Virus record (IMG/VR): IMGVR_UViG_3300035109_000020
Coordinates: 1 to 47,363 of that record
Length of the DNA: 47,363 bases
Strand: one strand, 5' to 3'
Source: a virus
Lineage: Duplodnaviria; Caudoviricetes
Both the position numbers and the translations under genes were made by a program. Under the pieces are notes generated by a model. The model was not told the origin of the DNA and made no database searches. It was given only the letters and a program-made list of their open reading frames with translations. Numbering within the stretch: the stretch's first letter is position 1; the number at the start of each line of letters is the position of its first letter. Positions 1 to 47,363 of the stretch are shown in pieces.

Positions 1-126
1 CGTCTCGTCCCGCTCGTCCGGGTCTGTGCAATTTATCCCCAGCGTGAGCTCGAACTTTTCAGCCATCGCCTCGCGCACGGCGTCGCGGACAACCTGCTTG
101 ACGTCTTCCTTTGTCAGTTCCGGCAT
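1..126 (-). CDS. Hypothetical protein, runs off the window edge (MPELTKEDVKQVVRDAVREAM...)
   Basis: ATG at 126 with GGGGAG SD, open to position 1, co-oriented with the late operon. Confidence 0.6.
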   Translation of the reverse strand, partial: MPELTKEDVKQVVRDAVREAMAEKFELTLGINCTDPDERDET

Positions 127-164
127 TGTCGGCTCCCCAGCCCGTTCCATCGATTCGCGCAGGA

Positions 165-623
165 TTACTGCGCGGCGACCGCGACCGTTGCCGCTGTCGC
201 CGGCGCCGGGATGGTCTGCGACGGCGCGCCTTTCGGCACCGCGCCCACTGCGGCCTGGATGGCGCTCACGAGAGGGCAGAGCTGCGCGGCGACGGCCTGA
301 TTGGTCGCGAGGATATCCTGGACCTGCGCGGCCGAGCTCGACGACGGCGCTGTGATTTTGAGGATATTGCTCGCGGTCTGGGAGGCGAGCCCCATGGCCG
401 GGGAGCATTCGGCTTGCACGAGGATATTGCCGACCATGAGCAAATCCTTGCCGACGATCGGCGCGTATTTGGCGACGGCGATGTTTGCCGCATTGATGCG
501 CGACGACGCCTGCGTGACCGATCCGCCCCAGTCGATGGAGCCATCGGGGTTGAGGGCGCATCCGGCGAGCGGGCCAGCGAGCGCCAAGGATGCGGCGGCG
601 AGGAGAAAACGGCGAAAAAGCAT
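165..623 (-). CDS. Lipoprotein in lysis region (possible spanin component)
   Basis: Start MLFRRFLLAAASLALAGPLAGC with LAGC lipobox and AAGGAG SD; spanin role is inference from position. Confidence 0.65.
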   Translation of the reverse strand: MLFRRFLLAAASLALAGPLAGCALNPDGSIDWGGSVTQASSRINAANIAVAKYAPIVGKDLLMVGNILVQAECSPAMGLASQTASNILKITAPSSSSAAQVQDILATNQAVAAQLCPLVSAIQAAVGAVPKGAPSQTIPAPATAATVAVAAQ

Positions 624-633
624 TGATCGCTCC

Positions 634-945
634 TTAGTCTTTTGCCCAGACATACCCGCGCAGCGCATCCCATTCGAGATGATGTCCGGGGTAGTGAGGC
701 TTGCTGTAAACGGGCTTGGCGCCTTCCGCGTGCGAGAAGGCTTCGAAGATCGCGCGCAGATGCGCGACGGCGCGCTGTCCTTCGTCGCTGCTGAAATACT
801 CGACGGCCGCCTCGACGGCGGGGGCGACATCATTCGCAATGGCCAGCGCGGAATGGATCTCTGCGAGGCCGGGGATCAACCCCGTCGCGTCGTAAGCGAC
901 CTTCAGGGCCGTGTTGAGCAGCATATTTTCAGTGTTCGCGTTCAT
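634..945 (-). CDS. Hypothetical protein
   Basis: 103-aa ORF, GAGG SD, in operon. Confidence 0.65.
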   Translation of the reverse strand: MNANTENMLLNTALKVAYDATGLIPGLAEIHSALAIANDVAPAVEAAVEYFSSDEGQRAVAHLRAIFEAFSHAEGAKPVYSKPHYPGHHLEWDALRGYVWAKD

Positions 946-1003
946 GCGGACCTCGCGCGAGAGATGGCTGCGCAGCGCTTACGAGAGCGCCGCGCGTGAG
1001 AGG

Positions 1004-1231
1004 TCAGGCGGTAATGTGCTTAACGGCCCACATGACCGCTTCTTCGATCTTGGTTTTCGCGACAGAGAGCTCGCGGCTGTTACCCAGCCCCGAAACGAAC
1101 TCATGGAAATCAAGGCCCATGTCCTTGATCTTCTGCATGTTCGCTTTTTCCGCGTCGCTCAGGACACGATATTGATGGCGCATCGTATTATTGATGGTCC
1201 GTTCGTCAGACGTGCTTTCGACAGATGCCAT
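1004..1231 (-). CDS. Acb2/Tad1-like cyclic-oligonucleotide sponge (anti-defence) protein
   Basis: YRVLSDAEKANMQKIKDMG resembles the Acb2 N-terminal helix; SRELSVAKTKIEEAVMWAVK resembles the Acb2/Tad1 helical hairpin. Confidence 0.75.
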   Translation of the reverse strand: MASVESTSDERTINNTMRHQYRVLSDAEKANMQKIKDMGLDFHEFVSGLGNSRELSVAKTKIEEAVMWAVKHITA

Positions 1232-1308
1232 TTTGGCTCATCCTTCTTTTTTGGATTGCGCGGAACCGCCGCGCGCGGACAGGCGAGGACTGAGCGCGCC
1301 GCGCGAGA

Positions 1309-1797
1309 TCAGGCCGCTGGCGGCGCGAGCGCTTCGGCGGGCGCGAGACGCATTGCGCCGAGCTGCGCCAGGATGCGCGGGCCGATCGTGTCGCCGAGCC
1401 ATTTGGCGATGACCGGCTCATGGCTGACGAGGTAGGAGAGCGCCGCCGCCGCGACGTCATTGGCGACCTTCACATCGAGCGTTTCGGTTCCAACGGCGCC
1501 CTTAACGGTCGCGATGCCAGATCCAATCGCGCGCTCGACCGCGTCGTTGATCAGGATGTTTTTGACCCACGGGACGCCGAGGCGCGTGGCGAGCCAAGTC
1601 GCCCAGCCGATAACGCCGTCGACGGTGATCGAGCCGATCCAGCCGGCAACCCATTCACCCCACGGGACGATGACATGCGTCGAGGCGGGAGCGTCCGAAG
1701 GCGGGGCCACAGCGGCGGCAGCATAGGCGATCGGCGCGAGGAGGCAGACCGCGACGAACGCAATCGCCCCCGCCGCGACGACGAGCTTTTTCAACAT
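1309..1797 (-). CDS. Membrane protein, holin or spanin candidate
   Basis: AGGAG SD; hydrophobic N-terminus (MLKKLVVAAGAIAFVAVCLLAPIAYA) plus a second Trp-rich hydrophobic segment; lysis region. Confidence 0.6.
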   Translation of the reverse strand: MLKKLVVAAGAIAFVAVCLLAPIAYAAAAVAPPSDAPASTHVIVPWGEWVAGWIGSITVDGVIGWATWLATRLGVPWVKNILINDAVERAIGSGIATVKGAVGTETLDVKVANDVAAAALSYLVSHEPVIAKWLGDTIGPRILAQLGAMRLAPAEALAPPAA

Positions 1798-1923
1798 GAG
1801 ATTTTCTCCTATTGCCCGGAGAGCGCCGGGCGCGTCAAAACAGCACCGCGACGATCGCAGCGCCGAAAAGCATGGTCGCAAGCAGCGTCGCCGCGACCGC
1901 GAATATGCAGCCCTCGGGGTCGG

Positions 1924-2145
1924 CTATCCCCAACCGCCAAGGTCTTTCGCCGCGAGAATGATCGTGAGAAACACGATGAGCCCCGCAACTTGGCTCTCGG
2001 GCGACGCGGGGCGCCGCGGCCGGTCGCCGAACCTCCATGGCCTGTCCCTCTCGCAGATCATCTCGAGCCAGATCCACACGGCGAGCGCGCATGCGGCGAT
2101 GATGATCAGCCACGGCGCGATGATGCGCGGCGACAAGCCTGTCAT
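1924..2145 (-). CDS. Small two-TM protein, holin candidate
   Basis: ATGA overlap with the upstream gene; two hydrophobic helices flanking a charged loop. Confidence 0.5.
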   Translation of the reverse strand: MTGLSPRIIAPWLIIIAACALAVWIWLEMICERDRPWRFGDRPRRPASPESQVAGLIVFLTIILAAKDLGGWG

Positions 2146-2333
2146 GACTTGGCCTTTCGAATTTCCCGCGTCTCGTCCTGAGAATCGCAATAGGCGCGGA
2201 TGACGGAGAGATAGTCGGCGCGCGTCATGCGCACGCCCTGGCAGTAGAGATGGATCAGCGCGTCGCGCGGCGACCATCCGCAAATGAAGTAGATCAGCAC
2301 GCGCGCCCGCAGATGCGGAGTTAGGCGGCACAC
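2142..2333 (-). CDS. Hypothetical protein
   Basis: 63-aa ORF coupled to its neighbours. Confidence 0.5.
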   Translation of the reverse strand: MCRLTPHLRARVLIYFICGWSPRDALIHLYCQGVRMTRADYLSVIRAYCDSQDETREIRKAKS

Positions 2334-2338
2334 GCCGG

Positions 2339-2629
2339 TCAGGACTTTGGGCGGCCATTCGGCCAGAAATGGCGCGGCGCGCAGACCTCACAGAGCGTCG
2401 CCTTGCAATCCAGACACCTAATTTCTGTTCCGTAGGCGACCGTGCTTTTGCATTCTATGCACGTGTATGCCTGCGCTTCGCGATAGGCGCCGATCGCCTC
2501 GGAAACGAGGTCCCAGTCTCGTTTCGGGTAGCCAGTCTCGGTTGGCTTCTCGCCAATTTTCTCGAAGGCCTTTTCAAGCGCAGCGCGCGTATCCCGCCAG
2601 TCACCGAAGAGCATCTCTCTTATTCCCAA
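2339..2629 (-). CDS. Small Cys-rich (zinc-finger-like) protein
   Basis: CIEC, CLDC and CEVC-x3-H motifs; true start may be the ATG at 2614. Confidence 0.6.
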   Translation of the reverse strand: MGIREMLFGDWRDTRAALEKAFEKIGEKPTETGYPKRDWDLVSEAIGAYREAQAYTCIECKSTVAYGTEIRCLDCKATLCEVCAPRHFWPNGRPKS

Positions 2630-2632
2630 TGT

Positions 2633-2934
2633 CTATTCCAGCGCCCGCACAGCGATGACGCCGCGCATCGAGCGCCCACAGCGATAGGCGACGCGGCCAT
2701 GCTCATTGCCTCCGACGCCGCATGTCCCGCCCGTCGAGACGTAGACCCCACACCATGGGCCCCGGAAGCCGGTGAAGTTCCCACGCCCAACGAAGCGCCG
2801 CGCGACCGAAGCAAAATTGCCGCGCGCGAGCGCCAGCCAAGAGCCGCCGAAGAGATCGCCGAGGAAATCCGCGCGCGCGCTGGCGTCGAAACGAGCGCAA
2901 GCGCCAGCGCGCGCGAGAGCGCGAACTTTTTCAT
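2633..2934 (-). pseudogene. Frameshifted secreted CHAP-like (TIGR02594-type) protein remnant
   Basis: Signal peptide MKKFALSRALALALVSTPARA; removing one GC from the (GC)5 run at 2871-2880 gives a 99-aa ORF with ARRFVGRGNFTGFRGPWCG and GGNEHGRV. Confidence 0.55.
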
Positions 2935-2987
2935 GCGTGCCTTTTTGCTATTGAGAAATCACGGCGCGACGCAGTGGAGGCGATAGC

Positions 2988-3638
2988 TCACTGGAACGGA
3001 TTCCAGCCGCCGTCTGCTGCGTTATTTGTGATGATGCGCGCGGCGACGAACAGCGCGACGAGAGCGCCGAGCGAGGCGACGAGTCTCATTCCACGCCCGC
3101 CGCGAGCCACACGCGCACCGGATGCACGCAGGTAATCTTCCGTGACCGACTCTTGCTCGTGCAGATTTTCGTCAACGAAATACACTGGGTAGCCCAGCGC
3201 GTTCGGAGGCGTCGCGGCGAGGAACTGCGAGCGCTCGGCCCGGCGGCGGTCCATGATCTCATCCGGCTTGTTCCACATGAGGAACGCGTCCGCCGCCCCG
3301 CGATAGTTCAGGATGTTCAGGCGCCGAACGATCGTCGATGCGCGAAAGGCGTCGCAGCCGATGTTGAAGCAGAGCGACACGAGCGCATCGAACTGGCCCT
3401 GCGTCAACGGCGTGGTCACCGCATGCGAAACGGCGAATTCATATTTCCGCAGATCGCGCGAAAGGATTTCATCGACCTGCGCTTTGGTGATGACGAGGCC
3501 AGGCGTCACCTGCGGCGCGCCGGCCGCCGAGGTGTGTCCGACGCCGATCGTCCAGACGCCGACCGTGTCTCGATAGGCCTTCGTCCTGAAGCCCTCGCGC
3601 TGGATCAGCAGCGCGCGGCCTTGTGCGCTCATTTGCAT
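2988..3638 (-). CDS. Endolysin, GH24 lysozyme with C-terminal hydrophobic segment
   Basis: EGFRTKAYRDTVGVWTIGVGHT (E-x8-D-x5-T triad), QFDALVSLCFNIG, RRRAE. Confidence 0.93.
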   Translation of the reverse strand: MQMSAQGRALLIQREGFRTKAYRDTVGVWTIGVGHTSAAGAPQVTPGLVITKAQVDEILSRDLRKYEFAVSHAVTTPLTQGQFDALVSLCFNIGCDAFRASTIVRRLNILNYRGAADAFLMWNKPDEIMDRRRAERSQFLAATPPNALGYPVYFVDENLHEQESVTEDYLRASGARVARGGRGMRLVASLGALVALFVAARIITNNAADGGWNPFQ

Positions 3639-3696
3639 GATTGGAATCCTTCGGAAAGGCCGCGCACGAGATGCGCGCGCGATTGATCAAGAATTG

Positions 3697-6162
3697 CTAG
3701 CCGCCTTGCATCGCGTAGCCGGTGAGCGAGCACGATCCGGACTCGGTTCCGGATTGCGGAATGATCCGCAGCGCCGTGATGGCGTTTGTGTCGGTCAGAT
3801 AGGCGCCATGGCCGCGCACAGTTTCATAATTATTGGCGCTCGACTCCATGCTCGAGCTTACCAGCTCCAAGGTTTTGTATTGCGACGTCGAGTTGTGGTT
3901 GCGAAGCCACATCGTGAACGACAGCGGGAAGGTGGAATTCGCCGGTAGCTGGTTGACCCCCAACCAAAGCCCCGTCGTCGATGTGTTGGAAAAAGCGATC
4001 TGCGCTCCGGTCCCTGTCGACGAGTAGCCGGCTAGCTGCGTCGTGTAGCCGGTCGTGTTCCACGTCGGCGTCGCGCCCTGGCCTGTCTGGATCGACGGCT
4101 TGTTGGCGGCCGAGAACGTCAGCCCGGAGCATTCCAGCCGGAAATCCCGATAGGCGGTCGGCAGCGCCGTGAAGTCGATCTCATTAACGGCCGAGACCGT
4201 CTGCGACTTAAACCACTCCTGGATGTTCTTGGTCGTCGGCGTGGAGCCGTCATTCAGCTCCTCCGTCATCCCGCACCAGTGGTTGCCCTTGACCGTCAGG
4301 GCGCCCGGGCGAAGGATGCTGTATCCGTCCGTTGTTGGCGTAAGCGCCCCTGCGTCGAGTTGGAGCGCGTATTTCGAGCGGTTCGAGACAGACTCGCCGA
4401 AGGGCGCGCACATTTCGTTATCTTCAATGTCAACCGTTCCGATCGCGGCAGAACCGACGTGGATGCTGGAATAAGTGTTGGGCGTTAGAGCACCAGTGCC
4501 GCCGCCGCCTGCGTCGAAGATCACAGAGCCTTGGACGAGGAGGTCCGCGGCCTTGATAAAGTCAATAACGTGCTGCCCGCCGGGCCTCACCTGAGAATCG
4601 TAGACGCGGAGGTTTCGAACAGTAGCAACGCCATTGGCGCCCGCGTCCGCAACAATATTCCCGATGGAGTTCTGGCCGAACTCGCCGCCATGAAGTTCGA
4701 CGTTCCATCCGGCCGTGATATAGACGTTGCGAGCATGCCGATCGATGTTTGGCGCAAAGAACCGCAGCCCCCCGGGGACATACCCGCTGGTCGCCAGATT
4801 ATCGATCAGGATGCCGACGCTGGCCCAATCCGTGTTATCGCCAGACCCCGCGACATACGTTCTCCGGAACTGCACTTCCGATGTGCCGGAGCCGATGTGA
4901 AAGCTCGTCGCCTGACTGCCGATCGTGGCGCACTGCGAGTTCTCCATGTTCAGAGAACTGACGACGATGGCGCCGCCATTCGCCAACGAACTGCCTCCGA
5001 GATTGTAGCAGTATTTCGCGGCGTATTGGATGTTGGTGTTGTAGACGTTTCCAGATTTGTAAAACTGAAGGTCGATGCCTATCCCGACCTTGAAGGCGTA
5101 GATATCGTGGATCGCGTCGACGCCGCAGCGCAGGCATTTGAGAGCGGTCCATGTGTGCGTCTTGTCGCCGATCCCGAGCGCGGCGCCATTGAACTGGAGA
5201 TTGGCGATCTCGCCGTTGTTGCCTGACGGATTGATCGACAGGATGGCGTTCCCGGCGCAGTTCGTCGTCGGCCGCAAGATCGAATTGTCCTGGCTCAGGC
5301 CGATGATGTTGATCGGGTAAGCCCCCGTGACCGTCACAGCGTCGCCAGACGAACAATCGAATTTATACTGGCCGCGCAGCACGCGCAGCGTGCCGCCGAT
5401 CGAGCCGCTGATGGCGTTGGCCGCCTGCTGCCACGGCACATTGTTGATTGTGGTGCTGTCTCCTTTCGCGCCCCACCATTCGGGCAGCACGTCTTGCGAG
5501 ACGCCAAGAACAATCTTCCCGGAGCCCATCGTCCCATTGTTGGCTCCAGTCGCGTAGAAAATCTGAGACGCCATCTTAGCGTCGACCATCGCATTGATGG
5601 TCAATGTGACGCCGCTGCCGACATAAATTTTTGAGCCGAGTCCAACGCGCAACGCAGGCGCCGTCAGCGCCGTGTTGGCATTGATGTAGCAGCTCGCGCC
5701 ATCAGGGATGCGCAAGGCATTAGCCGCAGCCGCGTTCGCAAGTCCAACGCCATCATCTAAGGACGAAGACGAGCATGACGCGCCGAAATCGAGGACGCTG
5801 TATGTGTTGCTTCGTGCTGAGATAATCGGCGATGGCTGGATCGTCGGAGAAATGTAGGCTCCTGAGCTCCAAACGACGTCGTAGCTCGCCCCGCCCGCAG
5901 CCCAAAAGCCGGCAATCGCGTTCGCGTCCGATATGAACGGATTCGATATGGCGTTGCCGCTCGCGTCGTATAGCGATGCTTTTGTCGTCGTCCCGCGCTG
6001 ATAAACGGTCGTGGACGCGCCAGGGATCGGAATTCCCGTCGAATAGTTTCCGTTAAAGCGGACGGTCCAAATCTGATAGTGCACATTATCGGCCATCGCC
6101 ATAGCAGGGGATAGCACGAGCAAAATCAGCGCGAGCGCGAGCCCGCGAAGCGTATTGGCCAT
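3697..6162 (-). CDS. Tailspike/tail fibre with pectate-lyase-like beta-helix (depolymerase)
   Basis: YSVLDFGA and PEWWGAKGD beta-helix entry motifs; G/N/S/T-rich repeats; follows the tail-tip gene; GAGG SD before ATG 6162. Confidence 0.8.
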   Translation of the reverse strand: MANTLRGLALALILLVLSPAMAMADNVHYQIWTVRFNGNYSTGIPIPGASTTVYQRGTTTKASLYDASGNAISNPFISDANAIAGFWAAGGASYDVVWSSGAYISPTIQPSPIISARSNTYSVLDFGASCSSSSLDDGVGLANAAAANALRIPDGASCYINANTALTAPALRVGLGSKIYVGSGVTLTINAMVDAKMASQIFYATGANNGTMGSGKIVLGVSQDVLPEWWGAKGDSTTINNVPWQQAANAISGSIGGTLRVLRGQYKFDCSSGDAVTVTGAYPINIIGLSQDNSILRPTTNCAGNAILSINPSGNNGEIANLQFNGAALGIGDKTHTWTALKCLRCGVDAIHDIYAFKVGIGIDLQFYKSGNVYNTNIQYAAKYCYNLGGSSLANGGAIVVSSLNMENSQCATIGSQATSFHIGSGTSEVQFRRTYVAGSGDNTDWASVGILIDNLATSGYVPGGLRFFAPNIDRHARNVYITAGWNVELHGGEFGQNSIGNIVADAGANGVATVRNLRVYDSQVRPGGQHVIDFIKAADLLVQGSVIFDAGGGGTGALTPNTYSSIHVGSAAIGTVDIEDNEMCAPFGESVSNRSKYALQLDAGALTPTTDGYSILRPGALTVKGNHWCGMTEELNDGSTPTTKNIQEWFKSQTVSAVNEIDFTALPTAYRDFRLECSGLTFSAANKPSIQTGQGATPTWNTTGYTTQLAGYSSTGTGAQIAFSNTSTTGLWLGVNQLPANSTFPLSFTMWLRNHNSTSQYKTLELVSSSMESSANNYETVRGHGAYLTDTNAITALRIIPQSGTESGSCSLTGYAMQGG

Positions 6163-6175
6163 TTTTTGCCTCGTA

Positions 6176-8704
6176 TTAGATTGTGATGTAGGTGATGGAG
6201 ACTTGCACCGTGCCGCCGCTGAAGCTGCCGCCGATCGGTGTGAGCACAAGCTCCGTGGGCGCGCTCCAGAGCTGATTGCTCATGGGCATGCTGTTGGTCG
6301 CTCCGTTCCCGACGCCATTGTTGCCCCATGTCCCGCTCGTCGGGCCAGCGGCGCCGAGCGGCGTATATTGCGGGTCGACGTTGTATAAGGTGGGTCCGGA
6401 GACGGCCGTCAGATTTTTGACGGTGACGTTGGTGATGTAGCTGTTCGCCGGCAGGGTGAGCGGCACAATGACCGACGCTCCGGACGCGGATACGGTCGTG
6501 GAGGGGTTGGACTCCTGATAGCCGTTTCCGCTCGCCGAATAGGTGAAGACGGCGCAGGTCGACAAATCCTGCACGCCGCCGCCATAGCGGTTGAAGCTCT
6601 GAAACTTGAAATAGATCGTCCGCCCGACATATTGGGCCGGCAGGTCCATGTGCGCGATATTGGAGAGCTGCGAGAAAGCCGATCCCGTCGCCCACGCGGC
6701 CGGCGTCGTCCCGTAAAGTCCGCGCTGGATGTTGGTGAGATTATAGGCGTTTGCGCCGGTCAGCGTCGCCGTCTCGAAGGCGACGAGCTCGCCATTTGAT
6801 CCGCCGAGGAGCGCGAGATTCGCCGCGCCCGCCTGGGCGTTTATGGCGGAGGTCGATGATAGAGGCTGGCCGCTCTGCGATAGATTGACGGACAGCGCAT
6901 GGCCCGTGTCCCAGCCGCTGGCGTTCGGGAAATTCGCCGACAAAACGCCAGACGGCATGGCGCCGTCGATGCGCCCGATCTGCGAGTAGCTCGACCCATC
7001 GAGAGACGCCCACACATAGGCGCCTCCCCAATTCGGATCAGGCACGCCGCCAATGCCTCCTGATGCGCCGAGCCATATTTGCGCGACGCCATTCGAAGCC
7101 GCGAGGGGCGGCTCATAAATCAGGACCGAATTGACCGGCTCTGCGGGGACCGCCGCATTGGCGGCGCCCGTATTGGTGCCCGAGGTGATGTTGACGCCTG
7201 GCGTCGATACGCCTTGCGTAAATTGCTCGGCGATGAAATCAAGTGTGCCATCGTCTTTTTCATGAATCTCCGTGATGCGGACGAGCTCCTGATTAAGGCC
7301 GAGGTCAGGGTCCGTCAGCGCTACAATGTCCATCGGATCGAGAAGGCAATAACGCCAGTCGAGCGTGAATTTGTAAGTCTTTCGGATATAGAGCGCGCGT
7401 TGAAGGGCGATCTGCGCGATGATCGACGCGACATTGAGATCGCATATTTCATGCGCGGTGATCGTCGATGCGACACGGAGTCCGATCGATTGCGACGCTG
7501 CGAGATCGCGCGCATAGACGGGCGTCGGATTATATTGCGGCTGGCCCTGCGGCTGCGGCAGAGAGCCGCCGCCACCGCGGCCCGCCAGCGCCGTCAGCGC
7601 CGCGATCTGGTCATTGACCTGCTCGACGACGAGCGCTGTCGACACATTGACGCCCGCCCGGTTGAGCACCTCTACAGGCTGGACGGTCGGCAGCGCGAAA
7701 GGATCGACGCGATCGATTAGGACAGGGTCTTCGCCGTCCTTGTAGATGAAGACATTGTCGTCGAGATAAGCGACGGGGACAATGGGTGCGACCCACTGCG
7801 TGCCGTCCACGCCGAAGATGTTCATATCCCCGTAAGGGACGATCTTGAGCAGTCCTCCAGAGAAGAAAGGCCCGAGGTTCAGCAGCTGCATCCAGCGCGT
7901 CAGGATCGTGTTCGCCGGCTCTTGCTGGACCACCTGCGGCGAGAAGCAAAGGCTGAGGGCTCGACAATAGGTCTGCGTCGAGGAGTCGCCGCTCGCACCA
8001 AGCAACGTCGCCGCATCGAGCTCTTCCGCCGGAAAGCCCGCGCCATATTGTGGATTGGTGAGGAAATCCTGAATGACGAGCGCCGGGTCGGCGTCGATCC
8101 CATTGGCTCCAGTTCCGTAAAAGCGTCCCGCGACCTCGAATTGCAGCGAGCCGACGCTCGCCGACTCCCCGAGATTGAATAGCGCTGCGGCGAGATAGGC
8201 GACCCCGCGATAGGGGATCGCCGAGCTGGAGAGCGGATTGCCGCCGCTGCCGAGATAGGACCAAGCGGCCTGCGTTGACGTTCCGGTGAAAAGGCTTGTC
8301 ACCTGGGGCCAGATCGGCAACGTCAGGCCGAGCGGATTGGGCGAGCCGAAGCCATAGATATACTGGCTCTGTCCAACGAAGACCTGACCGATGCCCGTAA
8401 TCGGCCCCTCGCAAAGCGCCATTTGTAGGTCGGCGGTGTAGTAATAGCCGACGATCTGCAGCTGGGTGCTACCACCACCGCCACCGCCGAAAATTCCACC
8501 GCCCTTACCCGCTTTCTGCTGCGCCTGGTAAATCGGCCATGTGAGAAAATTGGCATAGTAGATGATGTTGAGTCCGAGCTTCGAAAGCCCATAAACGATC
8601 GGGATTGGAAGCGAATTCGCCGAGGTCGGCAGCTGGATGCCGGTATATTGCGGATACACGGCCGACGACTGCGTCGACGCGTGCGGGGAGCGCAGCAGGC
8701 TCAA
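6176..8704 (-). CDS. Tail tip/baseplate hub protein (GTA megatron/gpJ-like)
   Basis: PIPIVYG, ALCEGPI, YRGVAY, LDPMDIV, RGLYGT motifs; TTG start overlaps the NlpC/P60 stop, with GAGG SD. Confidence 0.85.
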   Translation of the reverse strand: MSLLRSPHASTQSSAVYPQYTGIQLPTSANSLPIPIVYGLSKLGLNIIYYANFLTWPIYQAQQKAGKGGGIFGGGGGGSTQLQIVGYYYTADLQMALCEGPITGIGQVFVGQSQYIYGFGSPNPLGLTLPIWPQVTSLFTGTSTQAAWSYLGSGGNPLSSSAIPYRGVAYLAAALFNLGESASVGSLQFEVAGRFYGTGANGIDADPALVIQDFLTNPQYGAGFPAEELDAATLLGASGDSSTQTYCRALSLCFSPQVVQQEPANTILTRWMQLLNLGPFFSGGLLKIVPYGDMNIFGVDGTQWVAPIVPVAYLDDNVFIYKDGEDPVLIDRVDPFALPTVQPVEVLNRAGVNVSTALVVEQVNDQIAALTALAGRGGGGSLPQPQGQPQYNPTPVYARDLAASQSIGLRVASTITAHEICDLNVASIIAQIALQRALYIRKTYKFTLDWRYCLLDPMDIVALTDPDLGLNQELVRITEIHEKDDGTLDFIAEQFTQGVSTPGVNITSGTNTGAANAAVPAEPVNSVLIYEPPLAASNGVAQIWLGASGGIGGVPDPNWGGAYVWASLDGSSYSQIGRIDGAMPSGVLSANFPNASGWDTGHALSVNLSQSGQPLSSTSAINAQAGAANLALLGGSNGELVAFETATLTGANAYNLTNIQRGLYGTTPAAWATGSAFSQLSNIAHMDLPAQYVGRTIYFKFQSFNRYGGGVQDLSTCAVFTYSASGNGYQESNPSTTVSASGASVIVPLTLPANSYITNVTVKNLTAVSGPTLYNVDPQYTPLGAAGPTSGTWGNNGVGNGATNSMPMSNQLWSAPTELVLTPIGGSFSGGTVQVSITYITI

Positions 8705-9153
8705 TGCGCGTCCTCGACGACGGAGGCGATGATCGCCGTCTTCAGCCGCTCGAAGAGGTCTACGGACGTCGCTATCTCTTCTTCCACCACCCTGCCATAT
8801 TGCAGCACAGCGTGGACGATCGTCAGCGGCTCCGCGCGCGTCACGATGGCGCCGTGCGAGTAGCAGCGCCCGACGCGAAAGATGACGGCGTCGCCGGGCA
8901 GCGGCGCTTCGACGCGATGCGCGCGGGAGAGCAACGCATCGGCGTAACGCTCTTCGTCGCGGTGCAAATGCCAATCGTGCGGATAGGGGCGCGGGTCGAA
9001 AGGCTCGGCGAGGCCGAGATCGACATAGACGCGCAGGAGAAGCATGGCACAATCCACCCCGACGCCCTTCACATCGGCGGCATGGTGGTAGGGCGTGTCG
9101 AGCCAGGACCGCGCTTCCGCAACGATCTTTTGGCGCAAATCCGATGTGGTCAT
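8701..9153 (-). CDS. NlpC/P60 tail-associated peptidase
   Basis: WLDTPYHH...GVDC...SHGAI...IVHA catalytic pattern. Confidence 0.9.
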   Translation of the reverse strand: MTTSDLRQKIVAEARSWLDTPYHHAADVKGVGVDCAMLLLRVYVDLGLAEPFDPRPYPHDWHLHRDEERYADALLSRAHRVEAPLPGDAVIFRVGRCYSHGAIVTRAEPLTIVHAVLQYGRVVEEEIATSVDLFERLKTAIIASVVEDAH

Positions 9154-10019
9154 ATCGCCGTTTGCGGGTTGGGGATTTTCGGGAAGCCCAAAAAGTTCGC
9201 GAGATTATTGAACGTGTTCACGCACGTCGCCTCGCTGTGATCGCAGCCGAGATAGATCGTAAAGGCGTCGCCGACCACGATCGGCTCCGGAAGCGGAAAC
9301 ATCAGCCAGAGATTCGAGCCGGCGTTGGCGTTCTTGATCGTCGCGATGACGCCGGCGTTCGCGCCTGAGGTGAATTCGACATAGCCGCCAGCATGCAGGA
9401 ACTGCGCGGCCGCGGTGACAAGCGATTGCTGCGTCGAGCCGGCGCCGACCGTCGCCGCCGTGGCGAAGGACGCCTTATTGAGCCCGCATCCGGAATCGTA
9501 AAGAACATGCTGGCAGGTCGGCGCGAAGGTCCGCCGCGGCATGTTCTGCTGCAACACGACGAGACTGTTCGCGACCGTGACGCGCGCCTCGAGGCGCCCA
9601 GCCTCAATATTCAGAAAGCGCCCCTTGAACAGCGTCACGCCGCCGACGAGCGTGCCGCCCACATAGTCGGAAAAGAAGACCCGGTCGCGCTGGACCTGGC
9701 AGAGATCGAACGCGCCGTCCTGGAGCGCCTGCATGAAGGGCGCGCCATTCACTGTGACGCTCGGCAGCGCCGCGATCGTGATTTCCTGTTGATCGACGTT
9801 GAGGCCGATTGTGGCGTTGTAGCGCAGCCCGTCGACAAGCGGTCCGGAGGCGGAATAGACATTTCCCCCGTAGGAAATATCGACGTCGGCGCCCGTGTAG
9901 CGCAGCACCGTCCCGCTCGCGAGCGTGAATGTGTAGAGCTCGGCGGCAGCGACGATAGAATCAGCCGCCGCCTGCTGCGCCGCCAGGAAGGCTTTGAGCG
10001 CGTTCGACGCCGCTTTCAC
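9150..10019 (-). CDS. DUF2163/BR0599-type baseplate hub (gpL-like) protein
   Basis: CQHVLYDSGC and GCDHSEATC..FNNLANFLGFP four-Cys pattern. Confidence 0.88.
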   Translation of the reverse strand: MKAASNALKAFLAAQQAAADSIVAAAELYTFTLASGTVLRYTGADVDISYGGNVYSASGPLVDGLRYNATIGLNVDQQEITIAALPSVTVNGAPFMQALQDGAFDLCQVQRDRVFFSDYVGGTLVGGVTLFKGRFLNIEAGRLEARVTVANSLVVLQQNMPRRTFAPTCQHVLYDSGCGLNKASFATAATVGAGSTQQSLVTAAAQFLHAGGYVEFTSGANAGVIATIKNANAGSNLWLMFPLPEPIVVGDAFTIYLGCDHSEATCVNTFNNLANFLGFPKIPNPQTAI

Positions 10020-10630
10020 GAGGGCCTCACACTTCGCAGCTTCAGGCTCTGCGCCTGCCAGATGTCAAACATGATCTGGTCGAACTCGGCCTGATCATCG
10101 GCGAATGTGCACATATAGGCCCACCAGAAATCCATCGTGATGACCGCGCGCGAGGCCGGGGGAGATGCGAAGACAATGCTGCTCGGAAGGCTCAGGCTCC
10201 AATTCGCCACCGCCACGCCGTTGACGTAGACGGCGGCGACATTGAGCACGTAATCGGCGGGCCCTGCATAGGCGCCGACATTTCGGGCGGCCGCGAATGT
10301 CGTAGTTGCCCCGTCGCCGATGCCGAGCGCTGCGCCCTCCTGATATGAGCTCGTCTTGTCCTCGAAGGCAAAGACGCCATAGGAGCCCTGCATTTGCAGG
10401 AAAAATCCTTCGAGCATCTGCGCCGAATAGGCGTAGAGCGACGGGCGCTGATCGCTGGAGCAAAGCGCATCGAAGGTCAGCTCGAATTCGAACAGCGGAT
10501 ATCGCCACAGCGCCATACGCGCCATGCGGCCGGAGGCGGCCTTCACCGTTCTTGTCGCGCCGGCGAGCGGCGTTTTCTTCACCGGCCAGGACAGGCCGGG
10601 AAGATCAGGAAACCTCGGAAGGGCGTTCAC
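10016..10630 (-). CDS. DUF2460 distal tail protein
   Basis: FPDLPGLSWPVKKTP, ASGR, GIGDGATTTF motifs; GTGA overlap with the TMP stop. Confidence 0.85.
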   Translation of the reverse strand: MNALPRFPDLPGLSWPVKKTPLAGATRTVKAASGRMARMALWRYPLFEFELTFDALCSSDQRPSLYAYSAQMLEGFFLQMQGSYGVFAFEDKTSSYQEGAALGIGDGATTTFAAARNVGAYAGPADYVLNVAAVYVNGVAVANWSLSLPSSIVFASPPASRAVITMDFWWAYMCTFADDQAEFDQIMFDIWQAQSLKLRSVRPS

Positions 10631-13600
10631 GCCGGGCCGAGTCCTTTCATGCCGAGATGCGAGCCGAGCCGCACCTGCTTTTCGATCGTCTTCATGACAT
10701 CGCGACCCGAGCCGTTGAGCCATCTCGCGACGTCACGATGATCGGCAGCGGAGACATTGAAATTCACCTGGGGACGGACATGGAACGTATTGCCGCCGCC
10801 GGCGCCACCCTTCTCGATATAACCCATGAAGTTGTGCAGGCGCGCGTTTTGCCCCGCCGTCAGAACGCCTTCACCTTCGTGCAGCACCGCCAAACCCGTA
10901 TGCGGTATATACCAGCTTCCGGTTTCGAATTTGGCGGCAGCTACGGTCGCTGCGGCAGCGCCGGCCGGGGCGGCCGCAGCCGGACCCATGATTGGAGCAA
11001 GGAATGCAAAAACGCCCCCGAAGACCTCCGCTGCATCCTGAGCTAATGCCTTAATTACCGATGTCGCCTTGGTCGCAATGCTCACCGCCGCCCCACCAGC
11101 TTCCAGCCCTGCGCGCTCCGCAATGCCGGCGCCGACGGCCGCCGTCTGGAGCTGCTGCCCGGAGATCGTCAGCGCGACTTGCGTGGCGATGCCCTTGGCC
11201 CAGTCGGCGACAGCCTGCACGCCCATCTGGACGAAGTGCTGAATGACCGTGCGGGCCATGTCGCGCACGGCGTCGGAGAATTTCTTTGTGCCTTCGAGGA
11301 GGCCCATGACCGATCCGGAGAAGCTCGACGATATTTGGTCGATGAGTTGATGCCACGGCTGCACCATTCTCTCGACGCCCTGCCGGTTGACCTTTTCGAG
11401 ATCGTCGGCGTGCTTTTCTTCGAGCGCCCTGATCTTGTTGTTGACCGCCTGGATCTGCTGCGGCTTCTGATTGTTCAGCGCCAGCTCCTTTTGCAGGAGC
11501 GCCATTTCGGCCGCATATTCCTCGTTGAGGGCCGCGCGGGTCATCTCGAGCTTTTTGTCTTCGGAGATGAGCTTTAGTTTCGTCTCTTCATCGTAGAGCG
11601 TCTGTTTTTGCGACAGGCTCTTGCCAAGCGCCGCAAGCTCGCCATCGATCTCGACTCGCGTGGCCTGCTGCTGCTCTTGCTCATACGCCCGATGCGCCGC
11701 TTCCTTTTGCGCGAGCGCCTGCTTGTATTGCGCCGTGTCCTCGGCGTAGCGGGACATATCGAACTCAGCGAGCGCAACCTTTGTGTCGCGCCGGTTCTCC
11801 GGCGCCCCACTCTCCGCGCGCCCGACCTCCAATTGCAGCTCGGCGCGCTTCGCCGCCGCCTGCCTGTCCGCGAGCGCCAGGCGCGCGGAATCGAGCTGCA
11901 CCTGCAGCTTCGTCCGCTCGGCGGTCGACGAGGTGAGATCGAGCTGCTTTTGGATGCCCTCGACAACGCGCTCCTGCTCTTGGAGCTCATCACGTTTTCC
12001 GGCGAGCTGCGATTGCAGATTGGCCAGTTCGGCCTTGTCGATTTCAGTGCCGCCTTCCCGGGCCTGCTTCACGGATAGGATTTGATCTTTGAGCGAGGCC
12101 GCCGCCTCACTGGCGCGCGACAATTGGTTCTCGTCGACTCCGCCGAACTTCTCCGCATAGACCCTCCGAACCGGTGTTTTCGCCGTAAAATTATCCTCAC
12201 CGGTCGCCTTGCTGTAACCTTCCGCGCGCTCGAACATGGACGCGCCGCGCGCGGCGTCAGAGGCATTTGACGCCTTACGCAAGGCGTCTCCAGCCGCCTT
12301 CTCCGCGCCATTCAGCTCGGCGACGGCGTGCGAGATCTGCGCATCGAAATCGGTATTGCCAAGGATGCCCTTTTCGCGACCGCCGAGCCACTGGCCGATG
12401 CCGAAAGCCCCGGAGTCAGGATTAACGCTGGCCGGGCCGCCGCCGGCCTCTACGCCTCCCCAGCGCGCCACAAGGCCGGATGCGCCCCACTGGGACAACC
12501 CGGCCTCCTTTTGCAGGCGATCGATGGCGTGGCTCTGGCGCTCCTTCGTCCACCAACCGCCCAGCGGACCCTCGCCGGCGCCGGAGGCCTCCGAGACCCC
12601 CTTCATGGCGCCCTGAAGCTTTTGGAGCTTCCCGGTCAGCTCGTCGAGCTTATCGCCGCCGGCGCTCTTGATCGCCTCTTCTAGGGCGCGCCCCCATTGC
12701 TGGATCGTCGGAACAGACGCAATGCGTGCAGCGTCGTTCGCCCGCAGCGCCGCAAGCTCTCTTTCGAGCGTCGCAATTTCGACCTTGAGCACGCCAATGG
12801 AATGATCCGCCCCGGCCGCCGCCTTGATCGACGAGTCCAGCGCCGCGGCATAGGCCTCTTTGCGCTCGAGCTGCGCCTGCTTGTCGCGCAGCGCCGCCTC
12901 TGCTGCCGCTATGCTCGCCGCCGCACCCTTGCCGAGCGCATCGGACAGGATCTTCAGGAGTGCGTTTTGCGCCTCGACGATATTCCCGCTTCTCGCCGCT
13001 TCCTCGTAAAACCGCCGCTGGGCGGATGTGACGTTGGGGAAAATCTCTTTCAGCTTCTCGCCTTGATTGAGCGGATCTTCGAAGGCCTTGATGAGAATTT
13101 CGGACGCCTTGGGAATCTCATTGCGCGTCGCGGCGGCATATTCGGAGATGAGCGGGACGATCTCGCCCATCAGCTGGGTCGAGCCGTTCCGCATCGTCGC
13201 AAATGCGCTGACGATCTTGTTTGCGTCTTCCGTGCTGATCTGGGCCATATAGTCCCAGACGCCGGACCACATGCTTTCCGTGTTTTTTATGCTGCGGACC
13301 GATTTCGTGAGCTTTTCGATTTCCGCCGATGACGCCCCGGAGATGCCGGAAAAGTTCATCGCCTTGGAGAGGGACTCGATCTCGATCGACGATTTACGCG
13401 CCTGAAAGGCGAGCAAGGCGATGGCGCCGGCCGCGACGCCGGCGCCTGTCGCAATCGCCGCGAAAGGGCTGATCTTCGGAATGCCCATGGCGAAAATCTC
13501 GCCAATGCGTCCGGCCTCCATGGCCAAAGCGCGAAGAGGGCTCTGACCCGCCGCGATTTCATCGGCGAGCGCCTTGGCGACGTGCATCGCCTCCATCTGC

Positions 13601-13896
13601 TGGATGCGGTTGACGCCAACGGATTTCGTGTGCTCGTCGAACGCGCCCTTGCTTTCCTTCACGGCGCGCGCCAGCGAATTTACCTCGCGCTGCGCCGACG
13701 CCGCGTTGGCCGTCGCTTCCTTCAGCGCCGCGGCGAGATTGTCGTTCGTCGCGCCGCCGGCGGAGGCGGCCTCTTTCGCAAGGCTGCGCACCTCGGAATT
13801 GAATTGCTGGAGGCGCGCCTTCGCGACGGCGACGGCGGAGTCGAGACCCGTCGCATCCGCGCCGAAAACAACTTTGACAGCGCTATCGCCAGACAT
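10627..13896 (-). CDS. Tape measure protein with internal phage-tail lysozyme domain
   Basis: About 1089 aa, Ala-rich and coiled-coil; GQSPLRAL motif; internal VE...GAFGIGQW...FERA lysozyme-like segment. Confidence 0.9.
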   Translation of the reverse strand: MSGDSAVKVVFGADATGLDSAVAVAKARLQQFNSEVRSLAKEAASAGGATNDNLAAALKEATANAASAQREVNSLARAVKESKGAFDEHTKSVGVNRIQQMEAMHVAKALADEIAAGQSPLRALAMEAGRIGEIFAMGIPKISPFAAIATGAGVAAGAIALLAFQARKSSIEIESLSKAMNFSGISGASSAEIEKLTKSVRSIKNTESMWSGVWDYMAQISTEDANKIVSAFATMRNGSTQLMGEIVPLISEYAAATRNEIPKASEILIKAFEDPLNQGEKLKEIFPNVTSAQRRFYEEAARSGNIVEAQNALLKILSDALGKGAAASIAAAEAALRDKQAQLERKEAYAAALDSSIKAAAGADHSIGVLKVEIATLERELAALRANDAARIASVPTIQQWGRALEEAIKSAGGDKLDELTGKLQKLQGAMKGVSEASGAGEGPLGGWWTKERQSHAIDRLQKEAGLSQWGASGLVARWGGVEAGGGPASVNPDSGAFGIGQWLGGREKGILGNTDFDAQISHAVAELNGAEKAAGDALRKASNASDAARGASMFERAEGYSKATGEDNFTAKTPVRRVYAEKFGGVDENQLSRASEAAASLKDQILSVKQAREGGTEIDKAELANLQSQLAGKRDELQEQERVVEGIQKQLDLTSSTAERTKLQVQLDSARLALADRQAAAKRAELQLEVGRAESGAPENRRDTKVALAEFDMSRYAEDTAQYKQALAQKEAAHRAYEQEQQQATRVEIDGELAALGKSLSQKQTLYDEETKLKLISEDKKLEMTRAALNEEYAAEMALLQKELALNNQKPQQIQAVNNKIRALEEKHADDLEKVNRQGVERMVQPWHQLIDQISSSFSGSVMGLLEGTKKFSDAVRDMARTVIQHFVQMGVQAVADWAKGIATQVALTISGQQLQTAAVGAGIAERAGLEAGGAAVSIATKATSVIKALAQDAAEVFGGVFAFLAPIMGPAAAAPAGAAAATVAAAKFETGSWYIPHTGLAVLHEGEGVLTAGQNARLHNFMGYIEKGGAGGGNTFHVRPQVNFNVSAADHRDVARWLNGSGRDVMKTIEKQVRLGSHLGMKGLGPA

Positions 13897-13898
13897 CG

Positions 13899-14147
13899 TT
13901 AGTCCTTTCGCCCGGCGAGATGCCGGTGCTTGTGCGCGAAGACACGCAGCTCCGCGATCGACAGACATCCTTCTGGCGGCGGCGCGTCATAGTCCGGCGG
14001 CGGCTTCACGTCGAAAAAGGCGCGCAACAGCATGTCTGCGGTCGGATAGTCTCGCCAATGATCGAAGATCATCTCGACGTCGGCCATGCACATGTCGTCG
14101 ATTTGCTCATAAGATCGGCCGGCCGCCAGAAGGCGGCCGTAGATCAT
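13899..14147 (-). CDS. Tail assembly chaperone, T part (GT fusion)
   Basis: Lies between the G gene and TMP, in the -1 frame relative to G. Confidence 0.7.
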   Translation of the reverse strand: MIYGRLLAAGRSYEQIDDMCMADVEMIFDHWRDYPTADMLLRAFFDVKPPPDYDAPPPEGCLSIAELRVFAHKHRHLAGRKD

Positions 14148-14452
14148 TCGCCAGTTGCGTTCGGAGTTGGCGCTCCCGCGCCTTCCCCCGGCGACGCCTT
14201 CTTGAAGCCGCCGAGCTGGAGAATGGCGTTGAAGTTCGCGACGATCTCATCAGCATCGCTTTCAAGATCATCGACCGCCACCTCGCTGTAGTGGCGACTG
14301 AGCGCGATACCGATGACTATAAAGGGAATGTCCCGCGCTTCTCCTTGAGGAATGGTAATCGCCTTTTCGATCTTGCGAATTTGCCCGATCGTGAGCGGTT
14401 GAATCGTGAATTTCCGACCGCCGAAGGCGATCTCGATATGGTCGGGGCGCAT
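14144..14452 (-). CDS. Tail assembly chaperone G
   Basis: Follows the major tail protein; contains GGGGGAA slippery site near its 3' end. Confidence 0.75.
   Translation of the reverse strand: MRPDHIEIAFGGRKFTIQPLTIGQIRKIEKAITIPQGEARDIPFIVIGIALSRHYSEVAVDDLESDADEIVANFNAILQLGGFKKASPGEGAGAPTPNATGE
14183..14189 (-). other. Putative -1 programmed frameshift site G GGG GAA
   Basis: CCG GGG GAA in G; the -1 frame is open through RRGSANSERNWR into MIYGRLL. Confidence 0.7.
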
Positions 14453-14461
14453 TCGACCTCC

Positions 14462-15199
14462 TTACGAAACTTCGGGATAAACGAGCATGCCGACACTTCC
14501 GGCAGGGCTGGCGAACATCGAGATGTCGAACTCCGGCATAGAGAAGTCTTCGAGCTTCGCCGCAATCGAAATCTTCGGCGCGACGCATTTGTAGAAGCGC
14601 GCGATAAACGCCTTGTTGTTGCGCGATGTGTAATAATCGAGCTGGAAGGTCGGCGAATAGCCGAGGAGATGGTTGGTGATCGGCAAGGTCTGACCGGTCG
14701 TGACGGTCGACGTGTAGCTGACCAGCACATTCGCGCTCGCGTCGTCGCTGAAGAAGGTGTAGACGCCAGCGGAGACAGAATATTGGCCGATCTCCGTGAC
14801 GGCCGCGACCTTTATGAGCGGGAGACCCGTCTCCGCATAGACGACGCCCAAATCTTGCTCAAAGGTAGCGCTGTTCGTAACCGTCACCGTATAAGTGCTC
14901 TCCGCCGGCACGCTATGAGCCTCTCCGGGGTTCCACTTGATTCCGCCGCTCTGGAAATTCTCGCCAAAAAAGGCGCTATTCCAGGCGATCCCCGACATGA
15001 CCGCCGCCTTCGCCTTGCCGGTGATCTTCACCGTGCCGCGCGCGACGTCGAGCGGATATTGGTTCTGCCCAAATAGCTCCTTGATGTTGCCGGCGAAATC
15101 GAATGAGAATTCGTTGGCGTAGCCGATATCGATCGGCGTCGCGTTCGCGATGTCGTTTCGCGTGATCTTAAGAATTCCGGGCCCGAATGCGTTGAGCAT
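14462..15199 (-). CDS. Major tail tube protein
   Basis: 245 aa, beta-rich, KELFGQNQYPLDVARG; canonical position. Confidence 0.8.
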   Translation of the reverse strand: MLNAFGPGILKITRNDIANATPIDIGYANEFSFDFAGNIKELFGQNQYPLDVARGTVKITGKAKAAVMSGIAWNSAFFGENFQSGGIKWNPGEAHSVPAESTYTVTVTNSATFEQDLGVVYAETGLPLIKVAAVTEIGQYSVSAGVYTFFSDDASANVLVSYTSTVTTGQTLPITNHLLGYSPTFQLDYYTSRNNKAFIARFYKCVAPKISIAAKLEDFSMPEFDISMFASPAGSVGMLVYPEVS

Positions 15200-15205
15200 C
15201 TCTGA

Positions 15206-15442
15206 TTACTCCTTTGCGCGGAGGCGGCGCTTCAAGTCTTCCTTCGCCGCGTGAAGAAAATTCCAATTTTCCGTGACGCCGCCGATCGCAGTGCCGGGGA
15301 AGGTTGCGTTGAACCACACGTCGACGATCGCGGCGGCTGACGACGGGCCGCGATCTGGCAGCGCCGCGGGCGCTTCGGTCGCGGCCTCGGCGGCCGGCGC
15401 CTCGGTGGCGCTTGTCAGGATCGGCGGGGGGGTCGTGCTCAT
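15206..15442 (-). CDS. Hypothetical protein
   Basis: 78-aa ORF in operon. Confidence 0.55.
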   Translation of the reverse strand: MSTTPPPILTSATEAPAAEAATEAPAALPDRGPSSAAAIVDVWFNATFPGTAIGGVTENWNFLHAAKEDLKRRLRAKE

Positions 15443-15501
15443 GCGCTTTCGCCAACCCGCGCTCGCGCGCGGTCCGGCGCCTCCTTCATGTTTGCGAAAA
15501 A

Positions 15502-15945
15502 TCAGGGAATGAGGATGGAGATCGGAACGACCTGGACGGACCTGCCGCTGTTCGCGTCCTGCCCAACGACCGATTCACCGTCGATCATCGCCGAGAAGAC
15601 GAGACCGCCGAGCGTGCATCTGTTCTGCATCACATCGTCCGGCGCCAGCGCGGCGTCGATCGCCTCCATGCTGTCATTGAGCGGCGCTTCCGGAATGGCG
15701 TTTTCATCCTCCGGCGCGACGCCTGTATAGACGAACGCGACCATGTTCAGCGTGCGCTTCGGCGGCAGATTCGGCGACGGCCTCTCGAATTTCTCCGACT
15801 TCTTGACGAGCATCACCATCGGCAGCTGCTCGAGCGGGACCGATTCATTCGGGTCGCGATTGCGCCGCCCAACCGTCTTGAACGCACCGCTCGCCGCGAA
15901 CTTCTGAAGAAGCGCGGAAATGATCTGCTCTCGCGTCGCCGTCAT
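15502..15945 (-). CDS. Tail terminator/completion protein
   Basis: REQII...TLGGLV pattern; position. Confidence 0.7.
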   Translation of the reverse strand: MTATREQIISALLQKFAASGAFKTVGRRNRDPNESVPLEQLPMVMLVKKSEKFERPSPNLPPKRTLNMVAFVYTGVAPEDENAIPEAPLNDSMEAIDAALAPDDVMQNRCTLGGLVFSAMIDGESVVGQDANSGRSVQVVPISILIP

Positions 15946-16433
15946 TACAGCGCTTCCTCCACCGCTTTTCGAAGATCGGAGAGGATCTCCTTGCGCATCT
16001 CCTTGAAGGCGCCATGGATCGGCTGTTGCGCCCTAAGATCGGCCGGCTTGGTCATGACCGATTTGGCGAAGATCGTCTTGCCATCGGCCTGATGAATGGC
16101 GAGGACCTGAGCGACGCTCGGGACGATTTTATGCGCCGGGATATGCGCGCCATATTCGACCCAGATTGCATAATACCAGCGGCGCGAGCCTTTCGACTCG
16201 CCGCCGGTCGGGTTAGCGCTGACCTGCCCTGAAACGCCTGTAGCCCCAGGATGCAGCTCTCCGACGATACTTGCCCGCAGCGCGCCGGAGCGGACAGGGG
16301 TGCGCGCCTTTACCTCAATGACAAGACGGTCCTTGAGATTATCGACCGTCTTTTCGAGATTGGCGTGCGCATCTGGGCTAATCTTCTCGATGCGGGCGAC
16401 GACATTGTCGATATTTCCCTCGATCTTGAACAC
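15945..16433 (-). CDS. HK97 gp10-like neck protein
   Basis: TPVRSGALRASI and YAIWVEYG motifs. Confidence 0.8.
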   Translation of the reverse strand: MFKIEGNIDNVVARIEKISPDAHANLEKTVDNLKDRLVIEVKARTPVRSGALRASIVGELHPGATGVSGQVSANPTGGESKGSRRWYYAIWVEYGAHIPAHKIVPSVAQVLAIHQADGKTIFAKSVMTKPADLRAQQPIHGAFKEMRKEILSDLRKAVEEAL

Positions 16434-16434
16434 G

Positions 16435-16821
16435 CTATTGCACCTCGACGACGGTCAGCTCGATCGCGCCCGCGAGCTGACGCTTATGCGCGTCGACGCC
16501 GGTCACATTGCATTTCGTGCCATCGGCGAGCATCACGCGATCGTTCTTTTGCACCGGCAGCGGAAAGCGTGCGGCGGCGAGGTCCTCAGCGACGACAATG
16601 ACCTTGCGCTGGCTTTGGGTGGTTGCGCCGATCTGCGACGATCCATAGCCCCCCTCAGAGACTTCATTCGTCTCCGGCGCATAGGATTGCACATTCGCTT
16701 TGACGCTCGCCGAGAAGGTCGCCGTCCGCGGCGCCGTGCCGCTCACGCGCTGGACCGTCACCGTCTCGCCCGTGCGCGCGAGGGCGCGGCGGTAAGCGGC
16801 TTGCATGGCAGGATCGACCAT
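16435..16821 (-). CDS. Head closure/head-tail joining protein
   Basis: GETVTVQR, PVQKNDRV; start coupled to the upstream stop. Confidence 0.65.
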   Translation of the reverse strand: MVDPAMQAAYRRALARTGETVTVQRVSGTAPRTATFSASVKANVQSYAPETNEVSEGGYGSSQIGATTQSQRKVIVVAEDLAAARFPLPVQKNDRVMLADGTKCNVTGVDAHKRQLAGAIELTVVEVQ

Positions 16822-17243
16822 CAGCGCGCGCAGCCCGTGATATTGAGGAGCGAACTGTTGCCATAGGTCCCCACGACGACGACGACCGCGCGGAAGCGAT
16901 CGCCGAGAACGCCGTCGACCGTCTGGCCCGGCGCCAGCCCCTGGCTGGTGGGCGCGACGGGAGTCGTCTTCGGCGTTAGGCCGGAGAGGTTGACGATCTC
17001 GGTTCCGCCGGCGGTTATGAACTGAATCGCGGCGACGTCCACCCAGTTCTGCCCCTGGTCGAGCGACGTCTGGAGATAGGCGGTGACGCTCGTCCCACCG
17101 CTGCCATAGCTGAACTGCGCCTGAAAGTTCGCGGCCTGAACGCCGTCGAGACCGGAGACGACGTCGCCGACATAGACTCCGGGCCCGACGATTTGGAAGG
17201 CAGAGCCGTTGAGCGTGAGCTGGAAAGGGCCGGGTTGGTTCAT
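16821..17243 (-). CDS. Hypothetical virion protein
   Basis: Beta-rich 140-aa ORF (LQTSLDQGQNWVD) in the neck region. Confidence 0.6.
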   Translation of the reverse strand: MNQPGPFQLTLNGSAFQIVGPGVYVGDVVSGLDGVQAANFQAQFSYGSGGTSVTAYLQTSLDQGQNWVDVAAIQFITAGGTEIVNLSGLTPKTTPVAPTSQGLAPGQTVDGVLGDRFRAVVVVVGTYGNSSLLNITGCAR

Positions 17244-17251
17244 GCTGGGCC

Positions 17252-17923
17252 TCAGGCGATGACGGGAACGCGATAGCGCTTGACGGCGTCGGCGACTTGC
17301 GCAGGGAGGTCGCCGGTACCGCCAGGCCCCGTTCCCCAAAGATACTGCGCCGAATAGACGCCCTGGACATTTTCCTCTTTGACGCCTGGGTCGCGCGTGC
17401 GTGAGAAATGGCGGAACTTCACATAGTTGATACAGGCGTCCTCGAGCTCCGCCGGGATGCTCTCATAGCCCGCCTTGTATTGGACGACGATCTGCCATTC
17501 ATCCCACGGGATCAGGTAGTTATTCACGTCGTAGCGCGTGAGCTGCGCCAGATCGCAATTGGCGATGTAATCCGCGTTCTCTGTGAGCGAGCGGCCGTTT
17601 TCGGTCAGCGACGAAATCGAGACGAGAGGCCATCGCGTGAGCTGGATCGGGTCGACGCCGCCGGTCGCAATGCGCATTGGCGGGTCGCGCCGCGGATAGA
17701 ATTGATCCTGAACCGTCTCGACTGCGAAGACGCGATTGCAGTAATTCGCGATCGCCGTAGAGCCGGCGGCGATGTAGCGCGCCAGAACCCTGTCGCGGCT
17801 TGCGTCCGGCGTCGTGAGCCCGAGTTCCTCCTTGACCGTCGCAAGCGTCGTCAGGTCGTGACTTTTCGCGGCGGACACGATCGTCGAAACGGTCGTGAAC
17901 CGCGCAGGCGCGCCGTAATACAT
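17252..17923 (-). CDS. Head-tail connector (gp6/gp15-like adaptor)
   Basis: LTTLATVKEEL, NYCNRVF, YKAGYESIPAEL motifs. Confidence 0.8.
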   Translation of the reverse strand: MYYGAPARFTTVSTIVSAAKSHDLTTLATVKEELGLTTPDASRDRVLARYIAAGSTAIANYCNRVFAVETVQDQFYPRRDPPMRIATGGVDPIQLTRWPLVSISSLTENGRSLTENADYIANCDLAQLTRYDVNNYLIPWDEWQIVVQYKAGYESIPAELEDACINYVKFRHFSRTRDPGVKEENVQGVYSAQYLWGTGPGGTGDLPAQVADAVKRYRVPVIA

Positions 17924-17928
17924 TGCGC

Positions 17929-18204
17929 TTAGGCGCTCTTCGTGGCGGGAGCGTCGGCGGCGCCAGACGCCGCCGGGGCCGGGCCAATCACCGCGTCGAT
18001 ATCCCCAGTCGATTTTTCCAGATAATCGGAGAGCTGATTCACCGCATCGTCGCGCTCTTTCTCGGCGGCGGCGGCATCGGCCTTGGACTTCGCAAGCTCG
18101 GCGTCTTTTTCCTTGAGCGCGTCGAGGAGCCGCGCCATGCCGATGCCATGCGCTTGAGCGGCGGCGTTGAACCGCGCAATCGAATCCGTTGCAGACATTT
18201 TCAT
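17929..18204 (-). CDS. Hypothetical coiled-coil protein
   Basis: Ala/Lys/Glu-rich ORF in operon. Confidence 0.55.
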   Translation of the reverse strand: MKMSATDSIARFNAAAQAHGIGMARLLDALKEKDAELAKSKADAAAAEKERDDAVNQLSDYLEKSTGDIDAVIGPAPAASGAADAPATKSA

Positions 18205-18219
18205 CCCCTTAGTTTGGCG

Positions 18220-18627
18220 TCAGGAAGGAACCTTGAGGGTCGGAGGCGCGGCGCGCTGCGCGCTTTTCTTCGCGGAGCCGGGGCGGCCTTCCAGCTTTTC
18301 CGCCGTGGGCTCTTGCGGGGCCGACGTATCCGGCGCTTGCGGCTCTGGGGCCGCCGGCGCGGCGGAGGGCGCGCGATCGATGGCAATCGCTGCGCCGGCC
18401 GCGATGAGCGCATCGGCTTCCGCCCCCGTGACGCGCAGCGTCACACCCGCGTCGATAATCGCTCCGAGGCGATGGCCGATCTCCAGCGCCGGGAAGCCAG
18501 GCGGCGGCGCACGATGATAATCCGCCGTCAACCTCACGCGCTCGAGTGGCGCGGAGAAAGTCGCTGGATCGATCGCGGCGACGACCTCCTTGCCGTCCGC
18601 CGTTCCCAGGATGACGCTGCTGCTCAT
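18220..18627 (-). CDS. Hypothetical protein
   Basis: GAGG SD; Pro/Ala-rich C-terminus. Confidence 0.55.
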   Translation of the reverse strand: MSSSVILGTADGKEVVAAIDPATFSAPLERVRLTADYHRAPPPGFPALEIGHRLGAIIDAGVTLRVTGAEADALIAAGAAIAIDRAPSAAPAAPEPQAPDTSAPQEPTAEKLEGRPGSAKKSAQRAAPPTLKVPS

Positions 18628-18634
18628 GTGGGCC

Positions 18635-18895
18635 TCAGTAGAGCGCGATGATGTTTGTCGCCGTGGTGTCTGTCGCCCAGATCAGCGTGGCGCGGATTTT
18701 CAGCACGGTCCCGACCGGAACAGCGGTGAAGGTCGCGACGCTCCCATCCTGCATGGTCGCCTTGATGGCGCCAGCGCCCCCGACGTAGATCGCGCGCGTC
18801 GTTTCGATCGATTCAGAGTCGTTCGGCGTCACGTCGGCCGCCCCGACATAAGGGCTATTGAGATCGGGGCTCATGCCCGCATAGCGATCGGTCAT
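18635..18895 (-). CDS. Head spike base protein (RcGTA Rcc01079-like)
   Basis: VTPND...TRAIYVGGAG...VPVG...ATDTTATNIIAL pattern; AGGAG SD. Confidence 0.8.
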   Translation of the reverse strand: MTDRYAGMSPDLNSPYVGAADVTPNDSESIETTRAIYVGGAGAIKATMQDGSVATFTAVPVGTVLKIRATLIWATDTTATNIIALY

Positions 18896-18917
18896 GGATG
18901 GCTCCTATGGCGCGGCG

Positions 18918-19112
18918 TCAGCGGCGCTTCGTGCGATAGGTCTGGCGCTCGGCGCGCGGCTCCTGCGCCTCTGAAGCCCCCGCCGGGAACGGCGGCGGAT
19001 TGGGCTCAACATCGCCCGCGTCGACGAGCCGCGCGGCGACGTCATCGGGAACGACGCGCGTGTCGCCGGCGCTGTGCGGGCGCATGTCGCGCGTGAAGGT
19101 GACGAGCTTCAT
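18918..19112 (-). CDS. Small head-associated hypothetical protein
   Basis: MKLVTFTRDMRPHSAGD; ATGA-coupled. Confidence 0.6.
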   Translation of the reverse strand: MKLVTFTRDMRPHSAGDTRVVPDDVAARLVDAGDVEPNPPPFPAGASEAQEPRAERQTYRTKRR

Positions 19113-19849
19113 TGCGTGTCTCCCGCGACAAGAGTTTCGCCGAGCGTTCCGGCGAATGTCCAAGAGCCGACGTGTCCGAGCTTGATCGTCGGGTCGACCC
19201 AGATTTCGCCGCCGCGCGCGCGCCAGCGATTGCAAAAGACATAGTCTTCCGAGATTTCGCCGAGGACGCCATCCTCGTTTTGCCGAAAGAACTCGAAATA
19301 AGCGTCGCGGAGGGATTGAGACCAGTCCTCCGGTCCAGGGCGTTTCCACTCCGGATGCGCCTGGGCCATCTCATGAAGCACCCGGCGATTGACGAGCATG
19401 AATGCGGCGCCGAAGCCGAGCGCCTCGACGGCCCCCATATCGTCCTGACGCAATGCGCCTTTGTCGTGTTTCGGGCGCCAACACCAAACGGCGGGGTCGC
19501 TGTTGGGCTTTTGAATGCGCATGCGCCCGACGCCGCCGATCAGCGGCTTATCGGAGCCGAGCAGGCGCAGAACGTCCGAAGGGCTCCATTGCATGTCATC
19601 GTCGATGAAAAGCAGATCGGTGAAATCCGACATCAGGAAATGCGCGCATAATTCGTTGCGCGCCTTGCAAATCACCGAGGAGCCGACGACAAATTGGAAG
19701 GTGACGCGGATGCCATGCTCCTTGAGCAAAAGCAGCGTCGAGGCGAGACTCGCCGTATATTGCCAGACAGGATTGCGCGCCACAGGCGTGCAAATCATGA
19801 CCGAGCGCTGACGGGCGCGCTCCATGCGAACAGCAATGTCTTCTGACAT
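19109..19849 (-). CDS. GT-A fold (family 2-like) glycosyltransferase
   Basis: VMICTP, ARN, LLFIDDD (DxD), GAAFML, SEDYVFC, LGHVG motifs. Confidence 0.85.
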   Translation of the reverse strand: MSEDIAVRMERARQRSVMICTPVARNPVWQYTASLASTLLLLKEHGIRVTFQFVVGSSVICKARNELCAHFLMSDFTDLLFIDDDMQWSPSDVLRLLGSDKPLIGGVGRMRIQKPNSDPAVWCWRPKHDKGALRQDDMGAVEALGFGAAFMLVNRRVLHEMAQAHPEWKRPGPEDWSQSLRDAYFEFFRQNEDGVLGEISEDYVFCNRWRARGGEIWVDPTIKLGHVGSWTFAGTLGETLVAGDTQ

Positions 19850-19865
19850 GAACGACCTTCTTAGA

Positions 19866-19891
19866 GGCAGCGGCGCGTAAGCGCCGCTGCC
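19866..19891. terminator. 11-bp GC hairpin between the decoration gene and the glycosyltransferase
   Basis: GGCAGCGGCGC-GTAA-GCGCCGCTGCC; no U-tract, so terminator versus stabiliser is unresolved. Confidence 0.45.
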
Positions 19892-19898
19892 GATGCGC

Positions 19899-20369
19899 TT
19901 ACTGCGGGAGGCGATCGAAACCGGCGAAGAAGCCGGCGCCCTGTCCAACGGCCGTGTCGGTCTGCGTCGCGGACAGATCGACCGCGTAGTTGAGACGGAC
20001 GTAACGGCGCGCATCGAGGAGATTGACGCCGATCTCGAACGATCCGGCCATGGCGCTCGCGGCGGTCGAGCCGGTCGCGACGACAGCATAAGTCGCCGTC
20101 TGGAAATCGGAGAAATTCACCCCGTCCGCGCTGTCCTGAATCGCATAGCCGATGGAGAGCGTTTTGCCGGTCGCAAGGGTCGCCCCCCAAATGACGGCGG
20201 CGGCCAGCGCACCGGCGAGGCCGCCGGAGGAGAAGCCGGCCCGGTCGATGGTGACGCCGGTGGTCGTGGTGGAATCGCCTGTGCTGGCGGCCGTTGCTGT
20301 CGATGGCGCGGTGAGGCGCTGCAACGTGCCGAGAGAGGCGACGTCGCGCTGAAGAACGATGCTCGACAT
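19899..20369 (-). CDS. Probable capsid decoration protein
   Basis: Directly after the capsid gene; Thr/Ala/Gly-rich beta protein (IDRAGF, IQDSADG, RRYVRL). Confidence 0.65.
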   Translation of the reverse strand: MSSIVLQRDVASLGTLQRLTAPSTATAASTGDSTTTTGVTIDRAGFSSGGLAGALAAAVIWGATLATGKTLSIGYAIQDSADGVNFSDFQTATYAVVATGSTAASAMAGSFEIGVNLLDARRYVRLNYAVDLSATQTDTAVGQGAGFFAGFDRLPQ

Positions 20370-20401
20370 TTTTCGATGCCTTTTCGGAAGAGTGGCGAGA
20401 A

Positions 20402-20425
20402 GCGGCGGAGCGGCTACTCCGCCGC
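20402..20425 (-). terminator. Hairpin after the major capsid gene
   Basis: GCGGCGGAG/CTCCGCCGC 9-bp stem, weak U-tract. Confidence 0.45.
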
Positions 20426-20438
20426 CGTTTCGTCAGGA

Positions 20439-21839
20439 TCAGGAGATCGCAGGGGCCCAGCGCACGCCCTGGATCACGGCCACGGACTGGTCGTGACGGA
20501 GCTGGAAGTCATGCTCCGCAATGGCGCGTATGACCGTCTGATCATACTGGAACGCGTTGATCGAGGCGCCCGCTTCATCAATGTAGGTGCCGTCCTGCGA
20601 TACAGCCAACTGCAATTGCATCGAATCGAGCACGATCGCTTCCGTCATCTCGGCGAGGAAAACGAAAGACAAATCCTTGTTCGTGCCGGTGGCGTCCCAA
20701 TAGGAGTTGCCGAGCTGAGTCGTCCGGAAGACAGGATAGGTGAAAAGCGTCCCCTTCATGAGCTCTTCACGATACACGTAATTGCCCAGGCTGTTCTGAA
20801 CATTGAAGAGGTAATTGCGCGAACGCGGGTGCATGAACCATGCACGCTTGTCTTCGGCGACGTTGGCGGTATCGAGGCGGTTAACAGCGCCGCCAAGTTC
20901 GGCTGCGACAGTCGCCAAAGTATAGTTCGGGTTGGACGTGATGAAATTACCGCCTGTGCTATTCGCCGGATCAGCGCCGTTCACCGCCATGACGGAATTT
21001 GCCGATGTGCTCCATGAGCCGGCAGTTCCGCCATTAGCGATTACCCAGCCATTAGCGAACGACAAAAAGCCACGGGGCGTATCCTGGGTGCCGTCGCCGA
21101 GAAGAAACGCTAGATCCTCGCGTAGCGCCAGATATTTCACCATGTCGTCACGGATGAAGGCGTCCACGGCTGGATCGCTATAGCGCATCATATCGTTTGA
21201 GACGGGGGTGAGTGCAGTCAGCTTTTTGTAGCTCGCCACGATCTGGCGCAGGCCCGGTTGAGATTTGGTGATCGGCTTTGATTCAGAGCCATAGAAGGCC
21301 GATCCAGCCGAAGCTTGCCCAGGAAGCGTCATGGTTCCGCGCGGCATCGGCATGTTGCGCGGTCCGGCGGCACGCACCTGCGCCTTTGGGCGCAAGAGTT
21401 CGATGACCTCACTTGCGACATCCGGCGGGACAATGAATCCGCCAGCCGACCCCGTCGCCGTGATCAAGGCCTTCGTGACGGGATGACGCTCCCCATACAT
21501 ATCATTTGCGGCGTGGCGAGACGCGAAGAGATTTCCGCCTCCATTGACCATCATTTTGATCATGCCGCCAACGACAAGAGACTTATCCTTGACGTATTTG
21601 TCGTTTTCCACTGCGGCCGGGACCTTGATTTCCTGACCTGGAGCCGGTTGCGCGGTCGATGCGGCGAGGGCCTGTGCGTCCTTGGCCCGCTTGATCTCAG
21701 CATCCTTCTTCTCAACTTCTGCCTTCAGGCGGTCGTATTCCGGCTGGTCGGCGTCAGTGAAGTCCTTCTTTGACGCGTGCGCCTTGAAGGCGTCATAGGC
21801 CTTCTCGCGCTCCGCCCGGAGCTCGTGAATCTTCTTCAT
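20439..21839 (-). CDS. Major capsid protein, HK97 fold
   Basis: Coiled-coil delta domain; GGFIVP, KKLTALTPVSN, GDGT..PRG, NAFQYDQTVIRA. Confidence 0.95.
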   Translation of the reverse strand: MKKIHELRAEREKAYDAFKAHASKKDFTDADQPEYDRLKAEVEKKDAEIKRAKDAQALAASTAQPAPGQEIKVPAAVENDKYVKDKSLVVGGMIKMMVNGGGNLFASRHAANDMYGERHPVTKALITATGSAGGFIVPPDVASEVIELLRPKAQVRAAGPRNMPMPRGTMTLPGQASAGSAFYGSESKPITKSQPGLRQIVASYKKLTALTPVSNDMMRYSDPAVDAFIRDDMVKYLALREDLAFLLGDGTQDTPRGFLSFANGWVIANGGTAGSWSTSANSVMAVNGADPANSTGGNFITSNPNYTLATVAAELGGAVNRLDTANVAEDKRAWFMHPRSRNYLFNVQNSLGNYVYREELMKGTLFTYPVFRTTQLGNSYWDATGTNKDLSFVFLAEMTEAIVLDSMQLQLAVSQDGTYIDEAGASINAFQYDQTVIRAIAEHDFQLRHDQSVAVIQGVRWAPAIS

Positions 21840-21925
21840 GTCTCTTCTCGCAAGCAGCATCGCTACAGCGCGCAGGGCGGCCGATGAGCGATCAATGTTT
21901 CAGGGACGATCGGCGTGTCGCGCGA

Positions 21926-23302
21926 TCAGGCTGTGTTCGCGAGCCTCAGCAGCTCGACGTCGCGCTCGCGCCATGTCAGCGCTTTCAACGCGCCCGCATC
22001 CGTGTCGGATTCGGATTGTTCTTCTTCACCCTCGTCTTCGTCCGAAGCCTGCGAGAGCATTTTGTCGAGCGTCTCATGCGCCGACTTGATCTGTTCCATC
22101 GCGCCCTTGATGCACTTCTCGTTGTCGCTCGAGAAGCGTCGGCCGGCCTTGGCGCGAAGCGCCGCGGCGCGCAGCAGCTTGGCGGCGCGCGACGGCGCGC
22201 CCGCGACATAGGATTTTTGCTCCGCCGGCAGAAGATCGGAGAGACTGGCGAGCGCCTCGCGCGTCTCCTCTTCGCTCATGGCGATGAAAGCCTCTCCAGC
22301 CGAGCGGGCGATCTCGGCGAGGATCTCGGGAAGGTCGCTATCATCGCCTTCGTAATCGCGCTCCCAGTCGGCGCCGAGCGCGAGGCTCACGAGCTGCTGA
22401 ACGACATAGGAGAGGCTGTTGAGGTCATACATGCCCTTGCGGCGCGAGGCCACAACCGCCTTGACGCGCCGAGAGAGCGGAGCGGATTTTCCATCGCTCT
22501 TCATCTTCGCCTCGTAATGATCGATGACGCCGCGCGCCTTTTCGGCGACATCGTCGGGAATATCCGCCTGCTTCAGGCGCGATGCGGCGGCGCGGATGCC
22601 GGCTGCGACGGCGGTCAAGCGGCCGTCGACGACTTTCGCGAAAGGAAGCTTGTAGGAGCCCTTCTTTGCCGGGTCGACGGAGTCATAGACGAGGAATCCC
22701 TTGCGAGCGAAAACGGTGTCGGGGTCGTCGCCATCGAAGTCGGCTTTCTCGAAGATCGACTTTTCGGCTTCCGCGCCGTCCCAGTCCGATTCCTCGTCGA
22801 GAGGAAGATTGCGCGAGGCGCCGACCTTCCATTTCTCGGCGTCGGCTTTTTCGAGCGAGCGCGCGGTCACGACAGCCTCCGGGTTCGCGGGCACGGACAC
22901 GAGCGACAACTCGAGCAGCGACCAGCTCTTGACGCGCTCACCGCCACCGCGGATTGGCTCTGCGTCGAGCGTCTCGAAACCGACAGAAACCGCGTTGAGC
23001 ACGCCAGCCTTGGCGAGAGCGCAATATTCGTCGGCCTTGGCGCTCGCACCGGCCGGCGCGAAAGTGATCGTCGCCTCGACGCGCCCATTCTTGATCTCGA
23101 CGTCCGCCGTTCCGATCGGGCAGGCAGGATTGTGATTTGCGAGAACAATTGGGTTGGCGCGATACTCTGTCAGATCGCAACCCTCGGCGACCATGACGTC
23201 CTTGACGCGGTCCGGCGTCGGGGTGCTGGCGACGACGCGAATCTGCCGCTCCCCTACCTTGCTGTCGGTGAGCGACGCGCTCGGGATGAATTTGCGCTTC
23301 AT
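21926..23302 (-). CDS. HK97-family prohead protease with long C-terminal extension
   Basis: DRVKD, NPIVLANH, VSVGF, LLELSLVSVPANP. Confidence 0.92.
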   Translation of the reverse strand: MKRKFIPSASLTDSKVGERQIRVVASTPTPDRVKDVMVAEGCDLTEYRANPIVLANHNPACPIGTADVEIKNGRVEATITFAPAGASAKADEYCALAKAGVLNAVSVGFETLDAEPIRGGGERVKSWSLLELSLVSVPANPEAVVTARSLEKADAEKWKVGASRNLPLDEESDWDGAEAEKSIFEKADFDGDDPDTVFARKGFLVYDSVDPAKKGSYKLPFAKVVDGRLTAVAAGIRAAASRLKQADIPDDVAEKARGVIDHYEAKMKSDGKSAPLSRRVKAVVASRRKGMYDLNSLSYVVQQLVSLALGADWERDYEGDDSDLPEILAEIARSAGEAFIAMSEEETREALASLSDLLPAEQKSYVAGAPSRAAKLLRAAALRAKAGRRFSSDNEKCIKGAMEQIKSAHETLDKMLSQASDEDEGEEEQSESDTDAGALKALTWRERDVELLRLANTA

Positions 23303-24606
23303 TCCTCTCCAGGCTCCTTATTGCCGGATCCGCGCGGCCGCCCCGCGCCATCGGCGGCGACGCCGGTCATGTCGCTGCCAAGCGGGCCGGTGTTGAGCGG
23401 CGCGCGCACTTCCCATCCGGGGCCTTTGGGCAGACTTTCGACCGGCCCCATTCGCTCGGAGCGCCGCCATTCATTCGTGGCGGCGAGCCCGGACAGCGTC
23501 ATGAGCCGTCCGACGTTCACCCGCGTCATGATGTCGGCGCGCAGCAGGGAACTTTCGTCGAAGACGACCTCCAGGCCTTCCGCGTCGAGATCGAAAGCTC
23601 TTTCGAACTTCTGCTCCCAGCGCTCGAGATCGGGCATGATCGTCTCATTGACGTAAGCCTGATCCGCCTGCGCCTGGTTGAGCTTCGAATTCGCGTCGGT
23701 AACGCCGACCTTGTGCGGCGGCATGCGAAACCAGCGGGTGACGTCTTCAACGGAGAACTTGCGCTGCGCCAGGAATTCGAGGTCCTCCGCGCTGAGCGTC
23801 ATCGGCTTCCACTCGAGCCCCTCTTCGAGGATCGGCACGGCGCCGACGTTTTGTATCCCCGAAAACAAACTTGCCCATTGCGATTGCAGGCGCTTAGCCG
23901 CGGGTTCCGTCAACGTATTGGCGATTTGCAGCACGCCGCTCGGGCGCGCGCCGTTTTGCATCCAGCGCGCGGCCTGCTGCTCCTGCGCCATGGCGAGCCC
24001 GATCGAGTCGCGCGCGAAGCTGAGGCGCCCGGAGCCGGCCGTTATATTGAAGGCTAGCCCCCGCAGATGGAACATATCCTCGGCCGGGATCGCGACAGGC
24101 AGGTCGCGCAGCGCCGCGATCTGAAAAAGGCCGACGCGGTTCGTGTTGTAGAAGATCGATCCGTCCGAGGCTTCGAGAACCATCACGGCGTCGGGGTTGA
24201 CCGGGATCAGCTCTTTCGGCCGACCGCGATTGTCGCGCAGGATGACCGCATAGGCGTTGCCGCGCAGCAGGAGCGCCGCCTGCATCTGCTCGACGAATTC
24301 GAACCATGTCTGTGCGCGATTCGGCCGCTTGAACAGCTTGGCAACCGGATGATCCGTGACGACATCGAAGCTTCCATCCTTCAGCGGGCGCCGGAGCGTC
24401 GGCGCGCAGCGGGCGACGTCTTCGCTGCGGATGGAGACGCAGGCGTAGACAGTGGAAACTGTCATCGCCGTCGCCTGGCTGATCAGGACGCCGGCTGCGG
24501 AAGGAATCGCGCCCAGCGTCGGCAAAAAGCCCTGCGCCGGAACGCCGCCGCCGATTGATTTCGCCGCGACGGGCGTTGGCGATGATTTGCGCGAGAACGG
24601 CCACAT
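23299..24606 (-). CDS. Portal protein, HK97 family
   Basis: VYACV, LLRGNAY, NGARPSG, LEEGLEW, FRMPPH motifs. Confidence 0.95.
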   Translation of the reverse strand: MWPFSRKSSPTPVAAKSIGGGVPAQGFLPTLGAIPSAAGVLISQATAMTVSTVYACVSIRSEDVARCAPTLRRPLKDGSFDVVTDHPVAKLFKRPNRAQTWFEFVEQMQAALLLRGNAYAVILRDNRGRPKELIPVNPDAVMVLEASDGSIFYNTNRVGLFQIAALRDLPVAIPAEDMFHLRGLAFNITAGSGRLSFARDSIGLAMAQEQQAARWMQNGARPSGVLQIANTLTEPAAKRLQSQWASLFSGIQNVGAVPILEEGLEWKPMTLSAEDLEFLAQRKFSVEDVTRWFRMPPHKVGVTDANSKLNQAQADQAYVNETIMPDLERWEQKFERAFDLDAEGLEVVFDESSLLRADIMTRVNVGRLMTLSGLAATNEWRRSERMGPVESLPKGPGWEVRAPLNTGPLGSDMTGVAADGAGRPRGSGNKEPGEE

Positions 24607-24609
24607 GGA

Positions 24610-26373
24610 TCAGCCGCCAACCCTGAGAATGCGCATTTCCTGTTCTTCGTAGATCGAGGGGCGGCGCGCCGACGATGACTCTGGATTCATGCTCATGAGC
24701 GCGGCGGCGTCGAGTAACGCCATCAGCGGGTCGATTTTCGCCGTGCCGCTGGCCGCCTTGGTGATGAGGGCGGCGTTGCCCTTGAGTTCGACCTTGGCGT
24801 TTGAGACAGCCCAGGCGAGGAGGCCGGAACCCGTGTGCCAGAAGCTCGCATCCGCGAGCTTACGCTCGACGGTCTTCATCGGGCCCATGAGTTTGTAGCC
24901 CTGCGACACGCCGCAGATTTGATCGTCGTCGATCCCGGCTTCCGCCAGCGCGTCGACGATCGCGCCGACGCCAGCCGGGTCAAGGCCGATCGCTGCCTTG
25001 TCCGGAAGCAGGCCTGCGTCGGCGAGACGGCGGACGATGGCGACGAGGCCGTCGACGTCATCGCCGAGCGTGTCGACGATGGTGAGATCGCCATCGGCCT
25101 GGAATGTCTTCAGCTCCTGGGAGATGCTCTTTCGCCGCGCGAGCGCATCGCGGAAGGCGAAAGCATGCCCCCAGCAGAGCCATTCGCGCGTCTCGCGATC
25201 GCGGCCGATCACGGCGAGGCCGAGCAGATCATCAAGGCCGCCGCCATCGATGCCGACGACGGCGACGTCGCAGCGCGTGATCAGCGTTTCGAGCGTGAGA
25301 CCCGGCAATCCGGCGTCGACCCAATGATCCGCGCCGGCCCAGTGATCCGATCGCAGACCAAGGCCGACCTCGATATTGAGGTGCTGGGACGCCCAGCCGA
25401 TGAGCTCCGCTTCGCCATCCTGTTTCGCTGTCTGATAGAGCGCATGAAGACGAGGAATGGTGATCGAGCGGCCGAGATTTGGCGTCACCATAGGCCAGAG
25501 CGCCGGGTCCTCCCATGGATAGACGCCGTCGGCGTTTTTCTGAGCGCGGCCGATCTCCTCTGGGAACTCGTAAAGCACGGCGAGCAGCGCGTCGGCGCGG
25601 CGACCGTCGCGCACGTCTCGCGCACGGGCAAGCTCGCGTTTGAAGACGCCGGCGGGCGGCCGCTCCGATTGCGTGGTGATGAAGGCCAAGAACGCCTCTG
25701 GCTGGGAGATCATGCCGCTGCGCAGCTGCCGAACGACACGATCAGCTTCCGGCGCAGCGCCGATGAGATGCACTTCGTCGATCAATGCGCCGACCGGCTT
25801 CGTGCCGGTGAGCACGTTCGGATCGAAGGATTTGATCTGAAGGAAGCCGCCGGTTTTGACGTCCGTGATTTTCTTGATGTGGTTTTGGACATGGAAGCGG
25901 TCGGAAAGATACGGATCGAGCGCGATCGCGCCGAGCGCCTGGTTGAAGGACAGCTCGGCGATGAGCTTGGTCGGCGCGACGAAGAGAAACTCGGCGTTTG
26001 GGCGTTCGTTGAGAATGAGCGCGGCGAGCATGAGCAGGGCGCCGCCGGTCGTCTTGTTGTTCTTCTTCGGCACCAAAGCGAACAGCTCCGGGACCATTCG
26101 CTGAAGCGTCGTGGGAGACACCGAGCCGAGCAACGTCGCGATGATGTCGCGAAACCAGGCGCCGGCTGCCGCCTCCATCGTCGGATTGCCGGGCACGTCC
26201 GCGAGCCGTAGGCGGTTGAACACGGCAACGGCCCGCTCGGCCTGATCAGCGAAGATCGGCAATTCCGGGACAAGCGAGCGGCCCTCGCGGATGCGATCGC
26301 GCCAATCCGGGACGGCGAAATTCCAGGCGGCGGTCAATGCGGTCGGCTCGGCGCGCCGAGGAGACGCTCCCAT
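24610..26373 (-). CDS. terL: Terminase large subunit
   Basis: VPKKNNKT Walker A, LIDEVH Walker B, GIDGGGLDDL and KIDP nuclease motifs. Confidence 0.95.
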   Translation of the reverse strand: MGASPRRAEPTALTAAWNFAVPDWRDRIREGRSLVPELPIFADQAERAVAVFNRLRLADVPGNPTMEAAAGAWFRDIIATLLGSVSPTTLQRMVPELFALVPKKNNKTTGGALLMLAALILNERPNAEFLFVAPTKLIAELSFNQALGAIALDPYLSDRFHVQNHIKKITDVKTGGFLQIKSFDPNVLTGTKPVGALIDEVHLIGAAPEADRVVRQLRSGMISQPEAFLAFITTQSERPPAGVFKRELARARDVRDGRRADALLAVLYEFPEEIGRAQKNADGVYPWEDPALWPMVTPNLGRSITIPRLHALYQTAKQDGEAELIGWASQHLNIEVGLGLRSDHWAGADHWVDAGLPGLTLETLITRCDVAVVGIDGGGLDDLLGLAVIGRDRETREWLCWGHAFAFRDALARRKSISQELKTFQADGDLTIVDTLGDDVDGLVAIVRRLADAGLLPDKAAIGLDPAGVGAIVDALAEAGIDDDQICGVSQGYKLMGPMKTVERKLADASFWHTGSGLLAWAVSNAKVELKGNAALITKAASGTAKIDPLMALLDAAALMSMNPESSSARRPSIYEEQEMRILRVGG

Positions 26374-26819
26374 TCGGTCTTGGCGTCGAGCGCCGTTTCG
26401 GCCGCGTCATCTCCACCGAGCGGCAAGTCCGTCTGACCAGGCGGCAGCGGCGCTTTTTGTGCGAGCTGCATTTGCGTGATGGCGAACCGATAGCGTGGAT
26501 TGAGACCGAGCCGATCCTCGAGAGAGGTCAGGCACGCTTCGACGTCCTTGCGCATACGAAATTCCGGGCGGGGCCTGACAAGCTCTTCGACATGCTCCGA
26601 GGACGTCTTGTAGCTGTAGCCTTCCTTTTCGAGGACGTCCGTCAGCGCGATCCACTCGGACATGTATTGGACGTAGCGGGCGAGCGCATTTTGATCTGTC
26701 GATTGCAGAAAGCGGATCGACGTCAAATCTTCGTGCAACTTCGCCCAAAGCGCGCGCGCAACACGATTGACCAGCCACTTGGGCGCGCCACCTCGAACGC
26801 TTTTCGTTTTCCGGGCCAT
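26334..26819 (-). CDS. terS: Terminase small subunit, P27 family
   Basis: APKWL...W...D..ALARY...LGLNPRYR; directly upstream of terL. Confidence 0.85.
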   Translation of the reverse strand: MARKTKSVRGGAPKWLVNRVARALWAKLHEDLTSIRFLQSTDQNALARYVQYMSEWIALTDVLEKEGYSYKTSSEHVEELVRPRPEFRMRKDVEACLTSLEDRLGLNPRYRFAITQMQLAQKAPLPPGQTDLPLGGDDAAETALDAKTEWERLLGAPSRPH

Positions 26820-26962
26820 CAGCTCAACTGCAAAAAAAGTTTTTAGACTTTCAGCGGCCAAAAATCTGCGCGTGCCGGTGCGTCCGATTTCGGGAGGGGC
26901 GCGCCAGGGGGAATTTAACCCCCCTTGGTGTGTGCCGCCGCACATTGTGCGCTATCACACAG
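26820..26962. other. Probable cos packaging region
   Basis: Intergenic gap between HNH and terS with GGGGGG/CCCCC runs and an A/T tract; HNH + P27 TerS + HK97 portal implies cos packaging (inference). Confidence 0.5.
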
Positions 26963-27286
26963 TCACACCGCGCCACCGCTGCGGGACGCCTTTTGCCTCG
27001 CCGTCTTGCGGTTGTGGCAAGCGAGGCAGAGGGTCTGGCCGTTGGCGACATCGAACCGCGCGCCGCCGTCCGCGATCTCGACGATATGATCCGCGATCAA
27101 GCGGCCCTTGCTGTCGCATCGCGGCGTCACGCAACGGTAGCCGTCGCGCCGCTTCACCGCCGCCGCCCAGGCCTTATGCCCGTCGGATTGATAATGCGCG
27201 GCGTTCGCGCCGCCTTCCGTGGAAAGCATCCGCACACGGGAAGCGGCGCGCGCCTTGATGCGCGGCTCGATGAGCTTGAGGGTCAT
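26963..27286 (-). CDS. Terminase-associated HNH endonuclease
   Basis: RDGYRC...ADHI...GG...N.QTLCLACHNRKT. Confidence 0.9.
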   Translation of the reverse strand: MTLKLIEPRIKARAASRVRMLSTEGGANAAHYQSDGHKAWAAAVKRRDGYRCVTPRCDSKGRLIADHIVEIADGGARFDVANGQTLCLACHNRKTARQKASRSGGAV

Positions 27287-27303
27287 TGCGTAAAGCTTCG
27301 CAC

Positions 27304-27996
27304 TTACGCTCGCTTTCGCGGGCGTTGCTTGACGTCGCGCTCGATCGGTGGCCGGCGGCCATGCTCCACAAGCTCGACGTGACCGACCGGGAAGATGACA
27401 GGCGTCGGTCTGCCGAAGATGGTCAATTCAGCGCAGACGACGCCACGAGAGTCAACCCGGATAGTCTCTCCCTCGAAACCGGCGAAGGGCCCATGCAGCG
27501 CCCGCACCTTGTCGCCGACAGCGAAAACAATCGCAACTTCAAGGGGCTTATGCGTCAACTGCCGATAGTGTTCGATCAGCGCGTCCGGCATGGTCGCCGG
27601 ATCGTCCGACCCCGCAAAGCACAGCCATGAATGCACGCCGGGCTGCTCTTTCACCGCCGAGCGGACCGAATCGCTCATCGCGACGCGAATGAACAGATAG
27701 CGCCCAAACACTGGCGCAAAGACCTTGATCCGCTCTCCCGTCGCAGTCGGCTTGCCACGCCATCTCCGCATCGTCCGCACAACGACGGTCGGCCGCCAGA
27801 CCTCGAATCCAAGCGCTGCCAAGCGCCCGTAAACTTCCTTGTCCTTGCCATCGTAACATTCGACAACATGCCAGCATGGCGCGCTCGTCATCGCCGCCCG
27901 ACGCTTCGCAACCAGCGCCGCAAGGTCATCCTGTTCCGCATCCATTCGCTCACGCCCCATCTCGAAACTGCCAAACTCACGGAACGCACGCTTCAA
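27304..27996 (-). CDS. NusG/RfaH-like transcription antiterminator (probable late activator)
   Basis: WHVV...PVFGRYLF NGN domain; VGDKVRALHGPFAGFEG KOW; IFGRPT; start uncertain. Confidence 0.88.
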   Translation of the reverse strand: MKRAFREFGSFEMGRERMDAEQDDLAALVAKRRAAMTSAPCWHVVECYDGKDKEVYGRLAALGFEVWRPTVVVRTMRRWRGKPTATGERIKVFAPVFGRYLFIRVAMSDSVRSAVKEQPGVHSWLCFAGSDDPATMPDALIEHYRQLTHKPLEVAIVFAVGDKVRALHGPFAGFEGETIRVDSRGVVCAELTIFGRPTPVIFPVGHVELVEHGRRPPIERDVKQRPRKRA

Positions 27997-29021
27997 GCCG
28001 CGCCTTGCGCCGGCCCGTCGCGCGCGCCTTCAGCGGCCTCTCGCCGAGGCGGCCATTCCGTCGGCCGCATGCATGCCATTCCGTAGGCCTTCGACGGGAT
28101 GAACTTCAGCCGTGGCGCGCCGTAGACCGCGGTTTCGTATTGGGCCCATGCCGCCGCTTGTGGCGATCCTTGGCGGACCATGAAAGGCTGCCCGGCCAGA
28201 GACGCCGCGCTTTCGACGCTGCGCGCCTTTGCCGCCAGCCACCCCTCGCCCTTGAGCCATTTCACCGCATGCGCAATGCCGTGGTTGCGCGCGGTCGTCT
28301 TGCGCTCCCGACAGCCCGCGATGTAGCCGGGCGCTGCGTCGATGGCGGCGCCCTGCTCGACGACGGAGAGCCGCAGGAACACGCCGCGCGCTTCAGCGAC
28401 GAGCTCCGTCACGTCCCATGGCCAGAGCTTACGGAACGCCTCCCAACGCTCGAGGCGAGCCTCATCGTCATCGGAGAGCTTGCGCGCAGCGCTTCCCCCT
28501 CCCTCCCCCCGCTGGGGGGTAGGGGGGTAGGTTCCTTGATGGTTATTTGATGGTTCTATGCCGCACAGTTGCGGCATGGTTTCGTTTCCCCTGCGGCATG
28601 GCTCCGTTTCCCCTGCGGCTTGGTCCAACCCGCAGCCTGCGGGTTGGACCGTCTCGCTTTCCGCGTCTTCCGCAAGCCCATCCTGCGCGCCGTCGCGCGC
28701 CGTCGCCGGCGACCAGCCATGCGCGATCGCGTGGGCCTTCGCGCGTTCATCGACAAGTAAAACATAGTAATTCGTGAGCCGCCGCCCATCATTATTCTTG
28801 CGCTTTACGACGTAAAGCAGGCCGAGCTCGACCAGGTCGCGCACGCGCCGCTGAATCGTGTCTTCCGACAGATTGGTGACGGCGGCGAGATAGGCGTGCG
28901 AGGGGTAGCAGGTCTGCGCTTCATCGGCGAATTGCGCCATGGCCAGCAGCACATGCCGCGCGCCTGCCGAGACGTTCGGATCGCGGATCGCGCAAGCCCA
29001 GTTGAGCGCCGCGAAGCTCAT
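27993..29021 (-). CDS. Replication initiator with N-terminal winged HTH
   Basis: VLLAMAQFAD...CYPS...LA....LS..TI.R....L..LGL; internal iterons. Confidence 0.82.
   Translation of the reverse strand: MSFAALNWACAIRDPNVSAGARHVLLAMAQFADEAQTCYPSHAYLAAVTNLSEDTIQRRVRDLVELGLLYVVKRKNNDGRRLTNYYVLLVDERAKAHAIAHGWSPATARDGAQDGLAEDAESETVQPAGCGLDQAAGETEPCRRGNETMPQLCGIEPSNNHQGTYPPTPQRGEGGGSAARKLSDDDEARLERWEAFRKLWPWDVTELVAEARGVFLRLSVVEQGAAIDAAPGYIAGCRERKTTARNHGIAHAVKWLKGEGWLAAKARSVESAASLAGQPFMVRQGSPQAAAWAQYETAVYGAPRLKFIPSKAYGMACMRPTEWPPRREAAEGARDGPAQGAA
28531..28650. repeat. Putative replication origin: iterons and inverted repeats inside the initiator gene
   Basis: 22-bp tandem units TGCGGCATGG(TTT/CTC)CGTTTCCCC at 28570 and 28592, partial at 28614; 14-bp inverted repeat 28622-28650; adjacent AT-richer tract. 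Confidence 0.7.
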
Positions 29022-29371
29022 GCGCCACCCGCATCGATGAGCTCCAGGCGGAAGCCGATGCCGTGCTCGTTCGTGATCCTGAAGCCGAGAGCAGGGCCTG
29101 ACATGCGCAAAGTCGCGATCATTTTCCCGACGCTCCCACGCGCGTCATCCGGGCCGCCGTTCGGGTCGTCATGAAACAACGCATCGACGATCTCCGCATG
29201 GCTCACGCCCCGCCCATAGTTCGCGGCGAGTAGAACGAGCAATCTTCGTTCACCACTGGATAGCCTGGCGCGACACCGCCTCCGATGAACCCAAGGTGAG
29301 GCGGTATGGATATGCAAATCGTCATCCGCGCTCACAGCCTTCGGGCCGAACTTGTGCAGCATCACGCGCAT
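29018..29371 (-). CDS. OmpR-type winged-helix DNA-binding protein
   Basis: LSSGERRLL.LL...VSHAEIVDALF...LR....ITNEHGIGFRL. Confidence 0.75.
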   Translation of the reverse strand: MRVMLHKFGPKAVSADDDLHIHTASPWVHRRRCRARLSSGERRLLVLLAANYGRGVSHAEIVDALFHDDPNGGPDDARGSVGKMIATLRMSGPALGFRITNEHGIGFRLELIDAGGA

Positions 29372-29685
29372 CAGGCCGCCTCCCGCCGCCAGTCGGCTTC
29401 TTTTTTGGCCAGACGCGCCCGCGCGCGGCATTCATCGGCCTGCGCCTCGCGGCCGAGCGCCGCCGCGCCGCGCGCGGCCGCCTCGAACAGGCACACGCGG
29501 CTGCGCCACCCAAGGCAGGACATGACATCCGAGGAGTCGAAGCCGCGCCACAGCGCGTCGGCGATCACCTCGTCGCGCAATCGCGCGAGGAGCGGCGGAT
29601 TGGTCCGCTTGCCCGCGAGCCACACGGGATCGATGCGCTCGCGCAGCGCGGTATCTTCGACGATGCGGAAAAAGCCTTCGATCAT
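29371..29685 (-). CDS. Hypothetical (DnaA C-terminal-like HTH) protein
   Basis: Coupled ORF; ARLR...GFDSSDV...LG pattern loosely like DnaA domain IV. Confidence 0.45.
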   Translation of the reverse strand: MIEGFFRIVEDTALRERIDPVWLAGKRTNPPLLARLRDEVIADALWRGFDSSDVMSCLGWRSRVCLFEAAARGAAALGREAQADECRARARLAKKEADWRREAA

Positions 29686-30122
29686 GCGTCGCCAACCCCG
29701 CGCAGCCAGCCTTCGAATTCGGCGTCGAGCCGACGCCACAGCGCCGCCGCGCCAGAGTCCTTGTCGAATTCGGCGCGGCTTTCGACGCCACAGACGCGCC
29801 GAACGGCGGCGGCCGCCGCGTCGGCGTCGCCGGCGGTCATGAACTTCTGGAAACGTGCATCGGCGCAACGCAGCGCCGATTGCTGGGCAAGCGGCAGATC
29901 AGCGAAACGGGCTTTTTCGCTCGCGCCGCGCGCCATCTTGCGCAACGGCGCCGCATTATCTCGCACCCATGCGAGCGTGCGCGCCGCCGCATCGAGCGCG
30001 CTGGCATGCGCCGGCAGGACGCTTTCGCCGCGATAACCCGCGCCGGCATGCGCGATTTGCGCGGCGAGAGAGACGGCGGCGATCTGAGCGTCGATGAGGA
30101 TCTTAGGCGCGCCGGCTTTCAT
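29682..30122 (-). CDS. Hypothetical protein
   Basis: ATGA-coupled at both ends; VRRVCGVESRAEFD. Confidence 0.6.
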   Translation of the reverse strand: MKAGAPKILIDAQIAAVSLAAQIAHAGAGYRGESVLPAHASALDAAARTLAWVRDNAAPLRKMARGASEKARFADLPLAQQSALRCADARFQKFMTAGDADAAAAAVRRVCGVESRAEFDKDSGAAALWRRLDAEFEGWLRGVGDA

Positions 30123-31927
30123 TCGCGCATCCCCCTCAACATGGAGAGAATCTCCGCCTTATGCCGCTCCGCTGCTGCGCTCGCCTCGCGCGCAGCTTCT
30201 TCCGTTTCACCCTCTTCGTTCATGAGCCCCAGGAACTGCCGCTCCTTCACGCTCAATATTTCCATCATTCCAGGATCGGTGCCGAGCTCGGTCGTAAGAT
30301 AATAAACCAGCACGCCGTTCTTCTGACCCATCCGATGGGCGCGGTCTTCGGCTTGCGCATGGACCGCCGGCGACCAGTCGAGCTCGGCGAATACGACGAC
30401 GCGCGCGCGCGATTGCAAGCCGTCGATGCCGGTCGCAGCGCGCAGCGCGATCAGGCACAAATTCGAGTCGCCGCGCATGAACGCATTTCGCGCCGTGTCT
30501 TTCTGCGCCGGCGACTCGCGACCGGTGATCGACACAGGGTTGAAATCGTCAAGCGCTTCGAGAATGGCGTCATGCACGTCATGATGGTGCGCAAAGACAA
30601 GCGTCGGCTGTTCGGCTTCCATCAGCCCACGCACAAAAGCGACAACGCCAGGCGCTTTCGATATGCCCGTCGCCTTCCGCGCTTTCGCAATCGCCTCGGC
30701 TTCCTTCATGCCCTTGGCGAAAGGATCATTTTGCATATCCGCATCGCGCGCGAGCTCTGCCGCTTCCTGAATCAACTCGGCGAAAAGCTTGTTGTCTGCG
30801 TCGATCGGCTCGATGACGCGCTGCTTTTCCGGCAGCTCGGACAAGACCTCATCTTTCCGCCGCCGAAGCATCAGCCCAATTTCAGTGAGATAAGCGCCGA
30901 GCGCTTCCGGGCTCTTGACCAGCGACGGGTCATGTTCGCTGCACCATGTCTCCTGAAATGAAACCTTTGTTCCGAGACAGCCGCGATTGAGCGCGTTCAG
31001 GACATTGTAGATTTCGCCGCCCTTGTTGTAGATCGGCGTTCCAGACAGACCGACGGCGCATTTTGCTGTTTTTGCGATCAGTCGGCACGATTCATATTTA
31101 CGCGTCCCTGTCGCGCGCAGCTCCTGCACTTCGTCGAAAACAACCGCCTTCACGCCGCGCGCAAGCAGTAGATTCACCCAGGCGTGGACGACAAGATAAT
31201 GCACGATATAGACGTCGGCTTCCGGCGTATCGTCCTGCGCCTTCGCCCCACGCAAGACCGTCCAGCGAAGATTTTCGCTCGAGGCCAGCAACCCGCCGCG
31301 CGCCGGCTCGCATTTCAGAAATTCGCCAATCTTCCCAGCCCAGTGCGACTGCACATGCGACTGGCAGACGATGACGACAGGCCATTTGTCGAGCGTGTCG
31401 AGATAGGCGAAGGCCTGGACGGTCTTGCCAAGTCCCATATCGTCCGCGAGCACCGCGCGACTTCCCGCCAGCAGAAACCGCACACCCTCCTGCTGAAAAG
31501 TCCTCAACACGCCCTTGAAGCGCCCGCCGCCCTGCGCGGCTTGGCCTTCCGGCCGGCTGCGAATGAACCAGGCCTTCAGCACATCCGCATATTGCTCTTC
31601 CCAGATCTCGCGCGCGCTTTTATCGATCGCGATCGGAAACCGCTGCATCACCATCAGTAGGTCTTCAAACATCGACGGCATGGCAGGCCACGAGATTTCA
31701 TCACGCCGCGCCGAGGCGCGCGCGCCGGCGAAAAGCTTTTCGGCCATCAGAACGACGGCGATCGAACCCTTGAGCCGCCAGCGCGGCGGAATCTCTTCGC
31801 TTTCGCCCGGCCTCTCGGGCTCCCAGCTCAACCGCGCCGCCCCGTTCTCCACCGGGTCGGCCCGACACAGATGAAGCGGAATATCGCTCGCCGCCGGGGG
31901 CTGATTTACGACCAACGGAAAATTCAT
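30119..31927 (-). CDS. SNF2-family helicase/ATPase
   Basis: LADDMGLGKT, FDEVQ, LSGTP, RRRKDEVL.ELP, QAEDRAHRMGQ. Confidence 0.93.
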   Translation of the reverse strand: MNFPLVVNQPPAASDIPLHLCRADPVENGAARLSWEPERPGESEEIPPRWRLKGSIAVVLMAEKLFAGARASARRDEISWPAMPSMFEDLLMVMQRFPIAIDKSAREIWEEQYADVLKAWFIRSRPEGQAAQGGGRFKGVLRTFQQEGVRFLLAGSRAVLADDMGLGKTVQAFAYLDTLDKWPVVIVCQSHVQSHWAGKIGEFLKCEPARGGLLASSENLRWTVLRGAKAQDDTPEADVYIVHYLVVHAWVNLLLARGVKAVVFDEVQELRATGTRKYESCRLIAKTAKCAVGLSGTPIYNKGGEIYNVLNALNRGCLGTKVSFQETWCSEHDPSLVKSPEALGAYLTEIGLMLRRRKDEVLSELPEKQRVIEPIDADNKLFAELIQEAAELARDADMQNDPFAKGMKEAEAIAKARKATGISKAPGVVAFVRGLMEAEQPTLVFAHHHDVHDAILEALDDFNPVSITGRESPAQKDTARNAFMRGDSNLCLIALRAATGIDGLQSRARVVVFAELDWSPAVHAQAEDRAHRMGQKNGVLVYYLTTELGTDPGMMEILSVKERQFLGLMNEEGETEEAAREASAAAERHKAEILSMLRGMRE

Positions 31928-31949
31928 TCTGCGCTCCGCTCTCGAGCCA

Positions 31950-32498
31950 TCATTCCACGCCCGCCAGATCGAATAGCTCGAGCGCCAGCCTCCAGAATGT
32001 CGCGCGCGCGACATCCGGCCTCACGCCGATGATATTGACGCCGAGCGGCTCGCGTACCGCCACCCACCGCATCGACGGCGGCGCCATCAGCGCGCGCGCT
32101 TCATCTATCAGGATGCGCCGATCGGCGTCGCGAACAGCCTCCGGCTCCTCGGCCGGCAGGCCGAAATGCGCGCAGACGGCGGCCATGACGCGCGTTTCGT
32201 GCACGCGATACGCCGGCAGTGACGGCTTGATCGGGCGCGGAACGTCGACGAGATAGGCCTCGGAGGCGTCATGCAACAGCGCCCATCGCGCAAGGTCACG
32301 TTGACTGCGCTCAAGGAAATATTCGCACAATACCGAACTATGCTCTGCGACGCTGTAAAAGTGGCGCGAATGGCCGCCGAACCGGCAGAGATGCGAGAGC
32401 GCATGCGCGATGTCGCGCATGCACACGTCTTCCGGGCGCGGATCGCATGGATAGAAGGCGCGGCCCGTAAAGGTCTGAATCCAGTCGCCGCGGCTCAT
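31950..32498 (-). CDS. HD-domain phosphohydrolase (YfbR-like 5'-deoxynucleotidase)
   Basis: DIAHALS..CRFGGH...YSVAEHS...LLHDASEAYL.D. Confidence 0.9.
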   Translation of the reverse strand: MSRGDWIQTFTGRAFYPCDPRPEDVCMRDIAHALSHLCRFGGHSRHFYSVAEHSSVLCEYFLERSQRDLARWALLHDASEAYLVDVPRPIKPSLPAYRVHETRVMAAVCAHFGLPAEEPEAVRDADRRILIDEARALMAPPSMRWVAVREPLGVNIIGVRPDVARATFWRLALELFDLAGVE

Positions 32499-32941
32499 TG
32501 GACCGGAACCTTCGCAAACACACCGGTCGCCGCGTCAAAACGCCATTGCTCGCTAACCCATGAAAAATATTCGATCGAATGATCTCCGGGGCCGAGATCA
32601 TCGCTGCAGTTTTCGATAAGCTCTTCAATGCTACCGCTGAGCGTATCGGTATCGCATGGCACGTAGACAGATTCAGCTCCCGCCGGCATGTCTTTGTCGA
32701 GGGCGTAGCTTTTGTCGTCCTTAATCGTCAGCACCGCGTCGCCGAAACTTTCGAGGCGCTCGAAACCATAAATTCGACCATCGAAAAGCGGATCTGGGCC
32801 CGTCTCTTTGTCGGTATAAAAATCGTCTGGCGTATCCAGATAAAACAGCTCGCCGATCTTTAGAATCCAATTATTCGGATGCTCGCGCGGCGGCGGCGTG
32901 ATTTCATCGACATAGCAAAGCGGGACAAAACCTTCACTCAT
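32495..32941 (-). CDS. Acidic hypothetical protein
   Basis: ATGA-coupled 148-aa ORF with lower GC. Confidence 0.65.
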   Translation of the reverse strand: MSEGFVPLCYVDEITPPPREHPNNWILKIGELFYLDTPDDFYTDKETGPDPLFDGRIYGFERLESFGDAVLTIKDDKSYALDKDMPAGAESVYVPCDTDTLSGSIEELIENCSDDLGPGDHSIEYFSWVSEQWRFDAATGVFAKVPVQ

Positions 32942-34032
32942 GGCTGCTCTCCTTCTTCCGCCTCATTCCCCCAAGCATCCCAGCCCGGCCGCGGCGGGCC
33001 GCGTCGGTTGAGTTCGATTTTTGGAAGATTGGGGAAATAGCTTTCGATGATTTCGGCGAAGCGCTCCGGCTTGGCGGAATGATCGGTCTTGGCGACGCAT
33101 TGCAGCGCGCGGAACTGATCGCCCATCGCCGGGCACGGGACATTCCCGCGCGTCGCGATGATCAGCTCTTCCGCATCATCGATCACCCAATAGCCATTGC
33201 CGGGGATTTCCTTTCCCCATACGAAGCGCGACTTGCCTTCGAAGCCCCATGCCTCCAGCACGCGCAGGAACGCGCCATTCGCCAGCATCGGCCCTGTCAC
33301 CCACAAAAAGAGCACGCAATCATCCGCCGCAATCGAGCCGACGTCGCGCGCGCAAATCTCTTCCAAGCTCGACGTCGGATAGTGATTATCCGCCGCGCGA
33401 TCGAGGCCCGTTTCGCGCGAGAATGTCTCGAAACGCCATTCCGGGTCCGCATAGATCACGCCGTATTTTTTGCTGGGCAGCGCGCGAATATTTTCAGCAA
33501 GCTCTTGCTCGCGCTCTTGGCGGCGTTTCTTCTTCTCCGCCTGGCGCTCGGCGCGTGAGCCGTCGAGGGCGCGCCGCGCCTCCTTCTGGCGCTCGGCGAC
33601 GCGCTCTTCGAAATCGGGCTTCGACAAGCCCGCGAGCTGCTGCCATTTCTGCGATTGCGTCTTCGTCACGCCGAGCGACTCAAGCGTGATCAAAGTCTTT
33701 TCGCGCGACTTTGATTTTCGATCGCCGCCGCGCGTCTCTCGCTCGCCATCGTCCGCCATCCGCCGCAGCAATTCCCCCGCGCGTCGCTGTGCGGCGAGCG
33801 AGACGGCGACCGCGCGATCGAGCAGTTCTGGGTTGCGCGCGCTCTTGGCGAAGAGCTCGACGGATTCTCCCTTCGCCAGCATTTCTTTCGATTCGGCGAG
33901 CGTCGCGGTCGAGAGCGCCGCGATCGCCGCGTCGTAAAAGGCGACGCCGCTCTCGGCATAGCTCTCCGACGCCGCATCCTCGGGCGGCGGCAGGGCGGCG
34001 ACGGCATGGCTGCGCCGGCGCGGCTTGCTCAC
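32938..34032 (-). CDS. MT-A70 family adenine methyltransferase
   Basis: YGVIYADPEW, HYPT, LFLWVT, WGF, HSAKP, IELN.R..RPGWDAWGNE; GTGA-coupled start. Confidence 0.85.
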   Translation of the reverse strand: MSKPRRRSHAVAALPPPEDAASESYAESGVAFYDAAIAALSTATLAESKEMLAKGESVELFAKSARNPELLDRAVAVSLAAQRRAGELLRRMADDGERETRGGDRKSKSREKTLITLESLGVTKTQSQKWQQLAGLSKPDFEERVAERQKEARRALDGSRAERQAEKKKRRQEREQELAENIRALPSKKYGVIYADPEWRFETFSRETGLDRAADNHYPTSSLEEICARDVGSIAADDCVLFLWVTGPMLANGAFLRVLEAWGFEGKSRFVWGKEIPGNGYWVIDDAEELIIATRGNVPCPAMGDQFRALQCVAKTDHSAKPERFAEIIESYFPNLPKIELNRRGPPRPGWDAWGNEAEEGEQP

Positions 34033-34331
34033 GCGGCGCGCTCCCGCTCGACGACGACGCCGCGCTTCGCGGCCGCGGCGAGATAATGATTGACCGCCGT
34101 CTGATTGATCTCCAGCGCATCCGCGCATTGCACGGATGTCAGCCCGAGCCGTCGCAGCGACACGGCCTTCGCCTGCGCGCCGGTCAATGCGTCGAATTCA
34201 TCATCGCTCAATTGCTCCGCGACGACCGTGGCGATGGTCGCGCGATCGAGCGCGCCAAGATCAATCCGGCGCAGAACGCCATCGACTGACATCACCTTGC
34301 GCGCCATGTCGCTCAATGCGGCGGCGCTCAC
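34029..34331 (-). CDS. LuxR/sigma-region-4-like HTH protein (paralogue 1)
   Basis: LTGAQ..AV.L...GL....ADAL.I....V. Confidence 0.6.
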   Translation of the reverse strand: MSAAALSDMARKVMSVDGVLRRIDLGALDRATIATVVAEQLSDDEFDALTGAQAKAVSLRRLGLTSVQCADALEINQTAVNHYLAAAAKRGVVVERERAA

Positions 34332-34915
34332 GCGGCGCGCTCCCGCTCGACGGTCACGCCCCGCTCTTTCGCTTTCGAGAGCCGAGCCCAGATCGATTGT
34401 TCGCTTGGCGCACCCAACGCAACGGCGGTCTGCAATGCCGAAAGGCCGATCCGCTTCAGCGCGACGGCTTCCGCCTGCGCCGGCGAAAGCTTCTCGAATT
34501 CGTCATCCGCCAATTGCTCGGCGACGACGCGATCGATGGCCTCGACGGTGAGCGGGCCATCCTTCGCCTGCGCGAGAATCTCGGCGAGGGTGAGTGGCGG
34601 CGCCGATTCATCCTGCGCTTCAGCCTGATCATCGAGGGCCGGCGCGGCGCTCTGGCTTGGCGGCTGCGGCTCATCGGCCGCCTGCGTCAATCCTCCTTCA
34701 ATGGATTCGGCAATCTCGGCGGCCGCGGCTTCCGCGCCGACAATTGCGGACGCGATCGCATAGGCCTCCGCCGGCCACATAAAATCGGCCGCATACTGAA
34801 TCCGCTCGATGAGCCGATCCACATCGTCGCGGCAATCGAGACGTGCGTCGACGTCGATGGTTTCGTCGCAAATGCAGACGCGCGATTTGGTTTCTTTCGC
34901 TTCGATAGTGCTCAT
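34328..34915 (-). CDS. HTH protein (paralogue 2) with acidic N-terminal region
   Basis: C-terminal ~65 aa align with the 34029-34331 product; both end in VERERAA. Confidence 0.6.
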   Translation of the reverse strand: MSTIEAKETKSRVCICDETIDVDARLDCRDDVDRLIERIQYAADFMWPAEAYAIASAIVGAEAAAAEIAESIEGGLTQAADEPQPPSQSAAPALDDQAEAQDESAPPLTLAEILAQAKDGPLTVEAIDRVVAEQLADDEFEKLSPAQAEAVALKRIGLSALQTAVALGAPSEQSIWARLSKAKERGVTVERERAA

Positions 34916-35118
34916 TGCGGTTTATGCTCCCGGCAGTAATAGACGACACGCTCCCCGCGATGCGGCAGGCCCTCGCCGAAGGGCGCGAAGCCGCCGCACA
35001 CGGCGCAGCGATGCGCGACGGGCGCGCCCCTCGGACGCTCGCTCTGGGCAGGCCCATCCGCTCGCTTGGCGTCCGGCGCGCGCGGGGCAGGGGTGTCGGA
35101 AAAGAGATCGCGTCGCAT
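34912..35118 (-). CDS. Small zinc-finger-like protein
   Basis: HRCAVCG...FG...YCREH; GAGG SD. Confidence 0.55.
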   Translation of the reverse strand: MRRDLFSDTPAPRAPDAKRADGPAQSERPRGAPVAHRCAVCGGFAPFGEGLPHRGERVVYYCREHKPQ

Positions 35119-35335
35119 GCGGGCCCTCGGTGAAACGATCCTGGCCGTGGCGTTCGTCAGCCGCCACGGCCAGGAAACTCGAACGCCACGCTCGCAACAG
35201 AACGAAACAACGCGGCGTCTGTCTTGCCGGGCGCACGCCGCAGACCCGTCCCATCGGCGCGAGACGCCGACGCAAGCTCGAAACTCATTTTCCCGCTCGC
35301 TCTGGGCGACGCCCAACCACTCACGGAAACTCCCC

Positions 35336-35366
35336 AAAAAGGGGCGGCCGTAGGAGACGGCCGCCC
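35336..35366 (-). terminator. Rho-independent terminator
   Basis: GGGCGGCCGT-CTCCT-ACGGCCGCCC-CTTTTT. Confidence 0.8.
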
Positions 35367-35400
35367 AAGTCAGGGAGGAAACGCCCAAGGAGGGCACGGA
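35336..35400 (-). ncRNA. MmgR/suhB (alpha-r8 family)-like small RNA with intrinsic terminator
   Basis: GUGCCCUCCUUGGGCG-UUUCCUCCCU-GACUU, then a 10-bp GC hairpin and CUUUUU; matches the alpha-r8 architecture and conserved decamer as recalled. Confidence 0.78.
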
Positions 35401-35465
35401 AGCGACAGCCTTGCTTCCGTCTCCGGCCGGATGTCACGCCGGCAGAAGCTCTTGTCAGACGACCG

Positions 35466-35669
35466 TCAGGCCGCCGCGAGCGCGTCTTCCGCCCACCAGC
35501 ACTCGACCTGCCGGCCGTCGCTCGCGCGGTAGCGCACGAGATAGGTATTGTTGCCGCTCGTGTATTCGGTCCGCCCGATCACGCCGCCAGATTCGTCGGA
35601 CTCGACCAATTTCACGATCTGCTTGAGCTCGAACTTGAAACCGGAAATTTTATCCATTGACGTCTCCAT
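35466..35669 (-). CDS. Small SH3-like hypothetical protein
   Basis: FKFELKQIV...G.VIGRTEY....YLVRY...DGR..E.WW.E. Confidence 0.7.
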   Translation of the reverse strand: METSMDKISGFKFELKQIVKLVESDESGGVIGRTEYTSGNNTYLVRYRASDGRQVECWWAEDALAAA

Positions 35670-35684
35670 TTGCCCGCGCGCACA

Positions 35685-35999
35685 TCACACTCTCACGCCG
35701 GACGCCCTGCGCGCGCGATCCATTCCACGCGTGAGAAAATCGAAGTCGCGAAGCAATCGCGTCATGCCGCGCGCCGCTTCGCAATGACCTTCGCGCATAA
35801 GATCGTCGCGAAAGGCCGCGAGATGCGTGCGCAGCGCCGCGGCGTCGCACGCGCTCTCGTCCGCCCGGACCGCTCGGCTTCCTCCGAACGGAACCGTTGC
35901 GAAGTCCGCCGCGTTGAAGACTCTTACGGCTTGCGTAAGAGGGGACGCGGCCGGAGTCGTCTTCCGCCGCCGGGCGTTGTCAGACTTGCGCGCGGTCAC
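35685..35999 (-). CDS. Hypothetical protein
   Basis: GTGA-coupled, with GGAGG SD. Confidence 0.55.
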   Translation of the reverse strand: MTARKSDNARRRKTTPAASPLTQAVRVFNAADFATVPFGGSRAVRADESACDAAALRTHLAAFRDDLMREGHCEAARGMTRLLRDFDFLTRGMDRARRASGVRV

Positions 36000-36397
36000 G
36001 GTCTATCCTCCTGGCCAGCCACAGCATCAGCCGCGCGAACAAATAGGCGAGCAAGGAGGCTCTGCGGGTTTGCCGCGCCGCGCTCGTCGAGGAATTCCCG
36101 GCGCTGATGCTCGCGCCATTGCTCGTAGCCGAGCACGATGGCGGCGTAGATATGGGCGTCGATCGACTTGCCCGGCCGGTAGCGCAGTTTCCAGAGTTCG
36201 CCATAGGGGACGCTCGTATGTCCGGCGATGCGCAGCATCGCATTTTCGATGTCGCCGGGCCCGCGGCTTTCCCACCGGACCATCTCCTTCACGCGCTCGC
36301 GCGCATCGTCGACGAAAATTTCGGCGTTCATCGCTTTGCCCTTTTGCAAACGCTTTTTGCACACTTGCAAAAACTCCCATGTCAGAATGCCCGGCAT
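35996..36397 (-). CDS. Putative transcription regulator (cII-like position)
   Basis: ESRGPGD.ENAM.RIA.....Y..LW.LRYR HTH-like; start uncertain. Confidence 0.55.
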   Translation of the reverse strand: MPGILTWEFLQVCKKRLQKGKAMNAEIFVDDARERVKEMVRWESRGPGDIENAMLRIAGHTSVPYGELWKLRYRPGKSIDAHIYAAIVLGYEQWREHQRREFLDERGAANPQSLLARLFVRAADAVAGQEDRP

Positions 36398-36500
36398 GGA
36401 GGAGGTTTTGCTTACTCGTTCCCAATCAACTCGCGTCGGATGCGGGCTGCCACCCGCTCTGACGCCTTACGTAAAACGCACGCGGGGGAACGCCCCCCGC

Positions 36501-36710
36501 TCAACCCCACTTCGCGGTCTCAGCGAGACGCGCGGAGAGATCCTCAAACTCGGAAATCGCCTCAGCGATGAAATCTTCTTCCGCGTCGAGCCCCGCCTCG
36601 TCGCAGAGGAAGCGCAGCGCGCCCAGATCGTGGGAAATGCGCGCGCAGAGATCGGCCGCGACGGCGCGACGGCCTTCGCCAGTCGAGACCTGTTGCGCCG
36701 CGCCATTCAT
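36501..36710 (-). CDS. Hypothetical protein (MNGAAQQV...)
   Basis: Starts at the ATGA junction of repeat copy A. Confidence 0.5.
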   Translation of the reverse strand: MNGAAQQVSTGEGRRAVAADLCARISHDLGALRFLCDEAGLDAEEDFIAEAISEFEDLSARLAETAKWG

Positions 36711-36887
36711 TTCGCGGCCTCGGGATAGTGAGGGTTGGCGCGATCGGCGGGCGGGGCAGGTCTCGCGTCCCCGGCCGCCGCAACGGCGAAGAGCGCCGCA
36801 TGTATCCTGGGCGTGCGCCGGGGCCGCGATTCGCCTGCAGCCCCGGCGCATTTCCTCGCCGACCCGATACAGCCAGTGGAGAACAGC

Positions 36888-37199
36888 ATGTCGGAAAATG
36901 AAGAATCCGCTCTCGCCGCCAATAGCGCGGAGGGACACGTTTGTCCGGTGCGCGAGATCGTCGAAGACCTGCGATCCGATGTGTCCGAACACGACCGCGA
37001 CATCGATGACGCCGTCGACCAGATCCTGGCGTTAACGGACGCAATTATCGAAATCATCCGGCAAATGGAGCCGACCGCGGCAGGAGAAGTCATTTTCCGG
37101 ATCCGCACGCTGGAGCGAGAGAGCTCTGACCCGGAACACTGGGGCTATCGCCGCCGACTGCGGGATTTATGCGACCGCGCAAATTCGCGGGACGGATAA
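36888..37199 (+). CDS. Antisense-oriented acidic hypothetical protein (cassette A)
   Basis: GGAG SD, ATG 36888, helical 103-aa product downstream of the repeat hairpin. Confidence 0.6.
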   Translation: MSENEESALAANSAEGHVCPVREIVEDLRSDVSEHDRDIDDAVDQILALTDAIIEIIRQMEPTAAGEVIFRIRTLERESSDPEHWGYRRRLRDLCDRANSRDG

Positions 37200-37575
37200 A
37201 TTTCCATCCTTCCGCTTCGAGCCAATATTGCGCGGGGCGAATTCGACAATGGCGCGATTGGCGGTTGGCGATATAAGCCGGCGCGCATTCGATGGCCTGC
37301 GCCTGCGCATCTTCTGATAGCGCCAAGAAAGTCGCGCGCGCGCGCTTGGATTCGCGCGGCGTGCATGGCCATAGGCTTTCGAACGTCGCCCAACGCGCAA
37401 GCGCCTGCGGCGCGAGCGCAGTTTCCGCCGCCTGCTTCCGGCGCGCTTCCGCGCGCCGCTCCGCCGCGCAGATCGCGCGCCAGAGACCAATCAAAAAGGA
37501 GTCTAGGATGCCCTGCATCATATGTGTCCCCGCGATGAAAGGGGTTGGCGATCGGAGGTTGCGGGCGCCATTCAT
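37090..37575 (-). CDS. Protein containing a paralogue of the initiator C-terminal domain
   Basis: RWATFESLWP...ARATFLALS...AIECAPAYI...WLEAEGW versus initiator RWEAFRKLWP...ARGVFLRLS...AIDAAPGYI...WLKGEGW. Confidence 0.65.
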   Translation of the reverse strand: MNGARNLRSPTPFIAGTHMMQGILDSFLIGLWRAICAAERRAEARRKQAAETALAPQALARWATFESLWPCTPRESKRARATFLALSEDAQAQAIECAPAYIANRQSRHCRIRPAQYWLEAEGWKFIRPANLRGRINPAVGGDSPSVPGQSSLAPACGSGK

Positions 37576-37752
37576 TCCGCCGCCTCGGGATAATGGGGGC
37601 GGGCGCGATCGGCGGGCGGGGCAGGTCTCGCGTCCCCGGCCGCCGCAACGGCGCACGCCGCTGCATGTATCTTAGGCGTGCGCCGGGGCTGCGATTCGCA
37701 AACAGCCCCGGCGCGTTTCCCCCCACGGCCTATGGAACCAAGGGAGAATTTC

Positions 37753-37983
37753 ATGCCTGCCGACGACCCAATTGCCGCCACCGAAAGCGCGATGGACGCG
37801 ATGATCGACGCCGTTTCTCTGCTTTTCGCGTTTTCTGGAGACGCTGCCGCGCGCGAGACTTTCATCGCCCTTCTCCGCGATTTCGAGCAGGTAAAAAGCT
37901 ATGACGGATGCGGCGCCACATATCTTTCAACGCTCGTCCAAATTCGGAAAAAGGTTGAAATCCTGCATCGCCACAACACTTGA
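37753..37983 (+). CDS. Antisense-oriented hypothetical protein (cassette B)
   Basis: GGGAG SD, ATG 37753, downstream of the repeat hairpin. Confidence 0.6.
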   Translation: MPADDPIAATESAMDAMIDAVSLLFAFSGDAAARETFIALLRDFEQVKSYDGCGATYLSTLVQIRKKVEILHRHNT

Positions 37984-38281
37984 GGCCGCACGATGGCGCG
38001 CGGCGCGGCTGGCCAGAAGCAGCCGCGCGTTTCGGCCCTGGTTCGCTTTCGGCAAATTTCCGAAGCATTTCCAGTCGCTGCTCTCGCGTCATGTTTTGAA
38101 GCTCTCGTGCGCCGCTCATACGGGCCCCCGCGCATCGCGTTCGAGACGCGCCCCCAGCGCGCCGCTCCGCCGCGCAGATCGCGCGCCAGAGACCAATCAA
38201 AAAGGAGTCTAGGATGCCCTGCATCATATGTGTCCCCGCGATGAAAGGGGTTGGCGATCGGAGGTTGCGGGCGCCATTCAT
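37862..38281 (-). CDS. Hypothetical protein sharing its first 42 aa with 37090-37575
   Basis: ATGA overlap with the cro stop; N-terminus lies within the exact repeat. Confidence 0.4.
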   Translation of the reverse strand: MNGARNLRSPTPFIAGTHMMQGILDSFLIGLWRAICAAERRAGGASRTRCAGARMSGARELQNMTREQRLEMLRKFAESEPGPKRAAASGQPRRAPSCGLKCCGDAGFQPFSEFGRALKDMWRRIRHSFLPARNRGEGR

Positions 38282-38607
38282 TCCGCCGCCTCGGGATAAT
38301 GGGGGTTGGCGCGATCGGCGGTCGGGGTGGGTTCTGCGTCCCCGGCCGCCGCGTTCATCTCTTGGGAGCGCGCCTCTTGGGCTGCCCGCGCGATGGACGT
38401 TTCGCAAGATCCTTCGGCGCGAAAGGAAAGGAAATCGTTTGGCATAACCTCACCCTTCGTCGCTTCAGCGATTTTTTGCATTTGTTCGAGACGCGGATGA
38501 CGCTCTCCTCCAACCCAGAATTGGACAGCCTTTTTGGTGACCCCCAGCGCCTTCGCGAAGGACGCTTGGTCGATTTCATTTTTCTCCAGGTAATCGGCAA
38601 GCTTCAT
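38278..38607 (-). CDS. cro: Cro-like HTH regulator
   Basis: MKLADYL...QASFAKALGVT..AV..W..G.RHP......I...T.GEV.PNDF; divergent from the repressor. Confidence 0.85.
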   Translation of the reverse strand: MKLADYLEKNEIDQASFAKALGVTKKAVQFWVGGERHPRLEQMQKIAEATKGEVMPNDFLSFRAEGSCETSIARAAQEARSQEMNAAAGDAEPTPTADRANPHYPEAAE

Positions 38608-38691
38608 GTCCAAGAAATGGAACAAAACGTTCCGTCCGTCAAGAACATTATGTTCGTAGAACATTTTGTTCGGATATCAGATACTTATGAA
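38608..38691. promoter_or_regulatory. OR-like switch: three GAAC-N5-GTTC operators with divergent PR/PRM-like promoters
   Basis: Palindromes at 38620-38632, 38643-38655, 38659-38671; TTGACG (-) at 38637-38642; TAGAAC-17-GATACT (+) at 38657-38685. Confidence 0.85.
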
Positions 38692-39078
38692 ATGAAAAAG
38701 CCGGTCAATAAGCCCGACGCGAAAGCAGCGGAAAGAAAGCCGAAAGCGCCGACCCCTGTTTGGGCCCAAAGGCTCGAGCTGGCGCTTCGGCAAGCTGGCT
38801 TCGTTGATCAGAAGGGGAAGATCGATAAAAAGCGAATTGGTGAACGGTATTTCGTAGGACCAAAAGCCGTTGAACATTGGCTAAATGGGGCCCGCGAACC
38901 ACGATACGCGGTTCTCGTCGACCTGCGTCGACTGACAGGGCTATCGCTGGATTGGCTTTTCGGAGCTGAAGACGCCGCCCCTTTTAATAAGGAGCCAAAA
39001 GCGCCGCTTAAATTCGGCGGCCCGCTGTGCTCCCTAACTTCTTACGAGAACGCGCCGGCATCCATCGTGGCCTCTTAA
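38692..39078 (+). CDS. cI-like XRE/HTH repressor lacking an S24 peptidase domain
   Basis: RL..AL...AVEHWLNGAREP...L...TGLSLDWLFG; divergent from cro across the operators. Confidence 0.8.
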   Translation: MKKPVNKPDAKAAERKPKAPTPVWAQRLELALRQAGFVDQKGKIDKKRIGERYFVGPKAVEHWLNGAREPRYAVLVDLRRLTGLSLDWLFGAEDAAPFNKEPKAPLKFGGPLCSLTSYENAPASIVAS

Positions 39079-39224
39079 CCCTTCCAACGCCGAAGAATGA
39101 CCGCAACGCTGGATGCGGCTTTTCCGAAAAAAACAAGGCACAACAGATCAATAACAGGACATCTGTGCGCATCTTCAATAGATCATGCACTTCGCTTGAT
39201 TTAACCGAAGCAAAGGAAGATTTT

Positions 39225-39599
39225 ATGCATACGAAGGCTATTCCGCTTTCGCTGATAGCTGCGCTCGCGGGCTGTCAATCCACAGGAGCCCCGCCCGCCC
39301 CACCGCCGCCGCCAATCGCCTGTTCGGCCGGCCCCGATTGCGAGGCCAAGTGGTCGCGCGCCGTCGCCTGGGTCACTGAGAACGCGGCCTACAAAATACA
39401 AACCCAAACCGACTATTTGATCGAGACCTATAACGCCGTGGATAGCGGCAGCACCGGCCTTATGGCGTCGGTCAACAAAGTCTCCGTCGCGCCAGGGAAA
39501 TTCGAGATTCGCGCGCATTTTGGTTGTCGAAATATGTTTGGCTGCGCTCCCCGCACCGACGAAGCACTGCAAAAGTTTGCGCGGACCGTGAACGGATAG
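39225..39599 (+). CDS. Lipoprotein in the immunity operon (superinfection-exclusion candidate)
   Basis: LAGC lipobox, Pro linker, four further Cys; follows the repressor. Confidence 0.75.
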   Translation: MHTKAIPLSLIAALAGCQSTGAPPAPPPPPIACSAGPDCEAKWSRAVAWVTENAAYKIQTQTDYLIETYNAVDSGSTGLMASVNKVSVAPGKFEIRAHFGCRNMFGCAPRTDEALQKFARTVNG

Positions 39600-39614
39600 G
39601 GAAGGACATTTCCA

Positions 39615-39818
39615 ATGAATGAACCGACATGGGCTGAAATCAAGCGCACTTGGGCGGGGCGCACCGGACTCAAAGAAATAACCTCTATGATCGAGCGCGC
39701 CGTCGCGCCGTTGCGCGCCGATATTAACCGGCTTGAACGGGAGCTCGCGCGGCTTCGATCCGCTCAATCTCAACCTCAACCGCCGCGTCCTCCTGCGTCT
39801 CCTCCCCAAACAGAGTGA
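39615..39818 (+). CDS. Small coiled-coil hypothetical protein
   Basis: AAGGA SD; 67 aa. Confidence 0.5.
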   Translation: MNEPTWAEIKRTWAGRTGLKEITSMIERAVAPLRADINRLERELARLRSAQSQPQPPRPPASPPQTE

Positions 39819-39966
39819 AGAAAGTCCGATCGAGCGACGATGGGCATCCGGCTCGGGTCGCCAGCAGTCGACGACGCCTGTAAATCCGGCGCAGCGATTC
39901 CTCGAAGATCGGCTCGGCCACCGCGGCCATCGCGGTAATAGCCGCTGTTTTAATCTTCTCGATCAT
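39724..39966 (-). CDS. Hypothetical protein convergent with the immunity operon
   Basis: Strong AGGAGG SD 5 nt before ATG. Confidence 0.45.
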   Translation of the reverse strand: MIEKIKTAAITAMAAVAEPIFEESLRRIYRRRRLLATRAGCPSSLDRTFFTLFGEETQEDAAVEVEIERIEAARAPVQAG

Positions 39967-39977
39967 TTGTTCCTCCT

Positions 39978-40008
39978 AAGCCCGGCCCCGCGCCGGGCTT
40001 TCTTTTTT
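39978..40008 (+). terminator. Rho-independent terminator of the immunity operon
   Basis: AAGCCCGGC-CCCGC-GCCGGGCTT-TCTTTTTT. Confidence 0.85.
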
Positions 40009-40033
40009 GGCACAGCCTTAAGCATCCTGACTA

Positions 40034-40075
40034 GAACAAAACGTTCTTGACGCACAGAACAAATTGTTCTTCAAT
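40034..40075 (+). promoter_or_regulatory. OL-like operators flanking a PL-like -35
   Basis: GAAC-AAAAC-GTTC 40034-40046, TTGACG 40047-40052, GAAC-AAATT-GTTC 40057-40069; -10 weak. Confidence 0.82.
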
Positions 40076-40109
40076 CCGCTCCGTCACCGCTTCGATGGAG
40101 TATTCCAAA

Positions 40110-40559
40110 ATGGCGCTTTCAAAGTTCCATTCCGCTCTTCGCCAGAGAACCAGCGCCCCCTTAAAGCCTTCGGCTGCCGTTGTCGGCGACGATGCGACCG
40201 CATCGGACATGGCCGAAGCCCTGCGCGCCTTTCCCGATCTCATGATTTTCGCGCAGCTCGACGCTGCAAGCGTCGCGCGACGGCTTCTTTTTGCCGCCGG
40301 CTTCGATGAGGACGACATTGACCGCCTTTGGCGCGCGGCGCTGGAAGCCGAACTTGCGTGCCGTCTCGCCGAGACAGCTTTGACCTCCCTCACTCCTGTC
40401 CATCATTCCGAGGCCCTCGACGACGACGCGCTGATCTCGCGCATGGCGCAGGCGCTGCGGCCCTTCCGCAATATCGACATCGACGGCTTTGCGCGCCTCG
40501 CGCTTCTGCGCTCGGGCTTCGACCGCCCGGCGACCGATCGGCACTGGCGCGCCGCATAG
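40110..40559 (+). CDS. First early gene; hypothetical protein with internal duplication
   Basis: GGAG SD; MAEALR.F...GFD...DRLWRAA repeated as MAQALR.F...GFD...DRHWRAA. Confidence 0.65.
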   Translation: MALSKFHSALRQRTSAPLKPSAAVVGDDATASDMAEALRAFPDLMIFAQLDAASVARRLLFAAGFDEDDIDRLWRAALEAELACRLAETALTSLTPVHHSEALDDDALISRMAQALRPFRNIDIDGFARLALLRSGFDRPATDRHWRAA

Positions 40560-40711
40560 TCCGCCGAACTTGCCCACCGTCGCGCCTTCCCCTTCAAGAA
40601 GTTGGGCGCCGCCGAAGCCAATCGAGCAAAAATTCGAGCGACGATGGACGACCTGACGGCGAAGACAAACCTTGCCGAACGGTTGAGCCCCGCCCAGAGC
40701 GAGATGGGTCA

Positions 40712-40831
40712 ATGACCGAGCATCTCGCCACGCTCATCGCCAGCCACGTCTTCGCCTTCGTCCTCGGCCTCGCCATTGGATTTGATATTGCGGGCCGTCT
40801 CGCCGCCCGCCGCGAAAGAGACGAGAAATGA
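40712..40831 (+). CDS. Small single-TM protein
   Basis: MTEHLATLIASHVFAFVLGLAIG; stop coupled to the next start. Confidence 0.5.
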   Translation: MTEHLATLIASHVFAFVLGLAIGFDIAGRLAARRERDEK

Positions 40832-41115
40832 CCGCGCGCCTTCTTCCGCCCTTTGCGCCTGGATCGGTCGCGCCGACCGCCGAAGCGGCCGCGGAACTGA
40901 TCGTCACGCTCGCGAACGGCTTCGGCCCCAATGTCGGCGCCATCCTCATCCTCGCGACGCCGGAGCCAGATGGCGACGGCTTCGACGTGAAATTCGCCAC
41001 CGCGCATCTCTGCCCTCATAAGATCATCGACATTCTCGACGACATCGCCGATCGGCTGGCCCAGGAGGCGGGCGGCGTCATCAGCGGCGACGCGCCGGCG
41101 GGGCGCGCGCAATGA
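40828..41115 (+). CDS. Hypothetical protein
   Basis: ATGA-coupled. Confidence 0.6.
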   Translation: MTARLLPPFAPGSVAPTAEAAAELIVTLANGFGPNVGAILILATPEPDGDGFDVKFATAHLCPHKIIDILDDIADRLAQEAGGVISGDAPAGRAQ

Positions 41116-41393
41116 GCGTCGCGAACGACAACGCCGTCTCGCCCACGCCCTCGCGGCGCGATCAGGCCGTCGCCGCGCTTGGGCTGCATGAATTGCTCGG
41201 CGACGCGATCGAGGCGTTTTTTCTCGCGCTCGCGGCCCATGATCTCGCGACGGCGCGAGACGCCTTCGCCGCTTTCATCGACTTCGACCCGCCGTCCGAG
41301 ACGCCGCGCGCGGCGCTGCAATGGCGCGCGCGCCAAATCCGCACGCTCGCCGAAAAGCTCGCCCTCGCCGAATGCGCGCCCAAGAGGATTTGA
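41112..41393 (+). CDS. Hypothetical protein
   Basis: ATGA-coupled. Confidence 0.6.
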   Translation: MSVANDNAVSPTPSRRDQAVAALGLHELLGDAIEAFFLALAAHDLATARDAFAAFIDFDPPSETPRAALQWRARQIRTLAEKLALAECAPKRI

Positions 41394-41408
41394 GAGGAGA
41401 ATGATTTG

Positions 41409-41537
41409 ATGCCGGATATTCGCGAGAAAACCCGGGAGGAGCGCACGAAAGCGCGCATCGCGGCGCTTATCGTCGCGGAGCTTGAGCGGCTTGAGCGCCT
41501 GAAGGCCCAAGACAACTCCAGCGAACGAGACGCCTGA
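41409..41537 (+). CDS. Small hypothetical protein (MPDIREKTREE...)
   Basis: GAGGAG SD; 42 aa; TGATG overlap with the ParB-like gene. Confidence 0.5.
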   Translation: MPDIREKTREERTKARIAALIVAELERLERLKAQDNSSERDA

Positions 41538-43570
41538 TGACCACGCTATCTCTTTCCAAAATCACCCGCATCTCGCCGCTCAATCCCAATCAGGACATGG
41601 TGAGCGACGTCTCGTCGCTCGCCGCGACCATCCGCGCGATCGGCATGCAATATCCGCTGACCGTGCGCGAGCGCCCCGACGCGGCGGGAGAATACGAGGT
41701 GCTCGACGGCGGCCGCCGCTGGCGGGCGCTTCGGCTGCTTTGCTTGGGCCTCTCCGGTCATGCTGACGAGAAGTATCCCGCCGTCGAGATTTTCGACGGC
41801 TCCGAGGCCGAGGCGCTGCAACTCGCTCTTACGCTTTCCGTAACGCCTCACACCAAGCATCCCGTCGACGAATTCGAGCGCTTCTCGCAGCTCGTCGAGC
41901 AGCACGGCAAGACCGTCGCGGACATCGCCAGAGACTTCGGCGAGACCGAGCGCCATGTCCGCCAGCGCCTGGCGCTCGGGGCGCTCTCGCCGCGCGTGCG
42001 CGAGCTGTGGCGCAAGGGCGAGATCACGCGCGAGTCGGCCGAGGCCTATACGATCGCGCCGCTCGCCGCGCAGGAGGCCTTGCTCGACGATTGGGCGAAG
42101 CGCGGGTCAGGAAGCCTCAATCACCCCACCACCATCCGCGCCGCGCTGCGCGGCGATACGATGGTCGCGAGCGATCCTGTCGCGAAGTTCCTCTGCGCCG
42201 ATCCGGGGCGGCTCGAGGTCTATCGCGGAGCAGGCGGCCGCCTGATGGAGGATTTGTTCTCGGAGCAGCCAGGCCTGCAAGACCCCTCGATCGCCCGGCG
42301 CATCGCCATGGACTTCCTGCGCGCCGAGGCCCTGCGGTTCGCCGAGGCGGAAGGCTGGGGCCATGCCTTCGCGGGAGAGGACGAGGGCGGTTTCGATCAA
42401 TTCTTCCTGTCGGACGAGGAGGAGGGTCGCCTCGACGAGATCGCGCGCGAGCTCGCCGGCGAATGCACGAAGGCCAAGCGCAAAAAACTCACGGCCGAGC
42501 GCGAGGCCATCCTGTCGACCGTCGACGATCGCGCAGACTATGGCGTGCGCGCCGACCTCGACTGCGGAGGCGAGATTTATCTCACACGCGGCGTCGCGCT
42601 CCCCGACGAAGCCGCACAATCCGCGAGCGGTCGGGCTAGCCCGGAGCGAGCGGACAACCAGCCGGCCGCCGCAGCGCCAGACGCGGCGGCCGGCGAGAGC
42701 GGGGAAGAGACCACGTCGAGCGGTTGCGCTGGCGCAGAGCGAGACGAAAAAACCCCGCTCAGCGAACCGGGCAAACAGCTTCGCGCCGTCATCGACGCCG
42801 GCGCGACGGACGCGCTGCGCGACGCCGTGTGCGGACGGCCCGACATCGCTTTGATGCTCGCAGTGGCGGCGCTCGGCTGCCAATATGGCGTCGTCGGGCT
42901 CGGCCTGCGGCCCGTGCAGTCGCGCTATCCCGAAGACAATGACCTCCTGAAGCGCATCCGGCCGCTCGCCTTCCAAGGCGCCCTCGCCGCATGCGCCGAG
43001 GCCTCGACCTGCGATCTCACCGTCGCCTTCGCGCGGATCACGGCCGCCGCGATCGAGACGCAGGGCTTAGGCTTTGACGCGATCGGCGTCCTGTTCCGCG
43101 CCGTCGCCGCGCGCGGCGGCGACGTCGCCGGCGCGCTCGAGCGCAACATCGATCGCCGCGGCTATTTCGAGGCCGCCGAAAAGGAGCGCACGGCGCGCAT
43201 CGTCGGCGCGCTGATCGGCCCGGCCGAGGCGGCGCGCGTGAAGGGCTGGAAAAAGGACAAGCTCGCCCAGCACGCCGCGACGCTCTCGAAAGAGCAGGGC
43301 CATCTCCCGCCGCCCTTCAGCGATTGGTCGGACTTTCCCGCGCGTCCCGGCGCGCTCGACGAGGCGATCTACTCCGAGCGCCAGGAGCCGCTCGCCGAGG
43401 CCATGCGCGACGCGATCGAGAAAGACGAGGCGTCGAGCGGTTGCGCTGGCGCAGAGCGAGACGCGAACAAGTCGAGCGGTCAGGGGGGCAAGAGCAAGGG
43501 CAAAAAGCGCGGCCCGCGCAAGACGCCGATCGAGAGGGCGATTGAGAACACGGAAGGAGCGCCGGCGTGA
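41537..43570 (+). CDS. ParB/Spo0J N-terminal domain protein
   Basis: LAATI...G...PLTVR...YEVLDGGRRWRAL; HPVDEF; HTH IARDFG....VRQRL.L. Confidence 0.88.
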   Translation: MTTLSLSKITRISPLNPNQDMVSDVSSLAATIRAIGMQYPLTVRERPDAAGEYEVLDGGRRWRALRLLCLGLSGHADEKYPAVEIFDGSEAEALQLALTLSVTPHTKHPVDEFERFSQLVEQHGKTVADIARDFGETERHVRQRLALGALSPRVRELWRKGEITRESAEAYTIAPLAAQEALLDDWAKRGSGSLNHPTTIRAALRGDTMVASDPVAKFLCADPGRLEVYRGAGGRLMEDLFSEQPGLQDPSIARRIAMDFLRAEALRFAEAEGWGHAFAGEDEGGFDQFFLSDEEEGRLDEIARELAGECTKAKRKKLTAEREAILSTVDDRADYGVRADLDCGGEIYLTRGVALPDEAAQSASGRASPERADNQPAAAAPDAAAGESGEETTSSGCAGAERDEKTPLSEPGKQLRAVIDAGATDALRDAVCGRPDIALMLAVAALGCQYGVVGLGLRPVQSRYPEDNDLLKRIRPLAFQGALAACAEASTCDLTVAFARITAAAIETQGLGFDAIGVLFRAVAARGGDVAGALERNIDRRGYFEAAEKERTARIVGALIGPAEAARVKGWKKDKLAQHAATLSKEQGHLPPPFSDWSDFPARPGALDEAIYSERQEPLAEAMRDAIEKDEASSGCAGAERDANKSSGQGGKSKGKKRGPRKTPIERAIENTEGAPA

Positions 43571-43860
43571 GACAGCAAATTGAAACCAAGCGGAGCCCGA
43601 TAGCGATGAGCGCCCATATCCTCGCCATAGACGCCGATCCGGCGGCGATCGTGCAACTGCGACCACGCGTGCTGCGAAAGGACGAAGCCGCCAAATATAT
43701 CGGCTGCAGCCGCTCGAAGCTCGACATGCTGATCGCGGAAGGCACGATCTCGGCGAAGCGCGCGGGGACCTTGCTCGTCTTGGTGAGCGTCGCCTCGCTC
43801 GACGCCTATCTCGACAGCCTTCCCGATGCGCGAGAGACCCTGCCCGGGAGAGGCGCGTGA
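43567..43860 (+). CDS. Excisionase-like (HTH_17/AlpA) DNA-binding protein
   Basis: LRKDEAAKYIGCSRSKLD.LI..G.I.A...G......SLDAYL. Confidence 0.75.
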   Translation: MRQQIETKRSPIAMSAHILAIDADPAAIVQLRPRVLRKDEAAKYIGCSRSKLDMLIAEGTISAKRAGTLLVLVSVASLDAYLDSLPDARETLPGRGA

Positions 43861-44135
43861 TGCTGTCTTTCGAGGCAATCGCGGACAAAGGCCGCGTGAC
43901 GCTATTCCGGATTTGGCGAGACCATGAAGGCCGGCAGAGCGAACCGCTCGAAACAATGGAGCCGGAGGAAGCCGACGCGCTGCGCCAATCGCTCTACGAC
44001 GCGGTCGAGACCGCCAAGAGCCAGAGATCAGAGACCAACCGTCGCACGCTCGAAAAGCTCCGCGCCCAACGCGCCGCGCTCGACGAGCAGATCGCCGAGA
44101 TCGAACGCAGGGAGAAGAGCGATGGGATTGCTTAA
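43857..44135 (+). CDS. Hypothetical coiled-coil protein
   Basis: Coupled ORF. Confidence 0.6.
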   Translation: MMLSFEAIADKGRVTLFRIWRDHEGRQSEPLETMEPEEADALRQSLYDAVETAKSQRSETNRRTLEKLRAQRAALDEQIAEIERREKSDGIA

Positions 44136-44349
44136 CATTATGTTTTGCTTCGCTATCGTGCGGATTCTTGATCGAAAAATAAAGAACGAGCGCGAAGACC
44201 GCGAACGCACCGCCATGCACGTGCGCATTTCCGAGCGGGCTTATCGAGCCGGCTACATTGTAGGGCACGACAAAGGCTGGCGCGCGCATGAAGAAGCTTT
44301 GTCTCGATTTATGTATCGGAGCCGGGATGAAGGAGCGAGGGCGAGATGA
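44122..44349 (+). CDS. Hypothetical protein
   Basis: ORF linking its neighbours; GGAG SD. Confidence 0.5.
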   Translation: MGLLNIMFCFAIVRILDRKIKNEREDRERTAMHVRISERAYRAGYIVGHDKGWRAHEEALSRFMYRSRDEGARAR

Positions 44350-44552
44350 GCGAGCAGCTCGACAAGCCGACGCGCGCCAGCGTCCAAGCGGCGATCGATC
44401 GCGCGAGAGACAACGGCTACTGCTTCGATAATTGGTCCGACGAGCAGATCGCCGTTGATATCTGCTCCTACGATTCGACGCATGAAAGCTGCGAGGTCGC
44501 CGACGTCGCAAAGATCGTCGCGGAAATCCGGAGCGGCGCCGATGGCCGCTAA
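44346..44552 (+). CDS. Hypothetical protein
   Basis: ATGA-coupled. Confidence 0.55.
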   Translation: MSEQLDKPTRASVQAAIDRARDNGYCFDNWSDEQIAVDICSYDSTHESCEVADVAKIVAEIRSGADGR

Positions 44553-45660
44553 CAGCAAGATCGAATGGACCGATGCGACGATAAACCCGATCCGCGCACG
44601 CAACCGTGAGACGGGCAAGCCAGGCTGGCATTGCGAAAAAGTCTCGCCAGCCTGCGCTAACTGCTATTCCGAAAGGCTCAACATAAAGCCAGGCGCGACC
44701 GGCGGAACCGGTCTCCCATACAAGCCAGGCCACCGCGACGACATTGAGCTTTTTCTGCATGAGCACCAGCTGTTGCAGCCGCTACGCTGGAAACGCCCGC
44801 GCCGCATTTTCGTCTGCTCAATGACAGACCTGTTCGCGGATTTTGTCCCAGACGAATGGATCGACCGCGTCTTCGCGGTCATGGCGCTTTGCGCTGGAAG
44901 AAAAACCGATGATCAAAGTGTGATCATCGGTTACAAGGCGCACCATGATTTCCAACTGTTGACGAAACGTCCACATCGGATGCGTCAATATATTTCAGGT
45001 ATTGTCGACCTTGCGAAAGGCGATCTCTCCGCCTTTCTTGATCATCGCTTTGCGCAGAGCATCCGAAATGTTTCACGACTTGCCGGACATCCGTTTTGGA
45101 TGAATGCTCCTTTTTCCGTTTTGGGGTGGCTGACTGATGGTCTGCCTGGCTTATGGCTCGGCGTGACGGCCGAAGATCAGCCACGCGCCGACGAGCGCCG
45201 AGAGGATTTCGAAGCGACACCCGCCGCCGTGAAATTCGTGAGCTATGAACCGGCGCTTGGGCCGGTCAACTGGCGCGGATGGGAGTTCGTCAATCAAATC
45301 ATCTTTGGAGGGGAGAGCGGGCGAGATGCGCGAATTGCCGTCACCGCATGGGCGCGCGCCACAAGAAGCTTTTGCGCAGCGAATGCGATCGCCTATTTCC
45401 ACAAGCAGAACGGCGAGTGGATCGACGCGGACGCGTGGCTGCGTCACCTGACAAACTTCGGAGAGTTTCAGGCCTACGGCCTTGATTATGATCCTCACCG
45501 GCCGCTGACCTTCGAGGAAGCAGCGCAGCTCGCGAAAGGCGCTGGTTATCGTTTTGAGCACCTATCCTCTGGCGCGACTATGCTGCGCGTCGGCAAGTCC
45601 CGCGCCGGCCGCCTGCTCGACGGCCGCGAGCACAACGACTTCCCGGAGGCGCGGTCATGA
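44542..45660 (+). CDS. Gp37/Gp68 (DUF5131) family protein
   Basis: SKIEWTDAT.NP, CEKVSPACANCY, IFVCSMTDLF, LLTKRP, SYEPALG, GGESG, AGRLLDGREH. Confidence 0.92.
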   Translation: MAANSKIEWTDATINPIRARNRETGKPGWHCEKVSPACANCYSERLNIKPGATGGTGLPYKPGHRDDIELFLHEHQLLQPLRWKRPRRIFVCSMTDLFADFVPDEWIDRVFAVMALCAGRKTDDQSVIIGYKAHHDFQLLTKRPHRMRQYISGIVDLAKGDLSAFLDHRFAQSIRNVSRLAGHPFWMNAPFSVLGWLTDGLPGLWLGVTAEDQPRADERREDFEATPAAVKFVSYEPALGPVNWRGWEFVNQIIFGGESGRDARIAVTAWARATRSFCAANAIAYFHKQNGEWIDADAWLRHLTNFGEFQAYGLDYDPHRPLTFEEAAQLAKGAGYRFEHLSSGATMLRVGKSRAGRLLDGREHNDFPEARS

Positions 45661-45983
45661 CTGGCCAGCTCTATCTCGACATCAACCCAGAGCGCCGGAT
45701 CGATATCACACTGCGAAATATTGACGACGCAGTCGCCAAGAGTGGCCACGACGTCACTAAAGAGTCTTGGTGGCCAATACTGCATCTCGTCTCTCATCTT
45801 CGCGGCATGGAGATGGCGGAATCCAGCATCGGCATGAAGAATTCCGAGCCCCTCGCCGACGCCTACGACCGCCTGATCAACCCTGGCGACATGAGCGCCG
45901 TGCCGGCCATCCTCGCCACATTCCACGCTGTCTATGGCCAGTCGGATAACTATGTGGATGCGCGCGAGAAAGGGGCGGCGTGA
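45657..45983 (+). CDS. Hypothetical protein
   Basis: GGAGG SD; ATGA-coupled. Confidence 0.6.
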   Translation: MTGQLYLDINPERRIDITLRNIDDAVAKSGHDVTKESWWPILHLVSHLRGMEMAESSIGMKNSEPLADAYDRLINPGDMSAVPAILATFHAVYGQSDNYVDAREKGAA

Positions 45984-46050
45984 CCTCTCCAAATCTCCAA
46001 CCGTTGCAAGACGAAGTCGCGCGCGCCGCCATCAACCCGGAGCAAGGGGA

Positions 46051-46242
46051 ATGACCGACACTCAGCCACCAACAACAGAAGGCGAAATGGAGACGATATA
46101 TCTCACGCCGCATTGCAAGGACTGCAAGCGAGACTTGCAGAACTATGACGTTCTGCTCTGGTGCGTAGACCCTCAAGACCCTTGCGAAGATTGCGGCAAG
46201 GAGTGGATCAAATACACGCGCGCCACGGAGCAAGGGGAATGA
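46051..46242 (+). CDS. Small Cys-rich protein
   Basis: CKDC and CEDC motifs; flanked by 19-bp direct repeats. Confidence 0.55.
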   Translation: MTDTQPPTTEGEMETIYLTPHCKDCKRDLQNYDVLLWCVDPQDPCEDCGKEWIKYTRATEQGE

Positions 46243-46481
46243 CCAAAGACGAAGCGCTCGACCGCGCACACATCGCATTCAACTCGGCAAGGAATTTCGC
46301 AGCGGCGAAGGAGGCATTCCTCGCCTCCCTCAAATCCAACGGCTGGGAGGTTGTGCCGGTGGAAGCGACCAGCAGGATGCTTTATGCCGCATGGCGCCTT
46401 CACGATAGCAAACCGACCACATGCGCGCCGAGCGATCTTTGGCGCGCCATGCTCGCCGCCGCCGAAGGAGAAGACCAATGA
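46239..46481 (+). CDS. Hypothetical phage protein
   Basis: GWEVVPVEAT..M...WRAMLAAA motif common in phage early genes. Confidence 0.65.
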   Translation: MTKDEALDRAHIAFNSARNFAAAKEAFLASLKSNGWEVVPVEATSRMLYAAWRLHDSKPTTCAPSDLWRAMLAAAEGEDQ

Positions 46482-46990
46482 GCGAACAATCCATCGTTCC
46501 CGAAACGCATCCCTTGATGATCGCTTGGAAGGTTTACAAGGCAACCGACGACTACGCTTGCTCAAGAGAGTGGGCGAAACATGACGATCATGTTGACGGC
46601 TCTCTGTGGGCCGCATTTGACAACGGCTACAGAGCATCCGCCGACGCGATCCGCGCCCTTGAGAACGAGCGGGACGAATGGAAATCGCAATGCGAGCAAT
46701 GGGCGCAGAAAGCCTCAGAATGGGCTGTCGAGAAAGAACAATGGGAAGCGCGCCTAGCGGTTGTCCATAACCGTCTGTATTTAAGCCGATCATCCTCATG
46801 CGCTGCGATAGCCCGCGCCCTCGCCGCCGAGCAATCCCGCGACGCGCTCGCGAAGGCAATACAAACCATCGTAACGACTGGGGCGCGTGACGAGAGAACG
46901 CTGCTTGGGGTGACGCAGGGTATCGTGTTGGTTGACGAGAAAGATTTCGACGCCCTCCGCTCTCTCATCGAGGCGCTCGACAATGGATGA
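46478..46990 (+). CDS. Hypothetical coiled-coil protein
   Basis: AGGAG SD; ATGA-coupled. Confidence 0.6.
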   Translation: MSEQSIVPETHPLMIAWKVYKATDDYACSREWAKHDDHVDGSLWAAFDNGYRASADAIRALENERDEWKSQCEQWAQKASEWAVEKEQWEARLAVVHNRLYLSRSSSCAAIARALAAEQSRDALAKAIQTIVTTGARDERTLLGVTQGIVLVDEKDFDALRSLIEALDNG

Positions 46991-47267
46991 CCCAATTTTC
47001 AAGATCGCGCTTATCGTGGTCCTATGTGTGATTGCGGACATTCTGCGAGACATTTTGCGCGAGTTGAAAGAAACGCGCAAGGCGATCGACAATGGAGGCG
47101 GGAGCGAGGCGCTGGAGACGTTCGATGAATTCTCTGGCGAAGGACCTGACGAAGAAGTCGCATACTGCCGATTCACTCGAAAAGAAATCCGCGCTGCCCG
47201 ATCCGCCAAGGCCGAAGCCGAGAAGGCGCTGGGGGACGCGCTGCCCGCTACGGAGGCGCTCTCATGA
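46983..47267 (+). CDS. Hypothetical protein with N-terminal hydrophobic helix
   Basis: Overlapping starts and stops with neighbours. Confidence 0.5.
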   Translation: MDDPIFKIALIVVLCVIADILRDILRELKETRKAIDNGGGSEALETFDEFSGEGPDEEVAYCRFTRKEIRAARSAKAEAEKALGDALPATEALS

Positions 47268-47363
47268 CGCTCGCCCTTTCGATCCGCCAGCCGTGGTGCT
47301 GGGCCATCCTTCACGCCGGCAAGGACGTCGAGAACCGAGATTGGTCAACGCGCGTGCGCGGTC
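47264..47363 (+). CDS. ASCH domain protein, runs off the window edge
   Basis: MTLALSIRQPWCWAILHAGKDVENRDW.T..RG, the ASCH GxKxxExR motif. Confidence 0.85.
   Translation, partial: MTLALSIRQPWCWAILHAGKDVENRDWSTRVRG

Follow-up and report, generated by a model that had tools for sequence, protein, structure and literature searches.

The alpha-r8 small RNAs, for which Lagares 2016 is reportedly the family-defining paper, include MmgR of Sinorhizobium meliloti, SisA-D of Caulobacter and SuhB of Sphingopyxis granuli. The family definition includes a single-stranded decamer behind a weak hairpin (PMC12559287, available text), and members repress mRNAs through this seed (PMC12559287; SuhB preprint 10.64898/2025.12.09.693200). 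SisA represses a broad regulon in Caulobacter and is sponged by CrfA (PMC12559287), and Sphingopyxis SuhB represses phbB and TonB-dependent receptor reporters (preprint 10.64898/2025.12.09.693200, available text). For MmgR no direct target is known according to the available text of PMC7143759 and PMC12559287, which leaves the direct phasin repression assumed in the initial annotation without backing, though SuhB does repress the phbB reporter. The suhB RNA has been described as present in multiple copies and as a likely antisense RNA (PMC1273637); phages are unmentioned in the available text of that paper and of PMC3346310, and none of the terms looked for was found in PMC3927594.

StxS of the Shiga-toxin lambdoid phages offers a model of how such a phage RNA may work, since an early-terminated transcript there gives rise to an Hfq sRNA with effects on host genes (PMC7547250, available text). 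PreS of lambda, which lies among early genes, and VpdS of VP882 are Hfq-dependent sRNAs of temperate phages as well; both are phage-specific sequences with shown targets and not alpha-r8 members (PMC12197685). Phage sRNAs described to date are phage-specific sequences from enteric bacteria, vibrios and pseudomonads, and the words alphaproteobacteria, Rhizobium and Caulobacter do not occur as whole words in the available text of that review. One supplementary row of PMC10690425 lists RF00519 among Rfam structures from DNA viruses, with suhB unnamed in the available text, so the occurrence of this model in viral DNA is already on record, without discussion. No paper was found that discusses alpha-r8 in phages or its positions there; Lagares 2016 and preprint supplements may bear on this.

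The window analysed here is a whole viral record (G000) of 47,363 nt, linear and estimated to be 82% complete. Its gene content is that of a lambda-like, HK97-type temperate phage, in agreement with the placement of the RNA in a phage. The genes recognised among 61 ORFs scanned encode cro-like and cI-like proteins, an MT-A70 methylase, an SNF2 helicase, a replication initiator, a NusG-like antiterminator, HNH, terminase, portal, capsid, tail, endolysin and ParB-like proteins, and an excisionase. No integrase was recognised among these 61 ORFs of the linear, incomplete record, and neither PHROGs nor Pfam gave a match for the leftmost three ORFs tested (301-2986). Among 120 capsid relatives listed, the best one with a name comes from Methylocystis sp. 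MJC1 (80%) and the next from Bradyrhizobium (70%); the one match to Methylocystis points to a Methylocystis-type methane-eating bacterium as the likely host. Methylocystis stores PHB. The SNF2 helicase has no match in GTDB genomes, and a single terminase match there, of 29 residues, was judged spurious.

The sole Rfam match across the 47,363 bases is to suhB (RF00519, E 1.5e-8). It spans model positions 1-77 of 77 and scores above the gathering cut-off of 41 bits (Table 1), so that the alpha-r8 identity, for which a covariance model had been named as the check, holds up. On sequence evidence the element is a true family member: beyond the score, the decamer, which reads TTTCCTCCCT on the minus strand, lies behind the weak hairpin and is predicted to be single-stranded (unpaired probability 0.91 in the terminated RNA), and a predicted Rho-independent terminator follows. 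The gene for N-formylglutamate amidohydrolase (FGase) has no tblastn match in the 47,363-nt record, and in the absence of an adjacent FGase the element is regarded as a member of the family and not as an orthologue of MmgR. An identical copy is held by a second viral contig.

Every part named in the initial annotation was found on the minus strand: upstream stem, hairpin, decamer, GACTT linker (35371-35367), terminator hairpin and U-tract. The hairpin, given as GUGCCC-UCCUU-GGGCGU, is predicted with only four base pairs (GCCC/GGGC), since its outer GU pairs compete with the upstream stem. The U-tract amounts to just five U, the terminator stem (35366-35342) being followed by C-TTTTT to 35336. 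The upstream stem is present, with its 8-bp arms ACGGAAGC (35420-35413) and GCTTCCGT (35403-35396), but taken alone it lacks significance (-11.7 kcal/mol, z -1.4). For the 67-nt core the folding z is -4.34, and none of 200 shuffles matched it. The 5' stem is a candidate for the 5' end of a predicted RNA of ~85 nt, and of 25 phage copies folded, most have a 5' stem ahead of them, with unrelated sequence.

The phage copy is like the host members in its weak hairpin, exact decamer, GACUU, terminator and variable 5' stem. It differs from them in having neither an FGase neighbour nor the host-type promoter CTTG-N-CATATT found at host loci, and in lying in a repressor-controlled operon. A 161-codon ORF spanning the element (35397-34912) is not taken for a gene: a codon-usage gene caller passed over it, and its 3' part is accounted for by a start at 35118 that has a ribosome-binding site.

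Table 1. Features of the alpha-r8 element and of the early region around it (positions in the 47,363-nt window).
Feature	Position	Strand	Evidence
suhB/MmgR (alpha-r8) Rfam match	35328..35402	-	54.4 bits, full model
5' stem, 8 bp with 9-nt loop, abutting the core	35396..35420	-	predicted fold
Weak family hairpin GCCC-UCCUU-GGGC	35383..35395	-	sequence, Rfam match, fold
Anti-Shine-Dalgarno seed decamer UUUCCUCCCU	35372..35381	-	sequence
Intrinsic terminator, 10-bp stem, 5 U	35336..35366	-	terminator scans, predicted
GGGGAG directly behind the U-tract	35330..35335	-	predicted back-pairing with seed; possible ribosome-binding site
Weak promoter-like candidate CTGACA-17 nt-GACATC	35430..35458	-	by eye; 5/6 match to TTGACA
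Upstream 63-aa gene	35466..35657	-	phrog_8618 E 7e-22, phrog_1935
cro-like gene, first of the RNA-holding operon	38278..38664	-	phrog_35 E 2e-7, Pfam HTH_3
Three operator-like palindromes GAAC-N5-GTTC over the rightward early promoter (TTGACG, minus strand)	38620..38671	.	motif search
cI-like repressor gene, divergent from cro-like gene	38677..39078	+	phrog_2328 E 1e-7, phrog_4
Two more operator-like palindromes over the other early promoter	40034..40069	.	motif search

The RNA lies ~3.2 kb downstream of cro and in the same direction, which fits its initial assignment to the early operon. The five GAAC-N5-GTTC palindromes together cover both early promoters. The stop of the 63-aa gene is 70 nt ahead of the RNA's hairpin. 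The terminator of the RNA tops a list of 23 sites in a scan of 26000-42000, a count not itself significant since the shuffled region gives 18 sites on average, and under stricter criteria no further minus-strand terminator was found between cro and the RNA. The RNA's terminator is the first strong one predicted downstream of the cro-side promoter, and the additional role of early terminator proposed for it agrees with these predictions. Behind the terminator, GGGGAG could serve as ribosome-binding site for a 55-codon ORF (35324-35157).

The nearest relatives found do not share this placement. The sole relative of the upstream 63-aa gene (in L121, 68%) sits elsewhere and without alpha-r8, and none of nine other loci with relatives of a 133-aa early gene has an alpha-r8 within ~4 kb. 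Synteny with five prophages, which have an upstream gene of equal length and spacing, was rejected since the proteins are unrelated (24-30%).

Two repeated features were seen in the early region. The 12-mer GCCCAGAGCGAG occurs exactly at 35307-35296(-), 35049-35038(-) and 40692-40703(+), and with one mismatch at 42639, 42732 and 43449(+), in every case on the sense strand of one of the two early operons. These six occurrences compare with 0.86 expected for a motif chosen after being seen, and it was not found in the loci of other phages; it could be an antitermination or protein-binding site. The early operon also has duplicated blocks between 36700 and 38352 (196 nt at 96% and 191 nt at 83% identity), which yield three ORFs with related C-terminal ends.

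The element is not the singular capture that the initial annotation supposed. A search with the 24-nt core listed 119 viral loci (113 distinct) from 43 of 64 parts scanned, and ~180 IMG/VR stretches are estimated to hold this core. For 80 loci with flanks, genes were called with a simple codon-usage caller and clustered, and 73 upstream genes and 77 representatives were compared with PHROGs. FGase is a neighbour at none of the 80, on which ground contamination by host flanks was rejected. The upstream gene is co-oriented with the RNA in 67 of 78 loci. By our own classification, 33 of the 80 copies belong to late leaders, upstream of HNH or terminase and in most cases following a NusG-like gene, and 24 of the 73 upstream genes match the NusG-like phrog_6386. 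The early-operon copies number 11 of 80: a twin of this phage (L061), eight with an identified repressor and two assigned by orientation only. The remaining copies are found at the ends of late operons, next to capsid genes or close to integrases; a few in this last group may be host copies. Further position classes, just before or behind capsid genes, were noted in L008, L019, L034, L028, L010 and L049.

The core also matches four records of cultured phages. Two of them, the Bradyrhizobium phages L132 (OP596613.1) and L133 (OP596612.1), have an unannotated alpha-r8 ahead of HNH/terminase, which is the late-leader arrangement. Another unannotated copy lies between the lysis genes and the integrase of L134 (OM681334.1), deposited as a Microcystis phage, and hints at an alphaproteobacterial true host. 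Plasmids also carry alpha-r8 copies (54 records); in the Methylocystis parvus plasmid pMpar-2 (L271, ~3001) one lies behind a truncated haemoglobin gene. Alphaproteobacterial phages make a recurrent and apparently undescribed use of alpha-r8, of which this element is one case.

The 33 late-leader copies sit at the position equivalent to that of StxS. The copy in this phage is on the early side and, unlike StxS, does not fall in the stretch that separates the late genes from the late antiterminator gene; its NusG-like gene (27945-27304) lies 18 nt away from HNH, and 7.4 kb away from the RNA. StxS also differs in its unrelated sequence, its late promoter and its production in lysogeny, and it does not copy an entire sRNA family of the host.

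Late-class loci (e.g. L001, L009, L015, L132, L133) have a U-tract hairpin and then a TAGGGT-like word ahead of the RNA, an arrangement found in 26 of 33 late copies vs 0 of 10 early ones. The word is not at the place of the -10 box of host copies. L063, L050 and L113 have it again, there behind the terminator of alpha-r8, and it may be a signal for the phage NusG paralogue. Separately, GCGTAAGTGCGAAGC lies directly 3' of the NusG-like gene both in this phage (~27303-27289, minus strand) and in L363 (~692-706), whose NusG-like proteins share 64% identity, and is possibly a loading site for the antiterminator.

Conservation of the seed was assessed by a seed-free search, with the hairpin fixed and the decamer free, which yielded 119 loci, 110 of them distinct, in the 33 of 64 parts covered. 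This set overlaps that of the core search and is blind to copies that lost hairpin and seed together. The decamer is exact in 83 of the 110 and has one change in 10 (seven of them at the last base), two in two, three in one and four in one, while the remaining 13 have six to nine changes and look like chance matches. Among the 97 family-like copies, then, the seed is exact in 83 and has at most two changes in 95. The flanking stems vary freely in sequence between phage copies, and since the seed is kept while the stems diverge, more is conserved than a terminator needs.

The best reading of the locus, to which we give a probability of about one half, is an Hfq sRNA made from a terminated early transcript and boosting the host alpha-r8 regulon. 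Once the repressor is lifted, a cro-side transcript would arise from the operator-covered promoter and would stop in part at the moderately strong, 5-U terminator. A 3' fragment of ~60-85 nt with seed and U-tail would outlast processing behind the 5' stem and act as an Hfq-bound sRNA, adding seed dosage to the host alpha-r8. UUUCCUCCCU would then pair with Shine-Dalgarno regions of host uptake, catabolism and storage mRNAs, with PHB genes as one possible part, and the cell would be held in a feast-like state through lytic growth. As the phage seed equals the host seed, the targets should overlap the host's alpha-r8 regulon, and any benefit would have to come from dose or timing. Counted in favour are the five operator-like palindromes together with co-orientation with cro, and the StxS precedent of a terminated lambdoid transcript giving an Hfq sRNA; counted against are the weak promoter-like site, which could free the RNA from repressor control, and the lack of this placement in the near relatives. 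The interpretation first given to the element is partly supported: release of an sRNA from a 3' UTR and Hfq binding are plausible, and an effect of the phage copy on PHB is possible.

The alternative that survives best, though it is unlikely, is that the element works in cis, as a captured terminator whose seed acts on its own transcript, for example by pairing with GGGGAG so as to control the gene that follows or to build a stem for processing. On read-through, the predicted unpaired probability of the seed in this phage drops from 0.91 to 0.39. With a tract counted where its duplex reaches -8 kcal/mol or better, a threshold set after seeing the data, back-pairing tracts are present in 6 of 11 early copies (this phage included), 0 of 31 late copies and 5 of 34 others (L054 and L055 skipped; L061 and duplicates dropped). 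With relatives collapsed, the enrichment is 4/9 early vs 5/65 for the rest (Fisher p 0.010, at this post hoc threshold); no such tract was found behind 44 other terminators. Selection for the tract gave 15 viral loci, 13 of them of the early-operon type, in ~7 lineages. Nine of the 13 tract loci bearing GGAG are without a start codon at ribosome-binding distance.

Against a role in cis, mean read-through accessibility differs little between the classes (0.54, 0.61, 0.68), and most phage copies are without the tract and keep the seed all the same. A metagenome search for the tract gave 90 loci (74 distinct), and FGase is 30 of the 51 downstream genes tested, which shows that ordinary host copies carry the tract too. 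Host copies with the tract have a similar predicted accessibility (0.40 vs 0.43) and a longer linker (11 vs 6 nt). A phage-specific switch that hides the seed was downgraded on account of these host copies, and the back-pairing tract, itself a prediction, is kept as a lead only.

The weak promoter-like site, set against the sRNA from a terminated early transcript, is what a second and less probable alternative builds on: a stand-alone sRNA gene expressed in the lysogen that alters host physiology, e.g. with fewer outer-membrane receptors, rather than the lytic cycle. CTGACA-17-GACATC would start the RNA near 35422, at the base of the 5' stem; clear TTGAC promoters are seen by eye at several non-early phage copies, and the SuhB repression of a TonB-dependent receptor reporter is in line with an effect on receptors. 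However, the -10 match is poor, the promoter scan did not list the site, and a 5/6 TTGACA match within 90 nt occurs in only one of 12 other early copies.

It is improbable that the RNA targets phage mRNAs, whether to time the late genes or to sway the choice between lysis and lysogeny, or that it titrates a host sponge like CrfA, for which the CrfA sponging of the seed in Caulobacter is a parallel. The best phage pairing site is the start region of a tail-region gene at 15945 (-23.0 kcal/mol). This energy is reached by 0.2% of random 38-mers, and over 54 starts it is not significant (P ~0.10), so the silencing of phage mRNAs that had been suggested finds no significant target. The cI start pairs poorly (-7.3), and a complement of the decamer with at most one mismatch occurs nowhere in the phage record except on the opposite strand of the gene itself. 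A neutral relic of recent host capture, useful only as a terminator, would suit the patchiness of alpha-r8 among relatives and the mobility of its copies, on plasmids too, and is very hard to credit given an exact seed in 83 of 97 copies despite diverging stems and the non-random positions and orientation.

Beyond this locus, a tentative and rather doubtful generalization is that alphaproteobacterial temperate phages have repeatedly installed the host master sRNA alpha-r8 as a terminator at switch points: after cro, after the NusG-like late activator and at the end of late operons. The lysis-lysogeny circuit would then dose a mimic of the host carbon-status signal, and in the early class the tract would hide the seed on read-through and make the RNA a termination-gated sRNA. 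Whereas described phage sRNAs are phage-specific sequences, many phages carry this host regulator in full, its seed unaltered, at terminators under regulation. As cultured Bradyrhizobium phages hold copies, the question is testable now. If the RNA is expressed, phages would retune the feast-famine and storage regulon of their hosts by RNA mimicry, in symbionts and probably in methanotrophs.
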